Shown: positions 1 through 64,000, counted from the stretch's first letter. The stretch is 64,000 nucleotides of DNA from Zancudomyces culisetae HAW-14-8 (GCA_052426225.1 JBNJNM010000009.1:1302001-1366000); one strand, 5' to 3'. The notes: generated by a model from the letters alone, not told the origin. Numbers and translations are program-made.

Positions 1-578
1 TAAAAAATACCGTAAAAACTGGACTCTGTTGGGTATAAAGCTTTTGATGATCAATACTGGGGAATAGAAACGGTTTATGACCTTTATTTTTTTTGTTTAC
101 AATGTAATCAATTTTTTTATAGCAAAGTATATACGAGCTCAAAAGGAAAATCTTGAAATGTAATATTATTTGAGCTTAAATCCAAAGGAATAGTCAAATC
201 AAATGGCGTGGATGAGGTAGGTACGCATATCTCCCAGGGCAAAAAATAAAAAATGAAAAATGAAAACCCAAAGATCTGCTCATTTAAATAGTTACAAACC
301 ACATACCATTCCACAGTTTCTTCCATAGCACTGATGAAATCCTCAAACAGGTGCTACGGATTAGGCTCTCAACTCGCAAACTTGGGCTTATTACTTTATC
401 CTAGAGGGGAGTTGGTATGTTCTGCAATTGGTTATGTATGTACATTTTGTTGGGAGTTGGTATGCTATGTAATTGGTTATTATACGCATTTTATTCTGTA
501 TCTATGTTTATGTTTAACCTCTGTCTTTAATGATCCACCAAGAATTTCGTGGTATATCACACAACGATTAATTCAAAG

Positions 579-611
579 TTTATTTAATAAATTCATCGAA
601 CAAAAAAAAAA
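579..611 (+). repeat. Second copy of the same LINE-like 3' terminus
   Basis: TTTATTTAATAAATTCATCGAAC-A10 versus TTTATTTAATAAATTCATCTAAC-A11 at 33400-33433 (1 mismatch). Confidence 0.6.
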
Positions 612-1700
612 GTATTAATATAAACTGTATTTCCTGTTGGTGTTTTCGATTGTGATAACAGTTAGAGTCTAGATCCCAGAAAAAAAAATGCTGAAAAGAC
701 TATATGTTGGTCTGGATCCAGATTAATATAAGAAAATGTCAGCTAATTTAAAATATTGGGTGTTTAATTCTGTAATGTTAATAGTATGTGTGCAAATGAG
801 AACGAGATTATTTCTCCACCTTTCACTTTTAGGACTCAAACTAACGAGTCCTGCATTTCTGCGTACCAATCTCGAGTTGAATGGTTCTTTTTTAGCTATT
901 TCCTAGGCTAATCCACGTTGCTTAAAAAGAGAAAGCGTTGTATTGGCACTATTCCTGAATTTTATGTGGATATACGAACAAACCAATATTGGTTATCTTT
1001 ACAAAACAATTGTTGATGATCAATTTATACCCATTGTATGTCTAATTTTAATATTTACCCTCAGAAAAACAGGCACAAAAATAAAGGAAATTTGGCGGAA
1101 AATGAAATTTTCAAGTGCACAGATGTTCACTACAACAAAAGGCACATGAAAGAAATTGTTGAAAATCAGGTTAATGTAAATAGCAAATAAATAAATAAAT
1201 AAATAAAAAAGTTTAAACTCAATAGTTTTAATCGGGCTATTTTCTGAGATATTCATTACAGAGACAAAAGAGACACCGAAAAAGGCGACTGGAGGTGGTA
1301 AAATAACGAAAAACACACTGTGACACGCCATTTTTTTTTTGTTATTCTACTATTTTCTAAATCGATTACCTTGGCCACCGAGATTTGTATTCGGGATGAA
1401 AAATGAATATTACGATTGATAGACAAGTGAAATTTTAAAATAAAACGACAGCTAGATTGGGAGCAGCCAGGTTGGCCAAAAATAGAAAATAAGAGAAGGT
1501 AAAAAGAAAGGAAAATGAATATTGATCCTGGAGATCAAAAAGACACAAAAGAACAGAAGAGCAAAAAGAACACAGATATTGAAAAAAAAGTAGACGGGGA
1601 AAGAGGTAAAATACAGCAGTTTCGATCATTAAATGGTGTGATTGTATTGAATATCACTTACTAATAGATATACTTTTATAAAGTTATAGTTAGAAGCGAT

Positions 1701-4171
1701 ATGGAAAGACGAAACAGCAGTGGGATACACAAAAAGACAAGAAAAAGTAGCAGTACGGAGAGTAAGAGTAGCCTGGAGTATGGCAATAATGAAGAGCAGG
1801 TGCGTGGAAAACTTTTAGGTAAGGAGGGTGGCTATAGCGGAACTGAAAGAAGCGGGAAAACAAGAGAAAAAGAAACACACGAACCAGAAAAAAGTGGAGA
1901 TGCCAGTAAGGAGCAGTCTCATGATATGGAGTATGATCCAAAGCTTGGCGAGTACAGGGTGGGAGAAGGTGGCGGTGTATATACAGAAGTTGGTGGCTAT
2001 TTACAAAAAGGTGTTGAGGAAGAGGTAAATGGGTATAGTAGCGGGGGTATAAGCAGCATAGATACAGATTACGAAAGCAGAAAGGAGGAGGAGGAGGAAG
2101 AAAAACGCAAAAGAAGGTATCTTGAGCGTATGCGAAGCAGTGTGCTATTTGATGACCAAAGAAGTAGTAAGGAGTTAAGTAAAATAATAAGGCATGATAA
2201 ATCGAATATTCATGAATCGATTACAGGATCGTTCATGGAGCCAGGGAGGCGAGACGTAACACAAGAGAGTAGTTATGAGATTAACTCGATGAAGGTTTGT
2301 CTTTTTTTTCTGTCTGTTTATTTTAGTTTGTTTGAACGTGTAGGAGAGGTGTAATATAGGTATTTAAGTACATGATAACTAAAAAAATGATTTGGAAAAT
2401 GGGTTATAATAGGAGCTGTGGCGAAAAAAGTTGTATATGCTGCTTTATGATCCAAAATCTAGCCGGTGGGCCTTTTTATTGAATGTGTCAATAACGATAT
2501 TAATAATTCTTGGGGCATTTTTTTCAACAATGGAAACAGTACCGTCGATAAGGAAGAAGTATGGGGATTCCTTTTTGCTGTGGACAGAGTATTTTATAGT
2601 ATTTGTGTTTACAGTGGAATTTGTAGCCAGGGTGGTGGTTCATAGTTCTAGGCCGATATTTTTCTGGAATTTTATCAAATGTAAGTGCATATTTTAGTAA
2701 AAATTCTAAAGCAAGGGGGATGAACGGAGGGAGGAGGAAGGGGGAAGGGGAGATAAGATGAGATCAGAATTTTAAATGTATAAATAATATGTGTGCTAGA
2801 AAAATATATGTGTGATAGTTAAATAAAGTAGTTAAATAAAAAAAATATTAAAAATAATGTGACTTGGTGTGGTGTGGTGTGGTGTAATATAAAATAGCGC
2901 CATTGACGATAATTGATTTCCTGGCAATATTTCCTTTTTATGTAAACGTATTGGTGAGGGATAAGGATTACAATCTGTATAGACTTTCAGTGCTTAGGGT
3001 ATTCCGAATATTCAGAACGTTTAGTGCATATAAATACACATCGCTTTTACAGCTATCTATAGAGGTGCTTGTGGTGGCGATTAGACGGTCCAAGAACTCG
3101 CTATATGCCCTTCTATTTATACTAATATCTACAGTGTTGGTGTTTAGTACACTGCTTTATTTTGTAGAGAGGGGAGAGTGGGATGGAGAAAAGCAGATAT
3201 TTGTGAAGGACAAGATAAGTGGAGAGGAGAGTCCGTTTAGCAGTGTACCAATGTCGGCGTGGTATATGATTGTGACATTAACCACAACGGGGTATGGGGA
3301 TATGGTACCATCTACATGGATTGGCAAGTTGTTGAGTGTTCCAGCGATGTTGTGTGGAATTTTGTTGATTGCACTGCCATCGATTATAGTTGGGCGTAGT
3401 TTTACGCAGGTATGGGAAAAGGCTAGGAGATACCAAATAAAGTTGAAGGCTCACGAGAGTCTTATGGGTAGTACAAAATCAAGCCATGAAGGGTATGCAG
3501 GTATCTTTGATGGAAGGGGTAGGGGTAGGGGTAGTGGTAGTACAGATGGTGGTGGATATAATGACCAGAAAGGAAATGATTCGGTGATAAATATTGATAG
3601 TGGTGGTGGTAGTGGTAGTGGTTATAAAGGAAGATGGGAAGACCAAGAAATAGAACTTCGAACATTTAAAAGCAAAAATAAGAGTAGGAGTAAAAGTAGA
3701 GATATGGACTCAGATATAGAGAAATACGGAGTTGAGGCATCCACATCATACGTAGTACCAAAGAGTAGATTTACAAGTAAAAGTAAAAGTAAAAGTAAAA
3801 GTAAAAGTAAAATACGAGACAAAGACAAAAGTAAAGGTAGGAGCGGGAGTGGAAGTGGAAGTGGAGGTAGAGCTAGTCAGACAAGAAATACAAGTATACA
3901 CGGACACAAGACACATGGTCGGTCGTTTTTTTCGGATTTTGGAGAATACGATGACGAAAACAATTTTTTTGGCTTTAACGAAGAGGAAGATAGACGGAAA
4001 ACTGGTCTGGATGTTGAGTATATGATGGCAAAAGTGGAACATAAGCTAGAGAAGAGCCGTACAACACTAAAAGTTGCATTGGGAGAAATCAGAAAGGAGT
4101 TTCAGAGTGATATTAGACAGATCCAACAGAACCAGATGGAAATTCTAAGGAAACTTGATAAACTTGGATAA
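1701..4171 (+). CDS. Voltage-gated (Kv/Shaker-like, 6TM) potassium channel; exons 1701-2294, 2413-2680, 2898-4171 (~711 aa)
   Basis: Pore signature TLTTTGYGD, S4-like LYRLSVLRVFRIFRTF, S3 IIDFLAIFPFY, S6 LIALP. GT..AG introns 2295-2412 (phase 0) and 2681-2897 (phase 1) join three ORF-track segments in frame. Confidence 0.9.
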
Positions 4172-4253
4172 AAGTAAAAAAGATACAAAAAGATTTGTAA
4201 ATTAAAAAAAGGATTTAATGATTAAAAAATAATAAAGTAAAATAATAAATGAA

Positions 4254-6191
4254 CTAGTTTGTATAAATAATTCTTCCAGGAACAGAGCATAAAATGACAC
4301 AGCAAATGACAGCAAACAACATACTGACAGAAAACCACTTCAAACTGTTTATATAGACCATCCTTGTGGCAGTGCGGTCAATACTGTTTCGGGTAGAAAA
4401 CCAGGCGTTTTTCCAGCTGGCACCACGATAACCTAAACCACCACCAGGTTTACCAGATTGGGTTTTGGGAACAGGAGACTGATATTTAGAGGTCAAGCTC
4501 AGCAAAAGATCAGCACCACTGAAACCAACACCCATATTCCACCAACCAACCAGAAGTGGGATTATGCACCACAGGCGGTTGACAATGGGCGAGGCATCGG
4601 AGAGAATTAAAGTCAGAGGATAGCAAAAGCCAAACAGAAGCAACAGACAGGCAAAGGCAACACGGATAACGCAGTGGGCGTGGGTGACGTTGCGGGAAGT
4701 GCCTTCACGGACAAAGACAGTAAAGTAGTATACATCAAGGATTTCATAGGCATACATGATAGCCTCGGAAAACAGGTGAGGATCCAGACTGGCATTTCCA
4801 CGTGACAGTTGCAGCTCGATTTTGGAGAGGATTTCAGGTGGCCAAGGCATGTAGTATATCACCTGACTTTTATACATCGACTTTTGTCGTCCCATTCGGT
4901 CAAACTCTCCTCCCCCAAATCCATACGGGAGTTGTTTTTCCGACATATACTTGCTCCGGTCGTTCATATGGATAAACCGTGCATTCGGATCTTGTCCGCC
5001 TGGCCCTAGTGTCACTGTAGGTCTTCCGCCAACCGCAAGTGCATTCGACATAAACTCTATTGGTCGGTTAAACATCCGCCTCATCTCTGATGCCAACTTT
5101 TTTTTACTACCACCCCCAAACCCTTCTTTCTCTGTCTCGTCCCACTCAGTTTGTCCTGTTGGAATCAGTGCCGCCCGGAAATACCGCAAAAAGATCGACT
5201 CTGCTGCTCCTTGGATCTGTAACACCTCTTTCATCATATTTTTTTTCTCTTCGCTCGAAAGACTTGCATTAGTCTTTTTACGCCCAACTCTCTCCCCATT
5301 ACTTTCTCGATCGTCCTCATATTCCTCATCCCGTCCATTTTCTCTACTCCCCCTTCCCCCTCGCTCCTTCTTCTTTTGGTACGAAATACACATCTTCTCA
5401 TGCGCAACTGCTGCCAAATAGAACTCCAACCATTTGCGTGCCTCCGGCTGCCGCACCGAACAGTGCACTGCAAAGTCTCTAAACGAAAGCGGTGCATATG
5501 TTTTCTTTTGTAAAACCTGTTCAAGTGTCGGTAATCCCCCATTGCGAAGATTATGGTCTTGTAGATACATCCAGTCTCGCTCTGTCAACCCTCCTGGAAT
5601 CACTCGCCCTGTCCCCTTCTCTCTCCCTCCTCCCTGCGTAGACCACTCTCCGTCTTGATGTATAATTTTGCTCAAGCTCAATCCCATTGGATATAACTGT
5701 TGGCTGCTAGACGTTTCACTTTCTACTTCCCGTTTATTCATATTTCTCTGTATCTCGTCCTTTTCCAACTCATTGAAATCAAGCGGATCTCGTACTGCAT
5801 TTGGAAGTGTCTTTGAAATTCTTCGCCATAACCTTGTGTCAAAAAATTGTGTCGACTCTCCATTTTCGTAAAAATACGATTGTCTATCATAATCCCCTCT
5901 ACCTTCACTCTCAATACTATTCGATGACCTCCTATTTGCCTTCTTATTCCCTGCATTTTCTTTCCGAAACCCTACTTTTGGCTCCTCTTCCTCTATACGC
6001 CGTAGCTCGTCTTCCTCTATATCTGACACCACCTTCTCTGCCAGACTCAGCATATATTGTCTATCTCTTCTATCACCACTCCCCTCCCCTATAAAAGGCA
6101 TCCCGTACATCAGCTGGTCTGTACCTTCTGCCTTATTTTCCAAGGTCCGGCTATTATCCTCATCTTGTTCTTGCAGCTTATTTTTATTCAT
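4254..6191 (-). CDS. Rax1-like RGS-domain membrane protein (polarity/bud-site family)
   Basis: LPTLEQVLQKKTYAPLSFRDF...WLEFYL resembles the fungal Rax1 RGS N-terminal motif; ~3 hydrophobic segments at the C-terminus; 645-aa ORF. Confidence 0.7.
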   Translation of the reverse strand: MNKNKLQEQDEDNSRTLENKAEGTDQLMYGMPFIGEGSGDRRDRQYMLSLAEKVVSDIEEDELRRIEEEEPKVGFRKENAGNKKANRRSSNSIESEGRGDYDRQSYFYENGESTQFFDTRLWRRISKTLPNAVRDPLDFNELEKDEIQRNMNKREVESETSSSQQLYPMGLSLSKIIHQDGEWSTQGGGREKGTGRVIPGGLTERDWMYLQDHNLRNGGLPTLEQVLQKKTYAPLSFRDFAVHCSVRQPEARKWLEFYLAAVAHEKMCISYQKKKERGGRGSRENGRDEEYEDDRESNGERVGRKKTNASLSSEEKKNMMKEVLQIQGAAESIFLRYFRAALIPTGQTEWDETEKEGFGGGSKKKLASEMRRMFNRPIEFMSNALAVGGRPTVTLGPGGQDPNARFIHMNDRSKYMSEKQLPYGFGGGEFDRMGRQKSMYKSQVIYYMPWPPEILSKIELQLSRGNASLDPHLFSEAIMYAYEILDVYYFTVFVREGTSRNVTHAHCVIRVAFACLLLLFGFCYPLTLILSDASPIVNRLWCIIPLLVGWWNMGVGFSGADLLLSLTSKYQSPVPKTQSGKPGGGLGYRGASWKNAWFSTRNSIDRTATRMVYINSLKWFSVSMLFAVICCVILCSVPGRIIYTN

Positions 6192-9100
6192 TTTCTATAT
6201 ATCTTGTTTTTTATCTATCTTTCTTTCTCGTTTTCTCCTTTTTTCTATCTATTATAAATCAGTATAAAAAGAAACTTTTTTTCGTCCTGGCCTTATCACC
6301 ACTAAGAATCAAGTACTATCCTGTTTATCTTTTTTTTTCCTACCCTGTTTACCATTTAAAAGATAAATATATCTTTAACTTTATGTTTTTTTTCTCTTAT
6401 TAGTTTTGGGATTCGCCCAGCTATATAACCAACTTCTCAAATATTTTAATTCGAATCAGTGTGCTTATCCCGTTCATTCCACGGCGTTGAATTGTATGTT
6501 TATTCTTTGATAATACCCGCGTTATGCTATAGTATATTATGCTTTAATCGAAATCAAGAGAGGGTTGTGGGAGGGGTAATGTCAAGGTAAAATTTTCGTA
6601 TTGATTCTATAGATTAGTGCTTTTTGTTTCAAGCTTATAGACCTTTAAAGTATATTATTGCGTTGGGGTGTGGGAGTAACTTTGTTCGTTTTACCAAATG
6701 CTTTTTTCAAGTTCATAAACACTATTTCTTTTTTTTATTACTTTTTCGTAACGTTTATCCTCTTTTACTCATCCTTTTTTTTAATTCGCAAGCGATACAT
6801 ACACATTAACAATCAAGTCGATTGTTGTTTGCAGTTTATTTTTTTTTCTGTTTTCATATTACCTAAATGGCGCTAAATATATTTAATCCACTTTGGTAAG
6901 GAATTAAATGTAGATTTGTCATTTTTTTCATTTATTTTGTCAATCTCAAATTTTCTGTTAGCAAAACTAGCAATATTTCCACTAGGCATTTCCTCACTTT
7001 CTAACATTCAACCACTTTACTGTATGCTTAAAACGTTACTGTCCTGGACTATATTTTGTTATCTTTTAGCAATTCCAGGCTTTTAGTTGAGTTTTGAATG
7101 GCTTATTTTTTTTATGGAATATATAATAATACAAAAAACACGATTCCTACTCTTAACCAAATCGAAACAATCTTCATTTTTTGTGCGTGGTTTCCACTTT
7201 ATCGCAAACACGCTTTTAACTCTGATTGATAAATAAACAAAAACAAGTTCACTAAAACTATATAGAACACTTTGATTCCATTATCATAGAATGTTAGTGA
7301 TATTTTTCTGTAATCACATATTTTATTTCGGATGCAATGGAAATTGAAGTGGATGAAGACGGGGAGGGGGGAGGGGGGAGGGGAGAAAAGGTGAATCCGC
7401 TCCTTTTGGGTCCCACGAAATCACCACTTTTGATTTATTTATTTTTGGTTTGATGCTTTTGTTTTTCTTATTTTTTTTCTTGTAAAGATTGGGGGGGAAC
7501 AGGAGAAATTGACTTAACCCAACAATTAAACACAAATACCGCGCTTTCTCAACGGTTTTTTCTTCTTCTGCCTCGCCACTACATCTTAATCACCACCTTC
7601 ACTTTTGCCCTCACTTTACAATACAAACACAGCACATACTTCCCATTTACATATAAACACATAATAATCGCAGCTTTGGTAAGTGATTGTGATTTTTTTT
7701 AACAATGCAATTTGATTTGCTGCTATTCCTTATTTGTTGTATTTATTATTCTCATTTTATTTTAATTGGACTTTGCCAGCAATTATGAGTTGAATTGGGC
7801 CAAACGTTTTTGGATTCCCTGCCAATGAATACCCAATATTGTTACTCAGCTTGCACCAAAAAAAAAAACTTGCTCTTTTTTCCTCGACAGTCAGAGTTTT
7901 TCTCAATCTTACTTTTCTAAACTCCAATTAGAAGCATTAAAAAATCTTGGATGAGATTGAATAGAAAGTGGGAAAAGGAGGTGATATAATTAGAGTGCAC
8001 AAAAAGCCTAATAAAATAAAATAAATCCCGTAAATTCAAACTTTGTGGTGTGGTGTAGCTCTAAACGTATTTTGGGTTATTTTTGTTTAACCGACCAAAA
8101 AAAAAGTCACAAATCTTCATTTCCACCACAACTTCCTCCCATCCACCTCCTAATAGAATTTTTTCGCAATAAACAACTCTTTTTTACACTCTTTCCGACA
8201 ATATTTTCTGGAATACACTACATGGTGTGATACAGCCATGTTCCGAGCCAAAGTAATCTGGCAAACTCATCAAGTGGTAGTTAGCTTCTCGGCGTAAATA
8301 AATCCATTTCTAGACAAGTACCCACCATATCCAAGGTAGAATTTCTTTCCTCCTCCATTCATCGCCAATCTCTATCCACTCTAGCATGCAGACATATTCG
8401 TCAATGTCTAATGAGAACCTGGTTAATAGACACCGCATAAAAAAAAATGATATCATACCTGAAACGATAGTAATCAATCGTTATTCAATTGCAGCAACTA
8501 CTGTATAGCATATATGTGCGCAGGATGTAAAAGAAATTATTTTCTAAACTCAAGGCCGAATTACTTGTACTACCTACCTCACAGTATAAACCTTTGGTTC
8601 TTGTTAAAACAAAGTTTTATAATTGTACCTCAATCGGAAAAATAATGGTTGCTTTAATAATCATGTGTGCAAATAAAGTCGGTTTGAAACTGTTGTAACT
8701 TGAAATAATGCCATTTCCCGTCAAATACCACCCCAGCCTTCTAAGATGGGTCAGTTGCGTAAGTAAACCGTTAAAGAGAGTGATAACCAGGTTCGTCGAA
8801 CATTATTTTTCCTGGATTGAACTTTTTCTTTTTATTCTAGTGGATATCCATTTATTTTTTTTGGTTTCAGTTGTGATACCCACTTTGAAGATTTTAAACG
8901 CCATTAGTTACTGATAATATGTTCTTATTTATGGGTGAGATAGGGGGACGGGGTGGAGAGCGGAACGTGGAATGTGGGGAATGGGGAATGTGGTGTGATA
9001 AAAGACAATGATTTTAATTTGGCTTCTATATCAGTAAATACCCCTTGCAACCTGCCCTTTGGAAAAAAAGAAGCAAGCAGCAAGAAGGTACTGGTCAGTT

Positions 9101-10000
9101 TCATCATCCGAAGTTTCATCTAAAATCTAATACAAATGCACACATCGTACAATTTGAATTCGCCACATGCTCGCTTTGTTTGAACTCAAAGGTGTGATTT
9201 CCAAAGTTTTGTTTTGTGCTTTTTTTTTCCTACAAGCGAGCCTAGAGTGTTTGGATATGCGCCCCTGTTCTACGCCAATACATTGCAGCCCATTTTACTT
9301 GTCCGAGCGGGAAAAAGCGCAGTGGCATTATTTCAACAAGTTTTAAAACTGAAAATATCTGTTTATCATTTACCAACCTTCCGCCGTGGATAAGCGTACG
9401 ATGCATATGCAATAAACCAAAAACATAACACTGCTTCTCTACCTTTAGCATTATTGGTGTTTTACTTTATGCATTTACATCCAGAGTATCACTGCAGATG
9501 TTTGTTTTAGTTATCATTTTCATTTATCTTTTTTTTTTTGTAAATACTTCAACTACATCTCACATTAAATGTGCAAACTCACCGTTTATTTATCGTTTAA
9601 CCCTTTTTTTCATATTCCAAACCATTGATGAAAGATTAGTATAAACTAGATAGAACCTTAAAAAATAACGAAAAACAACACAGCTATCCCTTTTTTTCCG
9701 TTGGTTACTCTTTTACTTCAATAATATTAACACTTATGTGGGTATATTGTTTCCAACTATACTTATACTGTAGCCCAACGTGAGAGGCCTTGTGGAACAT
9801 GAAAGATTGATATAATAAGGAAAAAATACAACTGAGGACGACCTCGATCAATATCTAAATAATAATACATATTCTTTATAAATAAGTCAGATTATTGGGT
9901 CCAAATTGAAGAATAAAACACTTCAAACCTAATAGTTGATAGTGTATATCCTGTTCTAGTCAGAGTTCTGAGACAGGGTGTTAGAAAATAATACTTAAAA

Positions 10001-13000
10001 ATGGTAACCACGTTCAATTGCCTCCCTCTCGAAATACTCGAGCAAGTGTTTATTCAGAGTCAAAATACCGAGTTTGCACTCGTGAATAGATGCTGCTATT
10101 ATGCATCCCAATCGATATTAGCTCAAGCAAAATTCGTTTTTAATGAGTTTGGAAGAAATAATATATTCCAGTCATACTGTGGCGTACCATTCCGATACCC
10201 AAGATTATTAAATAATAAAGAATTGGTAAACCTGTTGATCATAGATGGCGCGAATATAACATCCGATCACCAATATATCTTTAAAATCGCAATAAAAAAT
10301 GGGTGGAAGGACACTGTAGATCTCATGGTAAACACGTTCAATATCGGCCACCAAGAACAGTACATAGAAATAAATCACATGTCAATTAACTTTTTAATAA
10401 ATTTGAAAACAAAAACATGCAGAAAACTATACACATCCAATGATGAAGTCAAGGATATTGTAGTGCGCCCTGCCATTGATATTAACAGCGAAGGTAATGT
10501 TGCGCTGAAATTGGCAGTTCTCAAAAACGATGTCGCAACTATCAAAATTCTGTTAGAGTGCCATAATATCAATCTCAATAAAGAAGTTTTAAATACCATA
10601 TTACCGCATTGGGTAGAAAAAAATGTCGTATCGGTTGAATGTCACAGTAGAGTAAACATAAACAGTATTGAAGATCTTACCTCAGCAGTAGTGAATAAAG
10701 AAAGAATGGACAGTTTACAATGTTTGCTGCTTCAAGGTCTAGACTTAAAAGGTTTTTATAACGATGCATTAGTACTTAGCTCGGAATCTAATAGAAATGA
10801 TATTGTAGTGATACTACTGAACGACAAAGAAAAGGTTAGAGCCAACCACATTTTTGTTTTGAGTTGGGCATGTAGAAGAAAGGAAGTTCAGCTGGTTTAC
10901 CACATATTTGGTATTGCGAATTATACGCAAGATGAGGTCAAAGATATGTTATCTTTATGTAGCAAATATGGGTGTGTTGAGATTGCAGTCTTTTTGATTG
11001 GGAGACTTGCAGAAACCGTTGATGATCTTGCAAAGTATTTATTAGAGGCTTGTGAATTTGGTAATTTCGAGATGGCAGATTTCTATATAAAGATGGGCGC
11101 AGACGTGAATTTTAATAATGGAAAAGCACTTACCGTTGCATGCCAAAACAGTTACTTGAGTATTGTTGATCTGCTAATACAAAAAGGAGTTAAAATTGAT
11201 GACAACAACAACGAGCCACTGATAAACGCGTGCCGGAGCGGTAGTATAGAAATTACAAAAAGACTACTAGAGAATGGCGTAGACGTTAACAAAAACTGCC
11301 CTGAAGTAGTAGTAGCTTCTTGTCAAAGTAATAATTATGAGCTTATAGAGCTAATGTATAAATCTGGTGTCGACTTTTGTGTACTGGACAAGTATCCAGA
11401 ACTATTACGAACGATAAACTTTAGGAATGAAAATGTCATGTTTTTACTGAAAAAAAATCTTGGTATCCACAAAATTTCGTCTGAAATACTAAACACAAGC
11501 TTAGTAGAAGATAATATAGATGTGGCCGAGTTGCTAGTAGTCAACAGCAATAAAAAGCTAAAAATTGGGCGAAACGCGTTGATTCACATTTGTAAATACG
11601 GTAATATTGGTAATATCACGAGAGTCTTTAGCCGGAAACACAAAATTAGATACTCGGGAAAGTTGGCCATAACGTATTCGTGTGTAGGTGGCAACCGTCA
11701 AGCGTTTGAGTATTTCGCCACACGCAACTCACCTTTACCAAATAATATAAGTGCATTGATGCAATGCTGTTTCATGGGCAAAATCGAGTTGCTAACAAGA
11801 CTTATGGCTCTGGGAATGGACATAACTGTACTTAACAACAAATTGCTGCGGTTTTCATGTAGGCTAGGAAATGTTAGTATAGTAAAATTTTTACTAGAGT
11901 CAGGCGCGGATATTCATGCTAATAACGACGAGTGTCTTAAAACTGCAACAAAGTATCAAAATACAAATATGGCCCTGTTGCTTCTAAAATATGGTGCAAA
12001 TGTGCATGTGGACAACGAAGTGGTTTTGAGAGATGCAGTGTACTACAACAATATTGAATTGATTAACATGTATGTTAGACATGGCGCCAACCTGTTTGTC
12101 AATAGTTTTGATCTATTATTCCATGCGATAAAGGCAAAAAATGTGGGGATGTTTGCCTACCTGTACAGATACTATTTTGAACAGAAAGGGCATATGGTCA
12201 AACCAGTAGATAAGAGCACAGAAACTCCAAGTTTGTTAAATGTGGCTGATTTAGTATACAGTATGTGTTTACATGCTCTGATATACTCGGAGAGTGTAGT
12301 GACAAGACAGAATAATGAGATCAAGCTAGTAAGTGATGTTTGTAGAACTTACTCGGAGAAGTACGCATTCTACAGAAACAGTGGCAATTTTCTTCAAGAT
12401 ATACATGATGCTATTCAACATCATAATGGTAACGCTAAAAATGCAAGTGCACAACTAGTTCAAGAATATCTACGCTACTTTTCAAGCAGAGCTGCTGTTT
12501 CTGATATATTTTCGGAACGTGCTAACCGTATACTCAAAAAGTGCATGATGAGGTACATCAAATCTAACAACATTAAAATGCTAATGTTCACGATATCACA
12601 AGTAGTCCAAAATCTCGTTGTTAGGTGTGATTTGATGTACTTTAAATGTCTTGAACGTGGAAAAAAGCTGATAAGTGAATCCTTAAGGCTAACATATTTA
12701 CGTATACCGCCATGCTACATGGATATTCTCGAAAAGCTCGACTCGATTGGCGATTTTATTGTTTCTTACGGTTTGGGTATTATTTATAAATCGAAAGCAC
12801 ATCGAGCTATCTCATCACATAATAAAATCATTGGGTCATTGGATAGCCTAATTCAAATAATAGAAAGTAACAAAAACGAGAAAATAGTATCCTTATACGA
12901 AGAATTCATATTATCAATAAAATCTCTGAACTACTATCAAACCACCATAAACACATATATGAAGAGCAGTTGTCTGGCCGAAGAGCTATATATCTGTGCG

Positions 13001-13285
13001 TGTAAGTACCAGAACATAGAAGCAGTCAAAATAATGCTGGGGTACGGTGTGGATGTAGGCGCAAAAAGTAATAGAGCACTTTACTGGGCCTGTTTAAAGG
13101 GTAACCTTAGCTTAATCAGAACTTTAGTCGAACATGGGATTAATTGTAATAGATTTAATGGCGTTGCACGACTGTGGGCATCACTAGGAAAGCAAAATGA
13201 TGCTTTAGCTATGCTGGACGCGCTTGGTGTATCAACAGATGTACCACACCACCAAGAATGCTCGAGTGGTGGTACAGAAATATAG
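10001..13285 (+). CDS. Ankyrin-repeat protein with N-terminal F-box-like motif
   Basis: N-terminal FNCLPLEILEQVF..ALVNR; many ankyrin units (GNFEMADFYIKMGADVN, GNVSIVKFLLESGADIH, GNLSLIRTLVEHGIN); single 1094-aa ORF. Confidence 0.85.
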   Translation: MVTTFNCLPLEILEQVFIQSQNTEFALVNRCCYYASQSILAQAKFVFNEFGRNNIFQSYCGVPFRYPRLLNNKELVNLLIIDGANITSDHQYIFKIAIKNGWKDTVDLMVNTFNIGHQEQYIEINHMSINFLINLKTKTCRKLYTSNDEVKDIVVRPAIDINSEGNVALKLAVLKNDVATIKILLECHNINLNKEVLNTILPHWVEKNVVSVECHSRVNINSIEDLTSAVVNKERMDSLQCLLLQGLDLKGFYNDALVLSSESNRNDIVVILLNDKEKVRANHIFVLSWACRRKEVQLVYHIFGIANYTQDEVKDMLSLCSKYGCVEIAVFLIGRLAETVDDLAKYLLEACEFGNFEMADFYIKMGADVNFNNGKALTVACQNSYLSIVDLLIQKGVKIDDNNNEPLINACRSGSIEITKRLLENGVDVNKNCPEVVVASCQSNNYELIELMYKSGVDFCVLDKYPELLRTINFRNENVMFLLKKNLGIHKISSEILNTSLVEDNIDVAELLVVNSNKKLKIGRNALIHICKYGNIGNITRVFSRKHKIRYSGKLAITYSCVGGNRQAFEYFATRNSPLPNNISALMQCCFMGKIELLTRLMALGMDITVLNNKLLRFSCRLGNVSIVKFLLESGADIHANNDECLKTATKYQNTNMALLLLKYGANVHVDNEVVLRDAVYYNNIELINMYVRHGANLFVNSFDLLFHAIKAKNVGMFAYLYRYYFEQKGHMVKPVDKSTETPSLLNVADLVYSMCLHALIYSESVVTRQNNEIKLVSDVCRTYSEKYAFYRNSGNFLQDIHDAIQHHNGNAKNASAQLVQEYLRYFSSRAAVSDIFSERANRILKKCMMRYIKSNNIKMLMFTISQVVQNLVVRCDLMYFKCLERGKKLISESLRLTYLRIPPCYMDILEKLDSIGDFIVSYGLGIIYKSKAHRAISSHNKIIGSLDSLIQIIESNKNEKIVSLYEEFILSIKSLNYYQTTINTYMKSSCLAEELYICACKYQNIEAVKIMLGYGVDVGAKSNRALYWACLKGNLSLIRTLVEHGINCNRFNGVARLWASLGKQNDALAMLDALGVSTDVPHHQECSSGGTEI

Positions 13286-13635
13286 AGACAGTTACAGAGA
13301 TGTATAATTCATTAGTTTGTCTAGTCTCGTGTATTTTAAGTGACGATAGCAGCATTTCATATTCACGTTATAGATGCTCAGATTTCCTGCAAACCTTCTT
13401 TCAATAACAACGACAACAATAATAATAAATACTTCCAGAAGTCACCACATACGTTCATCAATATCGAAATGAAAATCGATAATAGTTGATATCATTATAT
13501 CCGCAGGAATATTTAGGCATTGGTACGGCTGTAAAGAGATTTGGCTTTTCTAAATCCCTCAGATATCTTTTTAATGGTTGATATCGATACGGAATCACGG
13601 AGGTGGGGTAACCAGAAAAGGAGTTTATTATATTG

Positions 13636-14398
13636 TTATCCAAAGACAACATCCGATCGTAAGATGTACTTAACACCATAAATTACTTCCTTAGATTCGT
13701 GAATTAAGCAGTCGGCCCCATGCTTGTGCAACAGCAGTTTCCCCTGTTCGGGAGATACCGAAATCACGCCCTCTGTCCTGGATTTAGTGGTATAAAACAC
13801 AGTTTCGCCGCCACAGGTTTTTTCTAGGAGCACTGCCCCATTTTTACTGGGTTTCTCAATGGCATTTAAATATATTAATAGCGTATACTCAGTTAAATTT
13901 CCAGAAGCTGTTTTAAAATGGTCGTCATAGTGCTTCCCAAACTTTTGACCTTCTGAGTACCGATATAATCTAATGTTTTCATATAATCCAATTGGCCGTT
14001 TAGATCTGTTTGTCCCTACACTCCAATCCCTCAGCATTTCTCTAAGACCTGAGTTTTCCCATAATTCCTTTGCAAAATCTTTATCAATAAATGATATTCT
14101 CAAATTGTTTCTGACAGCATACCCTTTGCCTTTAATATGCTCTGTAGAGTGTATGTTATTACTTTTAACGTATGTTTCAAACTTGTTAATTATATTTTCA
14201 CACGATTTTGGAGACAGAAAGCGATCGGAAATGTAAATATAGGGATGAATTTGTGATAAATGTGGGGTTTTTTTTGACAATTTCAATTTTTGGAAAGTCA
14301 AATTCTTTTTTCTTGATTTCAGTACTTGGCTTGTTGTCAGAATCAGTGCTCCCCTTTTCTTTATTCGCTTGTCTCGACTTTATTCGATTTTTTGACAT
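13636..14398 (-). CDS. 2OG-Fe(II) oxygenase (prolyl-4-hydroxylase-like); apparent 1-nt frameshift in the T8 run at 14268-14275
   Basis: IRLYRY..GQKFGKHYDD (HxD), TLLIYLN, GGETVF, distal HE, KYILRSD. The ATG at 14398 (MSKNRIK) joins the catalytic frame if one A is removed. Confidence 0.8.
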
Positions 14399-14884
14399 TG
14401 TACAGCCGTTGTGTATGTGCAAATGGAAGCAACCAGGAATGATGGTGAATATGAGGCTAATTTCTTTTGTGCAATAATAGATTACTCAAGTTGTGATTTA
14501 TGTGGGAAGTAAATATTATAATGCAAACATCTGAGCTTGGGAACATGCTTGCAAATAAGTTGTTGGGTGGCCCATAGAAAGTAAAATGCCTCTGCACCAG
14601 TCCTCAACGTTTGAGTTGATATTTTAAAGGAAAAAAAATTTTTTTTCCGCTCTAGCTATCAGCAGGTCTTTCCAAAATTATCCAGTGTACCACACAAATG
14701 ATTTGATCAAAGATATCTCATTCCACTCTTGCCAATTTACATATAAATCATTAAAAAAAATACTTGAGCTCGTAATTCAAATAATCTATAATCTTTAACT
14801 TTTGAGTTACTGGACTTTATTACATTGTAATTCATCCTTTTCAGTTATTCTAGCGATCTATTCAATATATATACACATTGGACC

Positions 14885-15343
14885 ATGGGAAATCCAAGAG
14901 CCGTTTTAATAAAAAAACTCCTAAGCGAACGGGGACCTCAAACGATCACGAGCTTACACGAAGGACTGTTGCAAGCTTACCCAGCAGAATTTGCAGGAGT
15001 TACTAAAACCAATATAAAAAAAGTGTATTTAAAAAATCTAAAGGCTTTGGGACAAATTCGAGCCACCCCATCAAGTCATAAAGCAATTTCGGAAAAACTG
15101 TTACAATCTCCAGATGGATTTACGCTTAAGGATTCTTCGTCTTGGCTGTGGTCAATCCAGCCAGAACTTGAAGAGAAATACAGGAGTATGAGCGATGAAG
15201 AAGCTAAAACACAGATAACCAACATTATAAAAACCATCAATGCCGAGAGGGGCAAAGGCAAAGATTTCTGGGATGGTAGGATCAATACCCCTTCTGATTG
15301 GAAGGCAGTGTTGAAGGAACAAGGGAAGAAAACATCCTATTAA
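14885..15343 (+). CDS. Hypothetical protein (152 aa)
   Basis: ATG in good context (ACCATGG), protein-like composition, AT-rich flanks; no motif recognised. Confidence 0.65.
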   Translation: MGNPRAVLIKKLLSERGPQTITSLHEGLLQAYPAEFAGVTKTNIKKVYLKNLKALGQIRATPSSHKAISEKLLQSPDGFTLKDSSSWLWSIQPELEEKYRSMSDEEAKTQITNIIKTINAERGKGKDFWDGRINTPSDWKAVLKEQGKKTSY

Positions 15344-15799
15344 CTTCTTACCTAGATACCTGTTAGAATTGTGTAGGATTTGGTGTTTTATTAATTATAA
15401 TAAATTATGTGTATGGAATTTTAGTAGCACGTTTAGTGAACACATTCAGCGAACGTGCTAGATTTTGGGTTATTTGTGACTTCTTAAATTAGCTTGGTCA
15501 TATAATTACACTTTTGTATATCTTTTAAATATGCTTGATAAACATAAAGCTGGCAAAAATGATTAATATTCGACACCAAAGGTTTAAAATTTAGTAAATT
15601 GATAATTATTGTATATTAGAAACAAGAATTGCGTTATATTATAGATTAGGCGTATATGTACTATAGAAGAATAACAAAAGCGGTTGGAAAGTTTAAAGGA
15701 CAACAAACAGCAAGGTAGGAGCTCAAAAATAGAGCACATGAAATGTGTAATCAGGGCAATGTCAATTCCTGCCCCCATAGGTTCATCCAAGTAGCGGTT

Positions 15800-17695
15800 T
15801 TATTTTGTGGCATACAGATTAATGTCTTTTTCTAGCAAATTCTGGCGGATCTCCGAAGTGAAGTCAGTACCAACGCCAGTAAAGCTCAATAAACCCCCGA
15901 GCTGGTTAAACTCCTTTTTTTCAGTTGTATCTGGGCTAACAGATTTTTTATCCTTCAGTTTATAGTTTTTGAGAGAGATCACAGACTTTCTGTCCCCTTT
16001 ACCCATATCCGAAAAGAACATCTGTGACTTGGAAAAAATAGGATGCCTTTTGCCTTTCTTGCTGTCATCAGTTGCATGTGCGAGCAAATTAGGAGTTGAG
16101 TTTCGAACTGTCCGTTCAATTCGAGACGAAGATGGTTCAGGTGTTTGACTTGTTTTTGGAATTGAATGCCTACCAAACACATTATCAAAACCTCTGAATC
16201 CTTTTATTTTAAACTTGGAGCTGAACATGTCGCCGAGTTTAGAGAAAATAGATGCTCTCTTTGCATTCTTATGCTTGTCATTTGAATTACCCAGCTTACC
16301 TCCAGATGATTGGTTTTGAGATCCACTGAATTCCACACCTGGGCTTACACCCGCTTCTTTGGAAGTGTCGGCACTGACGCCATTCGCAGGTGTTGCGTCT
16401 ATATCTACAACCCCATAGCTGTTCAAGATTTTATTATTTCCTTCGGTTACCTCCTTTGAAAAGTTTGAGAGATCAAAGTCAAACTTTAACATCTTTAAGT
16501 TGTTCTGCCCAACTACTGTATCTTTGGTTGTCTTTAACTCCTCTTCTTTGACTGTATCTTTGACCGTGCCTTTGTCATTGATTTGAATCGGTTCTGCTTT
16601 GGATTTGTTTTTTTCTGTGTCTAGTTGTTGTTCTGACTTACCATCTTGCTCGTTATTTCCAGAAATTAGTTGTTCGACTTTTTTTACTTCTTCGGGTTTT
16701 ATGTTAGCAAGTTTTTCGGTAACACTACTTTGATCAGCATCACCACCATTGTCTGAAACTTTATCCTTACCCTCTGCTTCAGCTTCGACAATGTTTTCTT
16801 TGTGTTGAGGCTCGTTGTTATTCTCGTTTTCAACTCCATCACCAGAATTGTTAGACGTGGTAGCCTTTTGGAGTCTTTTCTCTTTTAATACATCGGCTAA
16901 GTTTATGCTATCCTGCGAACTTAATGATTCATTTGTGCTCTCACTAGTCCCGATGTTTTCTTTTGGTATTTTGTCGTTACCAAATTCTTTTGACTTTTCA
17001 TTAACAGATAACACGCTGTCTGGGTCATATTTATTTTGTAGCTTTCCATTTATACTGTTGTCATCAGTACATTTACCATCATAACTACCACTTTCTGCAT
17101 CTTCATATGTTTGTGTCACATTTTTTGCAAGGATGTTGCGAATATTAGTATTAGAACCGCTTATGTCCTTGAAGCCCTCCTCTGCGTCCACTATATCATT
17201 AAACTTCTCTCTTGACATTTCATCAATTTCTTCAGTGAAAACACTCATTTCATTGCTATCATCATTGGCGCCATCATTAAGTTTATCTTTACTACTTGAT
17301 TTTTTACTTGGTTTTTTACTAGTAACCTTTACTTCTTTTTGGGGTTTTATATCCGAACTATTGATACCATCATCCCTATTTCTGGTTACCATTTTATTTA
17401 ACACTTCATTGCTTTTAGTTTTTGTATCGATCTCCTTCTCTTTAGCTTTAGAAAGTTGTGGGTTTTCCTCATTTTTAGCATAATTCACAACTGATTTAAC
17501 ACCATCGGAGGGTAGTTCTTTGACCTCTATGTTTTTTTCTGTATCTTCAACATCTTTTGCTTGCTCAACAATCTCCTCAATGCTTTTTTCAACAACAACA
17601 GGGTTTAAACTGCTTTTAATCTTATTTATTTCTGAATTTTTTGAGCTTTTATCAGTCACTTTCGACTTTGTTCTTTTTTTGTTTTTTGCTGTCAT
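15800..17695 (-). CDS. Hypothetical low-complexity K/E/S/N-rich protein (631 aa)
   Basis: Long uninterrupted ORF, hydrophilic and probably disordered; no domain recognised. Confidence 0.7.
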   Translation of the reverse strand: MTAKNKKRTKSKVTDKSSKNSEINKIKSSLNPVVVEKSIEEIVEQAKDVEDTEKNIEVKELPSDGVKSVVNYAKNEENPQLSKAKEKEIDTKTKSNEVLNKMVTRNRDDGINSSDIKPQKEVKVTSKKPSKKSSSKDKLNDGANDDSNEMSVFTEEIDEMSREKFNDIVDAEEGFKDISGSNTNIRNILAKNVTQTYEDAESGSYDGKCTDDNSINGKLQNKYDPDSVLSVNEKSKEFGNDKIPKENIGTSESTNESLSSQDSINLADVLKEKRLQKATTSNNSGDGVENENNNEPQHKENIVEAEAEGKDKVSDNGGDADQSSVTEKLANIKPEEVKKVEQLISGNNEQDGKSEQQLDTEKNKSKAEPIQINDKGTVKDTVKEEELKTTKDTVVGQNNLKMLKFDFDLSNFSKEVTEGNNKILNSYGVVDIDATPANGVSADTSKEAGVSPGVEFSGSQNQSSGGKLGNSNDKHKNAKRASIFSKLGDMFSSKFKIKGFRGFDNVFGRHSIPKTSQTPEPSSSRIERTVRNSTPNLLAHATDDSKKGKRHPIFSKSQMFFSDMGKGDRKSVISLKNYKLKDKKSVSPDTTEKKEFNQLGGLLSFTGVGTDFTSEIRQNLLEKDINLYATK

Positions 17696-19862
17696 GATTA
17701 TACGATTTAAGAAAGATGTTAGTAGTAATGTATATCGTCAAAATAATATTTAGATCAATACTCAAGATTTTACTTTGGATTTTTAATATATTTTAGAAAG
17801 TGGATGCTAGTTTAAGTTTCTATATCTTGTCTTTTCGATTTGAATATATCCAAGAGCTTAATGAATAAAAGAATCAACGATATAGTTTAAAATGCAAGAC
17901 TTATTTTCTAAAAAAACAAAATCAACTAAAGCTAAAACTAAAACAAAAACAAAAACAAAACAAAACCTGTTTGTAATACTCTTTTTAGCATCAACACCAT
18001 TACATTTGGTTGTTTTAGCTGTACCAATATTTATGAACCAATGTGGTACTAGTGCAGATGCTGGTGTTAATACATTTTAACTTATTCTTGAGAATCCAAA
18101 GATGCACATAAAAAAGCACGATTGTTTATACACATGTAAGAAAAAAAACTAGACATTTTGTGTGTAAATATAAGGATATACTCCCGAGAATCTATTTCGA
18201 TTGTCTATTTCTTTGGAAACTTGCAAGACATAATCTCAACTTTTTAATTCCGAGCAAAAAAGAATGAAATAAAGCAATTGTCTATTGTTTGTTTAAAAAA
18301 ACATGTTTTAGTTGGCTTGATTGTTTTAAAAATCCATGCTCTGTCATTGTAGATTGTTCATTTCTTTTTGTTAAAGAAAAGAATTGCTATTAAATATCAT
18401 TTTTTAAGAGTAAAGTGCATTTTTAACTAAAAAATGTCCTAGTATCATGGTTAAAACCAGTGACATTTTTTTCTTTTTTCTTTTTTTTCAGATAAAGGTA
18501 ATGTTAATCGAAAAATAGTGTTATAATCAATTGGGCTTTTCCTACAACAAATGAGGATGTAATGCTTGTCTTTCACCTTTTATTGATTCATCCTGTGTTT
18601 TTATAAAAAAAAGAAGAATAAGCATTGCATTTCGGGCAGTAGAAAACCAATCCAAAGTAATTTAAACTTCGCGCCTCACTATTAATCATAATTCAACCAG
18701 GATTATAATATCCGAAAATAGTACCACTAGGTATTACAGAGATACGCGTTTTAAACATAAATTGTTATCCAGTTTTATTTATTATTATTATTATTATTAT
18801 TTTTAAAAAAGCAAGTTTATGCTTCAGAAACGCAAAAACAATTCGTTCGTGTTTTGAAAGTTGAACGTATCATTTTTATTACTGATGTTTGGGGAAGCTG
18901 ATTAAGGGAGGAAAGAAGGAAGAAGGCAATAAAAGAAACGCCTTGAATTGTTGGTGAACAATTGTTATTACATTAAACAAAAAAGAATAACCTTGAGTCG
19001 CTTTATCGCATTCGATTTCCATAATACTGCCATAATCGAAAATGTATTGAGATTACCATTCAGCCACCAACTCTAAAATGGCTGCTATTGAAATACTCTT
19101 TCCTCCTCGCTCCTTATAAAAATATTTCTGTGCTACTAGTGTAGTGTAAAATTTATACATAGAATATAAACAACGAAAGAGCTGAACGTTTCTAAAATAT
19201 CGGATTTACAAAGTAACAGCTAAATCGGAACAATCGAAACTTTAAAGTGTAGTGTTTAGAACAGTGAAAGTATCCACAATAAAAATTAGCAGTTCATATA
19301 CACAAACGAATCGTTCTAAACACTGATTGAACACACAAAATTTGTCACCTTTTGAATTAGGTCTTACCTACCTTGACTTGGAGAACAGTCTAGTGTACTT
19401 ATTAATTTAATAAATCACATCATCAAAAAATACCAAGCTCTATTGATGTTTCTATGGGGCAAGATTGCCAGAAAAAATAATCAATTTAAATGTAATAGAG
19501 CCACTATTGGTATAAGCGAAAGATAGCTATGATGGTGCTCAAATACACACAGTGTAGTGTCATTCCAGGAAATTTTATGACCGCCCTTGCATAACTAAAG
19601 TGGTTTGATCACAGTCTGGCAGCAAAAAAATGTGTAGAATGTCAAACTATGTTAGCAATAATAGACTGATAAGCAATTATAACCTGGCGTTCTTTTTAAA
19701 TTCCATTAAAGCTGTAGATAAATAATAAGAGTACTAGGTATGTAAATATAAATGTAAAATAAATAATACTGCAAAATCATATCAAAGCATGGGACAGGGG
19801 TGGGAGGGTTCAAGGTTTGCAATGATCATCGAAATAAAAAAATTACACGAAAAGCATAGATT

Positions 19863-22800
19863 TTAGAACCTCCTTTGTTTAAGAGATGAAGGGGGTACTT
19901 GTATTTTAGAGGGCTGGGTACCCGATTTGGGGAAGCAAAAGAGCGAATCATTTCCAAAGTTTTTTTCATTGGAGGAAACTTGAGGTTTGGTAGACGGTGA
20001 AGGCATAGGAATAGGAATCGGGCTCGAGGAATGCTCGATGGATTGTTTTTGGTAGGGCTGAGACTGAGACTGAGACTGAGACTGAGATGGAGTTTTGGGC
20101 TTAGTTAAAGTTGAAGTTCGGGCTGAAGGTGAGGCTGACGCTGAGGTGGATGGAGATGTTGGGATAGGACGGGGTATGGGAACGTTTGAGGGAATGGTGC
20201 GGGAAAGAGCCGGTGATTGGTGCCGTAGCTGGTTTAGCTTAGATTCGGAATCGGCATTTAAGATGGCATTGTGTTGTTCTAGCCGTACCTCCAGATCCCA
20301 AACTTTGTTTTTCAAATCATTGATCACTGTGTGCAAAGGGTTAAGAGTAGACATAGAATTCAAGGCAGAAATATCCTGTTGGCTTTGTGGGATTAGGAGG
20401 GAAAGCATTCCAGAGTTCAACATTGGATGTAGCTGTTCTGAAAAATGTCTTCTCTTTGCTGTTTCCATGAGCCAATACTTGTCAAACGCCTGCAACTGAA
20501 ATAAGGCATCAAACGCGGCCCATCGGATACAATCATCATTATGAAAGCAAAAGCTCCCTAAAAGCTCAAGTGCACGGGTATATAGTCTGTTATCAGAACA
20601 ACTTGTTCTTGCAGACAGAGAAATGGCGTTTATGGCAGAGGGTAGTACCCTAGTGCACTCTAACCCGCTGTTCTCTAGTCTATCCAGTATAAAGCCAAGG
20701 CTTTGATTTTCGCCTGGAACCTTTGAGATTCCCACAAACAATCCACGACGCACCAAAGGATGTGTATATAATGTCTGGGTACGCTGAGACAAAAGGTTTG
20801 AAAAAGTGTCAAAACCGTCGAATTGCTTCTGATTTCCTAAGGCATTATATGCATTGGAAAGAGAGTGAAGACCGAGGCTCGGGTCGAGGATTTTTGATTG
20901 AATGGAATGGAGTAAACATATCGAAGAGATCGAAGAGCAGTACGAAAATAAATGCGCTAAAGCTATAGGATGAGTTTCTGTAGAAATCAGCTCCGATAAC
21001 AGCTCATGGGCCTCTCTGGAATGCAGCTTGGCCAAACTCTTTCCTGCAAACATACGCACTCCGTAGTGAGATTCATTTCTAAGCCTCATTTTTACCGCCT
21101 GTAACAAATTTGGATAGCCACTTTTTATGGCTGTTTCATAGGCAAATATTCTGGAGCGAACATCTCTTGCTCTCTCAGCCATATTCAAAAGCAGATCAAA
21201 TCCAGGATTGAATTCTAGGGTGAAGAGCATATTGAGATTTGGATCGATAGATATATGAGATGGTCGTGTGCCTTCAGGCAGCTGAATAACAGCTAAGGCT
21301 CTTGTGTTTTGGTCGAAACTGAGAATTTCTCTATGGCAACCTCCGCTAGAATCCACAAGTTCTATTTCAATATCGAACCCAAACCAAACTATTGGATAGT
21401 CTCTAATCCTATCGCTACTTTGATCAAGTGTTATTTGAACCAACCCTTTGCTTGGTTGATATTGGAGATGACATCTTATTCGCGGATATCCTACGCCATA
21501 AACGAACTCGTCAAAGAATCTGTCCAAGGACTTTCCGCTTGCAGCCTCCAACCCTCTTTTAAACATCGCTGTATCCACCAAAGTTCCTCGATTATCCACC
21601 AGAAACCTTTTTACGCTACTCCAAAACACGTTCTTGCCCAACCTTCGCTCAAGCATGTGTACCCGCCAAGCTGCTCCCTCGTAACCGTGATAGTCATGAA
21701 GCTGAGCACTACTGCTATATTTATTGAATGCCAAAGGTCTCTGGTAAGCAGTACACTCCTCGGTGTATCTTTTGGCCGCCATGACCATGTGAAAATCAAA
21801 TTCGTCCTTTTCGTCGTTTTTACCCTGCCATAACGACTCGAAGTATGTCGCAAAGCCGTTTTTCAGCCACATACTATCGAAATAATTAATTCCAACCATA
21901 TTTCCGAAATAAGATTTAGCGATATCAGATATAATAAATGACTCTGACCGTTCTTGCAACTCATCAGTAGTTTGTGCCTCTAGCAAAAGTGTTGATGGGT
22001 AGATTGACAGGCTAGACCCCTCAGAGGTATATCTCGCTCTTGGAATAATCGCATAGTCATATTTTATAAAATCGCCTATTTATAGATTTTAATACAAATA
22101 AAATGCCAAGTAAAGAATCGTTATAACCCACACTCTGGGATATTACCTACCTTCGATCCCAATTACATCCGAGACAAATTTGATCATTTCCAAAGTCTTT
22201 GAGAATGTTTTCTCGATGTCTTCTCTTTTGATTTCCTTTGTATAATAATATCCTAATTTTACACTTTCACTAGCCTCATAAAAATGTTTATTTAATTTTC
22301 CAAGAACAAACCCAAATTGAGATGCAGAAATAGGTGTGTCAACTAAATATTCGGATTTCTTCATATGGATATTATCAAAGGTTAAAACTTCGCTGGTATT
22401 AAGCCATACCCCACTAGTAACACATTCATGATCAACTTGATGAATAATAGTTATGTTCATTGTCGAGCGGTTATTTGGATAGTCAATACATGGAAGATAG
22501 TACCGCGCACTATTTCGATTATATGACAATAGTTTCCCCTTCATCAATAATGTTACGCGCTCAAGTAATCAAAGTACAATACTGCAAAACACCAAAAGAG
22601 GGAAAAATAAAATAAAGTAAAGTAAATACCTTTCATCGCTATTATCTGTGAACGCCAGTATTGATTGATCCAAGTAATGGTTGTCGGGCTTCGGTACCTG
22701 AAAGTTGACTCCGCTGATTGGCGTAGTTACCTCCCATTTTATCCTAATCTCCCTACACTCTTCACCCTCGAAGCATTTTCCCCATACTATGTCAATAAAG

Positions 22801-23298
22801 TGGCCGTCATACCTCCAACTCTTGATATTTTCTCCTGTAACATCGACCCTGACAAAATCAATTGCATTCAGTTTGATTTGTGAACGTTCGTTCTCATTGG
22901 CCAACAAACATTCGCGTCTATGTACAATGTTATATGTAGCCTCGCCAAATATACGCTGATCATACAGGCTTATTTCAAGATATAGATCTATAGTGAAATA
23001 GTAGTCCAATATAGTTTACCAATATAATTGGGTTGGTTATGTACTATTAAGATGAACAAACACTAAGCTACGACGTGTGACTCTCGCCAAAAAAAAGGTG
23101 TGCATTTGCACCGTCAAAATCAACAATGCAAAGATAAATGGGTTAGATCATACCTATGTGGGAAATCTCTAGTATTGTGTCGGGAGCATATTTTGGTGTC
23201 GAGCGGGTGATTTCATCCTCGATTTTCGAAGATTTATTTCTTTGATAAATGGATTTAATTGATTTGTGGTATATACTACGAGCATAAACATCCTCCAT
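19863..23298 (-). CDS. M1-family aminopeptidase-like protein with helical/HEAT-like C-terminus, catalytically degenerate; exons 23298-23154, 22987-22630, 22509-22151, 22075-19863 (~1024 aa)
   Basis: KYAPD..HIDLYL, ARYYLPCIDYP, FGNMV...WLKNGFATYFE, Y..AAWRVHML, FFDEFVY..GYP are M1 fold motifs. Three GT..AG introns have consistent phases (1,2,1). Confidence 0.8.
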
Positions 23299-24104
23299 CT
23301 TTGAATATCATATTTCCAGTTCAATTTTTTTAGTAAAAAATAAACAAGGAAAGCCACATAGGAAAATGTGTATTTATCAAAAAGATCTGATTTTCATCTA
23401 TTGAGCAAATAATCAGTAGTTTTAAAGGGACTTAGCACTTTGCATTGATTGATTTGTGGCAAATATGCGTCAAAATAATCTCGAATAAAAATTCGAGATA
23501 AATCTATGTTTTCTTTCTGTTACATAACAGATGTAAAAAAGCCAAAAACAATTAGCTAGAGCCAGAAATATAATTTTAGAGCAAAATTATTGGCCAATTA
23601 CAAGCTTTGGTCTTAAAAGGTGCCAAATTTTGCGAGTAAGAAACAACAAGCCAGATTTTGAAACTAAGCTGTAAAGTCTTCAGATATGCCAACATATGCG
23701 AGTAAAATACTGACCAGTATTGACGGTTACCCAACTGATACTATCGTGCTTCTAAACAATGATAATAAATTTATTTTTATAAAATAAAAAGTTCAAATAC
23801 ACACAAATATTTTCAGGCTTCACTAGATGGACTTGCTACCCCTTCCTTTCGTTAGGCAAGCTGGCCTGAACTGGGGAAGTTGACTTTTTTGTTTTAAAAC
23901 CGTTAAAGGTATTAAACGAAGTTTTAGTTATGAACTACTAGTAGTTTTCAGAGAGCTTATTTAAAAAAATAGTTTATTAAAACCAATGCTTTTGAGTTAG
24001 CTATAGATGATATCCGTTCTAAGATAATATATAATAAACACGAAGATATAAAAAAAGCAGTCCTCGTGAAGCTGCTAATACAAGAAAGGATGAAAATAGA
24101 AAAC

Positions 24105-25982
24105 TCATTTGTTATATGAGGCGACAAGGTACTTTGCAGCAATAGTGACAGGTCTGTCGACGAGAAGGTACGAATTGATAACGAAACCGGCATCTCTAAC
24201 ATGTCCCAAAACAGTATCGCGGTACTGTTGAGAGCGGACAATAACAGAACCAGCAAGAGCCAGGTCAGTTGATTTTGCGTTATTTCGTTTCAACAAGGCA
24301 ATGATAAAGTTGGCAAGACATCTTGCCTCAGTTTCAACAATTTTTAGGGCAATCTCGTCATGTTGCTCGTAGGCGCACTCAAGAACTATTTTAGAGAGAC
24401 TTGAGATTTCAATTCTCTGTGCTTCAGGAGTCATAGAACGGATAAAGTTAACAAACTCAAGTCTTTTTTTGGCGTTCCATTTTGCGCATACAGCATCTGT
24501 CATTTTAGTTGAGGGGCCAGCCTTCTCCAAGTCCATTGACACAGCCTTGATACAAGCAGTTCCTAGAGCATTTCCAGAGCCTTGATCTCCCAAAACAGGA
24601 CCCCAGCCACCACAAACATCAATTCCGCCATCTGCCAAAGCGCCCAAAACAGAGCTACCGGTTCCTGCGATTACGGAAACTGATAGGGAATCAGCGGTGG
24701 ATTTGGGCAATGAGGATGAGAACAGTTCAACATCAGATGTAATAGTAACTTCAGGTGCCAAATGCTTAAGTTTTTCTGTCAATTCACGTCTTTTAGTTTG
24801 TTCACCCATACCGGCCAAGCCTAACCAACACTTCTTGATAGCCAAGTCTCTTCTTTCACCTTTAGCCTTAGCTACAGCCTCTTCAATTCTAGAAACGATC
24901 ACATCAATTGAAACTGTCGAGTTGTTGGTGCTTCCAACAATGCCCTCTCCAATTACTTCACCATCCAGCTTGAGCAGCAAGACTCTGGTGTTGGTTCCAC
25001 CTCCATCGGTAACCATCAACACTGGTACTGGGTGCTCGGTATCTGTTGAGTTTGCTGCTCTGGCGGCTCCAATTGCTCTGGCCAAAACACCACCATTGCT
25101 GGCGAGAAGATTTCTTGCTTTCTCGGGGTCTACCTTGGCCAATATACTCATAATCGCTACCTTTACTTCACCATCACATTTACTTAAAACATCTAGTGCT
25201 TCTTCTTGTGATACATTTGTTATTTCTCGTACAATCTTGGGAGCTCTCATCCTGAGTTTTTCATTTGTTGGTCTAAAATCAACCATCAAATTGCTATATG
25301 TCTTTCCTAATTTTATCATGGCTCCTGTACTCAACATGTTGAGAACCAGCTTTTGTGCAGTGCCTGACTTCATACGAGTGGACCCTGTGACCACCTCTGG
25401 TCCAACGTCAGGTGAGAGTAGAATATCAGAGTGCTCTTTAAGCATTGAGTAGGAGTTTGTTGAGAGCCCAATTGTGAGTGCTCCTTGTTCTCTGGCATAG
25501 TCAAGTGCTCCAATTACATACGGCGTACGACCACTGGCTGCGATTCCTACAACTGTGTCCACGTCTCTTATATTTAAGGCTGCGCAGTCCGCTCTTCCTG
25601 TTTCAACTGAATCTTCTACATTTTCTTTAGCTGATCTGATGGCTTCGTCACCTCCAGCCATTACTCCAACCACTTGGTCTGGGTGGGTGCTGTATGTAGG
25701 TGGACATTCACTAGCATCTAATACTCCCAATCTTCCACTAGTACCTGCACCAAAATACAACAACCTTCCGCCTTTTGCCATTCTTTCAGCAATTCCGTCA
25801 ACAGCACGAATGATGTCATCAAGAACTGATTCTACGGCAAATGGAACTGTTTTGTCCTGATTGTTGAGGAGAGTAAGCATCTCCTTTGTGGACATTGTGT
25901 CAATTCCCATTGACTGAGGGTTTCTTGACTCTGTGCGAAGTTTACTAAGCACAGAGAGACTTTCCGATACTAGATCACTCAT
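24105..25982 (-). CDS. murQ: N-acetylmuramic acid 6-phosphate etherase (MurQ) fused to a C-terminal BadF/BadG/BcrA/BcrD-type (MurK/NAGK-like) amino-sugar kinase
   Basis: TESRNP, GAGTSGRLGVLDASECPPTY, ENVED, IAASGRTPY, GPEVVTGSTRMKSGTAQKLVLNMLST, NLMVD..TNEKL (MurQ); DGGGTNT, GLAG, IAGTGS, GGWGPVLGDQGSG (ASKHA BadF-type kinase). Confidence 0.93.
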   Translation of the reverse strand: MSDLVSESLSVLSKLRTESRNPQSMGIDTMSTKEMLTLLNNQDKTVPFAVESVLDDIIRAVDGIAERMAKGGRLLYFGAGTSGRLGVLDASECPPTYSTHPDQVVGVMAGGDEAIRSAKENVEDSVETGRADCAALNIRDVDTVVGIAASGRTPYVIGALDYAREQGALTIGLSTNSYSMLKEHSDILLSPDVGPEVVTGSTRMKSGTAQKLVLNMLSTGAMIKLGKTYSNLMVDFRPTNEKLRMRAPKIVREITNVSQEEALDVLSKCDGEVKVAIMSILAKVDPEKARNLLASNGGVLARAIGAARAANSTDTEHPVPVLMVTDGGGTNTRVLLLKLDGEVIGEGIVGSTNNSTVSIDVIVSRIEEAVAKAKGERRDLAIKKCWLGLAGMGEQTKRRELTEKLKHLAPEVTITSDVELFSSSLPKSTADSLSVSVIAGTGSSVLGALADGGIDVCGGWGPVLGDQGSGNALGTACIKAVSMDLEKAGPSTKMTDAVCAKWNAKKRLEFVNFIRSMTPEAQRIEISSLSKIVLECAYEQHDEIALKIVETEARCLANFIIALLKRNNAKSTDLALAGSVIVRSQQYRDTVLGHVRDAGFVINSYLLVDRPVTIAAKYLVASYNK

Positions 25983-27624
25983 GTTTACGTTATTGTTTGT
26001 TTGAATTTTCCTTTTTTCACTGCTTAAGGATACTTTTTTTTCTAGTGAAAAATATGTAGTATTTATTTCAAATAGGTTTAATTATCAAGAGAGGAAATAT
26101 AGGATGATCAGTAAAAAAAAACTTAAATCTTTGATTCAGTTAAAATTAGAATTGTAATTGGAATTGCAATTAAAAATGAAAAACATAAACCCGTTGCTTT
26201 GATTTTTAGTTTCCCATATTTCACATTTTTGTTACAGAAAGACAAAGAAAGATCCTTTTCCACATTTAATTCGACCTTGAAAAGCTGCACATTAAATCCA
26301 ACAAGTTCATGCCCAAAAATTATTAGGTATAACAAATGAAATTAATGGGAGCATTATTTTAATGTTTTGTTGTGACCATTAAAAGAAAATGTAAGATTGG
26401 TTGTGTATACTCTGAAACAAATTTATGAATGCGTTTATTTTTTTTTGGTGGAGATTACAAATATATTTGGTAATAGTTATTATGGATTTTTGTAAATCAG
26501 CCGAACATTTTTCCAAAGTGATATCTGGCAATCATAAATTGTTAGATATTTTGCGCAAAAAAAAACACTTGTAAGGGTAAAGAATGTGAAGGGGGTAGGT
26601 TATAGCGTGACAAAAAATAAAATAACGGATTACGTGATAAGGAAAGTTGAATGTATAGCCAAAAAGAATTTATGCACCGAGATAAAATCCGGATAATAAA
26701 CCAAGTGAACCAAGGCCCTAACAAACAACATCAGATCCTAATACCCAGTGTTGGAAATCGCTGTTTCCACATTAAAAGACTTGCCGAAGTTCGACATAAC
26801 ACATCTTACCCAACAAGTCTCAGGAAAAGGTGAATCGAGCAGAGCATCGAACATCTCGCCATTCTTTGTTTGAATATAAATTAAAATTTAAACCAGGAGC
26901 AATTACTAAAAGGTGGTGCAGAGACTAGAAAGAAAATGATGAGGTTTTTTAAGGCCTTCAATTCTGTGAAGGTGTAGGGAATTTGGTGTACCAGAGTTAA
27001 ATTGAATGTGCATCCCTAACACAAATGAAATAAACTACAGGCCAACAATTATAGATGATGTTTTCAAAGTTAGAAAACTGAAACTAGTTCATTTTGTCAT
27101 GTATACTTTGGTAATGACTAGAAAAAAAGTTTAAACCCTTTACACAAACTCAAAAAAAAACACAGAATATACTCCATACTATGAATGATCTTTATGGAGG
27201 TGCTTCTCAACAAAAAGCTAAGGAGTAAAGGCACATTAAACTTGTTACACAAAAGTCAAAGTTAATCAGGCAAAAGCTTTAGGAGTTTGTTGATTAATAA
27301 AGTAATACTACCTACTAAGGAGTGGTGAACTCCATTATTAATTTGCAAAGAATTTTTGGTAAGTGCTTGTATTTCGAGTATGTACACCACAAAAATAGTA
27401 TTTCAAAAGTATTTCGTCAGCACAAAATGAATAAAATTAAAGTTATGGGATATCAAATGATGTATCGTATCCCGATTTTGAGCAGAAAAAAATGGAATTC
27501 AAAAAATGATAATGTGATTATATTTGATAAGCTAATTATTAGGTATCAAGAAAAAAGAGGAAAATTTTCTAAATGGGATTATATCAATGCAGATAATTAT
27601 ATGAAAATCACAAATTAGACCAAA

Positions 27625-28872
27625 CTATTTCTCGATAACCAACTTGACAGTTCTATCAAAGCTCTGAACTGGTTCTTGTGCTATCTTGCGAATCAACTCA
27701 TGATAGTTTGATCCTGGTGTGATCTTACCAAGAACTGTATATTGTGATGCTCCAGTACACGATGGGATTTGACCTGGTCGGCCGTGTATACATTCATGAC
27801 CAATAAGTGCAAACATTGCTGCCTCTTTGCATGAAGCTGGTAATCCATACTCTTCTTTTGTCAAAAGTGTTACTTTTGTATTTGGTAGTCCCTTTCTAAT
27901 TCCTTCCATAACTACAGGATTGAAACCTCCTCCTCCATGAACAAAGATCTCCTCTACTGGCTCTGGCATAAAATCGTGGTATGATTGAACAACTGTGTCT
28001 ATTGTCAGCTGTGTGATGGTAGCAACCACATCATCTGGAGACATGTTTAGTTCTTCACATCTCTTAATCACCTCATCTGCATACGAATCGCTAAAAAGCT
28101 CACGTCCAGTGGTCTTTGGTAGCTGTTTCTTGTAGTATGGATTCTGCAAAAGCTCCTGCAATAACTCTGTGTTAACTTTACCACGAGATGCCATCTGACC
28201 ATCCTTATCAAATTGTTGTTGTCCACCAGTATAGTGTCTTACGGCGCGATCAATCAAAACGTTTGAAGGTCCTTGATCAAATGCAAACGCTGTGATTATT
28301 CCATTTTTCATTGATACGAATGTGGTGTTTGAAATTCCTCCCAAGTTTTGGTAAGCTCTTGTTCTTCCTTCCTCTGCACATAAAACAACATCCAAGAATG
28401 AAGTCAATGGTGCTCCCTGTCCTCCGTAAACCATATCTGCTACTCTCATATCATTTACAACTGTTCTCCCTGTTTCTTTGACAATCACCGACGATTCTCC
28501 GTTTTGCCATGTAGATTTGACCTCAGAGTCATCATCAACTTGATGCCACATAGTAATACCATGTGGTGCAATAACATCAACATCATCGTTTGTTAGTCCA
28601 TTCTTGTCCAAAAACTGACGAATAGCATCGGCAAACGCTTTTCCCACAAGGAAGTTCAACTGTGTTATTTCAGCTAGGTCTCCAGACTTTTTGTTAATCA
28701 TGCTCAATATTCTCTGCTTCAGCTTAATGTCATGAGGAACTTCATCATAGGCAATAACTTTTAATGACAGAGTACCTGTACCGTTTTCATTACGTTCCAC
28801 CTGTTTGAATTCACACAATGCGAGGTCAATACCGTCACATGCGGTTCCGCTGTTCATTCCAAGAACTCTCAT
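27625..28872 (-). CDS. anmK: Anhydro-N-acetylmuramic acid kinase (AnmK/levoglucosan kinase family)
   Basis: LGMNSGTACDGID, HGITMWH, DMRVADMVYGGQGAPL, QNLGGISN, FDQGPSNVLID, FDKDG, PKTTGRELF, GGGGFN, KEAAMFA, PSCTGA. Confidence 0.9.
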   Translation of the reverse strand: MRVLGMNSGTACDGIDLALCEFKQVERNENGTGTLSLKVIAYDEVPHDIKLKQRILSMINKKSGDLAEITQLNFLVGKAFADAIRQFLDKNGLTNDDVDVIAPHGITMWHQVDDDSEVKSTWQNGESSVIVKETGRTVVNDMRVADMVYGGQGAPLTSFLDVVLCAEEGRTRAYQNLGGISNTTFVSMKNGIITAFAFDQGPSNVLIDRAVRHYTGGQQQFDKDGQMASRGKVNTELLQELLQNPYYKKQLPKTTGRELFSDSYADEVIKRCEELNMSPDDVVATITQLTIDTVVQSYHDFMPEPVEEIFVHGGGGFNPVVMEGIRKGLPNTKVTLLTKEEYGLPASCKEAAMFALIGHECIHGRPGQIPSCTGASQYTVLGKITPGSNYHELIRKIAQEPVQSFDRTVKLVIEK

Positions 28873-29259
28873 TTTTAATGTATTTTTCTTGTAGTTTTCC
28901 TTTTTTTAGATCACTTGTTGATTCAAAGTTTATAGACTAGTCTTTAATAATCAGACCCAGATATTTGTTTTCAGCTTTATTGAGTTTTGATGAACAAAGA
29001 ACAAAGCCGGTGATAGATATATTTGTTGTTACTCTATTTACCGAAACCCGAGATGGATAAATAGGTGAACTTATACATTTTTCATTAACAATAAATGGAC
29101 GTAAAAAAAATATACGTTTTTCATTTAAAACCAAGATCCAAAATGTGAATATTCAAATAGGCGAGAATTGTCATTCTAGTAATTTACAGGCCTGAAAATT
29201 ATTGTAATAGAACATGTTTGAAAAATGAAGTAATACTGGAAAATGTAAATGAGACGAAT

Positions 29260-29310
29260 AAAAATGAAAAAATAAATGAAAAAAATGAAAAAAATGAAAA
29301 AAATGAAAAA
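29260..29310 (+). repeat. Tandem 9-mer (AAAAAATGA)n upstream of anmK
   Basis: Repeated aaaaatga units visible. Confidence 0.7.
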
Positions 29311-31100
29311 GTAGTACTGAATAGGACAACATTAAAGATAGACATTTATGTTGTGGCAGAGAAAACATAAAATTATGGCCAGAGCTTGAGGCAATATAAA
29401 AAAAAACCGCACGACCTGCTCTGCTTTACAAAAATGAGATGATTCACCATTTGAACTTGTGTTTTCTGCACAGATATTGCTTGATGGCCATAAACATGGA
29501 TATAAACATGGCCATAAACATAGACACTCTTTGAGAATTAGGTAATAAGGGGGTTATTAGCTAATTGAAGCCAGTTTCATTTCCCAAAGCCAATTCGATG
29601 CTTTTCTATTTTTACTTGGAAAAATATCCAATGAACAACATATCAATAGCCAATCTGGGACCTTGGAGGGGGGGAAAGGGGGTATAATCACATATTTTGG
29701 GTATCAATGGAGTACAGGTATGTAAATTGTCAACAAGGTATAAACAAACTTGGTTTTGGGTTTCATAAAGTAGCTGCTGAAACAGTATTTTTGGTCTTAA
29801 TTGACGAATGCATTTATGCCAGTATAAATTATCGAGAAAAAAGTCTTGTGGTTTAAATCTCGAAGATAACTTAAGTTTGTTTAAATTAATTTTTTGATTT
29901 CCAGCATTTTATTGGTGTTGATTTATCTATATACACATCATTTTTGTGCACCTTTTAAATCTTTCAGGATCAATTGCACGGTGCTTGCTATTTGTAATAA
30001 TCCCGAATTCCATTCCGCTTTAAAGTTTAAATTTAAATGCAAAGCAATTTGATAATTTCCACTAAAAGTAACTTAATATGGTATTTTTGGTGACTGTCTA
30101 GTCCAGTTAAAATCAATTAGATCTTTTCCTTTATTTGGAAGAAAACAAAATTTGCTTTCCAGGTCATAACTGTCACTTGTGTTTTTTCGCTAATCAACTG
30201 GCAATCAACTGAAGTTTCACTAAGGACCTTAAAACAAACATATTATAGATTATTTATAAAATAGACTTGGATTTGTTTATTTCTACTTTGCTAAGTTTGT
30301 ACAAAGCACCAATCCTGCATTTCAGGTTAAAGTTTCACTCAAAAGTACCTCATTGCTTAGAATCAACTCTTCCCACATCTATTCACAAAAAATGAAAGCA
30401 GTATGCGCTATGTTGGGATCAAGCTATTTAGATATTTAACAATAGCACTTTATGGTGCAATGTTGTAAGCTATGCATCATGAAAGCTAAGTTGATCAAAT
30501 TTCTTTGCTCTAGTGGAATGCTAATATGTCATGAATATATTGACCCATTAGGTTAGGCTGTAAAAGCAAAAAAAAATTTTATGTTACACGTAAAATGTAA
30601 ATCATTTTGTCATATAATTTAAAATCATTTTATATCACTCCATTTGCAATTACTAAAAATATTTATCTTCCAAAATTAGATAATTCATTTACGGGATAGG
30701 TCATAAATGATTGCAATATTGTACCACCTCATTTAAAACGCGTAATGAAGTAAATTTCGTTTAAAATATTATGATTGAAATTACCTATCGACTAAAATAT
30801 ATATCAAAAAAATTTTACAAATCGGCTCATGTCCCTGTAGTTCCGAGAAACGAATTAAAATATACATTTTGAATTCACAAGTTAGTGATTTCAAAAGTTG
30901 GGAAAGTAGAGGTGAAATGGTAGTAACCATTTTATTGTTTATTTTAGTGATATCCAACATGTTGGTCTGTTAGTGATCAAAAAAAGAATATAAATACTTT
31001 AGCAAAACCTCGTCTACCGAAACTCAAAGATTTTTGATAGAGAATCTGCTTTGCTAAAAATATAATTTATAATCTTTAACAACTAGATATCACTATCGCT

Positions 31101-32540
31101 ATGAGTGACAAGGAGAAGCAGGAATTAACAACCATCAATCAGGATGAGGTTCTCACTCCCAGAGAACAAACAGTCGTCAAGCAATACCTCAAAAAGGTAG
31201 ACATCAGAATCCTTCCCATATTCTCATTGGTATACCTACTCGCTGTCATGGACCGTGCTAACATTGGATCTGCTATTAACCTGGGTCTTGGTGACACCGT
31301 CAAATTCACCAAACAACAAGCTCCATGGAACGTATCTATTTTTTTCGTATTCTACATCATCTGTGAAACACCAGCAAATATCCTTTTGAAGAAACTCAAG
31401 CCACATATCTGGTTCACAATCATTGTCTGCGGTTGGTCAATTACATGTATCTTGATGACTTGGGCTAGAACCCCAGCAACTCTATTGACAGCCAGAGGCT
31501 TCTTGGGTGCCTTCGAATCCGGTCTTACACCAGGAGTGGTTGGATACATGCCATACTGGTACACTCGATCTGAAATTGGTTTACGTATGTCCATCTTCTT
31601 TGCTGCAGGTACACTTTCAGGTGTGTTTGGAGGACCGATCGCTGTGGGCCTCTCTAGTCTTACCATTGGAAACATTCCTTCGTATGCAATCATCTTCCTT
31701 ATTGAAGGTATAGTATCCCTTTTAGTCGGTATCTCACTTTACTTCCTTGTGTACGATTACCCAGACACAGTCAAGTTCTTTACCCCTGAAGAAAAGGAAC
31801 TCATTGTCCGCAGAATCACCAATGATCAAGGTCTCGCCTCAAAGACAAGCATGTCAATGAAACAAACTATCAACGCACTATTAGACTGGAAAATGTGGCT
31901 ATATGCCGTTATGTTCTTTGCTGTCAACTTTGCCGGTGTAACTCTTGGTGTATTTGGACCTGTACTTGTATCATCTTTGGGATTCAGCAGTATTAGAGGA
32001 ACTTTGATGTCATCACTTCCTAACGCTGCCGGATTTATTGGACAACTTCTGACAGGATACACAATGGCTAGATTCCCATTGTGGTTGAACTCTATTGTCT
32101 TTGCAGCTATTGGATGTTTCGGTATCTGTATGGTCGCATTCACACACTTCTCACCAGTGCCAAAACTTATTATGTTGTGTATTGGTGGATTCGGAGTGTT
32201 CCCAAATATTCCAATCATTGCCACATGGATGTCTATTAACATGGGAGGTATTTCGAAGCGTATGGTTGCATCTGCAATGACAGTATCATTTGGTGGTATT
32301 GCAGGTATCACCGCACCACTTGCCTTCAACAAGGAGCTATATGCACCTAAGTTCACATTGGGTTTGGCTCTTAACACAGCATGTTTGGCACTCATTTGCG
32401 TTCTCGCTTTGTTCTTCAAGTTCTACTATGATATGGAGAACAGAAGAAGAGATAACAACCCAGTAGATGTATCACACCTGTCAGAGTTTGAACAACGTGA
32501 ACTCAATGACAAGCACCCAGATTTCAGATACAAACTCTAG
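31101..32540 (+). CDS. MFS transporter, anion:cation symporter (Dal5/Tna1-like) family
   Basis: KKVDIRILP, MDRANIG, RGFLGAFESG, WYTRSEIGLR, IFLIEG, C-terminal DKHPDFRYKL typical of fungal ACS permeases; ~12 hydrophobic segments. Confidence 0.9.
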   Translation: MSDKEKQELTTINQDEVLTPREQTVVKQYLKKVDIRILPIFSLVYLLAVMDRANIGSAINLGLGDTVKFTKQQAPWNVSIFFVFYIICETPANILLKKLKPHIWFTIIVCGWSITCILMTWARTPATLLTARGFLGAFESGLTPGVVGYMPYWYTRSEIGLRMSIFFAAGTLSGVFGGPIAVGLSSLTIGNIPSYAIIFLIEGIVSLLVGISLYFLVYDYPDTVKFFTPEEKELIVRRITNDQGLASKTSMSMKQTINALLDWKMWLYAVMFFAVNFAGVTLGVFGPVLVSSLGFSSIRGTLMSSLPNAAGFIGQLLTGYTMARFPLWLNSIVFAAIGCFGICMVAFTHFSPVPKLIMLCIGGFGVFPNIPIIATWMSINMGGISKRMVASAMTVSFGGIAGITAPLAFNKELYAPKFTLGLALNTACLALICVLALFFKFYYDMENRRRDNNPVDVSHLSEFEQRELNDKHPDFRYKL

Positions 32541-32877
32541 TTTTATTTTTGCTATATCATTTTTGTAGTGCAAATATGAGCTACTCTTATATATTCTGAT
32601 TGTTATTATTGGTAATTAATATGGATAAAATATTCTATCAACATTTTTGAATAAAATATTTATATTTACAGCTATAGGCTGAAAAAAATACAAATGATTC
32701 GTAGAAATATGTCGAATTATTCGCGGTTGCAGCAAAGTTGGATAACGCCGACCCCCTTCCCCCACTCGCACATAAGATTATGTATTTTTTGATTATAACC
32801 TGCTGTTTTGTATATTCCAAATATTTGATCTTGAGTTAAACCTACAACTTATATACACTGAACATAAGCTAGGATTT

Positions 32878-33433
32878 ATGGAGGTGGGGAAGATAAGAAC
32901 AGGTAGGTTCTAGACAGCAGAGAGGCTGGCAAAATTGGGAACAATAGATGAAAAGTTCAAGACTAGATGCCCATTTTGTAAAAAAAAAAACAGCGCTGAA
33001 ACTATTGAACACATGTTACTGGACTGTAAATACTGGGCTGGAGTTAGGTATAAAACTCTGGAACGTATCCCAGATATGTCAATTATAGGAAGTCAGGAGA
33101 GAGGTAGTAGTGAAGGATGGCGGAATTTTTTTGTAGGGCGACTCCTTGGAGGGGAGTCAAAAAGAATGGTTACTCTCTCCGTTAAGAAGAGAGAAACCGA
33201 AGCACCGTCTTTGGTTGAGCTGGTAACGGCACAATTTTTGGACGGAATATGTCGAACGAGGATGCAAATCTTAGACCGACTTAGATCAGAAACAACCTCC
33301 TTGAACCAACGCCCGGTGGGTATGGAGTCCCTAGAGGGACGGAGGGGAATTGGTTAGGTAGATATTTTGTAGGATTATTTTTTGTAGTTTTATGGGATAT
33401 TTATTTAATAAATTCATCTAACAAAAAAAAAAA
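32878..33433 (+). mobile_element. 5'-truncated non-LTR (LINE-like) retrotransposon 3' end
   Basis: KIRTGRF*TAERLAK then CCHC finger CPFC....ETIEHMLLDC; ends AATAAATTCATCTAAC plus A11. Confidence 0.75.
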
Positions 33434-33711
33434 CTTGTAGTTTATCGTAAATAAATTATTGAGAAGAATGCCATTTTATTAACTAATACAGTATGATATA
33501 ATAAATACAACAAAATACAGTATAATACAATAAATACACTATAATACAATAAATACAATACAATATAACATAATACATTTAACCAACTCCAGTACACTAA
33601 ATTAATTTTATTCGTTTTTACAATTTAGGAATCGTGTTGATATTTCAATTATACAGTGGTGTAGTACACCATTTTTAACTTTTTCCCATCACTTATAAGC
33701 TAAACCCAAAA

Positions 33712-33762
33712 AAACATCAAAATCAACTAAATCAACTAAATCAACTAAATCAACTAAATCAA
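33712..33762 (+). repeat. Tandem 9-mer (AAATCAACT)n
   Basis: 4-5 copies visible. Confidence 0.8.
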
Positions 33763-36700
33763 AACCAGAATATAGATACTTGACCTTTTATATGATAAAT
33801 TAGCACCAACACTCAACTGCCATTTTGTGACAACCCCTGTGTTTTTTACAGGGTATTCAGCTTGTCTATTTATAATGTATTCAACAATACCATCAGTTAA
33901 CTCGCATATGTGACCATTATCTGTGGTCTACAATATCTACTTTTCATCACAATATATATAGAGTTTATCGTTTGAGATCCGCAGTGGTACTTGATTTCCG
34001 CCTTTACCAAACTTCAAGATAAGCGTATAGGTGTGATTAATACTTATTGCATCAGCGCTAAAGTACATTCCCTCAATATTATCGTAATTGCAAGTGTTAA
34101 GGATTTGAGTTGACCACCAGCTTTATACTTTATAATAAACTGTAAATCCAAAAGTTTAGTATATAAGTTATTCTAGTTTGTTGTACTTGCACTATTTGAA
34201 TATTTAAAGACTTGAATGTTATTTTACTTTTTTTAACTACAGTTTCTAATAACCTGTATACAATAAACTCCTAAAAAAATGACAAAGTTCTTCGAAATCG
34301 TAGGTTGACTAAGCTATTCAAACAAATCAATAAATTACAATTAGCTACAACAAACATAGCGTGTGTTTTTTTAAAAAAGAGCTGAAAAGTCAATTTTGCT
34401 GTTGGTAACCTTGGTATTAGATATTTTGACAAAATCATATTCCAAGTTGAATTTTCTGTTTTATTTCGCGCCTTTATGCGGCGAATGATGCTGTGTGAGT
34501 GCTGAGTTAGTAGACAAACATCATTTCTTGTAGAAAGCTATCTAGTACAGGTTTTACTAAAGGTATTAATTATTCGGCGCAAACAGAAACGCTTCCTAAA
34601 CCCAATAAATGTAACAAATCCATTAATTTTGCCTTGAAATTTTTCATTTCACGGACATAAACATTCAAACTGAATATGAAACACCCTAACTAGCAGATAT
34701 ATTTCAGTTAATCTATGATAAGTATAATATAAGCCTATTCGCAGAACATCATCCAAAGCTTTCTTTTAGGTTGCTGACTAGAAACACTCTGCGGAACCAG
34801 CACTTCCTATTTTTTACCAGGGAGTATCACAATCTACTGTTTTTGTTGCTACTACATTTTCATTTGTGTGCGGTTTATAATATGTACACATTAAATTATG
34901 TAATGCCATCTGTAGTAAAATCTAAACATTTTTCATTTAAATACACTGTGATGAAGTAAACGCAATAAATTGCTTACATAATCGCCGATACGTGAAAAAT
35001 GCTTTTTCTTAAGGGTTAAGTTACTTTTATAGCCAAAATGGAGGTTAATATGAAAGAACATAATGTTTTTTTAAATGGCCGCTCGTTTTCAGTAATATAA
35101 TAGAATTACATCATTCATTCTTAACGCAGTTATTTATCACAACTTTGAATACGGATTTTGTAAATAAACATCAGAAGTTAGGCACAAGGTCGTCAGTTTC
35201 CGGCGAATTTAAAAAAACATTGGACTTTGTAATTTATGGCTTGGTTGGATTGTCAAAATTATTAATGACTGTACAAAGTTGAAAAATACGCTAGATTCAT
35301 GGCCCCACGCCCATTGCGTGTTCAAAAAAGCACAAATAGTAAAAATTAAGTACAAATTGAAGTGTGAGTCGTACCCACATACTATGGTGATGAATACCAA
35401 AATGTGTACCACGTTCATTATTTATCAAGATTTAAAAACATTTTAATTAAACGTTAAAGATCTTTGTTTCATATTATGGTCGCGTAGCTCAAAATAAATT
35501 AAAAACATCAACTACACATCTAGTGGATTTTCTAAGTACAGTGTTATTGGTGTTCATAAACTCAATCATGCTATAGTATTTTCAAACTGTTTCATCAGTA
35601 CTATTGCTAATAATACATCAATATTTACCGAAAACTCGTATATTTTTTCCTTATCATAATTAATCTATTCCAGAGCATTATACAATTGTCATTGTTAAAA
35701 CTACAATCATAAGCATATGGTATAAAGGTCGAGTTATTTGAACTATTTAGTATAATTTAATCGTAATCAACGACAATTAGAATAATATCGTATTAGCAGC
35801 TATATCATAAATGATTTTAAATTAAACTGCAACTTTTGACTCAACGAGAGTTTATAAATCTGATCAACATAATCTACTTTGAATCACCCACCCGCATTTA
35901 AGTTCACTTTACTCTTCTCACCGTTCTCACTCAACTTGTGTGTTTATCAATTATGAAACCATCACTAATTATATATAGTATAGATGACTAAAATCGTGTA
36001 CAACAATAGCAATAAAATCTTCATTTATTTTGATTAAAAAAAGTTTTTTGTTAGAATCATAAGGTAAAAGTGACGTAAACTTTGATTGATAAAGCGGAGA
36101 ATAAAAACAAGAGCGAGCCACAATATTTATTTTTAGTGAGAATTTGCAAGCAATCTAATTAGTTAGAGATGTATGACATCGATTTAGAGATCAATATTTT
36201 CTCGGTTTTATTTTAGCGTAGATTTGTAAGTGCCTAATCAGTTGCAACGTTATATTAGCGACTATACTGAATATCTTTACACAGTGTAAAATACTTCCAC
36301 TCAAAATGAACATTACTTTAAAATATTTTTTTTATTCATTTTCTTTTACCTTTTCTTGTATTTTTCATATTTTATCATTACCTATATTTTACAAATCGCA
36401 CCTATACTCAATATTTCGATATTTTAACGATCTACAACGTAAAATTCTAATATTTTGATTAAATTGATACTGAAAAAAATAAAAAGTGCAACCAAACCAT
36501 TACGTCAATAGTACATACCAAGTTGTGAGTAGACTAAAAGTTAGTGGTATTAGCAAAAATATATATATACAAAGTCACTGATGTCTAGTTTCATTTTAGA
36601 AACAAAAGTTCATTATGGTAATACAATGGGAACAATGTTATAAGTATATGTCTAAATTTTTTTGTAGCATTAATTTTGTGGCCGTTGACGTTATGTTAAG

Positions 36701-39700
36701 CTGGTCTTTTTTTCCCTTGTATTTTTAGTTTACTTTTTTTTTGGTTAGTTCAACAATTTGTATTGTTGAAATAAGTTGGGGGCTACAACAAACCTAAATC
36801 TGTCTAAATTATAAACTGTATACGTATCAAAGCGACAAGACATTTAGTGTTTAAAATTATCTTGAATTAGTATGGTCATATAGATAAATAGTGTATCTAT
36901 TGTAGATCAATCCTTCAAGAAATTGGGGTTTTGCCCGCAAATTACTGGGAAAACCAGAAAATTATTATTGAATCTAAATATGAGAATTGTGGTTCCCGTA
37001 GAGGTTTTGAACCAGTGGTAAAAAGTTGAAATGCAAGAAGTGTGGATATTGGAAGCACACGTACTTGAGGACATTTTTGGCTATATCAATATCAAATTAC
37101 AACTTACACAATAGGCTCAACAAATGACCAAATTCCATGATGAGTTGAGTTGAGTTGAATGCATTGCACAGCAACACTATACAGAGTTATAATGGAACCA
37201 GATACATTTATGATAATAGTATTATAGAAAAGAGAGTGTGGTTAATCATTGGGACGCTCTGTGTAATTGGGCATATGACATATGATATATGGGGCTCTCG
37301 ATTAAATGGTAAAAATGATACATGCTTTTACCTAGTATGTCTATTGAGGAAGCACATGTGTGCTCAAAAAGTCATAATTGAAGTGAAAGCGTTCCTTGAA
37401 GACTGGGTTAGAAATTGATTAAATGAGGTGCAAGAAGATCAAATAAGAAAAATTCACAAAAAATGAACAAGCTTAATAGACTGCTTATTGAGCTGTCTAA
37501 TGTGAACTTTAGCAAGCTCAAAATCAATATATATGTGCTTGATGATTTCATAAAGTGCGTGAGCAATGAATAAAGTAACAAGTGAATAAAAACAACAATA
37601 CCACGAAAAAAAGTATCCCTATTAGTATATATTCTTTAAAGCAGCAGAATACTATATAGATATCATTTAGAACTTCTGACACGTTTCATATCTGTCTAAA
37701 GTTCTAATTCTTATTTATCTTTTTCTATTTATTTTTTCTGCTACCTTTACTATTAACTTTCAATCTCATGTTGGTAGTCAATAGATTACAGCGAAATTGA
37801 ATTAAACAAAAAAAAAAGAAAATGGGAGAAAGGGCAAAACGAGGAAGAAAAATCTAGTAAATTGTATTAGGCTTTCAAACGTCTTCAATAAAAGAAATTA
37901 GCACTGCAAACAAAAACTTAACAAGTTAATCAGAGATTTTGCGATATAGTGACATGTAGTATCTGATGAAGTGGTTATATAAAGTATCTCACTAATAGAT
38001 AGTGACCCCGCTAGTATATTGATAATAGTAAATTTTTGCTCAATAAATCAATTGTACTCATATGATTTCCAGAAACTACTTGGTTAGTTATTTGATTCAG
38101 GTGTTTCGTAAACTAGTGGTTTTCATGAGTTTAATAGGTTTAATAATTTTAATGGGTAGTCAATGTGACGATAAGTAGCCCATGTATTCACATAGCATCC
38201 TTCTGAAAAAACATTTAAGCTCAGTTATTCTACCCACAAAGGAGAAAAAAACCAGTTACTATCTTTTATCAATATCTGTGCAACTCTATGGCCACTCTGT
38301 TTACATACTGGATTATTAACTTTTACTGGTTTGTTGCTAGAACCTACAACTATCATGGATTTATAAAGATACAATTTCCAACTTAATCGCTTTGCAGCCC
38401 AATTTATAACATTATGCTCGAGATGTTGATTCTATTTTTGATTAATAATTTAACTAATTGGGTGTTTTCCTGTCCAACTGAAAGAAGCCAAAAACAGTTT
38501 TCTTGTTTTCTCTCAGCGATACACATTTTTGTACCAGGTAATTTCATTTTCTCGGATTATTAATTCCATATCCTTCTTTTATACAAATATTGTACCCATA
38601 TTCCAACCATTTTATTATTTTCTAGCCCCGACAAAACAATTGTTTTAGAATCTCAATATTTCTGATTTAGTTGCATTTTTTATAAATAAACTGTTAGTGT
38701 TTAATGATTTTACATCTGTTTTTGAAATTAAATGATTAATATTCCCTATGCACCCACTCATATATTATTTATAAAATATTATATATCTGTTTATGTGTTG
38801 TTAGGTTAACCACTACAAGTAAATCCATAATCTCAAGTATTCCATTTTTTGCTATTTTTTTCCACCATGTACTCAAAGTTACGTTACTCAATTCAAAAAT
38901 ATTAGCAGTATCACATTCCAGTGTATTTTTAAGCATAGACTCATAAATATTAACAACATTATGAGTTTACCACAGATATTTTGTATGGATAATACGCTTA
39001 TTGTATGGAAAATCATACCTTATAAAGTTTATCTTTACTATATGAGTATCACAAATAAAACTGGTTCCAATATCTGATACTTTTTCTATTTTTACATGAT
39101 CCATACAAAATCTATATTATTTTCAATACTCGGTATTTAGTTTTAACCACTATGCCAGAGCATTATAAAGTTTTATTAACTTATTAACTTATATTTCCAC
39201 TTTAAATTTTGCCAACTCGAAGTATCCTTTTAGAACAGCTATTCTTGTGGTCATTTCTAAATATACAATCAAGTTGATACTGGGTATCAATATATCTAGG
39301 AACTGAGATCACCAATTAGAATAGCCGAATGGTTTATTGTATGCTTGTATAGTTTTATATCTTCTCGGTAGTAAATTTATATTTAAATTGCATGTCTGTC
39401 GAGAGATAACCGTGTTGATACCTTTCAACTATTCTGCTGCCTCATAAATTTGCAGCTACAGCCTATATGTTGAGCACTGCTTTTTTTATTATTCATAATA
39501 TCCAAGGCGTCAAATCCATCTTCAGTATCCCATATTCACCAATAAACGTGGTATTCGCACATATATTATCACCGATCGGATCAGTGTTTATGTATATTTC
39601 TCAAGCTATTCTCTATTTCCAACTCTAGAATCCTATTTTATTACCCTTTTAGATCCACTTCAGTACTAGTAACCTGATACTTTATTCAATTGCTAGAATG

Positions 39701-40095
39701 TATATTTCTCATAAATCCATACAAATCAGAGTAAAAAGCCGATTCTATGTTGATTCAAACATAATTCTCAATATGAAATAATTGATATTGCATTTTTGGG
39801 TATTAGGTGCATTACATATCACTGCCAACTGAATAAACTCTGATATTGAACGGAAGAATAAATATTTTAGTCAACTCATTGGCAGGAATCATGTTTATTT
39901 TTATATTTGACATTTTTTTTGGTACTCTTTTTTAATTCGGGTTGGATTCATTTAGCTAGTGATAAAAGTACGCAAGTATTAAACTCATAAACTTTATCTA
40001 ACTTTATGTTTATATATTCTATTTGAAAATTGTTTGGTTGTAAACTGAGATCTATTTTATTTCTCAGTAAAAATTTTATAAACTGATTGAATGAG

Positions 40096-42165
40096 TGTTG
40101 ATAACTTGAAACTCAGTACCAAAACTGAATTAATACATATAATTAATGTACTATTATTAGATACCAATATTATACACATAATATTGATATTAACTAATCA
40201 ACACACAGTTAATTTATAAAAGTTATTATTAATTATACTAGTTTAAAACACACAGTAATAATATAATATTATTTAATAATATCTTTATATTGTTAAACGA
40301 GATTGACAAACTTAATTGTTCATGAAAGGGATTAGTATCTCCTTATACAATTAAGTTTGTACTAAAACTTTAATATAAACTAAAACTATTAATATAACTA
40401 ATATAAATAAACAAATAAACTAATATCATTAATATACACAATATTAATGATGATACATTATATATTGATCATGTGTATCAATATTAATGTTTTTAACTAA
40501 TTATTAAATAATAATTAAATAATATAAACTAATAATCAATTAACATTATATTTTAATATACAATATTGTTATGATACATGTGTATTCATAACACTCCCCC
40601 CCTCTTAAGGTTACTTACAGATGTTTTTTATTCAGATTCGCGTTCGTTTTGGATCTTGCTGAGCCAAAATTCTTGTATTTTTTCATGAGCGTTAACATCC
40701 TGTTCACGCTCCCAACTTCGCTCTTAAGGTCCATATCCTTCGTAATCAATGTAATAATATGTGGTACCATCAATTTCTTTTGTATCCAAAATTTTATTTA
40801 CCACATATTCTATTTCATTATTGATGATAACTGGTGATGGTGGTCTGATGTCTGGTCGTATCACTAATTCTGATGTGTGATATTTTTCTAGTTATGATAC
40901 ATGAAATACTGGATGTATCTACATGTTTGGTGGTAATTGTAGCTTAAATGTGACGTCGTTTATTATTCCTATAACCATGTATGGACCTATCTTTTTGTTG
41001 TCCAACTTATTTGTAGGCCTTGTAGTTTGTATATTTTTTCTTATTAACCATACTTTATCACCTATTTTAAACTTTGGATGTCGTTTTCGGTTTCTGTCAG
41101 CAAACTTTTTACCAGTTTTAATTGCATTTCGTAACACTTTTTTGATGTCGTCGTGATGTTTTTCTAGTTCTATAACACGGTTTTCAGCACTTGGAATTAA
41201 CTCAATAGTTGGTATTTGCGGAGTAAATGAAGTATCTAAAACCATATAATGCTTTAAATGGTGACATCTTTATTGCACTGTGATATGCATTATTGTATGA
41301 ATATTCAGCTAACGGAAGTAGTTTGCACCAGTTATCTTGCATGTAGTCACTGTAACACCTCAAATATTGCTCCAATGTTTGATTAGTACGCTCAGTTTGA
41401 CCATTAGTTTCAGGGTGATAAGCACTTGAAAGTTTTATTTTTACGTTTAATAGTTCGTAAAAACGCTTCCAAAACTTGCTTATAAACTGAGATCCTCTAT
41501 CAGAAATGATTTCATCAGGTGTACCATGTAGTTTAAACACGTTTTTAATGTATGCAGTAACAGTTTCGGGTGAAGTCGGCAACTTTTTAAATGGTATGAA
41601 ATGTGCCATTTTAGTATATCTATCAACAATAGCCATTATTGTTGTATACCCATTTGACTTTGGTAAATCTGTAATGAAGTCCATAGTTATAGATTTCCAT
41701 GGTCCAGGTGCTATAGGTAACGGTTGAAGCAATCCATACTGTTTATGTCTGTTAGATTTATTTTTTTGACATACATCACATGTATTAATGTATTCTTTTA
41801 CATATTTCATTTTTTGTTTTATAAAATAGTTTCGATCCAAATTTTTTATTGTTTTATGTATCCCAAATTGTCCAGCTGCACCTGAAAAATGAACTTCTTG
41901 AAGTAATTGCATCCTTAGTACATCAGGTACATATATTTTTTCATTTATATATATTAAACCATTACGTTTTATAATAATATCAGATTCTTTTAGTAGATGA
42001 TTTAAATCATTAATATCAATACATTCTGCTCAATATATGAATTAATGTTGTTTAAAAGTTCACTTTGTGGTATTATGATTACATTAATAAAGTGTTTTCC
42101 CTCAATAATATTGTGATTTATCACTTTTGAATCATCACTATTACTATATCTTGAAAGTGCATCAG
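40096..42165 (-). mobile_element. Decayed Ty3/Gypsy chromovirus 3' half (element C): end of RNase H, integrase, chromodomain, PPT, 3' LTR ~40593-40096
   Basis: DALSR at the 42165 end, CDVCQ zinc finger, MDFITDLP, SDRGSQF, HPETNGQTER, KKIGPY, chromodomain EYVVNKILD..ERSWE with stops; PPT AAGAGGGGGGGAG followed by TGTTATG at 40593. Confidence 0.85.
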
Positions 42166-42374
42166 TGTCATGAATATGACATGAAAAGATTTTGAATTAG
42201 TATTGTTACAATACTGATTCAAAACACTTATTTTAATTGAAACATTTTGTTGTTTTAATCATTTACTTAAGTAATGATACTAACACAAAACCAAAATTAT
42301 AATTATAACATTAATCTTACAATAGTTAATTATAATATTAGTACATGTTTTTATTATTATGCTTCACTTATCCA

Positions 42375-42643
42375 GATACAATTATGTGTGTACCAATCTT
42401 TATTATAAATCGTAAATTCTTTCCTAGATACTATTTTTATCGATTAATCCATTACCTTAAAATTTGGTAAAAAATTAAATCGATAAAAAGAGTGTTTAAA
42501 TTTAAAAACTTTATACGTAATGATGTGTGTAATGACAGACATCACTGTATAATTTTTATAAAATAAGTAAAACTAACTAAATAAAATAAATTTAAACCAT
42601 ATATAAACTGATGTCCCCTGTTTCCTGATGAATCTTTACCATC
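42375..42643 (+). repeat. DIRS left ITR core
   Basis: Near-perfect reverse complement of 59051-59319. Confidence 0.92.
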
Positions 42644-42720
42644 TTTTCTTTCGCTAGGTACTCAACCAGCTTATAAAAAATACATAGTATTTATAAAAGT
42701 CATTAGTTAAATTTTCAATA

Positions 42721-43602
42721 ATGAGTCAAAATGCAAACGTTACAGTTGAAGTTTTGCAACAGATTTTGGAGAGATTATCAGCTCTTGAAAAACAAACCGC
42801 ACCAAATGATCACATGTCAGTATCAGAAATCAGTGATTCAGCAAACATCACTGCTCCATCAATCGTTGATGCAGTCGACGATGATTCAGTTGAAAACTTC
42901 GTGGTTCCCAGACCAACACCATCAGACCTGGTCATGTATCCAAAACTGCAAAAGGCGCTACCAACAGTTGAACAGGATTTCTTTTGGACACCACTGGCAG
43001 ATGTTGAACGCAAGAAGTTTTACGCAGCCATCCCAAGAAACTCTGGCATGGATTATGAACCACCAGAGGAAAACATCAAGTTATCAGGTGACGATAAACG
43101 TACTGATGCGATGTTATATGACATCCAGTACCGTTTATCAGCCGTTACAAGACCTTTGGATTACTTCATGCACGAAGCAATCCGTGACGGAGGTGCAGTC
43201 AGTGCCGAAAAACTTGCAGTTTTTATCAACTCAATCAGAGTTTTACTTGCGGATGTTGCATCCAATATCACGCAACAAAGAATCAAACTGTCGTACAAAG
43301 CCTCAGGAGTACCATCAGATCCTCCAGAAATGGTTTCAACATCAAGGAAGCCTCTCGTGGACATACAGCAGATGTTCGAAGTTAAAGCAGCTGCAAATAC
43401 ATTGCAGCGTGCAACAAAAAATGTGCAGCAGAGAAGACCAAGATTCAACGCAACCAGGACCTTCCCAAGCATTCCGTTTCAGCCATCAGTTAACCAGAAT
43501 GTTCAAGCAGAGCCGCAGCAGATCCAACAACAACGACAACACAAATCCGCTGCTACTGGCGGTAATTTTCGGTTTGCAAACAGCAGCAAACACCGAAAGT
43601 AG
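42721..43602 (+). CDS. DIRS ORF1 (gag-like)
   Basis: First ORF after the left ITR; LYDIQYRLSAVTRPLD motif; 293 aa. Confidence 0.8.
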   Translation: MSQNANVTVEVLQQILERLSALEKQTAPNDHMSVSEISDSANITAPSIVDAVDDDSVENFVVPRPTPSDLVMYPKLQKALPTVEQDFFWTPLADVERKKFYAAIPRNSGMDYEPPEENIKLSGDDKRTDAMLYDIQYRLSAVTRPLDYFMHEAIRDGGAVSAEKLAVFINSIRVLLADVASNITQQRIKLSYKASGVPSDPPEMVSTSRKPLVDIQQMFEVKAAANTLQRATKNVQQRRPRFNATRTFPSIPFQPSVNQNVQAEPQQIQQQRQHKSAATGGNFRFANSSKHRK

Positions 43603-43616
43603 GAGGGAGACTGAGG

Positions 43617-46199
43617 ATGTTCCAGGAGGCTTGGATGCGCCTCACAGATCACAAATGGATACTCCAAGTGATCTCAGAAGGGTTCAGAATCCCCTTCAAA
43701 ACGCATCCACCGACGATCAAGCAGAAAAAACCGTTCGGTTACAACTTGAAAAAGCTTCCAGAGAAAGTGGTCGAACAGGAGATATCAAACCTCCTGTCAA
43801 AGAAAGCAATAGAGGAAGCTTCATCCGCGCAGCCAGGGTTCTACTCAAATCCGTTTACAATCCCACAGCGACATTTCAAGATGGAGTCGCTTACAACCAT
43901 CTCCAGAATGATTCGCAAAGGGGATTATATGACCAGCATAGGCCTCAGCGATGCTTTTCTACACGTATTGATCAACAAAACGTCCAGGAAGTATCTCAGG
44001 TTTACATGGGGCGGTCGCACCTACCAGTACAGGGTGCTCCCATTTGGTCTATCTTTAAGCCCACTAGTATTCACAAAAATACTAAAACCAGTACTGAAAT
44101 GGGCCAGAGCTCGCGTGTTAGGAACGGCCAATTCCTGGAACATAATTTTTAGTTACATTTTGGCCTACTAAAAATCTAACCTATTTTATTATTTCATTTC
44201 CGGTTTTCTAATATGCCATTCCGACATTGGAATCATGTTTGCAAAATTCACCATGAATTTTCTGATTTTATTATTGGGAAAATTTACTAAGCAAAATCAA
44301 GAAATTTTCCAATAATTAAATTTAACAAAAATCCTTGAAAAAATTGGATAACCAAATCCATGATAAAATTGGATATACAAAATCCATGAGAAATTGATAA
44401 ACCAAATCAATGTTAAAATCGATAAACAAAAACCATGATAAAATCGATAAACAAAAACCATGATAAAATCGATAAACAAAATCAATGTTAAAATTGATAA
44501 ACAAAATCAATGTTAAAATTGATAAACAAAATCAATGTTAAAATTGATAAACCATATCTATGTTAAAATCAACAAATGAAAATTACAAGTTTCACGATAA
44601 GTAGATACCTAAAACTAGTTCAATTTTACATAGACAAATTTTATAGCTAAGATTTATTGACTTTAAGTTTTTCTTCACAGTAAAATTCTCTGATGAAAAA
44701 TTATATAAACCCTTCGAAATTCCGTTGGGATACATCAGAGAAAAATATATATTGATCAACACATCAAATATTATATTTTTCTAAATACTTACTTCTCCCT
44801 AAATAAATATTAATCAAGCATAACAAATCTCTACTCCAAGTTATAAGCAGCTCATTGTTTATAACATCGCGGGATACGAATGTCGAGCTACTTAGACGAT
44901 TTGTTAATCTTAGGATCAACAAAAACAGAGTGTCTGAAGTTCACAAATATGGTTTCCAAGAAACTGGTGAAACTGGGATTCCTGATCAACCAGGAAAAGT
45001 CATCAATACATCCCAAACAATGTATTACGCATCTTGGGATGGACATCAACAGCCGTCAGATGAGTTTCAAGATACCCAAACAGAAACTCAAAGATTTAGC
45101 GAGAGAGGCATCCAGGTTGATACACAAAGGGTGTACAACACTGAAGGATCTGGCATCATTCATTGGCAAAACGCAGGCAGTGAATATAGCACTCAGACCA
45201 GGACGACTGATGAGCAGGAGGTTGTTAGAGCTCAAAAACAACACTCTGAAACGCACCACGGATTGGAGTTCACAAGTAACACTGAATCAGCCCGCACTGG
45301 ACAATCTGACGTGGTGGAGGGACCATCTGAAGCAATGGAATGGTCTATGCTTATTTCCGGAGATCCCAGAGATAGAAGTATATACGGATGCGAGCGACAA
45401 TCACTGGGGGATAGTGATAGACAGCAATCAGTATACGGGGACATGGACACGACAACAGATGAAGCTCCCTATCAATGCGAAGGAATTATTAGCAATCCAG
45501 TATGCAGTGAAGCTGCCGCAGGTTCAGGGAAAGAGTGTTGTTGTATATTGCGACAACAACACTTCAATCAGCTACATCAAGAAGCATGGGGGAACCAAAT
45601 CAGTGAATCTGATGGACATTTCGGAAGCAATTTGGAAACATTGCATCAGCAATGGCACTCGGGTTCAGATTCAGTATGTGCCATCAATACTGAATCCAGC
45701 GGATGCACCATCACGTTTAACAGCTCAAACAGAGTGGTCACTATCAGACAAGATGTTTCAGAAGATACAGAAACAGTTCGGTCCACACGATGTGGACCTG
45801 TTTGTCAACAACAACAACCACAAACTACCAACATTTGTGAGTTGGAAATGGACACCAGAAGCAGCAAAAACGAATGCATTCAATCATCATTGGAGCATTT
45901 GGACGAATCCATACCTTTGTTCACCATGGAATCTGATACAGAAAACACTACAGAAGATCAGACAGGACAAGGTATCAGCGACATTGATAACACCGTTTTG
46001 GAGGTCAGCACCATGGTATCCAGATCTCAAGAGCATGCTAATAGCTCCACCGATCAAGATATTAGCTCCACAGATAATTCCGGATCCAAAAAGCGGAAAG
46101 CAAGTGACACAGATAAACAAAACATGGTCGCTTACGGCTTGGAAATTAAGCGCGCACGTCTTGAAAAAACTGGTTAAAAAGATTCAGTTATCACGTTAA
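43617..46199 (+). pseudogene. DIRS RT / RNase H / N6-adenine methyltransferase-like ORF, split by a solo LTR
   Basis: VGGRL..F...W just upstream, HFKMES, LPFGLSLSP, then after the insertion GIRMSSYLDD; TDAS, INAKEL, DNNT, NPADAPSR (RNase H); DVDLF...NAF..W...PW (MT-like). Confidence 0.9.
44116..44866 (+). mobile_element. Solo LTR (751 bp) with 5-bp TSD TCGCG
   Basis: TGTTA...TAACA termini; TCGCG at 44111-44115 and 44867-44871; removal restores ARARGIRMSSYLDD. Internal ~25-bp tandem repeats at ~44350-44570. Confidence 0.92.
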
Positions 46200-48568
46200 T
46201 GACAACTGGCAAACGAAATATGGCAAAACAAAAACAATATTATAACATCAAGGTAAAGTTTATTAAGTGGTTAGAGTCTGCAAAACTTGATATTAATAAC
46301 GTTTCAGTTGTTGATGTTATCAATTTCCTTGATGAACATCGTATTAGTAACAATTTAAAAGTTGGTACTATAAAAAACTACAAGTCTGCTATCATCGATA
46401 TTAATGCAGAATGGCGAACATTTAGCAGCGATATTTTGATGATTGATTATTTAAAACAGCTCGATTCAACTTCAGTTCGATCTTTTAACAACCCTAACTA
46501 CGATATTAATCCGATTATTGAACATATTAAAAATTTTGGTTCAAATTTTAAAATGAGCAAGCAAAACTTAACAATTAAATTTTGTAGGTTGCTAGCAATT
46601 TGTGGATTTTTAAGACCTTCTGACATTGAACGAATAGACGATTCAAAGACGGAAATCAATAAAGATTATGTTAAATTTGTTATTGTTGGACCAAAAGAAA
46701 AGCGAAGTGGAAATCCGATTGAAAAGGTCAGTATAATCCACGCACATAGCGACTATAAATTATGTCCTGTAGTAACATACAGAGCATATAAAAAACGCAT
46801 TGCAACTTTTCCGAGTGTTGCAAACCATCCGATCCTCGATGGAGTACAATTGCACTACCTTATCCGCAACTTAAAGTATAACGACAAACACATTGGGGCA
46901 CAACGAATCAGTAAACACATTAATTTATTGATGTCACTCTTGCAGTTGCCAGAATGCGCAAAGTTACCAAAAGCATGAGCATTAGGATCCATCAGAGCTA
47001 CAAAGCTAGTGTCATGAACTGATTCTAGAATGTTCGAAAACGTTCTAGAATCATCGGATTTTATTCCGCAGTAATGTTTAGAATGTTCCCCAACATTCTA
47101 GAACATTACCGAAAATTCACATTATTTATTAATTTTTATTACGTAATAATTTTCACATGTTTAATTTTAATAGCATTCGAGTTTGAATTTTGTTTGATTA
47201 CTAATCCAATTTGATTAGTAATCAAACACGTTTTTCTTTAGCTTGAATTTTTAGCTATTCCGCAGTTTTCATAGTGATTATGTTCAAAAACCAAGGCTGG
47301 AAAAAAGTATAAAAAGGGTACAAATTTCCTGTCTTGGATTCAGTATCTAGTATCTTGTATACATTCATACAATAAACTTTAATAATAATAAATATAACTT
47401 TCCAGACTCCAGATCTTGACACTATACTAGATCAAAATATTATATGTATTATTTTCTGAAACCAGCCTAAGTATTTTAACCATGGAACCGTTTAGCCCAG
47501 AACAAGTTGAATTCCTCAACAAAGCCGCCGTGACCCTGCCAGCAGTTGAAGAAGCCCTCCAGCAACTACTAATAAGAGTAGAAAAAGCCGAGTCTGCCAT
47601 CAAGGAACACCCTGCCACAGTATCCAAGAAAATTTATGACAAGGTCAAAGCAGACACTACCAAGTCCATCCAGACCATTCTTGACTCCATGAACAACCTC
47701 CAGTCCGATATCCAGAATTCAGACCAGCTAACCCAAAGCGCCATACAGGCCAACCAGTTGGAAATCCAATCCCTTCAGGACCAGCTCAGTACCCTCAGGA
47801 ACGAAGTCATACTTTATATAACTGAAAACCGTGCCACCAAAGTTGCTAGTACTTCTGAACCTAGTATCAAAGTAAGACACCCAGACACATTTTCAGGAAA
47901 ACCCTCCGCCTGTTCCAACTTCTTTTCACAGCTTGCTCTCGTCTTTGCCGCTTCACCCGATAAATTCAACACAGACTCAAGTAAAGTCTTGTATGCCATC
48001 TCCTACCTCTCAGGCACACCATTCAGTTACATGGAACCTTACCTCATGAAAGCAAACCTTCCAGAGTCTGACCGTCCTGCCATCCTCTCCAACTACAATC
48101 TGTTTAAAGAAACTATCACTCGTGTCATGATTTATCATGCCATTTGTAATTAAATACACGTGTTGTATTTAATTACTAAATTGCTGCGCAATTTTGTCAA
48201 AAATCATTTTGGGAAATTTAATTTTGTTGATTGCGCAGTAGATTAGGTAATTTAGAAACGTGTTAAAATTACGACATTTTGCTGCGCAATTACACGTTTT
48301 ACATTACTAATCAATTGATTATTAATCATTCTAGAATTCTAACATTCTAGAATTTTCTAAATAGTTATAACAATGTTTTTCATAGTTTTTTAGTAGTTTT
48401 GGAAAAGTATATATAGCCATAGATTTTATTGAAAGAGAACTTCAGCAATAAAATATCTTCACAAGATATATACTACTTTAAATAACTAAATAATATAAAA
48501 TAAAATAATACTTAGTTGTCAGGTCCTGACATTATTTTATTGCTACTTCAACTACCTATTATTTTACC

Positions 48569-49462
48569 ATGAATGACGAACAGTTAAACCAGTTAACTGC
48601 CGAACTCCAAGCTCTCAGAGAAGAGAATGCCAGGTTACAAGCGTTGCAAGCCGCAACCCAAGATCAGCCAGTACCTACCGCCTTGCCAGTCCAAGCCCCA
48701 GCCCAAGCTCCCGCTCAGTTTCCAGCCCATGTCCCATCAGCCAGAATTGCCTTGCCAGAGAGGTACGATGGAGACCGAAGTCAGTTCAGAGGTTTCACGA
48801 ATCAATGCCGTCTTCTATTCTTTACTCATCCTGACCACTACCCGTCCCAAACCAATAAGGTAGGGTTGATCATGTCTCTTCTTACTGGAAACGCACTAAG
48901 ATGGGCAAGCCCTTATATTGAGAAGGGTAGCCCAGTGCTCCAAGATTATGAACTCTTTATGAAGGAGTTCTCAAAGGTGTTCGATGACCCACAACGAACA
49001 CAGACCGCAAACGACGCCATCCGTGCGCTCCGCCAAGGTTCTACAACAGTATCAATGTACTCTTCTGAGTCCAGAAGACTCATGATGGACCTAGACTGGC
49101 GCGAGTCCGCTCTCGTATCCCAGTTCGCAGAAGGTCTCAACGAAAACATTTTGGATACCCTTGCCTTGTTCCAGACACCTTCAGACCTAGAAGGGTATAT
49201 CAATGCAGCCATCACAGTTGACAGCAGACTCACCAGACGGAAGGAAGAGAAAGCCAGGAGACGCAGAGGAATCCAACCATCAATATCAACCACCACGCAA
49301 ACCACAGAACCCATGCAAGTAGACAGTGTTCATCGCACTGTATCCCAGCCTGAACTTGACCGTAGAATGAAACTTGGACTTTGCTTCTACTGTGGTGGTG
49401 AAAAGCACCAAGCCCAAAATTGCCCAGAAAAATCCAAGAAGCCCAAGCCGGAAAACCAATAG
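48569..49462 (+). CDS. Gypsy B gag
   Basis: LPERYDGDR..FRGF, LRQG, EPMQVD, CFYCGGEKHQAQNCP. Confidence 0.92.
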   Translation: MNDEQLNQLTAELQALREENARLQALQAATQDQPVPTALPVQAPAQAPAQFPAHVPSARIALPERYDGDRSQFRGFTNQCRLLFFTHPDHYPSQTNKVGLIMSLLTGNALRWASPYIEKGSPVLQDYELFMKEFSKVFDDPQRTQTANDAIRALRQGSTTVSMYSSESRRLMMDLDWRESALVSQFAEGLNENILDTLALFQTPSDLEGYINAAITVDSRLTRRKEEKARRRRGIQPSISTTTQTTEPMQVDSVHRTVSQPELDRRMKLGLCFYCGGEKHQAQNCPEKSKKPKPENQ

Positions 49463-52400
49463 GTTCAGGTTCAGAACGGAAGCAAACCCTGAACCTACAA
49501 GATGCTTCCACAGTTTCCATGAAGTCCGAACCCATGTCTATGACAGTTCCAAAACAAAGTCCTAACCCCGTCCTTAACCATTCACACCGTTTTATGATTC
49601 CTGTCACAGTCCACATGCCAAGCAAGCTCAGCTTTAAGATCATGGCCATGATCGATTCAGGTGCTTCAGGAATGTTTATCAACAAGAAAATTGTAGACTC
49701 AAAGCATATTCGTACCCAAGCCAAGAAAGACCCAGTCTCAGTTGAGTTCATAGATGGTAGTCCGTTGACCGAAGGCCCAATTACCCATCACACCAAGCCA
49801 CTCAAGATTCAGATTCAAAGTAACCACTGTGAACTAGCTGTATTCGACGTTATGACTTGTTATCATGCTGATATGATTTTGGGTCTCCCGTGGCTAGAAC
49901 TTCATGACCCTGCTATTAATTGGAAAACCCGTTCCATATTGTTTGACAAAGACTACTGTAACAAGAATTGTTTTAAACTTCTAAAGAATACTTTCAAAAA
50001 AAGATGTACTAAACAACGTAAGCGACAGTTCAATTATGAGACCGGACCTATAGTCGGAACACCACCAGGGCTACAATCATATCAACCAATGGGTTTACCT
50101 ATAGTAAACAGTAGTCAAAGAAACCACAGCCAAACTAAAGTCCAAGATAACCACAGCCAAGAAAACCACAGCCATGCAATTAAAACCCATAGCCAAGAAA
50201 ACCACAGCCAAACTAAAGTCCAAGATAACCACAGCCAAGAAAACCACAGCCATGCAATTATAACCCATAACCAAGAAAACCACAGCCAAGAAAACCACAG
50301 CCAAGAAAACAATAGTCAAGGAATCAATAGTCAAGGAATCAATAGTCAAGGAAACCACAGCAAACCACAAGTCCAAGAAGACCACAGCCGAGCTAACAAC
50401 AATCAAGAAACCAAAGTCCAAGATTTCCACTGCCAAGGTACCCAAACTCAAAGCCAAGAAACCCAAATCCATGATGAACAGGAGCCTCACCAAGTAGACA
50501 TCCTCAATGATTCCCACTTTGATCCTACTGATACTTTTGAGTTAGAATCTATCTTAGATGCTAACTACCTTTCTGACTCCTCGTCTTGTTCAGAAATGAG
50601 TATGGAAACGCAATCCTCCACATCCGATAGTTCCAGTGCCTCTGAATACCTAGACCTACCAATGGATGAGGCTCCACCCATTCCACCAATCCCACTCATG
50701 ATTAGACCAATGACCCCACCACCTGCAGACCCAGTGGAACCAATCAGAAAACGCCCAAGTAACATCATACTGAACGAGCCGTACCCCACCAAGAAAAAGA
50801 AACTTACAGTATCACACATGATTGGTCTCATCAGCCAAGCCAAGCCTAGTCTACCAACGACCGAAGAAGTTACCATTCCTGCCAAATACCATGATCTCCG
50901 CCAAGCCTTTGATAAACAAATGGCTGACACCTTACCACCTCACAGAGAATACGATTGCCCCATAGACCTGGTTCCTGATGCTAAGCTACCGTATGGCCCT
51001 ATCTACCCTCTGGCTCCCAAAGAAAGGAAAGTCCTCAAAGAGTATATCGATGAAAATCTAGCCAAGGGGTTTATTGTTAAATCCAAGTCTCCTGCTGCCG
51101 CACCCGTCTTTTTCACGGGTAAGAAAGATGGTTCACTAAGACTCGTCGTTGACTACAGAGAGCTCAACAAGGTCGTCATACGCAACCGGTATCCATTACC
51201 GTTGATGACTGAGCTGCTAGAAAGAGTACAGCAATCCAAGATCTTCACCAAACTCGATCTTCGTGGTGCATACAACCTCGTGCGTATTCGTAAAGGTGAC
51301 GAGGAAAAAACTGCTTTCCGCACACAGTATGGCCACTTTGAGTATAGAGTAATGCCATTTGGGCTTGCAAATGCCCCTGCAACGTTCCAGTCTTTTGTCA
51401 ATGATATCTTCAGAGACATACTTGATTTGTATGTTGTCATATATCTGGATGACATTCTCATATTCTCCGCAAGTCCTGAAGAGCATACACTTCATGTCCG
51501 ATCTGTACTTGAACGCCTAATAAAAAACAAACTCTATGCCAAACTAGAAAAATGTGAGTTTGACAAGGATAGAGTGGATTTTCTGGGATATGTCATCACG
51601 CCTGCCGGATTATCCATGGACCCCTCACGTATCGCCGCAATCAAAGACTGGGCCACACCACAATCTGTAAAGGACATTCAAGTATTCCTAGGCTTTGTCA
51701 ACTTTTATCGCCGATTCATTGATAACCACTCCAAGATAGTACAACCAATTACTTCACTGTTAAAGAAAAATGCCCAGTTTATCTGGGGCTCCGCTCAACA
51801 GTCAGCATTTGAAGAGCTAAAAGCCAAATGTACCTCCTCACCAGTTCTTGCGCACCCGGACCCCAACAAACAGTTCATACTGGAGTGTGATGCTTCAAAC
51901 TATGCTCTCGGTGCTGTTCTGTCTCAGAAGCACGATGGTGTCACACATCCAGTAGCCTTCTATTCCAGAACCCTTAACCCTGCGGAACAGAACTATCACA
52001 TCTATGATAAGGAGCTGCTCGCAATTAAATGCGCTCTTGAACAATGGAGACATCATTTGGAAGGTGCCTCACATCCTGTCCTTTTAATCACAGACCACAA
52101 AAACTTGGAATATTTTCGCTCAGCCAAAATACTTAACCAGAGACAAGCCAGGTGGGCACTTTTCCTAACCAGATTCGACATTGAATTGACTTACCGGCCA
52201 GGAACTCAGAACGGAAAGGCCGATGCTCTATCCCGAAAAGATGAGCATAAGAGGGGGGTAGATAATCTTGATCCCCGTCCCATTTGGCAGCCTAAGATTA
52301 TCGTTGGTTCAATAGATACTAGCCAGTCCAGCGATCTCATGTCAATGATACTATCCATGACCAAGACCAGTAACGAAGCCCAAGCCCTGATAACCAAGTC

Positions 52401-53777
52401 CAAGTTACCGTCCTCAAAGCTCACAGTCACAGATGGCCTAGTCAGATACAAGGGCCTAGTCTATGTTCCAGAACCACTTAGACTCCAAATCCTTGAAATG
52501 TGCCATGATTCACTGCTTGCTGGCCATTTCGGTAGAAGCAAGACACACAGCCTTATATCCCGTAATTATTGGTGGCCAGGAATTCGAACCACTATTCAGG
52601 AATACATCGACTCCTGTGAAACGTGTAACCGCATCAAACATGTCACAACCAAGCCATCTGAAATGCTCATGCCATTAAACACCCCCAATCGTCCTTGGGA
52701 AGCTGTTTCTATGGATTTCATAGTGGAGTTACCTCGTTCTGAAGGTAATACTGTAGTCTTGGTGGTAGTGGACCGCTTAACCAAGATGGCCCACTTTATT
52801 CCGCTCAAGAGTACTCCGTCCGCTACAGAAACAGCCACAAAGTTTATGGAGTACGTTTTCAAGCTACACGGTATGCCACAAAGCATTGTTTCTGACCGTG
52901 GACCCCAGTTTGTTTCTAAGTTCTGGAGAGAACTAACTCGACTCCTAAAGATTGACTTGCACATGTCTACCGCATACCATCCACAGTCTGATGGTCAGAC
53001 AGAACGAGTCAACCAGATACTCGAGCAGTATCTGCGTTGTTTCGTCAATTATCAACAAGACAATTGGGTCCAGCTTCTCCCCATGGCCGAGTTTGCATAT
53101 AACAATGCGACTCATGCATCTACCAAAGCCAGTCCCTTCTACGCTAACTATGGTTATGACCCTCAACTAACCATTGACCTAACCTCTGACTCCAAAGTAC
53201 CTAGTGCGCTAGAATTTGCTACTCATCTGAAAAACATTCAAGACCAACTCAAGTTACATCTAGAAACTGCCAAGAGTAACTATAAACGTTTTGCTGACAA
53301 AAAACGATCAGATACCCAAGACTTCAAGCCAGGCTCCAAAGTATGGCTTTCTCAAGCCAATATCAAGACCATGCGACCATCGCACAAGTTAGACTTCAAA
53401 TACATTGGTCCATTTGAAATTATTGAGATGGTCAATCCTGTAACTGCTAAACTCAAGCTACCTGACAATATGAAAATTCATCCCGTCTTCCACGTGTCCC
53501 TGCTTAAACCACATAAACAGACATCATATTCTAACCGTACCCAACCACCCCACCTCCTATCATAGTAGACAATCAAGAAGAATACGAAGTATCTTCTATC
53601 CTGGACTCCAAGTTTGTTAAAAGGAAATTAAAGTATCTGATTGATTGGAAAGGATACAGTCCTGAAGATCGGACATGGGAATATGCTGAAGACGTTCATG
53701 CACCTGACCTCGTTGCCAAGTTCCATGCCAGATATCCAGAAAAGCCAGGACCGCGTGCCAGCATTAGAGAGGGATGA
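49420..53777 (+). CDS. Gypsy B pol (PR-RT-RH-IN); chromodomain shifted to the -1 frame at ~53550
   Basis: IDSGA, YLDD, CDAS, ADALSR, HHCC, SDRGPQF, YIGPF; EEYEVSSILD..WKGY..RTWE in the adjacent frame to 53777. Confidence 0.92.
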
Positions 53778-54749
53778 TGTCATGATTTATCATGCCATTT
53801 GTAATTAAATACACGTGTTGTATTTAATTACTAAATTGCTGCGCAATTTTGTCAAAAATCATTTTGGGAAATTTAATTTTGTTGATTGCGCAGTAGATTA
53901 GGTAATTTAGAAACGTGTTAAAATTACGACATTTTGCTGCGCAATTACACGTTTTACATTACTAATCAATTGATTATTAATCATTCTAGAATTCTAACAT
54001 TCTAGAATTTTCTAAATAGTTATAACAATGTTTTTCATAGTTTTTTAGTAGTTTTGGAAAAGTATATATAGCCATAGATTTTATTGAAAGAGAACTTCAG
54101 CAATAAAATATCTTCACAAGATATATACTACTTTAAATAACTAAATAATATAAAATAAAATAATACTTAGTTGTCAGGTCCTGACAACTCGTGCCTTTGG
54201 TGATCCCAACCCTATTGAGAATGCTGATAGGGCAATCCGCCAACTCCGCCAAACCACTTCCGTTGCCGCATATGCCACCGAGTTTAGACGCCTACAGATG
54301 TTAATTGACTGGAACCAACCACCTTTGATCTCACAGTTTCTATCCGGTCTCAAGTACAACGTATCCCAGGAACTCAACCGTAGAGAACAAATAGAAGACA
54401 TCGATACCCTGATCTCTACAGCCATCCAGATCGACAACCGCCTCTTCAGCCATCCACAACGTCGTCAACCTCCAGTTAACCCCACTGCAACTATGCCACC
54501 CAAACCCACTGCTTACAACCCGTTTGCTTCACCTGTTTCTGCACCATCTACCACTCCACCAGCTAATAGTGATGGACCGCAACCAATGGATCTCAGTACC
54601 GCTTCATCGACTAGAAGACCACCACTTACTCCTGCTCAAAGAGCATACCGTATCGAAAACAACCTCTGTCTCTATTGTGGCGGTAATGACCATTTCAACA
54701 TCAACTGTCCAAAGAAACGCCACAACATGTCCAGCATTACACCAACACA

Positions 54750-57700
54750 GGAAAACGACACCGCCCAGTAGACAGTAAGGGACACCTATTGGGCAACTTA
54801 GCCAGTCCCCACGCCACTGTAACCACTCCTGTTTCTGACACCCAATCTCCTGATAAACCAAACACCTTGACCATTCCTGTAACCATCTTGTCCAAGCACC
54901 ACCACATCAAAACCTACGCTATGGTTGATTCTGGTGCTTCGTCCTCGTTCATTGACGCCAATTTTGCTCTAAAAAACAATCTACCATCTATATCTAGAAA
55001 AATGACAATCACGCTCGCTGACGGATCAAAGCTTAGATCCAACTCTGCCTCCCAAGTATCACTAAAAATCAACGATAACCATCTCGAAAGTATCTATCTG
55101 CAACAAATAGACCTTGGATCTTCACCAATCATCCTTGGTCTTTCCTGGCTTCAACAACACAATCCTGACATCAACTGGACTGAGAACATAGTCCATCTGC
55201 CTTGTACCTTGACTTCTTGTGGGCCCAACCATGTCAACCTAGACATCTCTCTTGTGGGCTCAAACCAGTTTAAAGAACATCTGAAGGCACCAGACACTGT
55301 CTATGCTGGTGCAATTACCGTGAACAATCTTGAATCCCTTGTAGCTCCTGAATCTTGTGAAAATCTCTGTCTTGTCTCTGAATCTAATCCTGAAACCCCT
55401 GTTACTCCTGTATTCCCTGAAAAGTATAAAATGTTTGAATCTGTCTTCTCTGAATCCCAATCTGCCAAACTGCCTGAACATCGTCCATATGATCATACCA
55501 TTCCTTTGCTTCCTGACTCAAAGATACCATATGGCCCATTGTACAACCTCTCCCAATTGGAACTAAAGACCCTGTACGACTACATTCAGGAAAACCTAGC
55601 CAATGGTTTTATCCAACGCTCTGAATCCCCGGCTGGGGCTCCCGTCCTATTTGTAAAAAAGAAAGATGGTAGTCTCCGGTTGTGCGTCGACTATAGAGCC
55701 CTGAATAAGATCACTGTCCCCAACCGTGCAGCCTTGCCACTCATCTCTGAAACCTTGGATCGGCTTGGCAAAGCCAAGATATTCACCAAGCTGGATATGA
55801 AATCCGCATACCACATGATCAGGATCTCGCCTGGTGAAGAATGGAAGACCGCGTTTCGTACACGCTACGGCCACTTCGAGTATAAGGTCATGCCGTTTGG
55901 CCTTATGAATGCTCCAGCCACGTTCCAGTCCTTTGTTAACGATCTCTTCCGTGAATACATTGATCAATTCCTTGTTGTGTACATCGATGATCTGTTAATC
56001 TACTCAGATGATATCGATAAGCACTATGACCACGTCTGCCTTGTCTTGAAGAAGCTTCAGGAACACAATCTCACCCTCAAGCTAGAGAAATGTGAGTTTG
56101 ATGTACAATCAGTACAGTTCCTCGGTTTTGTAATTGGCCCCAACGGAATCTCTATGGATCCATCTAAAGTATCCAGCGTTACCGAATGGAAGACACCAAC
56201 TTGTGTCCGTGACGTTCAGGTATTCCTTGGCCTTACAAACTTCTACCGCCGTTTTATTTTGAACTACTCCAAGATATCTCTGCCGCTCACCGCCTTGTTG
56301 AAAAAAGGTGTCCAATTCCAGTGGACACCCAAAGCTGAAGAAGCTTTCGCCTTGCTAAAAGAAACCATGATCAGTAACCCAGTCTTAGCTCACTACAATC
56401 CTGACCAGCCTTGTATCATCGAAACCGATGCATCAGATTTTGCATTAGGTGCCATTTGCAGCCAGTATGACAACGAGGGACAACTCCACCCTGTTGCATA
56501 CTACTCCCGCAAACTCCTGCCTGCTGAAGTGAATTATCAAATCTATGATAAGGAACTGTTAGCAATTATCGACGCTTTTGCTCACTGGCGTCACTACCTT
56601 GAATTTTCTGTACACCCAACCGTTGTTATGACCGACCATAAAAACTTGGAATACTTCTCCACTACCAGAAATCTTAGTCGCCGCCAAGTCAGATGGTCAG
56701 AATACCTCAGTAACTTCAACTTTGTCATCAAGTACCGCCCTGGAAAACAGAACACTGCCGCCGATGCTCTTTCTCGGAAAGACCAACCTTGGAAGGGGGG
56801 TGACTCCCGTACTGACCAAAACAAAATAACTTTGCTGCCTCCTGAAATCTTCTTGAAGTCCATGACTAGTACACCTGTTGAACCTTTGTCATCCACGCTC
56901 ATGAACAACATCAAGTCACTACAACCCAAAGACACGTACTTTGGACCCATTTACACTGACTTATCCAAGAAACCTGATTCCCATGAAAAGTTCGCTCTTG
57001 TTGACAATCTTCTGCACTATGATGGACTAATCTGTATCCCCTCAGACGACAACATCAAAAGAACAATTCTGATTGAATGCCATGATTCCCCTGCTGCCGG
57101 CCACTTTGGAAATGCAAAGACGTACGAACTTGTATCTCGCAACTTTTACTGGCCAACCATGAGAAAATATATCAAAGACTACATCTCTGGTTGCGATACC
57201 TGTCAACGCAACAAATCCTCTCGCCATAAACCATATGGCTACCTCGCTCCACTTCCCGTTCCTGATTCACCTTGGTCATCTGTTTCTGTCGACTTCATCA
57301 CTCAGCTACCTCCATCCAATAACTTTACTGCAATCTGTGTATTTGTGGATCGCCTTACCAAGATGGCGCATTTTGTTCCCACAACCAATGAAATTGATGC
57401 TGAAGGTACTGCAGATCTGTTTATCCAACATGTCTTCTGCAAACATGGGCTCCCTAAAGACATCGTATCTGATAGAGGTGTGACCTTCAATTCATCATTC
57501 ATGCGTACTCTAATGAAATCACTGAATATTGAACAGAAAATGTCCACCGCATTCCATCCTCAGACAGATGGACAAACTGAACGCGTAAACTCAGTATTGG
57601 AACAGTATCTCAGGTGCTACATTGATTACCAACAAACTGATTGGTCAAAGTGGTTACCAATTGCTGAATTCGCCTACAACAACACATCTCATGCTTCTAC

Positions 57701-58367
57701 TAAAACCACACCTTTCTACGCCAACTATGGCTTCCATCCACGCTTCTCAGTCATAATCCCTCGTACTCAAGTTTTAAATCCTGCCTCCTCTGATAGATCC
57801 AAACGACTATCTGATATCCACCAAGAACTGAAGTTTAACATCTCCCTTGCCCTTGAAGACCATGAGAAATACTACAACCGAAAAGTATCATCACAACCTG
57901 ACTTCAACATTGGTGATCTTGTCTATCTCTCAACTAAAAACATCAGGACTCAAAGACCAAGCAAGAAGCTTGACTATCGGAAACTTGGTCCATTCAAAGT
58001 ATTGGAAAAGATTGGACAAAGATCATACAAACTTCAGCTACCACACACAATGAAGATTCATCCAGTATTCCACGTCAATCTCCTTGAACATTGTAAACCA
58101 GATCTGATTCCAGACAGACTATCAAAACCGCTTCCACCTGTGATCATTGACGGTCAAGAAGAATATGAAGTTGAGAAAATCCTAGACAGTAAAATATTTG
58201 GTAGAACTGTCAAATACCTGGTACACTGGAAAGGATACCCAGACACTGAACGTACCTGGCAAACATATTCTGACTTAGCAAATGCAAATTATCTTGTCAC
58301 TGAATTCCATCGTCACCATCCTGAAAAACCAAAGCCAACACAAATGCTTCACGGAGCTCAGCCTTAA
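54750..58367 (+). CDS. Gypsy A pol (PR-RT-RH-IN-chromodomain), intact, -1 frame to gag
   Basis: VDSGA, YIDD, TDAS, ADALSR, SDRG, KLGPF, EEYEVEKILD..WKGY..RTW; slippery GGAAAAC at 54750-54756. Confidence 0.93.
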   Translation, partial: GKRHRPVDSKGHLLGNLASPHATVTTPVSDTQSPDKPNTLTIPVTILSKHHHIKTYAMVDSGASSSFIDANFALKNNLPSISRKMTITLADGSKLRSNSASQVSLKINDNHLESIYLQQIDLGSSPIILGLSWLQQHNPDINWTENIVHLPCTLTSCGPNHVNLDISLVGSNQFKEHLKAPDTVYAGAITVNNLESLVAPESCENLCLVSESNPETPVTPVFPEKYKMFESVFSESQSAKLPEHRPYDHTIPLLPDSKIPYGPLYNLSQLELKTLYDYIQENLANGFIQRSESPAGAPVLFVKKKDGSLRLCVDYRALNKITVPNRAALPLISETLDRLGKAKIFTKLDMKSAYHMIRISPGEEWKTAFRTRYGHFEYKVMPFGLMNAPATFQSFVNDLFREYIDQFLVVYIDDLLIYSDDIDKHYDHVCLVLKKLQEHNLTLKLEKCEFDVQSVQFLGFVIGPNGISMDPSKVSSVTEWKTPTCVRDVQVFLGLTNFYRRFILNYSKISLPLTALLKKGVQFQWTPKAEEAFALLKETMISNPVLAHYNPDQPCIIETDASDFALGAICSQYDNEGQLHPVAYYSRKLLPAEVNYQIYDKELLAIIDAFAHWRHYLEFSVHPTVVMTDHKNLEYFSTTRNLSRRQVRWSEYLSNFNFVIKYRPGKQNTAADALSRKDQPWKGGDSRTDQNKITLLPPEIFLKSMTSTPVEPLSSTLMNNIKSLQPKDTYFGPIYTDLSKKPDSHEKFALVDNLLHYDGLICIPSDDNIKRTILIECHDSPAAGHFGNAKTYELVSRNFYWPTMRKYIKDYISGCDTCQRNKSSRHKPYGYLAPLPVPDSPWSSVSVDFITQLPPSNNFTAICVFVDRLTKMAHFVPTTNEIDAEGTADLFIQHVFCKHGLPKDIVSDRGVTFNSSFMRTLMKSLNIEQKMSTAFHPQTDGQTERVNSVLEQYLRCYIDYQQTDWSKWLPIAEFAYNNTSHASTKTTPFYANYGFHPRFSVIIPRTQVLNPASSDRSKRLSDIHQELKFNISLALEDHEKYYNRKVSSQPDFNIGDLVYLSTKNIRTQRPSKKLDYRKLGPFKVLEKIGQRSYKLQLPHTMKIHPVFHVNLLEHCKPDLIPDRLSKPLPPVIIDGQEEYEVEKILDSKIFGRTVKYLVHWKGYPDTERTWQTYSDLANANYLVTEFHRHHPEKPKPTQMLHGAQP

Positions 58368-58921
58368 AAGGGGAGGTCGTGTCATGAACTGATTCTAGAA
58401 TGTTCGAAAACGTTCTAGAATCATCGGATTTTATTCCGCAGTAATGTTTAGAATGTTCCCCAACATTCTAGAACATTACCGAAAATTCACATTATTTATT
58501 AATTTTTATTACGTAATAATTTTCACATGTTTAATTTTAATAGCATTCGAGTTTGAATTTTGTTTGATTACTAATCCAATTGGATTAGTAATCAAACACG
58601 TTTTTCTTTAGCTTGAATTTTTAGCTATTCCGCAGTTTTCATAGTGATTATGTTCAAAAACCAAGGCTGGAAAAAAGTATAAAAAGGGTACAAATTTCCT
58701 GTCTTGGATTCAGTATCTAGTATCTTGTATACATTCATACTATAAACTTTAATAATAATAAATATAACTCTCCTGACTCCAGATCTTGACAGCTAGGTGC
58801 GACATACGACGATGTTATTGCACAAGGATTTTGGGCAAGTAAAAGTATATTTGATACTTATTATCAATTATCACGTAGAACTCGTGAAAATTTAACTCAA
58901 TTTATCTTGAACTCTGAAGCT

Positions 58922-59018
58922 ACATAATTGTATCTGGATAAGTGAAGCATAATAATATGTTTAGTTGAATGAAATGAAAACTTATTATTATTATGCGAAC
59001 ATCCAGATACAATTATGT
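58922..59018 (+). repeat. DIRS internal complementary region (ICR)
   Basis: First part is complementary to the left end 42352-42387; second part is complementary to the right extension ~59307-59373. Confidence 0.9.
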
Positions 59019-59050
59019 CCCACCCAATTCCCACCCATACCTAGCTCAAC

Positions 59051-59373
59051 GATGGTAAAGATTCATCAGGAAACAGGGGACATCAGTTTATATATGGTTT
59101 AAATTTATTTTATTTAGTTAGTTTTAATTATTTTATAAAAATTATACAGTGATGTCTGTCATTACACACATCATTACGTATAAAGTTTTTAAATTTAAAC
59201 ACTCTTTTTATCGATTTAATATTTTACCAAATTTTAAGGTAATGGATTAATCGATAAAAATAGTATCTAGGAAAGAATTTACGATTTATAATAAAGATTG
59301 GTACACACATAATTGTATCATGATGTTCGCATAATAATAATAAGTTTTCATTTCATTCAATTAAACATATTAT
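59051..59373 (-). repeat. DIRS right ITR plus 3' extension
   Basis: Inverted copy of 42375-42643 followed by the ICR-complementary tail. Confidence 0.92.
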
Positions 59374-59781
59374 ATACTTTTGCCGAATATCTTTACTAAT
59401 GTCTTACAGTTCGATTGACGCTTTTCTTCAAGTTCTAACTCGTTCACTTCGAAGACCTTTTTATTTATAATGTATGCGGCTGTTATGGTTTTAAATTATA
59501 TGAAACCTTTGTCTCCACAGGACAATGTTTATATATTTATCAATTATAACCATAACATTTACCGACCTCCACATTATTAATTTAAATGTTTAAATTAATG
59601 TTTTAGTTATGTTTTAAATTTAGTTTAATTTTAACATTATCGTCCCATCATGAAAAGTATATAAGCTATGCAATTATCATGATGTAACGATAAGTTTTAC
59701 AACGAGTTTAGTTTCGTTTAGTTATTCACTTATAGTCTAGTTTATTAATAAATATAATTTATCCAAGTCCAGACCTTGACA

Positions 59782-61280
59782 GCGGCCATCTCTTCTTTAT
59801 AGTAGTAGAATTTTGCAAAAGTTGCAGTACATTAACCTTGAGTGTAACTTTCTCCAACTCTTTTACTAGTGAGAACTATTGTTCTTGCGTTGGGTTAGCC
59901 ACTTCGCCAATGGATTCTGAAGTTAGTTCAGAGTCGGAAGCAACATTAACTCGATTCCGAGTACGTATTGTGTTGGATTTATCAATCCTGGGTCTTCCAA
60001 CCTTTCTTTGTACCTCATTATCTTCTCTACGTCTTTTTCTTTTTTCCACAGAAAAAATTTCTTTATCATCCTCTTCAAAAGTATCCAATAACTGAATGAA
60101 ATTCACTTGTTTTGTTTTTTCACCTAGTGGTTTGTTATTTGTACTTCTGCTCAGGTCCGGACATTCGTTCCTAGTTGGCCTTCTTTTTGGCAGTTGTAAC
60201 AGACTATTCTTCTTGGTCCGTTAAATGTCGGTTTACTTTCTTTATAATCTTTCAGATGCCCTCGAATACCTCTTCAACTTTGTTAAATAAGTTAACGCTC
60301 ATGTCATTAAACATTTTCATAATTTGACTGTATGGAAGTTGGTCCTTGACTGCCTCTTTAACATTTTTTCCAGTTTTAGTAGCTGATTTCGTGTGTATTC
60401 CTTTGCTTTAGTTTCTACAGCTCTTGTATCTGGTTTTTTCCTTTGGGTGGTCCAAGTTTGTTCCTCCTTAAGTATTCTTGTGATTATGGATTCCCACAAC
60501 ACTAATTTCTCATTTTCCACAATTTTCTTATTTTCTGTAGTTAGCAAACTAAAGCGTCAGTCTGCTCTCATACCTTCATAAGTAATCTTTGCACCATCAA
60601 GTAAAATCTCTAGTTCTAGTTCGAACTGTTCAACGGACTCAAAATCATTCTGCTTAATGGATCGCAGTCTTTCCCATACCTGCGTCTTCGATTTTTCGAT
60701 TTTGAACTTTCCTTTGAATGACTTCGCGAATTCTTACCAGTTTGTAAAATCTTCCTTTTTCTTCTTGTACCTAATCTTTTCATTGGGTCCTAAATATAAC
60801 TTTATAAGATCTACCCAGTCTGCTTGCTCCCATTTGTTTAGTTAAGCCATTAACCTAAACTCCTCTAGCCATTCTTCTGGGTCCAAGTTTGTATTACCTA
60901 CGAATACTTTTGGCTGGTTCATTTTCATGTGGATATAGACTTAAATTATCTTATCACTATATGATTCTGTCGCTGACGCCACTTTTAGCGAAAATGGTTC
61001 TTTTTTCACTATTCTTTTATATTTACTATGAAAACAATTATATTTTAGTATTTTTGTCAAGTTTTAATCTTAAATTTTTTAGACTATTAGTAATTAGATC
61101 AACACTTAATTTTATTGATAATATTTCATACTAAGAAATCTTACTGGTATTTATATTTTAAACAGCTAAATATAATCCATATTAATAAACCTTAATATTA
61201 ATAAACTCATAATTTTTTGTTAGTTTTAACCTAGTATTAATCCGTAGATAAAATAAACAAACTAAAAATAAACCATGACA
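59782..61280 (-). mobile_element. Decayed LTR retrotransposon 5' part (element D): putative LTR, PBS-like site, gag relic
   Basis: TGTCATG at 61280 (minus), TGGCGTCAGCGACAG PBS-like site ~60981-60967, MKMNQPKVFVG..DPEEWLEEF from 60928, degenerate knuckle CYNCQKEG ~60200; many stops. Confidence 0.65.
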
Positions 61281-62267
61281 GATCAATTTTTGGATATGCA
61301 TGAACATGTATAAAATTAATATAATTTAACTAAAACTATTTGTTCGTTAATCCTATAGGGTCTAGGAGGAATCACTGCCACTATATAACAATGCATTTTC
61401 TATTTTTTAACTTAGCGATTAAACTAAAATCCACTAGTCATGCTTCTGAGTTTGAACCCACCGATAGTTATATATTTTGGGTTTTATATATTCTCAATTT
61501 TTATTATGTTTCTACGTAGTTTTTGTTTTATTATATTCTATTATTGTAATTAACAGTTAATGCTTGAAACCTGTAGTATTCAGTCAATGCGTTGATAAGT
61601 CTTCCATTTAATAAATTTGTTAATAGATATATTTCAATATCCTGTCGCTGACTTTCTGCTAATAATAACTTATTTTTGGTTCCAATGCTGTGATTTACCA
61701 GGATTACCAATTTAGAGTAATCGGATACGATTTCTTTTCTGATGTTATAAATGTTATTAATATTATATTTTTTTGTATTTATTTATTTTCTTTTTTAAAT
61801 TTTTTGAAAGGTACAAACATATAATATTGTATTAAATAATATTTTATTAGCTGCAAACCGTAATAATAAAGTTGGTGATTTTATCACTTATTACTAATAT
61901 ATATATTAAATATAGTTTGTTGATTTTACTTTGAATAAAATATAAATACTTTTAAAACGTTTTAAAAACTACTTTTAGGTCAATGATTCTATGATTTTGA
62001 TTTAAATTCTAGTACTCAATGTTTTTAAATGATTAACAAAAATACATAATATCTTCAGTCGTGTAGAAATTTCACGACAATCAGGGATTCTTTTGCGCTT
62101 TTATTGGTTTATAAGAAGAAAAGAATAAAAAGTTTAACATATAGTATCTGTGAAATAAAATTCAAGTTTCAGATACACAACAAGTATATTCGGAATAGTG
62201 ATACGGCTAGTTATATAATATTTAGCATTTAAATAAGTACAAATACTATTAAAATCTGAGATTCAAC

Positions 62268-62510
62268 ATGTCAGGCTTCATACGTAAACTCAGAACATCA
62301 TTGATTCAGAATGCTAGAACTGAGGGCCGATACATATCGGATAGTGAACGTTTGGGGGCAACTTCTTTGGAAGTTGATCCTCAAGAAACACACGTCCCCT
62401 TTGCGGATATAATGGAAAATGCATCTTTACAAATGAAGAATCCAACTAGTGATGAGGTATCACTCAAAATCAATCGACAGTGTAACTCTATTTTTTTTGC
62501 TTCAACATAG
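62268..62510 (+). CDS. Possible short ORF or first exon of an unknown gene
   Basis: ATG in CAACATGTC context, higher-GC protein-like stretch in AT-rich surroundings, possible GAG|GTAT donor near the end. Confidence 0.3.
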   Translation: MSGFIRKLRTSLIQNARTEGRYISDSERLGATSLEVDPQETHVPFADIMENASLQMKNPTSDEVSLKINRQCNSIFFAST

Positions 62511-64000
62511 AAATAATATATTCAGAATTATATTTAAATTTATTTAGTAAATTTTTGTTTAGTAGTGTATTTTAGAAGTATCATTATAATAGTTTTTTCT
62601 ATTAAATTACTTGTGGTTTTTAACTATATAATAGCTATATGACAATATTTTATTAATTTACACTATCGTTGAAAATGGTATATATGATTATGTTACTTTT
62701 ACATATAACATTATTTGACTAATTTTCACTCTAGTTAATTCAAAGAATCATTTAATCATTTCTATTTTATTCCTTTTTAGTAACCAACTTTCTAGTATAT
62801 TATAGTGATACTCAATTTTACCAATAAAATGGAGTGTATTGGAAAACACTAACTAAAAAGTGGTGTAGAATAGTGGATTGTGGAATCTATTTATCATTCG
62901 AAACTCATTATCGATATTTGTTTAGTGGTGGATTTAGAAAAATAATTATCATTTTTCTTGTAAAGCTTATATTTTTTGGCTTTACATAAACAGTTAATGA
63001 TTTAATAAAAGCTTTGGAAGTTTATAAACCACTATTTGATACTAAACTATTATATTTACTCTACGAATACTATAGACAAATTATAACAATAGCCCTACCG
63101 CTATAAAAAGTTTATTGACCACTCCTGGAAATAAATTATGTTAATTTATTTGTTTACTTTTTGTATCTAGAAGACTAGCGTTGTTGAGTATTATTTTAAT
63201 ATTTTGTTTAGACCATGAAAAACCATTATATCTAGAGTCTTCAATTATTACTTTGAGCGTATTTTGCATAATGTTACAATGCAAAGTACAGTACACTATT
63301 TACTAAACACTATCAAATAATATCTATTTAAGCACATGTACTTATTATATTAATATTTTCAGTAACAAAAGTTGGTATCAACTTTAAACCACTTGAATTT
63401 TTAATCTAGAATAATATACTTTTTTTTAGTCGACTAATAAATTATAATTGACTTTTTTTTGTAAACTTTACCTATACACCCCAGGAAAATTGCTATTATT
63501 ACTAACTTGAAAATCCGACTAAAACTTTATGCATTAGCTCTAGAAGTATTGATGTTAATATATATTTACGCTAATAAAACTATGAATATGGAGTAAGAGT
63601 ATTTAATTAACCAGCTTGTCTGGAAAAAATTTCGTATTAGCGATAATAATAAGTTTGTTCTCGTATCTGAATATAATTGGTAGAATTTAATGAACATAAA
63701 ATGAGTGGTATTTAAACTACTCTGTTATTTGACTACCAAAGATGAAACTTTATAGCTATGTGTGACCATGCTAAAAGTCCAGCTATATATTGTATTTTAG
63801 AGTCAGTATTTTTCTAGGATACTACCAATAATAATCAAAACCGCATGCTTGCTAGAGTTTCTAGTACAAAAAAGTAGATCCAAATTAGCATGAATATATA
63901 TTTTAAAAACGGATACGTTAAGCTAGAACAACTAATATTAAACATATGAAAGTAAATGATTCCATTAAAAGCCAGTTTTATAATATTAAAGGTTTTTAAG

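Follow-up and report, generated by a model that had tools for sequence, protein, structure and literature searches.

A great deal of organic nitrogen is stored in peptidoglycan, and the catabolism of its muramic acid is regarded as bacterial. What, then, is the role of three adjacent genes in Zancudomyces culisetae HAW-14-8, a fungus (Harpellales) of the mosquito-larva gut, two of which resemble bacterial muramic-acid enzymes? They lie in a 64,000-nucleotide stretch of DNA (the window, to which positions refer), and the open reading frames fall exactly where the preliminary description had drawn three intronless genes, with murQK and anmK co-oriented and a permease gene divergent:

24105..25982, minus strand: murQK, 625 aa; MurQ etherase (residues ~12-305) fused to a BadF/MurK/NAGK-type kinase (residues ~319-624)
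25061..25982, minus strand: MurQ domain; GTSGR phosphate loop (80-84), Glu92 and Glu123 kept; model superimposes on Yersinia MurQ 4s12
24108..25028, minus strand: kinase domain; DGGGT (Asp326), catalytic Asp417, GTGS, GGWG..GD; best PDB match 8zo3
25983..27624, no strand: murQK upstream spacer (anmK-murQK), AT-rich, 1.6-kb
27625..28872, minus strand: anmK, anhydro-sugar kinase of the AnmK/levoglucosan kinase family, 415 aa; PF03702, NF007148
28873..31100, no strand: divergent intergenic region between anmK and the MFS gene, 2,228 bp
31101..32540, plus strand: ACS-family MFS permease, candidate (anh)MurNAc importer, 479 aa; MFS_1
G000:C9:1370050-1371294: second copy of anmK, in a downstream duplicate
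G000:C9:1373434-1374870: second copy of the permease gene, in the same duplicate

We consider it likely, with a probability of roughly 0.75, that this locus encodes the cytosolic half of a route by which the fungus salvages amino sugars from peptidoglycan; every activity, transport step, flux and expression proposed below is inferred from the observed genes, domains, catalytic residues, fold, linkage and trees.

The murQK gene is single-copy with an intact reading frame, and its product is identical to a GenBank protein of Z. culisetae. Residues 15-304 match the MurQ equivalog TIGR00274 (385 bits; cut-off 302), and in the AlphaFold model (pLDDT 95) this domain has the SIS fold followed by a helical C-terminal domain, superimposing on Yersinia MurQ 4s12 with an rmsd of 1.2 A (range 1.1-1.3 A), 54% identity and a target TM of 0.96. 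Residues E92 and E123 align with E86 and E117 of 4s12 and are invariant in 67 homologues; the two catalytic glutamates of the E. coli enzyme are Glu83 and Glu114. These features support a MurNAc-6-phosphate etherase that would yield GlcNAc-6P and D-lactate. To our knowledge MurNAc-6P is the sole substrate of MurQ etherases, and we know of no source of it other than bacterial walls. The second domain (BadF, PF01869, residues 326-588) has an ASKHA fold (TM 0.86 to C. acetobutylicum MurK 8zo3, an entry named MurNAc/GlcNAc kinase). Its PDB sequence matches score 64.8 bits for 8zo3 versus 60.8 bits for human NAGK, and MurNAc versus GlcNAc specificity is not readable from sequence in these kinases (PMC10465942). 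The fusion to MurQ argues for MurNAc as substrate, and the kinase would probably phosphorylate GlcNAc as well.

The anmK gene is also intact, and its product matches PF03702 (320 bits) and the AnmK equivalog NF007148 (401.6 bits; cut-off 387). The preliminary description did not remark that AnmK shares its family with fungal levoglucosan kinase, which is the closest solved structure (332-354 bits). Six substrate and catalytic residues named for AnmK (bioRxiv 2026.03.13.711553), Pseudomonas D14, T97, R129, N168, D182 and E326, are present as D13, T107, R143, N182, D199 and E350, but do not discriminate function because levoglucosan kinase keeps them too; the tick AnmK retains all key residues yet is about 500-fold slower (bioRxiv 2026.03.13.711553). 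The Gln preceding the T97 position is Ile in the Z. culisetae protein only. Near the site, the W-H, Q-x-G and G-G-Q-G motifs are shared with bacterial AnmK and not with levoglucosan kinase, and these motifs together with the genomic context favor anhMurNAc rather than levoglucosan as the substrate.

The two enzyme genes are separated by 1,642 bp from the anmK stop to the murQK start; by our own arithmetic, chance adjacency among about 8,484 genes (PMC12611240) would be about 0.05%. Neither this gap nor the anmK-permease region contains another open reading frame of at least 100 aa. The permease reading frame is intact, and matches PF07690 (MFS_1) with 123 bits; ACS-type models score best, led by ACS/DgoT TIGR00893 at 180 bits, below its cut-off of 395. 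It is one of over 20 paralogues in the genome. In Smittium simulii, anmK likewise adjoins a permease gene, whose product best matches the locus permease (45%, 438 bits; the second best among 21 paralogues scores 320), an orthology resting on a one-way best match. Family and conserved linkage make it a candidate importer of MurNAc and anhMurNAc. A duplicate of anmK and the MFS gene, absent from the preliminary description, lies 40 kb downstream at 99% identity; it lacks murQK and shares only 28873-29789 of the intergenic region. Promoters of the cluster and of the other pathway genes have no common word above multiple-testing noise, and CRCAAA was rejected as a shared motif: only the nagZ upstream region is enriched in it, with 7 occurrences in 800 bp against a background mean of 1.1 and maximum of 3.

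Linkage is only partly conserved in relatives. The anmK-permease pair recurs in S. simulii as described, but the three-gene cluster did not turn up in any of four Harpellales assemblies besides that of Z. culisetae, which were examined over 10-kb flanks on short contigs; there, murQK and anmK never lie within 10 kb of one another. In two assemblies with a readable flank the permease is not beside anmK. Shared neighbors, a Syf1-like gene and an ankyrin gene, suggest an ancestral neighborhood. A divergent MFS transporter gene likewise accompanies murQK in Penicillium and two anmK genes of ascomycetes, and bacterial operons have the same order, namZ-anmK-murQK (L005) and namZ-anmK-murQ-nagZ (L010).

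The genes for such a route are scattered over four contigs. Z. culisetae has four copies of the exo-muramidase NamZ, three of them open, with hydrophobic N-termini and GPEH and SEGRG motifs, and orthologues occur in five other Harpellales species. There is one NagZ, Bacillus-type and secreted-type (531 bits to B. subtilis NagZ), that keeps the D-x-H dyad and nucleophile, and a nagA-nagB pair is present. The signal-peptide-like N-termini suggest that NamZ and NagZ are secreted. Searches of the genome for amidases (PF01510, PF01520, PF00144), including the muramoyl-L-alanine amidase of the B. subtilis set (NagZ, AmiE, NamZ), for lysozymes (GH25, GH24, SLT, GH73) and for endopeptidases (NlpC/P60) found none, although intron-split or divergent genes could escape them, and attack on intact walls by the fungus therefore cannot be shown. 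NagZ, AmiE and NamZ together release exactly GlcNAc, MurNAc and anhMurNAc, and exo-glycosidases by themselves free little from intact peptidoglycan (PMC8054146). With NamZ, NagZ and nagA-nagB, the cluster is predicted to form a near-complete route for salvage of peptidoglycan glycan.

We propose that NagZ and NamZ would trim glycan fragments outside the cell from the non-reducing end, their family and N-termini suggesting GlcNAc, MurNAc and the chain-terminal 1,6-anhydro-MurNAc as products. Stem-peptide removal and endo-cleavage would have to be supplied by gut bacteria or the insect host, because a fungal enzyme for either was not found. The ACS permease would bring in the anionic sugar acids, AnmK would open the ring of anhMurNAc and phosphorylate it to MurNAc-6P, the fused kinase would convert MurNAc to the same product, and the MurQ domain would split it into GlcNAc-6P and D-lactate. 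The steps from MurNAc and anhMurNAc to GlcNAc-6P and D-lactate had been put forward in the preliminary description, and gain support from NamZ, NagZ, nagA-nagB and the S. simulii linkage. GlcNAc-6P may then pass through NagA and NagB to fructose-6P and ammonium, or through UDP-GlcNAc to chitin. The latter is an established fungal pathway; catabolism is at least as likely as routing to chitin.

The alternative that survives best, which we regard as unlikely, is that muramic acid concerns only part of the route: the fused kinase would be mainly a GlcNAc kinase for chitin-derived sugar from insect cuticle or the fungus's own wall, NagZ a chitobiase, AnmK a kinase of levoglucosan or another anhydro-sugar, and the permease a bystander carrying an unrelated organic anion. 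The murQK kinase is the sole BadF-family kinase found in the genome, and its match 8zo3 is named for both sugars, but three hexokinase-family genes could serve GlcNAc phosphorylation. Several members of the AnmK family in fungi support the use of levoglucosan (PMC9476349), but the Z. culisetae motifs are bacterial-like; and the ACS permeases form a large family in this genome, but the anmK-permease linkage is seen again in S. simulii. Left unexplained are the intact MurQ domain, 59-60% identical among Harpellales, and the retention of NamZ in six species. Less probable still, and in our view improbable, is that the enzymes clear or sense muramic sugars, whether to remove muropeptide signals from the hindgut of the larva or to help in competing with bacteria, and serve neither nutrition nor chitin. 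A role in defence or symbiosis has been discussed for the transferred murQ of ants and anmK of ticks (PMC13320244, bioRxiv 2026.03.13.711553), and NamZ has multiplied in Z. culisetae, but exo-glycosidases without a lytic endo-enzyme, none having been found, would free little, and the cytosolic chain ends at a central metabolite with nagA-nagB present. Finally, a chimeric assembly, raised in the preliminary description, or bacterial contamination might be suspected from the intronless genes and from the enzymes' next-best matches after Harpellales being bacterial, but is refuted because relatives carry both enzymes and Smittium and Furculomyces murQK orthologues, beside ribosomal-protein genes, bear a GT-AG spliceosomal intron at codon 109; moreover, the locus is on a 1.4-Mb contig of a long-read assembly, its coding GC (0.41-0.44) and GC3 (0.33-0.43) are like those of its neighbors, the left neighbor (an M1 peptidase gene) is split by GT-AG introns, confirming the intron-containing fungal-type surroundings described earlier, and both enzyme records appear, from equal length, to point to one 40,127 bp contig of an older assembly.

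Returning to the salvage route, where did it come from? The MurQ-kinase fusion is present in Ascomycota, Basidiomycota and Umbelopsis, and every fungal copy falls in a single clade (99/96), the sister group of which is Chloroflexota murQ-kinase genes; in one tree, adjacent Chloroflexota murQ and kinase matches were joined end to end for placement only. Top BLAST matches of murQK are to Gemmataceae, but the trees rule out a Planctomycetota donor. Fungal AnmK, Lipomyces starkeyi levoglucosan kinase and other AnmK-like (UPF0075) kinases included, nests within Ktedonobacteria; its monophyly is weak (81/82). Harpellales AnmK has a shorter branch than the levoglucosan kinase clade, which changed the bacterial-type motifs, and its Z. 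culisetae copy lies beside murQK. Harpellales and Penicillium murQK introns have no common position (codon 109 versus 77/229/356), and a common intron was rejected. The AU test does not reject an independent acquisition by Harpellales (p 0.256). The horizontal origin suggested in the preliminary description is supported and looks ancient and fungus-wide; a recent gut-specific transfer is not favored because homologues occur throughout fungi. Most likely, an early terrestrial fungus received murQK and anmK together in one recycling operon of a Chloroflexota (Ktedonobacteria-like) donor, and Z. culisetae would have kept or regained their adjacency. That this operon also supplied NamZ was rejected: in a tree that included no ascomycete NamZ, despite the existence of such a cluster in the Atlas, the Harpellales NamZ groups as sister to Actinomycetota sequences, and it was probably acquired separately from an Actinomycetota-like donor. 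A survey of horizontal transfer in early-diverging fungi (10.1101/2021.12.02.471044) leaves these genes unmentioned in the text and supplements searched.

Several known systems resemble parts of the route. The B. subtilis murQ-murR-murP-amiE-nagZ-namZ operon (PMC8054146) shares MurQ, a secreted two-domain NagZ, NamZ and the end product GlcNAc-6P, whereas Z. culisetae, a eukaryote with dispersed genes, lacks the PTS (MurP), MurR and AmiE, and would rely on kinases in the cytosol for phosphorylation and, presumably, on an importer of the MFS type. The nearest bacterial relatives of murQK and anmK are in Chloroflexota (Ktedonobacteria-like) namZ-anmK-murQ-murK-nagZ operons (L005, L010, L154-L173), with anmK before murQ(K) as in Z. 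culisetae and the fusion in some; uptake in Ktedonospora is by an ABC transporter, unlike the MFS candidate, and the operon NamZ is not sister to the fungal one. The fungal 'glucokinase regulator family protein' (Xylaria, Penicillium, Pochonia, Kuraishia, Amanita, Umbelopsis) has the two-domain architecture of murQK at 35-40% identity; in Penicillium the gene for it is linked not with anmK but with that of an UNC-93/Ngt1-like permease, and we found no characterization of the protein in the papers retrieved. Ant murQ (PMC13320244), tick AnmK (bioRxiv 2026.03.13.711553) and, as cited in bioRxiv 2026.05.08.723886, a Naegleria GKRP etherase are likewise domesticated wall-sugar enzymes of hosts that live with or eat bacteria, but are single enzymes from other donors, whereas in Z. 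culisetae several genes together would make up a near-complete route, transporter candidate included.

Fungal peptidoglycan recycling through AnmK-like kinases has been a matter of speculation only (PMC10570956), with no experimental test in the literature searched; new here are NamZ, NagZ and nagA-nagB elsewhere in the genome. Tentatively, and at somewhat less than even odds, terrestrial fungi would have inherited muramic-acid catabolism from one Chloroflexota operon before the Zoopagomycota, Mucoromycota and Dikarya split; the 'glucokinase regulator family protein' would be a bifunctional MurNAc kinase-etherase, 'levoglucosan kinase' would descend from, or still be, an anhMurNAc kinase, and gut-dwelling Harpellales would have added secreted NamZ, NagZ and the ACS permease. 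The last would import MurNAc and anhMurNAc into a eukaryotic cell, and sugar from bacterial walls would end up in the biomass of the fungus, chitin among it. Z. culisetae can be cultured, and because it has enzymes for every predicted cytosolic step, glycosidases predicted to release the sugars and an identified candidate for the transporter, muramic-acid catabolism and the natural substrate of levoglucosan kinase are directly testable. The locus offers a candidate function for a two-domain protein occurring across fungi. Given the two enzymes, the likely transporter and the secreted releasing enzymes, we predict that fungi may feed on bacterial walls, which would provide a nutritional mechanism for the interaction of Harpellales with bacteria in the guts of mosquito and black-fly larvae.

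The preliminary description placed a murQ-kinase fusion, an anmK gene and a transporter at 24105-32540 of the window, and all three open reading frames are present there in the relative orientations it gave them. The features of the region are:

19863-23298, co-oriented with and adjoining murQK: M1-family peptidase gene, intron-split
24105-25982 (-): murQK, a MurQ etherase-kinase fusion
27625-28872 (-): anmK
31101-32540 (+): ACS-family MFS permease
27603-29789 and 31101-33425: recent duplication, 99% identical to G000:C9:1370026-1375760, spacer partly replaced
41202-58795: nested retroelements, with two Ty3/gypsy-type polyproteins (one with a chromodomain) and direct repeats of 409 and 417 bp
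42721-46978: unassigned overlapping ORFs within the nested retroelements

The three genes belong to the fungus, Zancudomyces culisetae, a gut fungus of the Harpellales (PacBio HiFi assembly, PMC12611240), because their codon GC resembles that of their neighbours, the adjacent M1 peptidase gene is spliced, and Smittium and Furculomyces encode orthologues of both enzymes at 57-66% identity, their murQK adjoining a ribosomal-protein gene and interrupted at codon 109 by a GT-AG intron. The duplication provides a second anmK and permease 40 kb downstream, with no second murQK there; retroelements lie between the copies, and a trypsin-family gene follows the second.

The fusion is borne out on a single 625-aa protein, with an N-terminal MurQ domain (TIGR00274, 385 bits; equivalog cut-off 302) and, by domain search, a C-terminal BadF-family kinase, and the proposed ACS-type transporter agrees with the ACS models that score highest for the 479-aa MFS permease. 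The anmK assignment stands at the level of family, since domain search places the 415-aa product in AnmK, yet the solved protein it matches best is fungal levoglucosan kinase, which scores 332-354 bits where bacterial AnmK reaches 165-175. Both enzymes look intact. In alignment the MurQ domain retains GTSGR, Glu92 and Glu123, and the kinase domain DGGGT, Asp417, GTGS and GGWG..GD; the AlphaFold model of the fusion (pLDDT 95) fits MurQ at 1.2 A and Clostridium acetobutylicum MurK with a TM of 0.86. AnmK retains the counterparts of Pseudomonas D14, T97, R129, N168, D182 and E326, which leave its substrate undecided because levoglucosan kinase has them too; in three neighbouring motifs, however, the Harpellales proteins match bacterial AnmK, unlike the levoglucosan-kinase clade. 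The preference of the fused kinase for MurNAc or GlcNAc cannot be read from sequence.

Further genes of the predicted route lie elsewhere in the Z. culisetae genome (G000):

C15:20008, C15:55579, C21:1645203 and C21:2614387 (L037-L039): NamZ (GH171 exo-muramidase) copies
C11:4312863-4314773 (L040:1375-3285): two-domain, Bacillus-type NagZ
C7:44077-49813 (L147): divergent nagB-nagA pair

Three of the four NamZ copies are open and one has an in-frame stop (TAA); they have signal-peptide-like N-termini and conserved GPEH and SEGRG motifs, and orthologues occur in five further Harpellales species, with Streptomyces-type proteins the next-best matches. The Atlas also contains an Ascomycota-rich NamZ cluster. 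NagZ, the only GH3 gene of the genome, retains its catalytic residues, has a hydrophobic N-terminus, and scores 531 bits against B. subtilis NagZ versus 201 bits against the solved fungal-type entry 4zm6. The 800 bp upstream hold seven CRCAAA words (background mean 1.1, maximum 3), possibly reflecting Ndt80-family control. In B. subtilis, NagZ, NamZ and AmiE jointly release GlcNAc, MurNAc and anhMurNAc (PMC8054146), the substrates of the window's two predicted kinases. Six-frame genome searches found no amidase, lysozyme or NlpC/P60 family, blanks that do not prove absence, so the fungus looks like a scavenger of wall fragments opened by bacteria or host.

The genes observed, together with their residues and folds, their linkage and their trees, lead us to infer the activities, transport steps and fluxes of a salvage mechanism, to which we give a probability of roughly three in four. 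Secreted NagZ and NamZ would free GlcNAc, MurNAc and anhMurNAc, and the window permease would take up the sugar acids; AnmK and the fused kinase would both lead to MurNAc-6P, which the MurQ domain would convert to GlcNAc-6P and D-lactate. NagA and NagB would then supply glycolysis and nitrogen, or else the sugar would pass to UDP-GlcNAc and chitin. The permease is the weakest link, at about even odds; the genome has more than 20 ACS-family paralogues on many contigs, mostly intronless.

Linkage in relatives only partly matches the proposed cluster. In S. simulii an ACS permease lies 867 bp from anmK, convergent, and best matches the window permease (438 versus 320 bits, a one-way test among the Z. 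culisetae permeases compared), but murQK and anmK are never within 10 kb in S. simulii, S. mucronatum, F. boomerangus or GCA_003097675. Furculomyces murQK and S. simulii anmK each have a Syf1-like gene close by, and an ankyrin gene close to Furculomyces anmK resembles that at 10001-13285 of the window, hinting at a single ancestral neighbourhood. At three ascomycete loci anmK and murQK are not linked to each other, and next to each lies an MFS gene in divergent orientation. The Penicillium paradoxum fusion (L043:7785-12140) is divergent from a permease of the UNC-93/Ngt1-like type, which makes a second candidate for MurNAc import in fungi. In Aspergillus melleus and Sporothrix schenckii (L034, L035) anmK/LGK is divergent from a sugar-porter gene with a Zn2Cys6 regulator nearby, and A. 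melleus also has a GH2 gene alongside and a SIS-domain gene nearby. No promoter motif common to the pathway genes was found.

The horizontal origin earlier called plausible is supported by the trees. Under a mixture model every fungal fusion falls in one clade (99/96) that branches as the species tree (Harpellales, Umbelopsis, Amanita, Ascomycota), and its sister, encoded in a namZ-anmK-murQK operon, falls with murQ-kinase genes of Chloroflexota. The AnmKs of Harpellales and those of ascomycetes both lie inside Ktedonobacteria (94/93), joined weakly (81/82). Because both genes trace to one donor group and keep its gene order, we favour one ancient operon transfer of murQK and anmK. The AU test does not reject an independent acquisition by Harpellales from a related donor (p 0.256), early fungi are thinly sampled, and the sequence P0275 groups with Harpellales. 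The predicted route is a mosaic, since NamZ has a different, Actinomycetota-like sister group and NagZ is Bacillus-like. The Pochonia MurQ-kinase paralogue P0307 has an altered etherase active-site loop and a long branch, and its specificity may have changed.

The fusion is not confined to gut fungi: Xylaria, Penicillium, Pochonia, Kuraishia, Amanita and Umbelopsis have it, as do many bacteria, and the locus is less unique than first supposed. GenBank already names both enzymes MurQ and AnmK, and numerous fungi encode AnmK-like kinases according to PMC10570956, which cites speculation on fungal peptidoglycan recycling. Single transferred recycling genes are described in ants (murQ, PMC13320244) and ticks (AnmK, bioRxiv 2026.03.13.711553), and bioRxiv 2026.05.08.723886 cites etherase activity in Naegleria GKRP. 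The literature searched, with some key papers outside it, yielded no description of a fungal MurQ-kinase fusion, a fungal NamZ or a Harpellales salvage route. As a predicted fungal variant of an established bacterial pathway, the gene set is real, coherent and directly testable.
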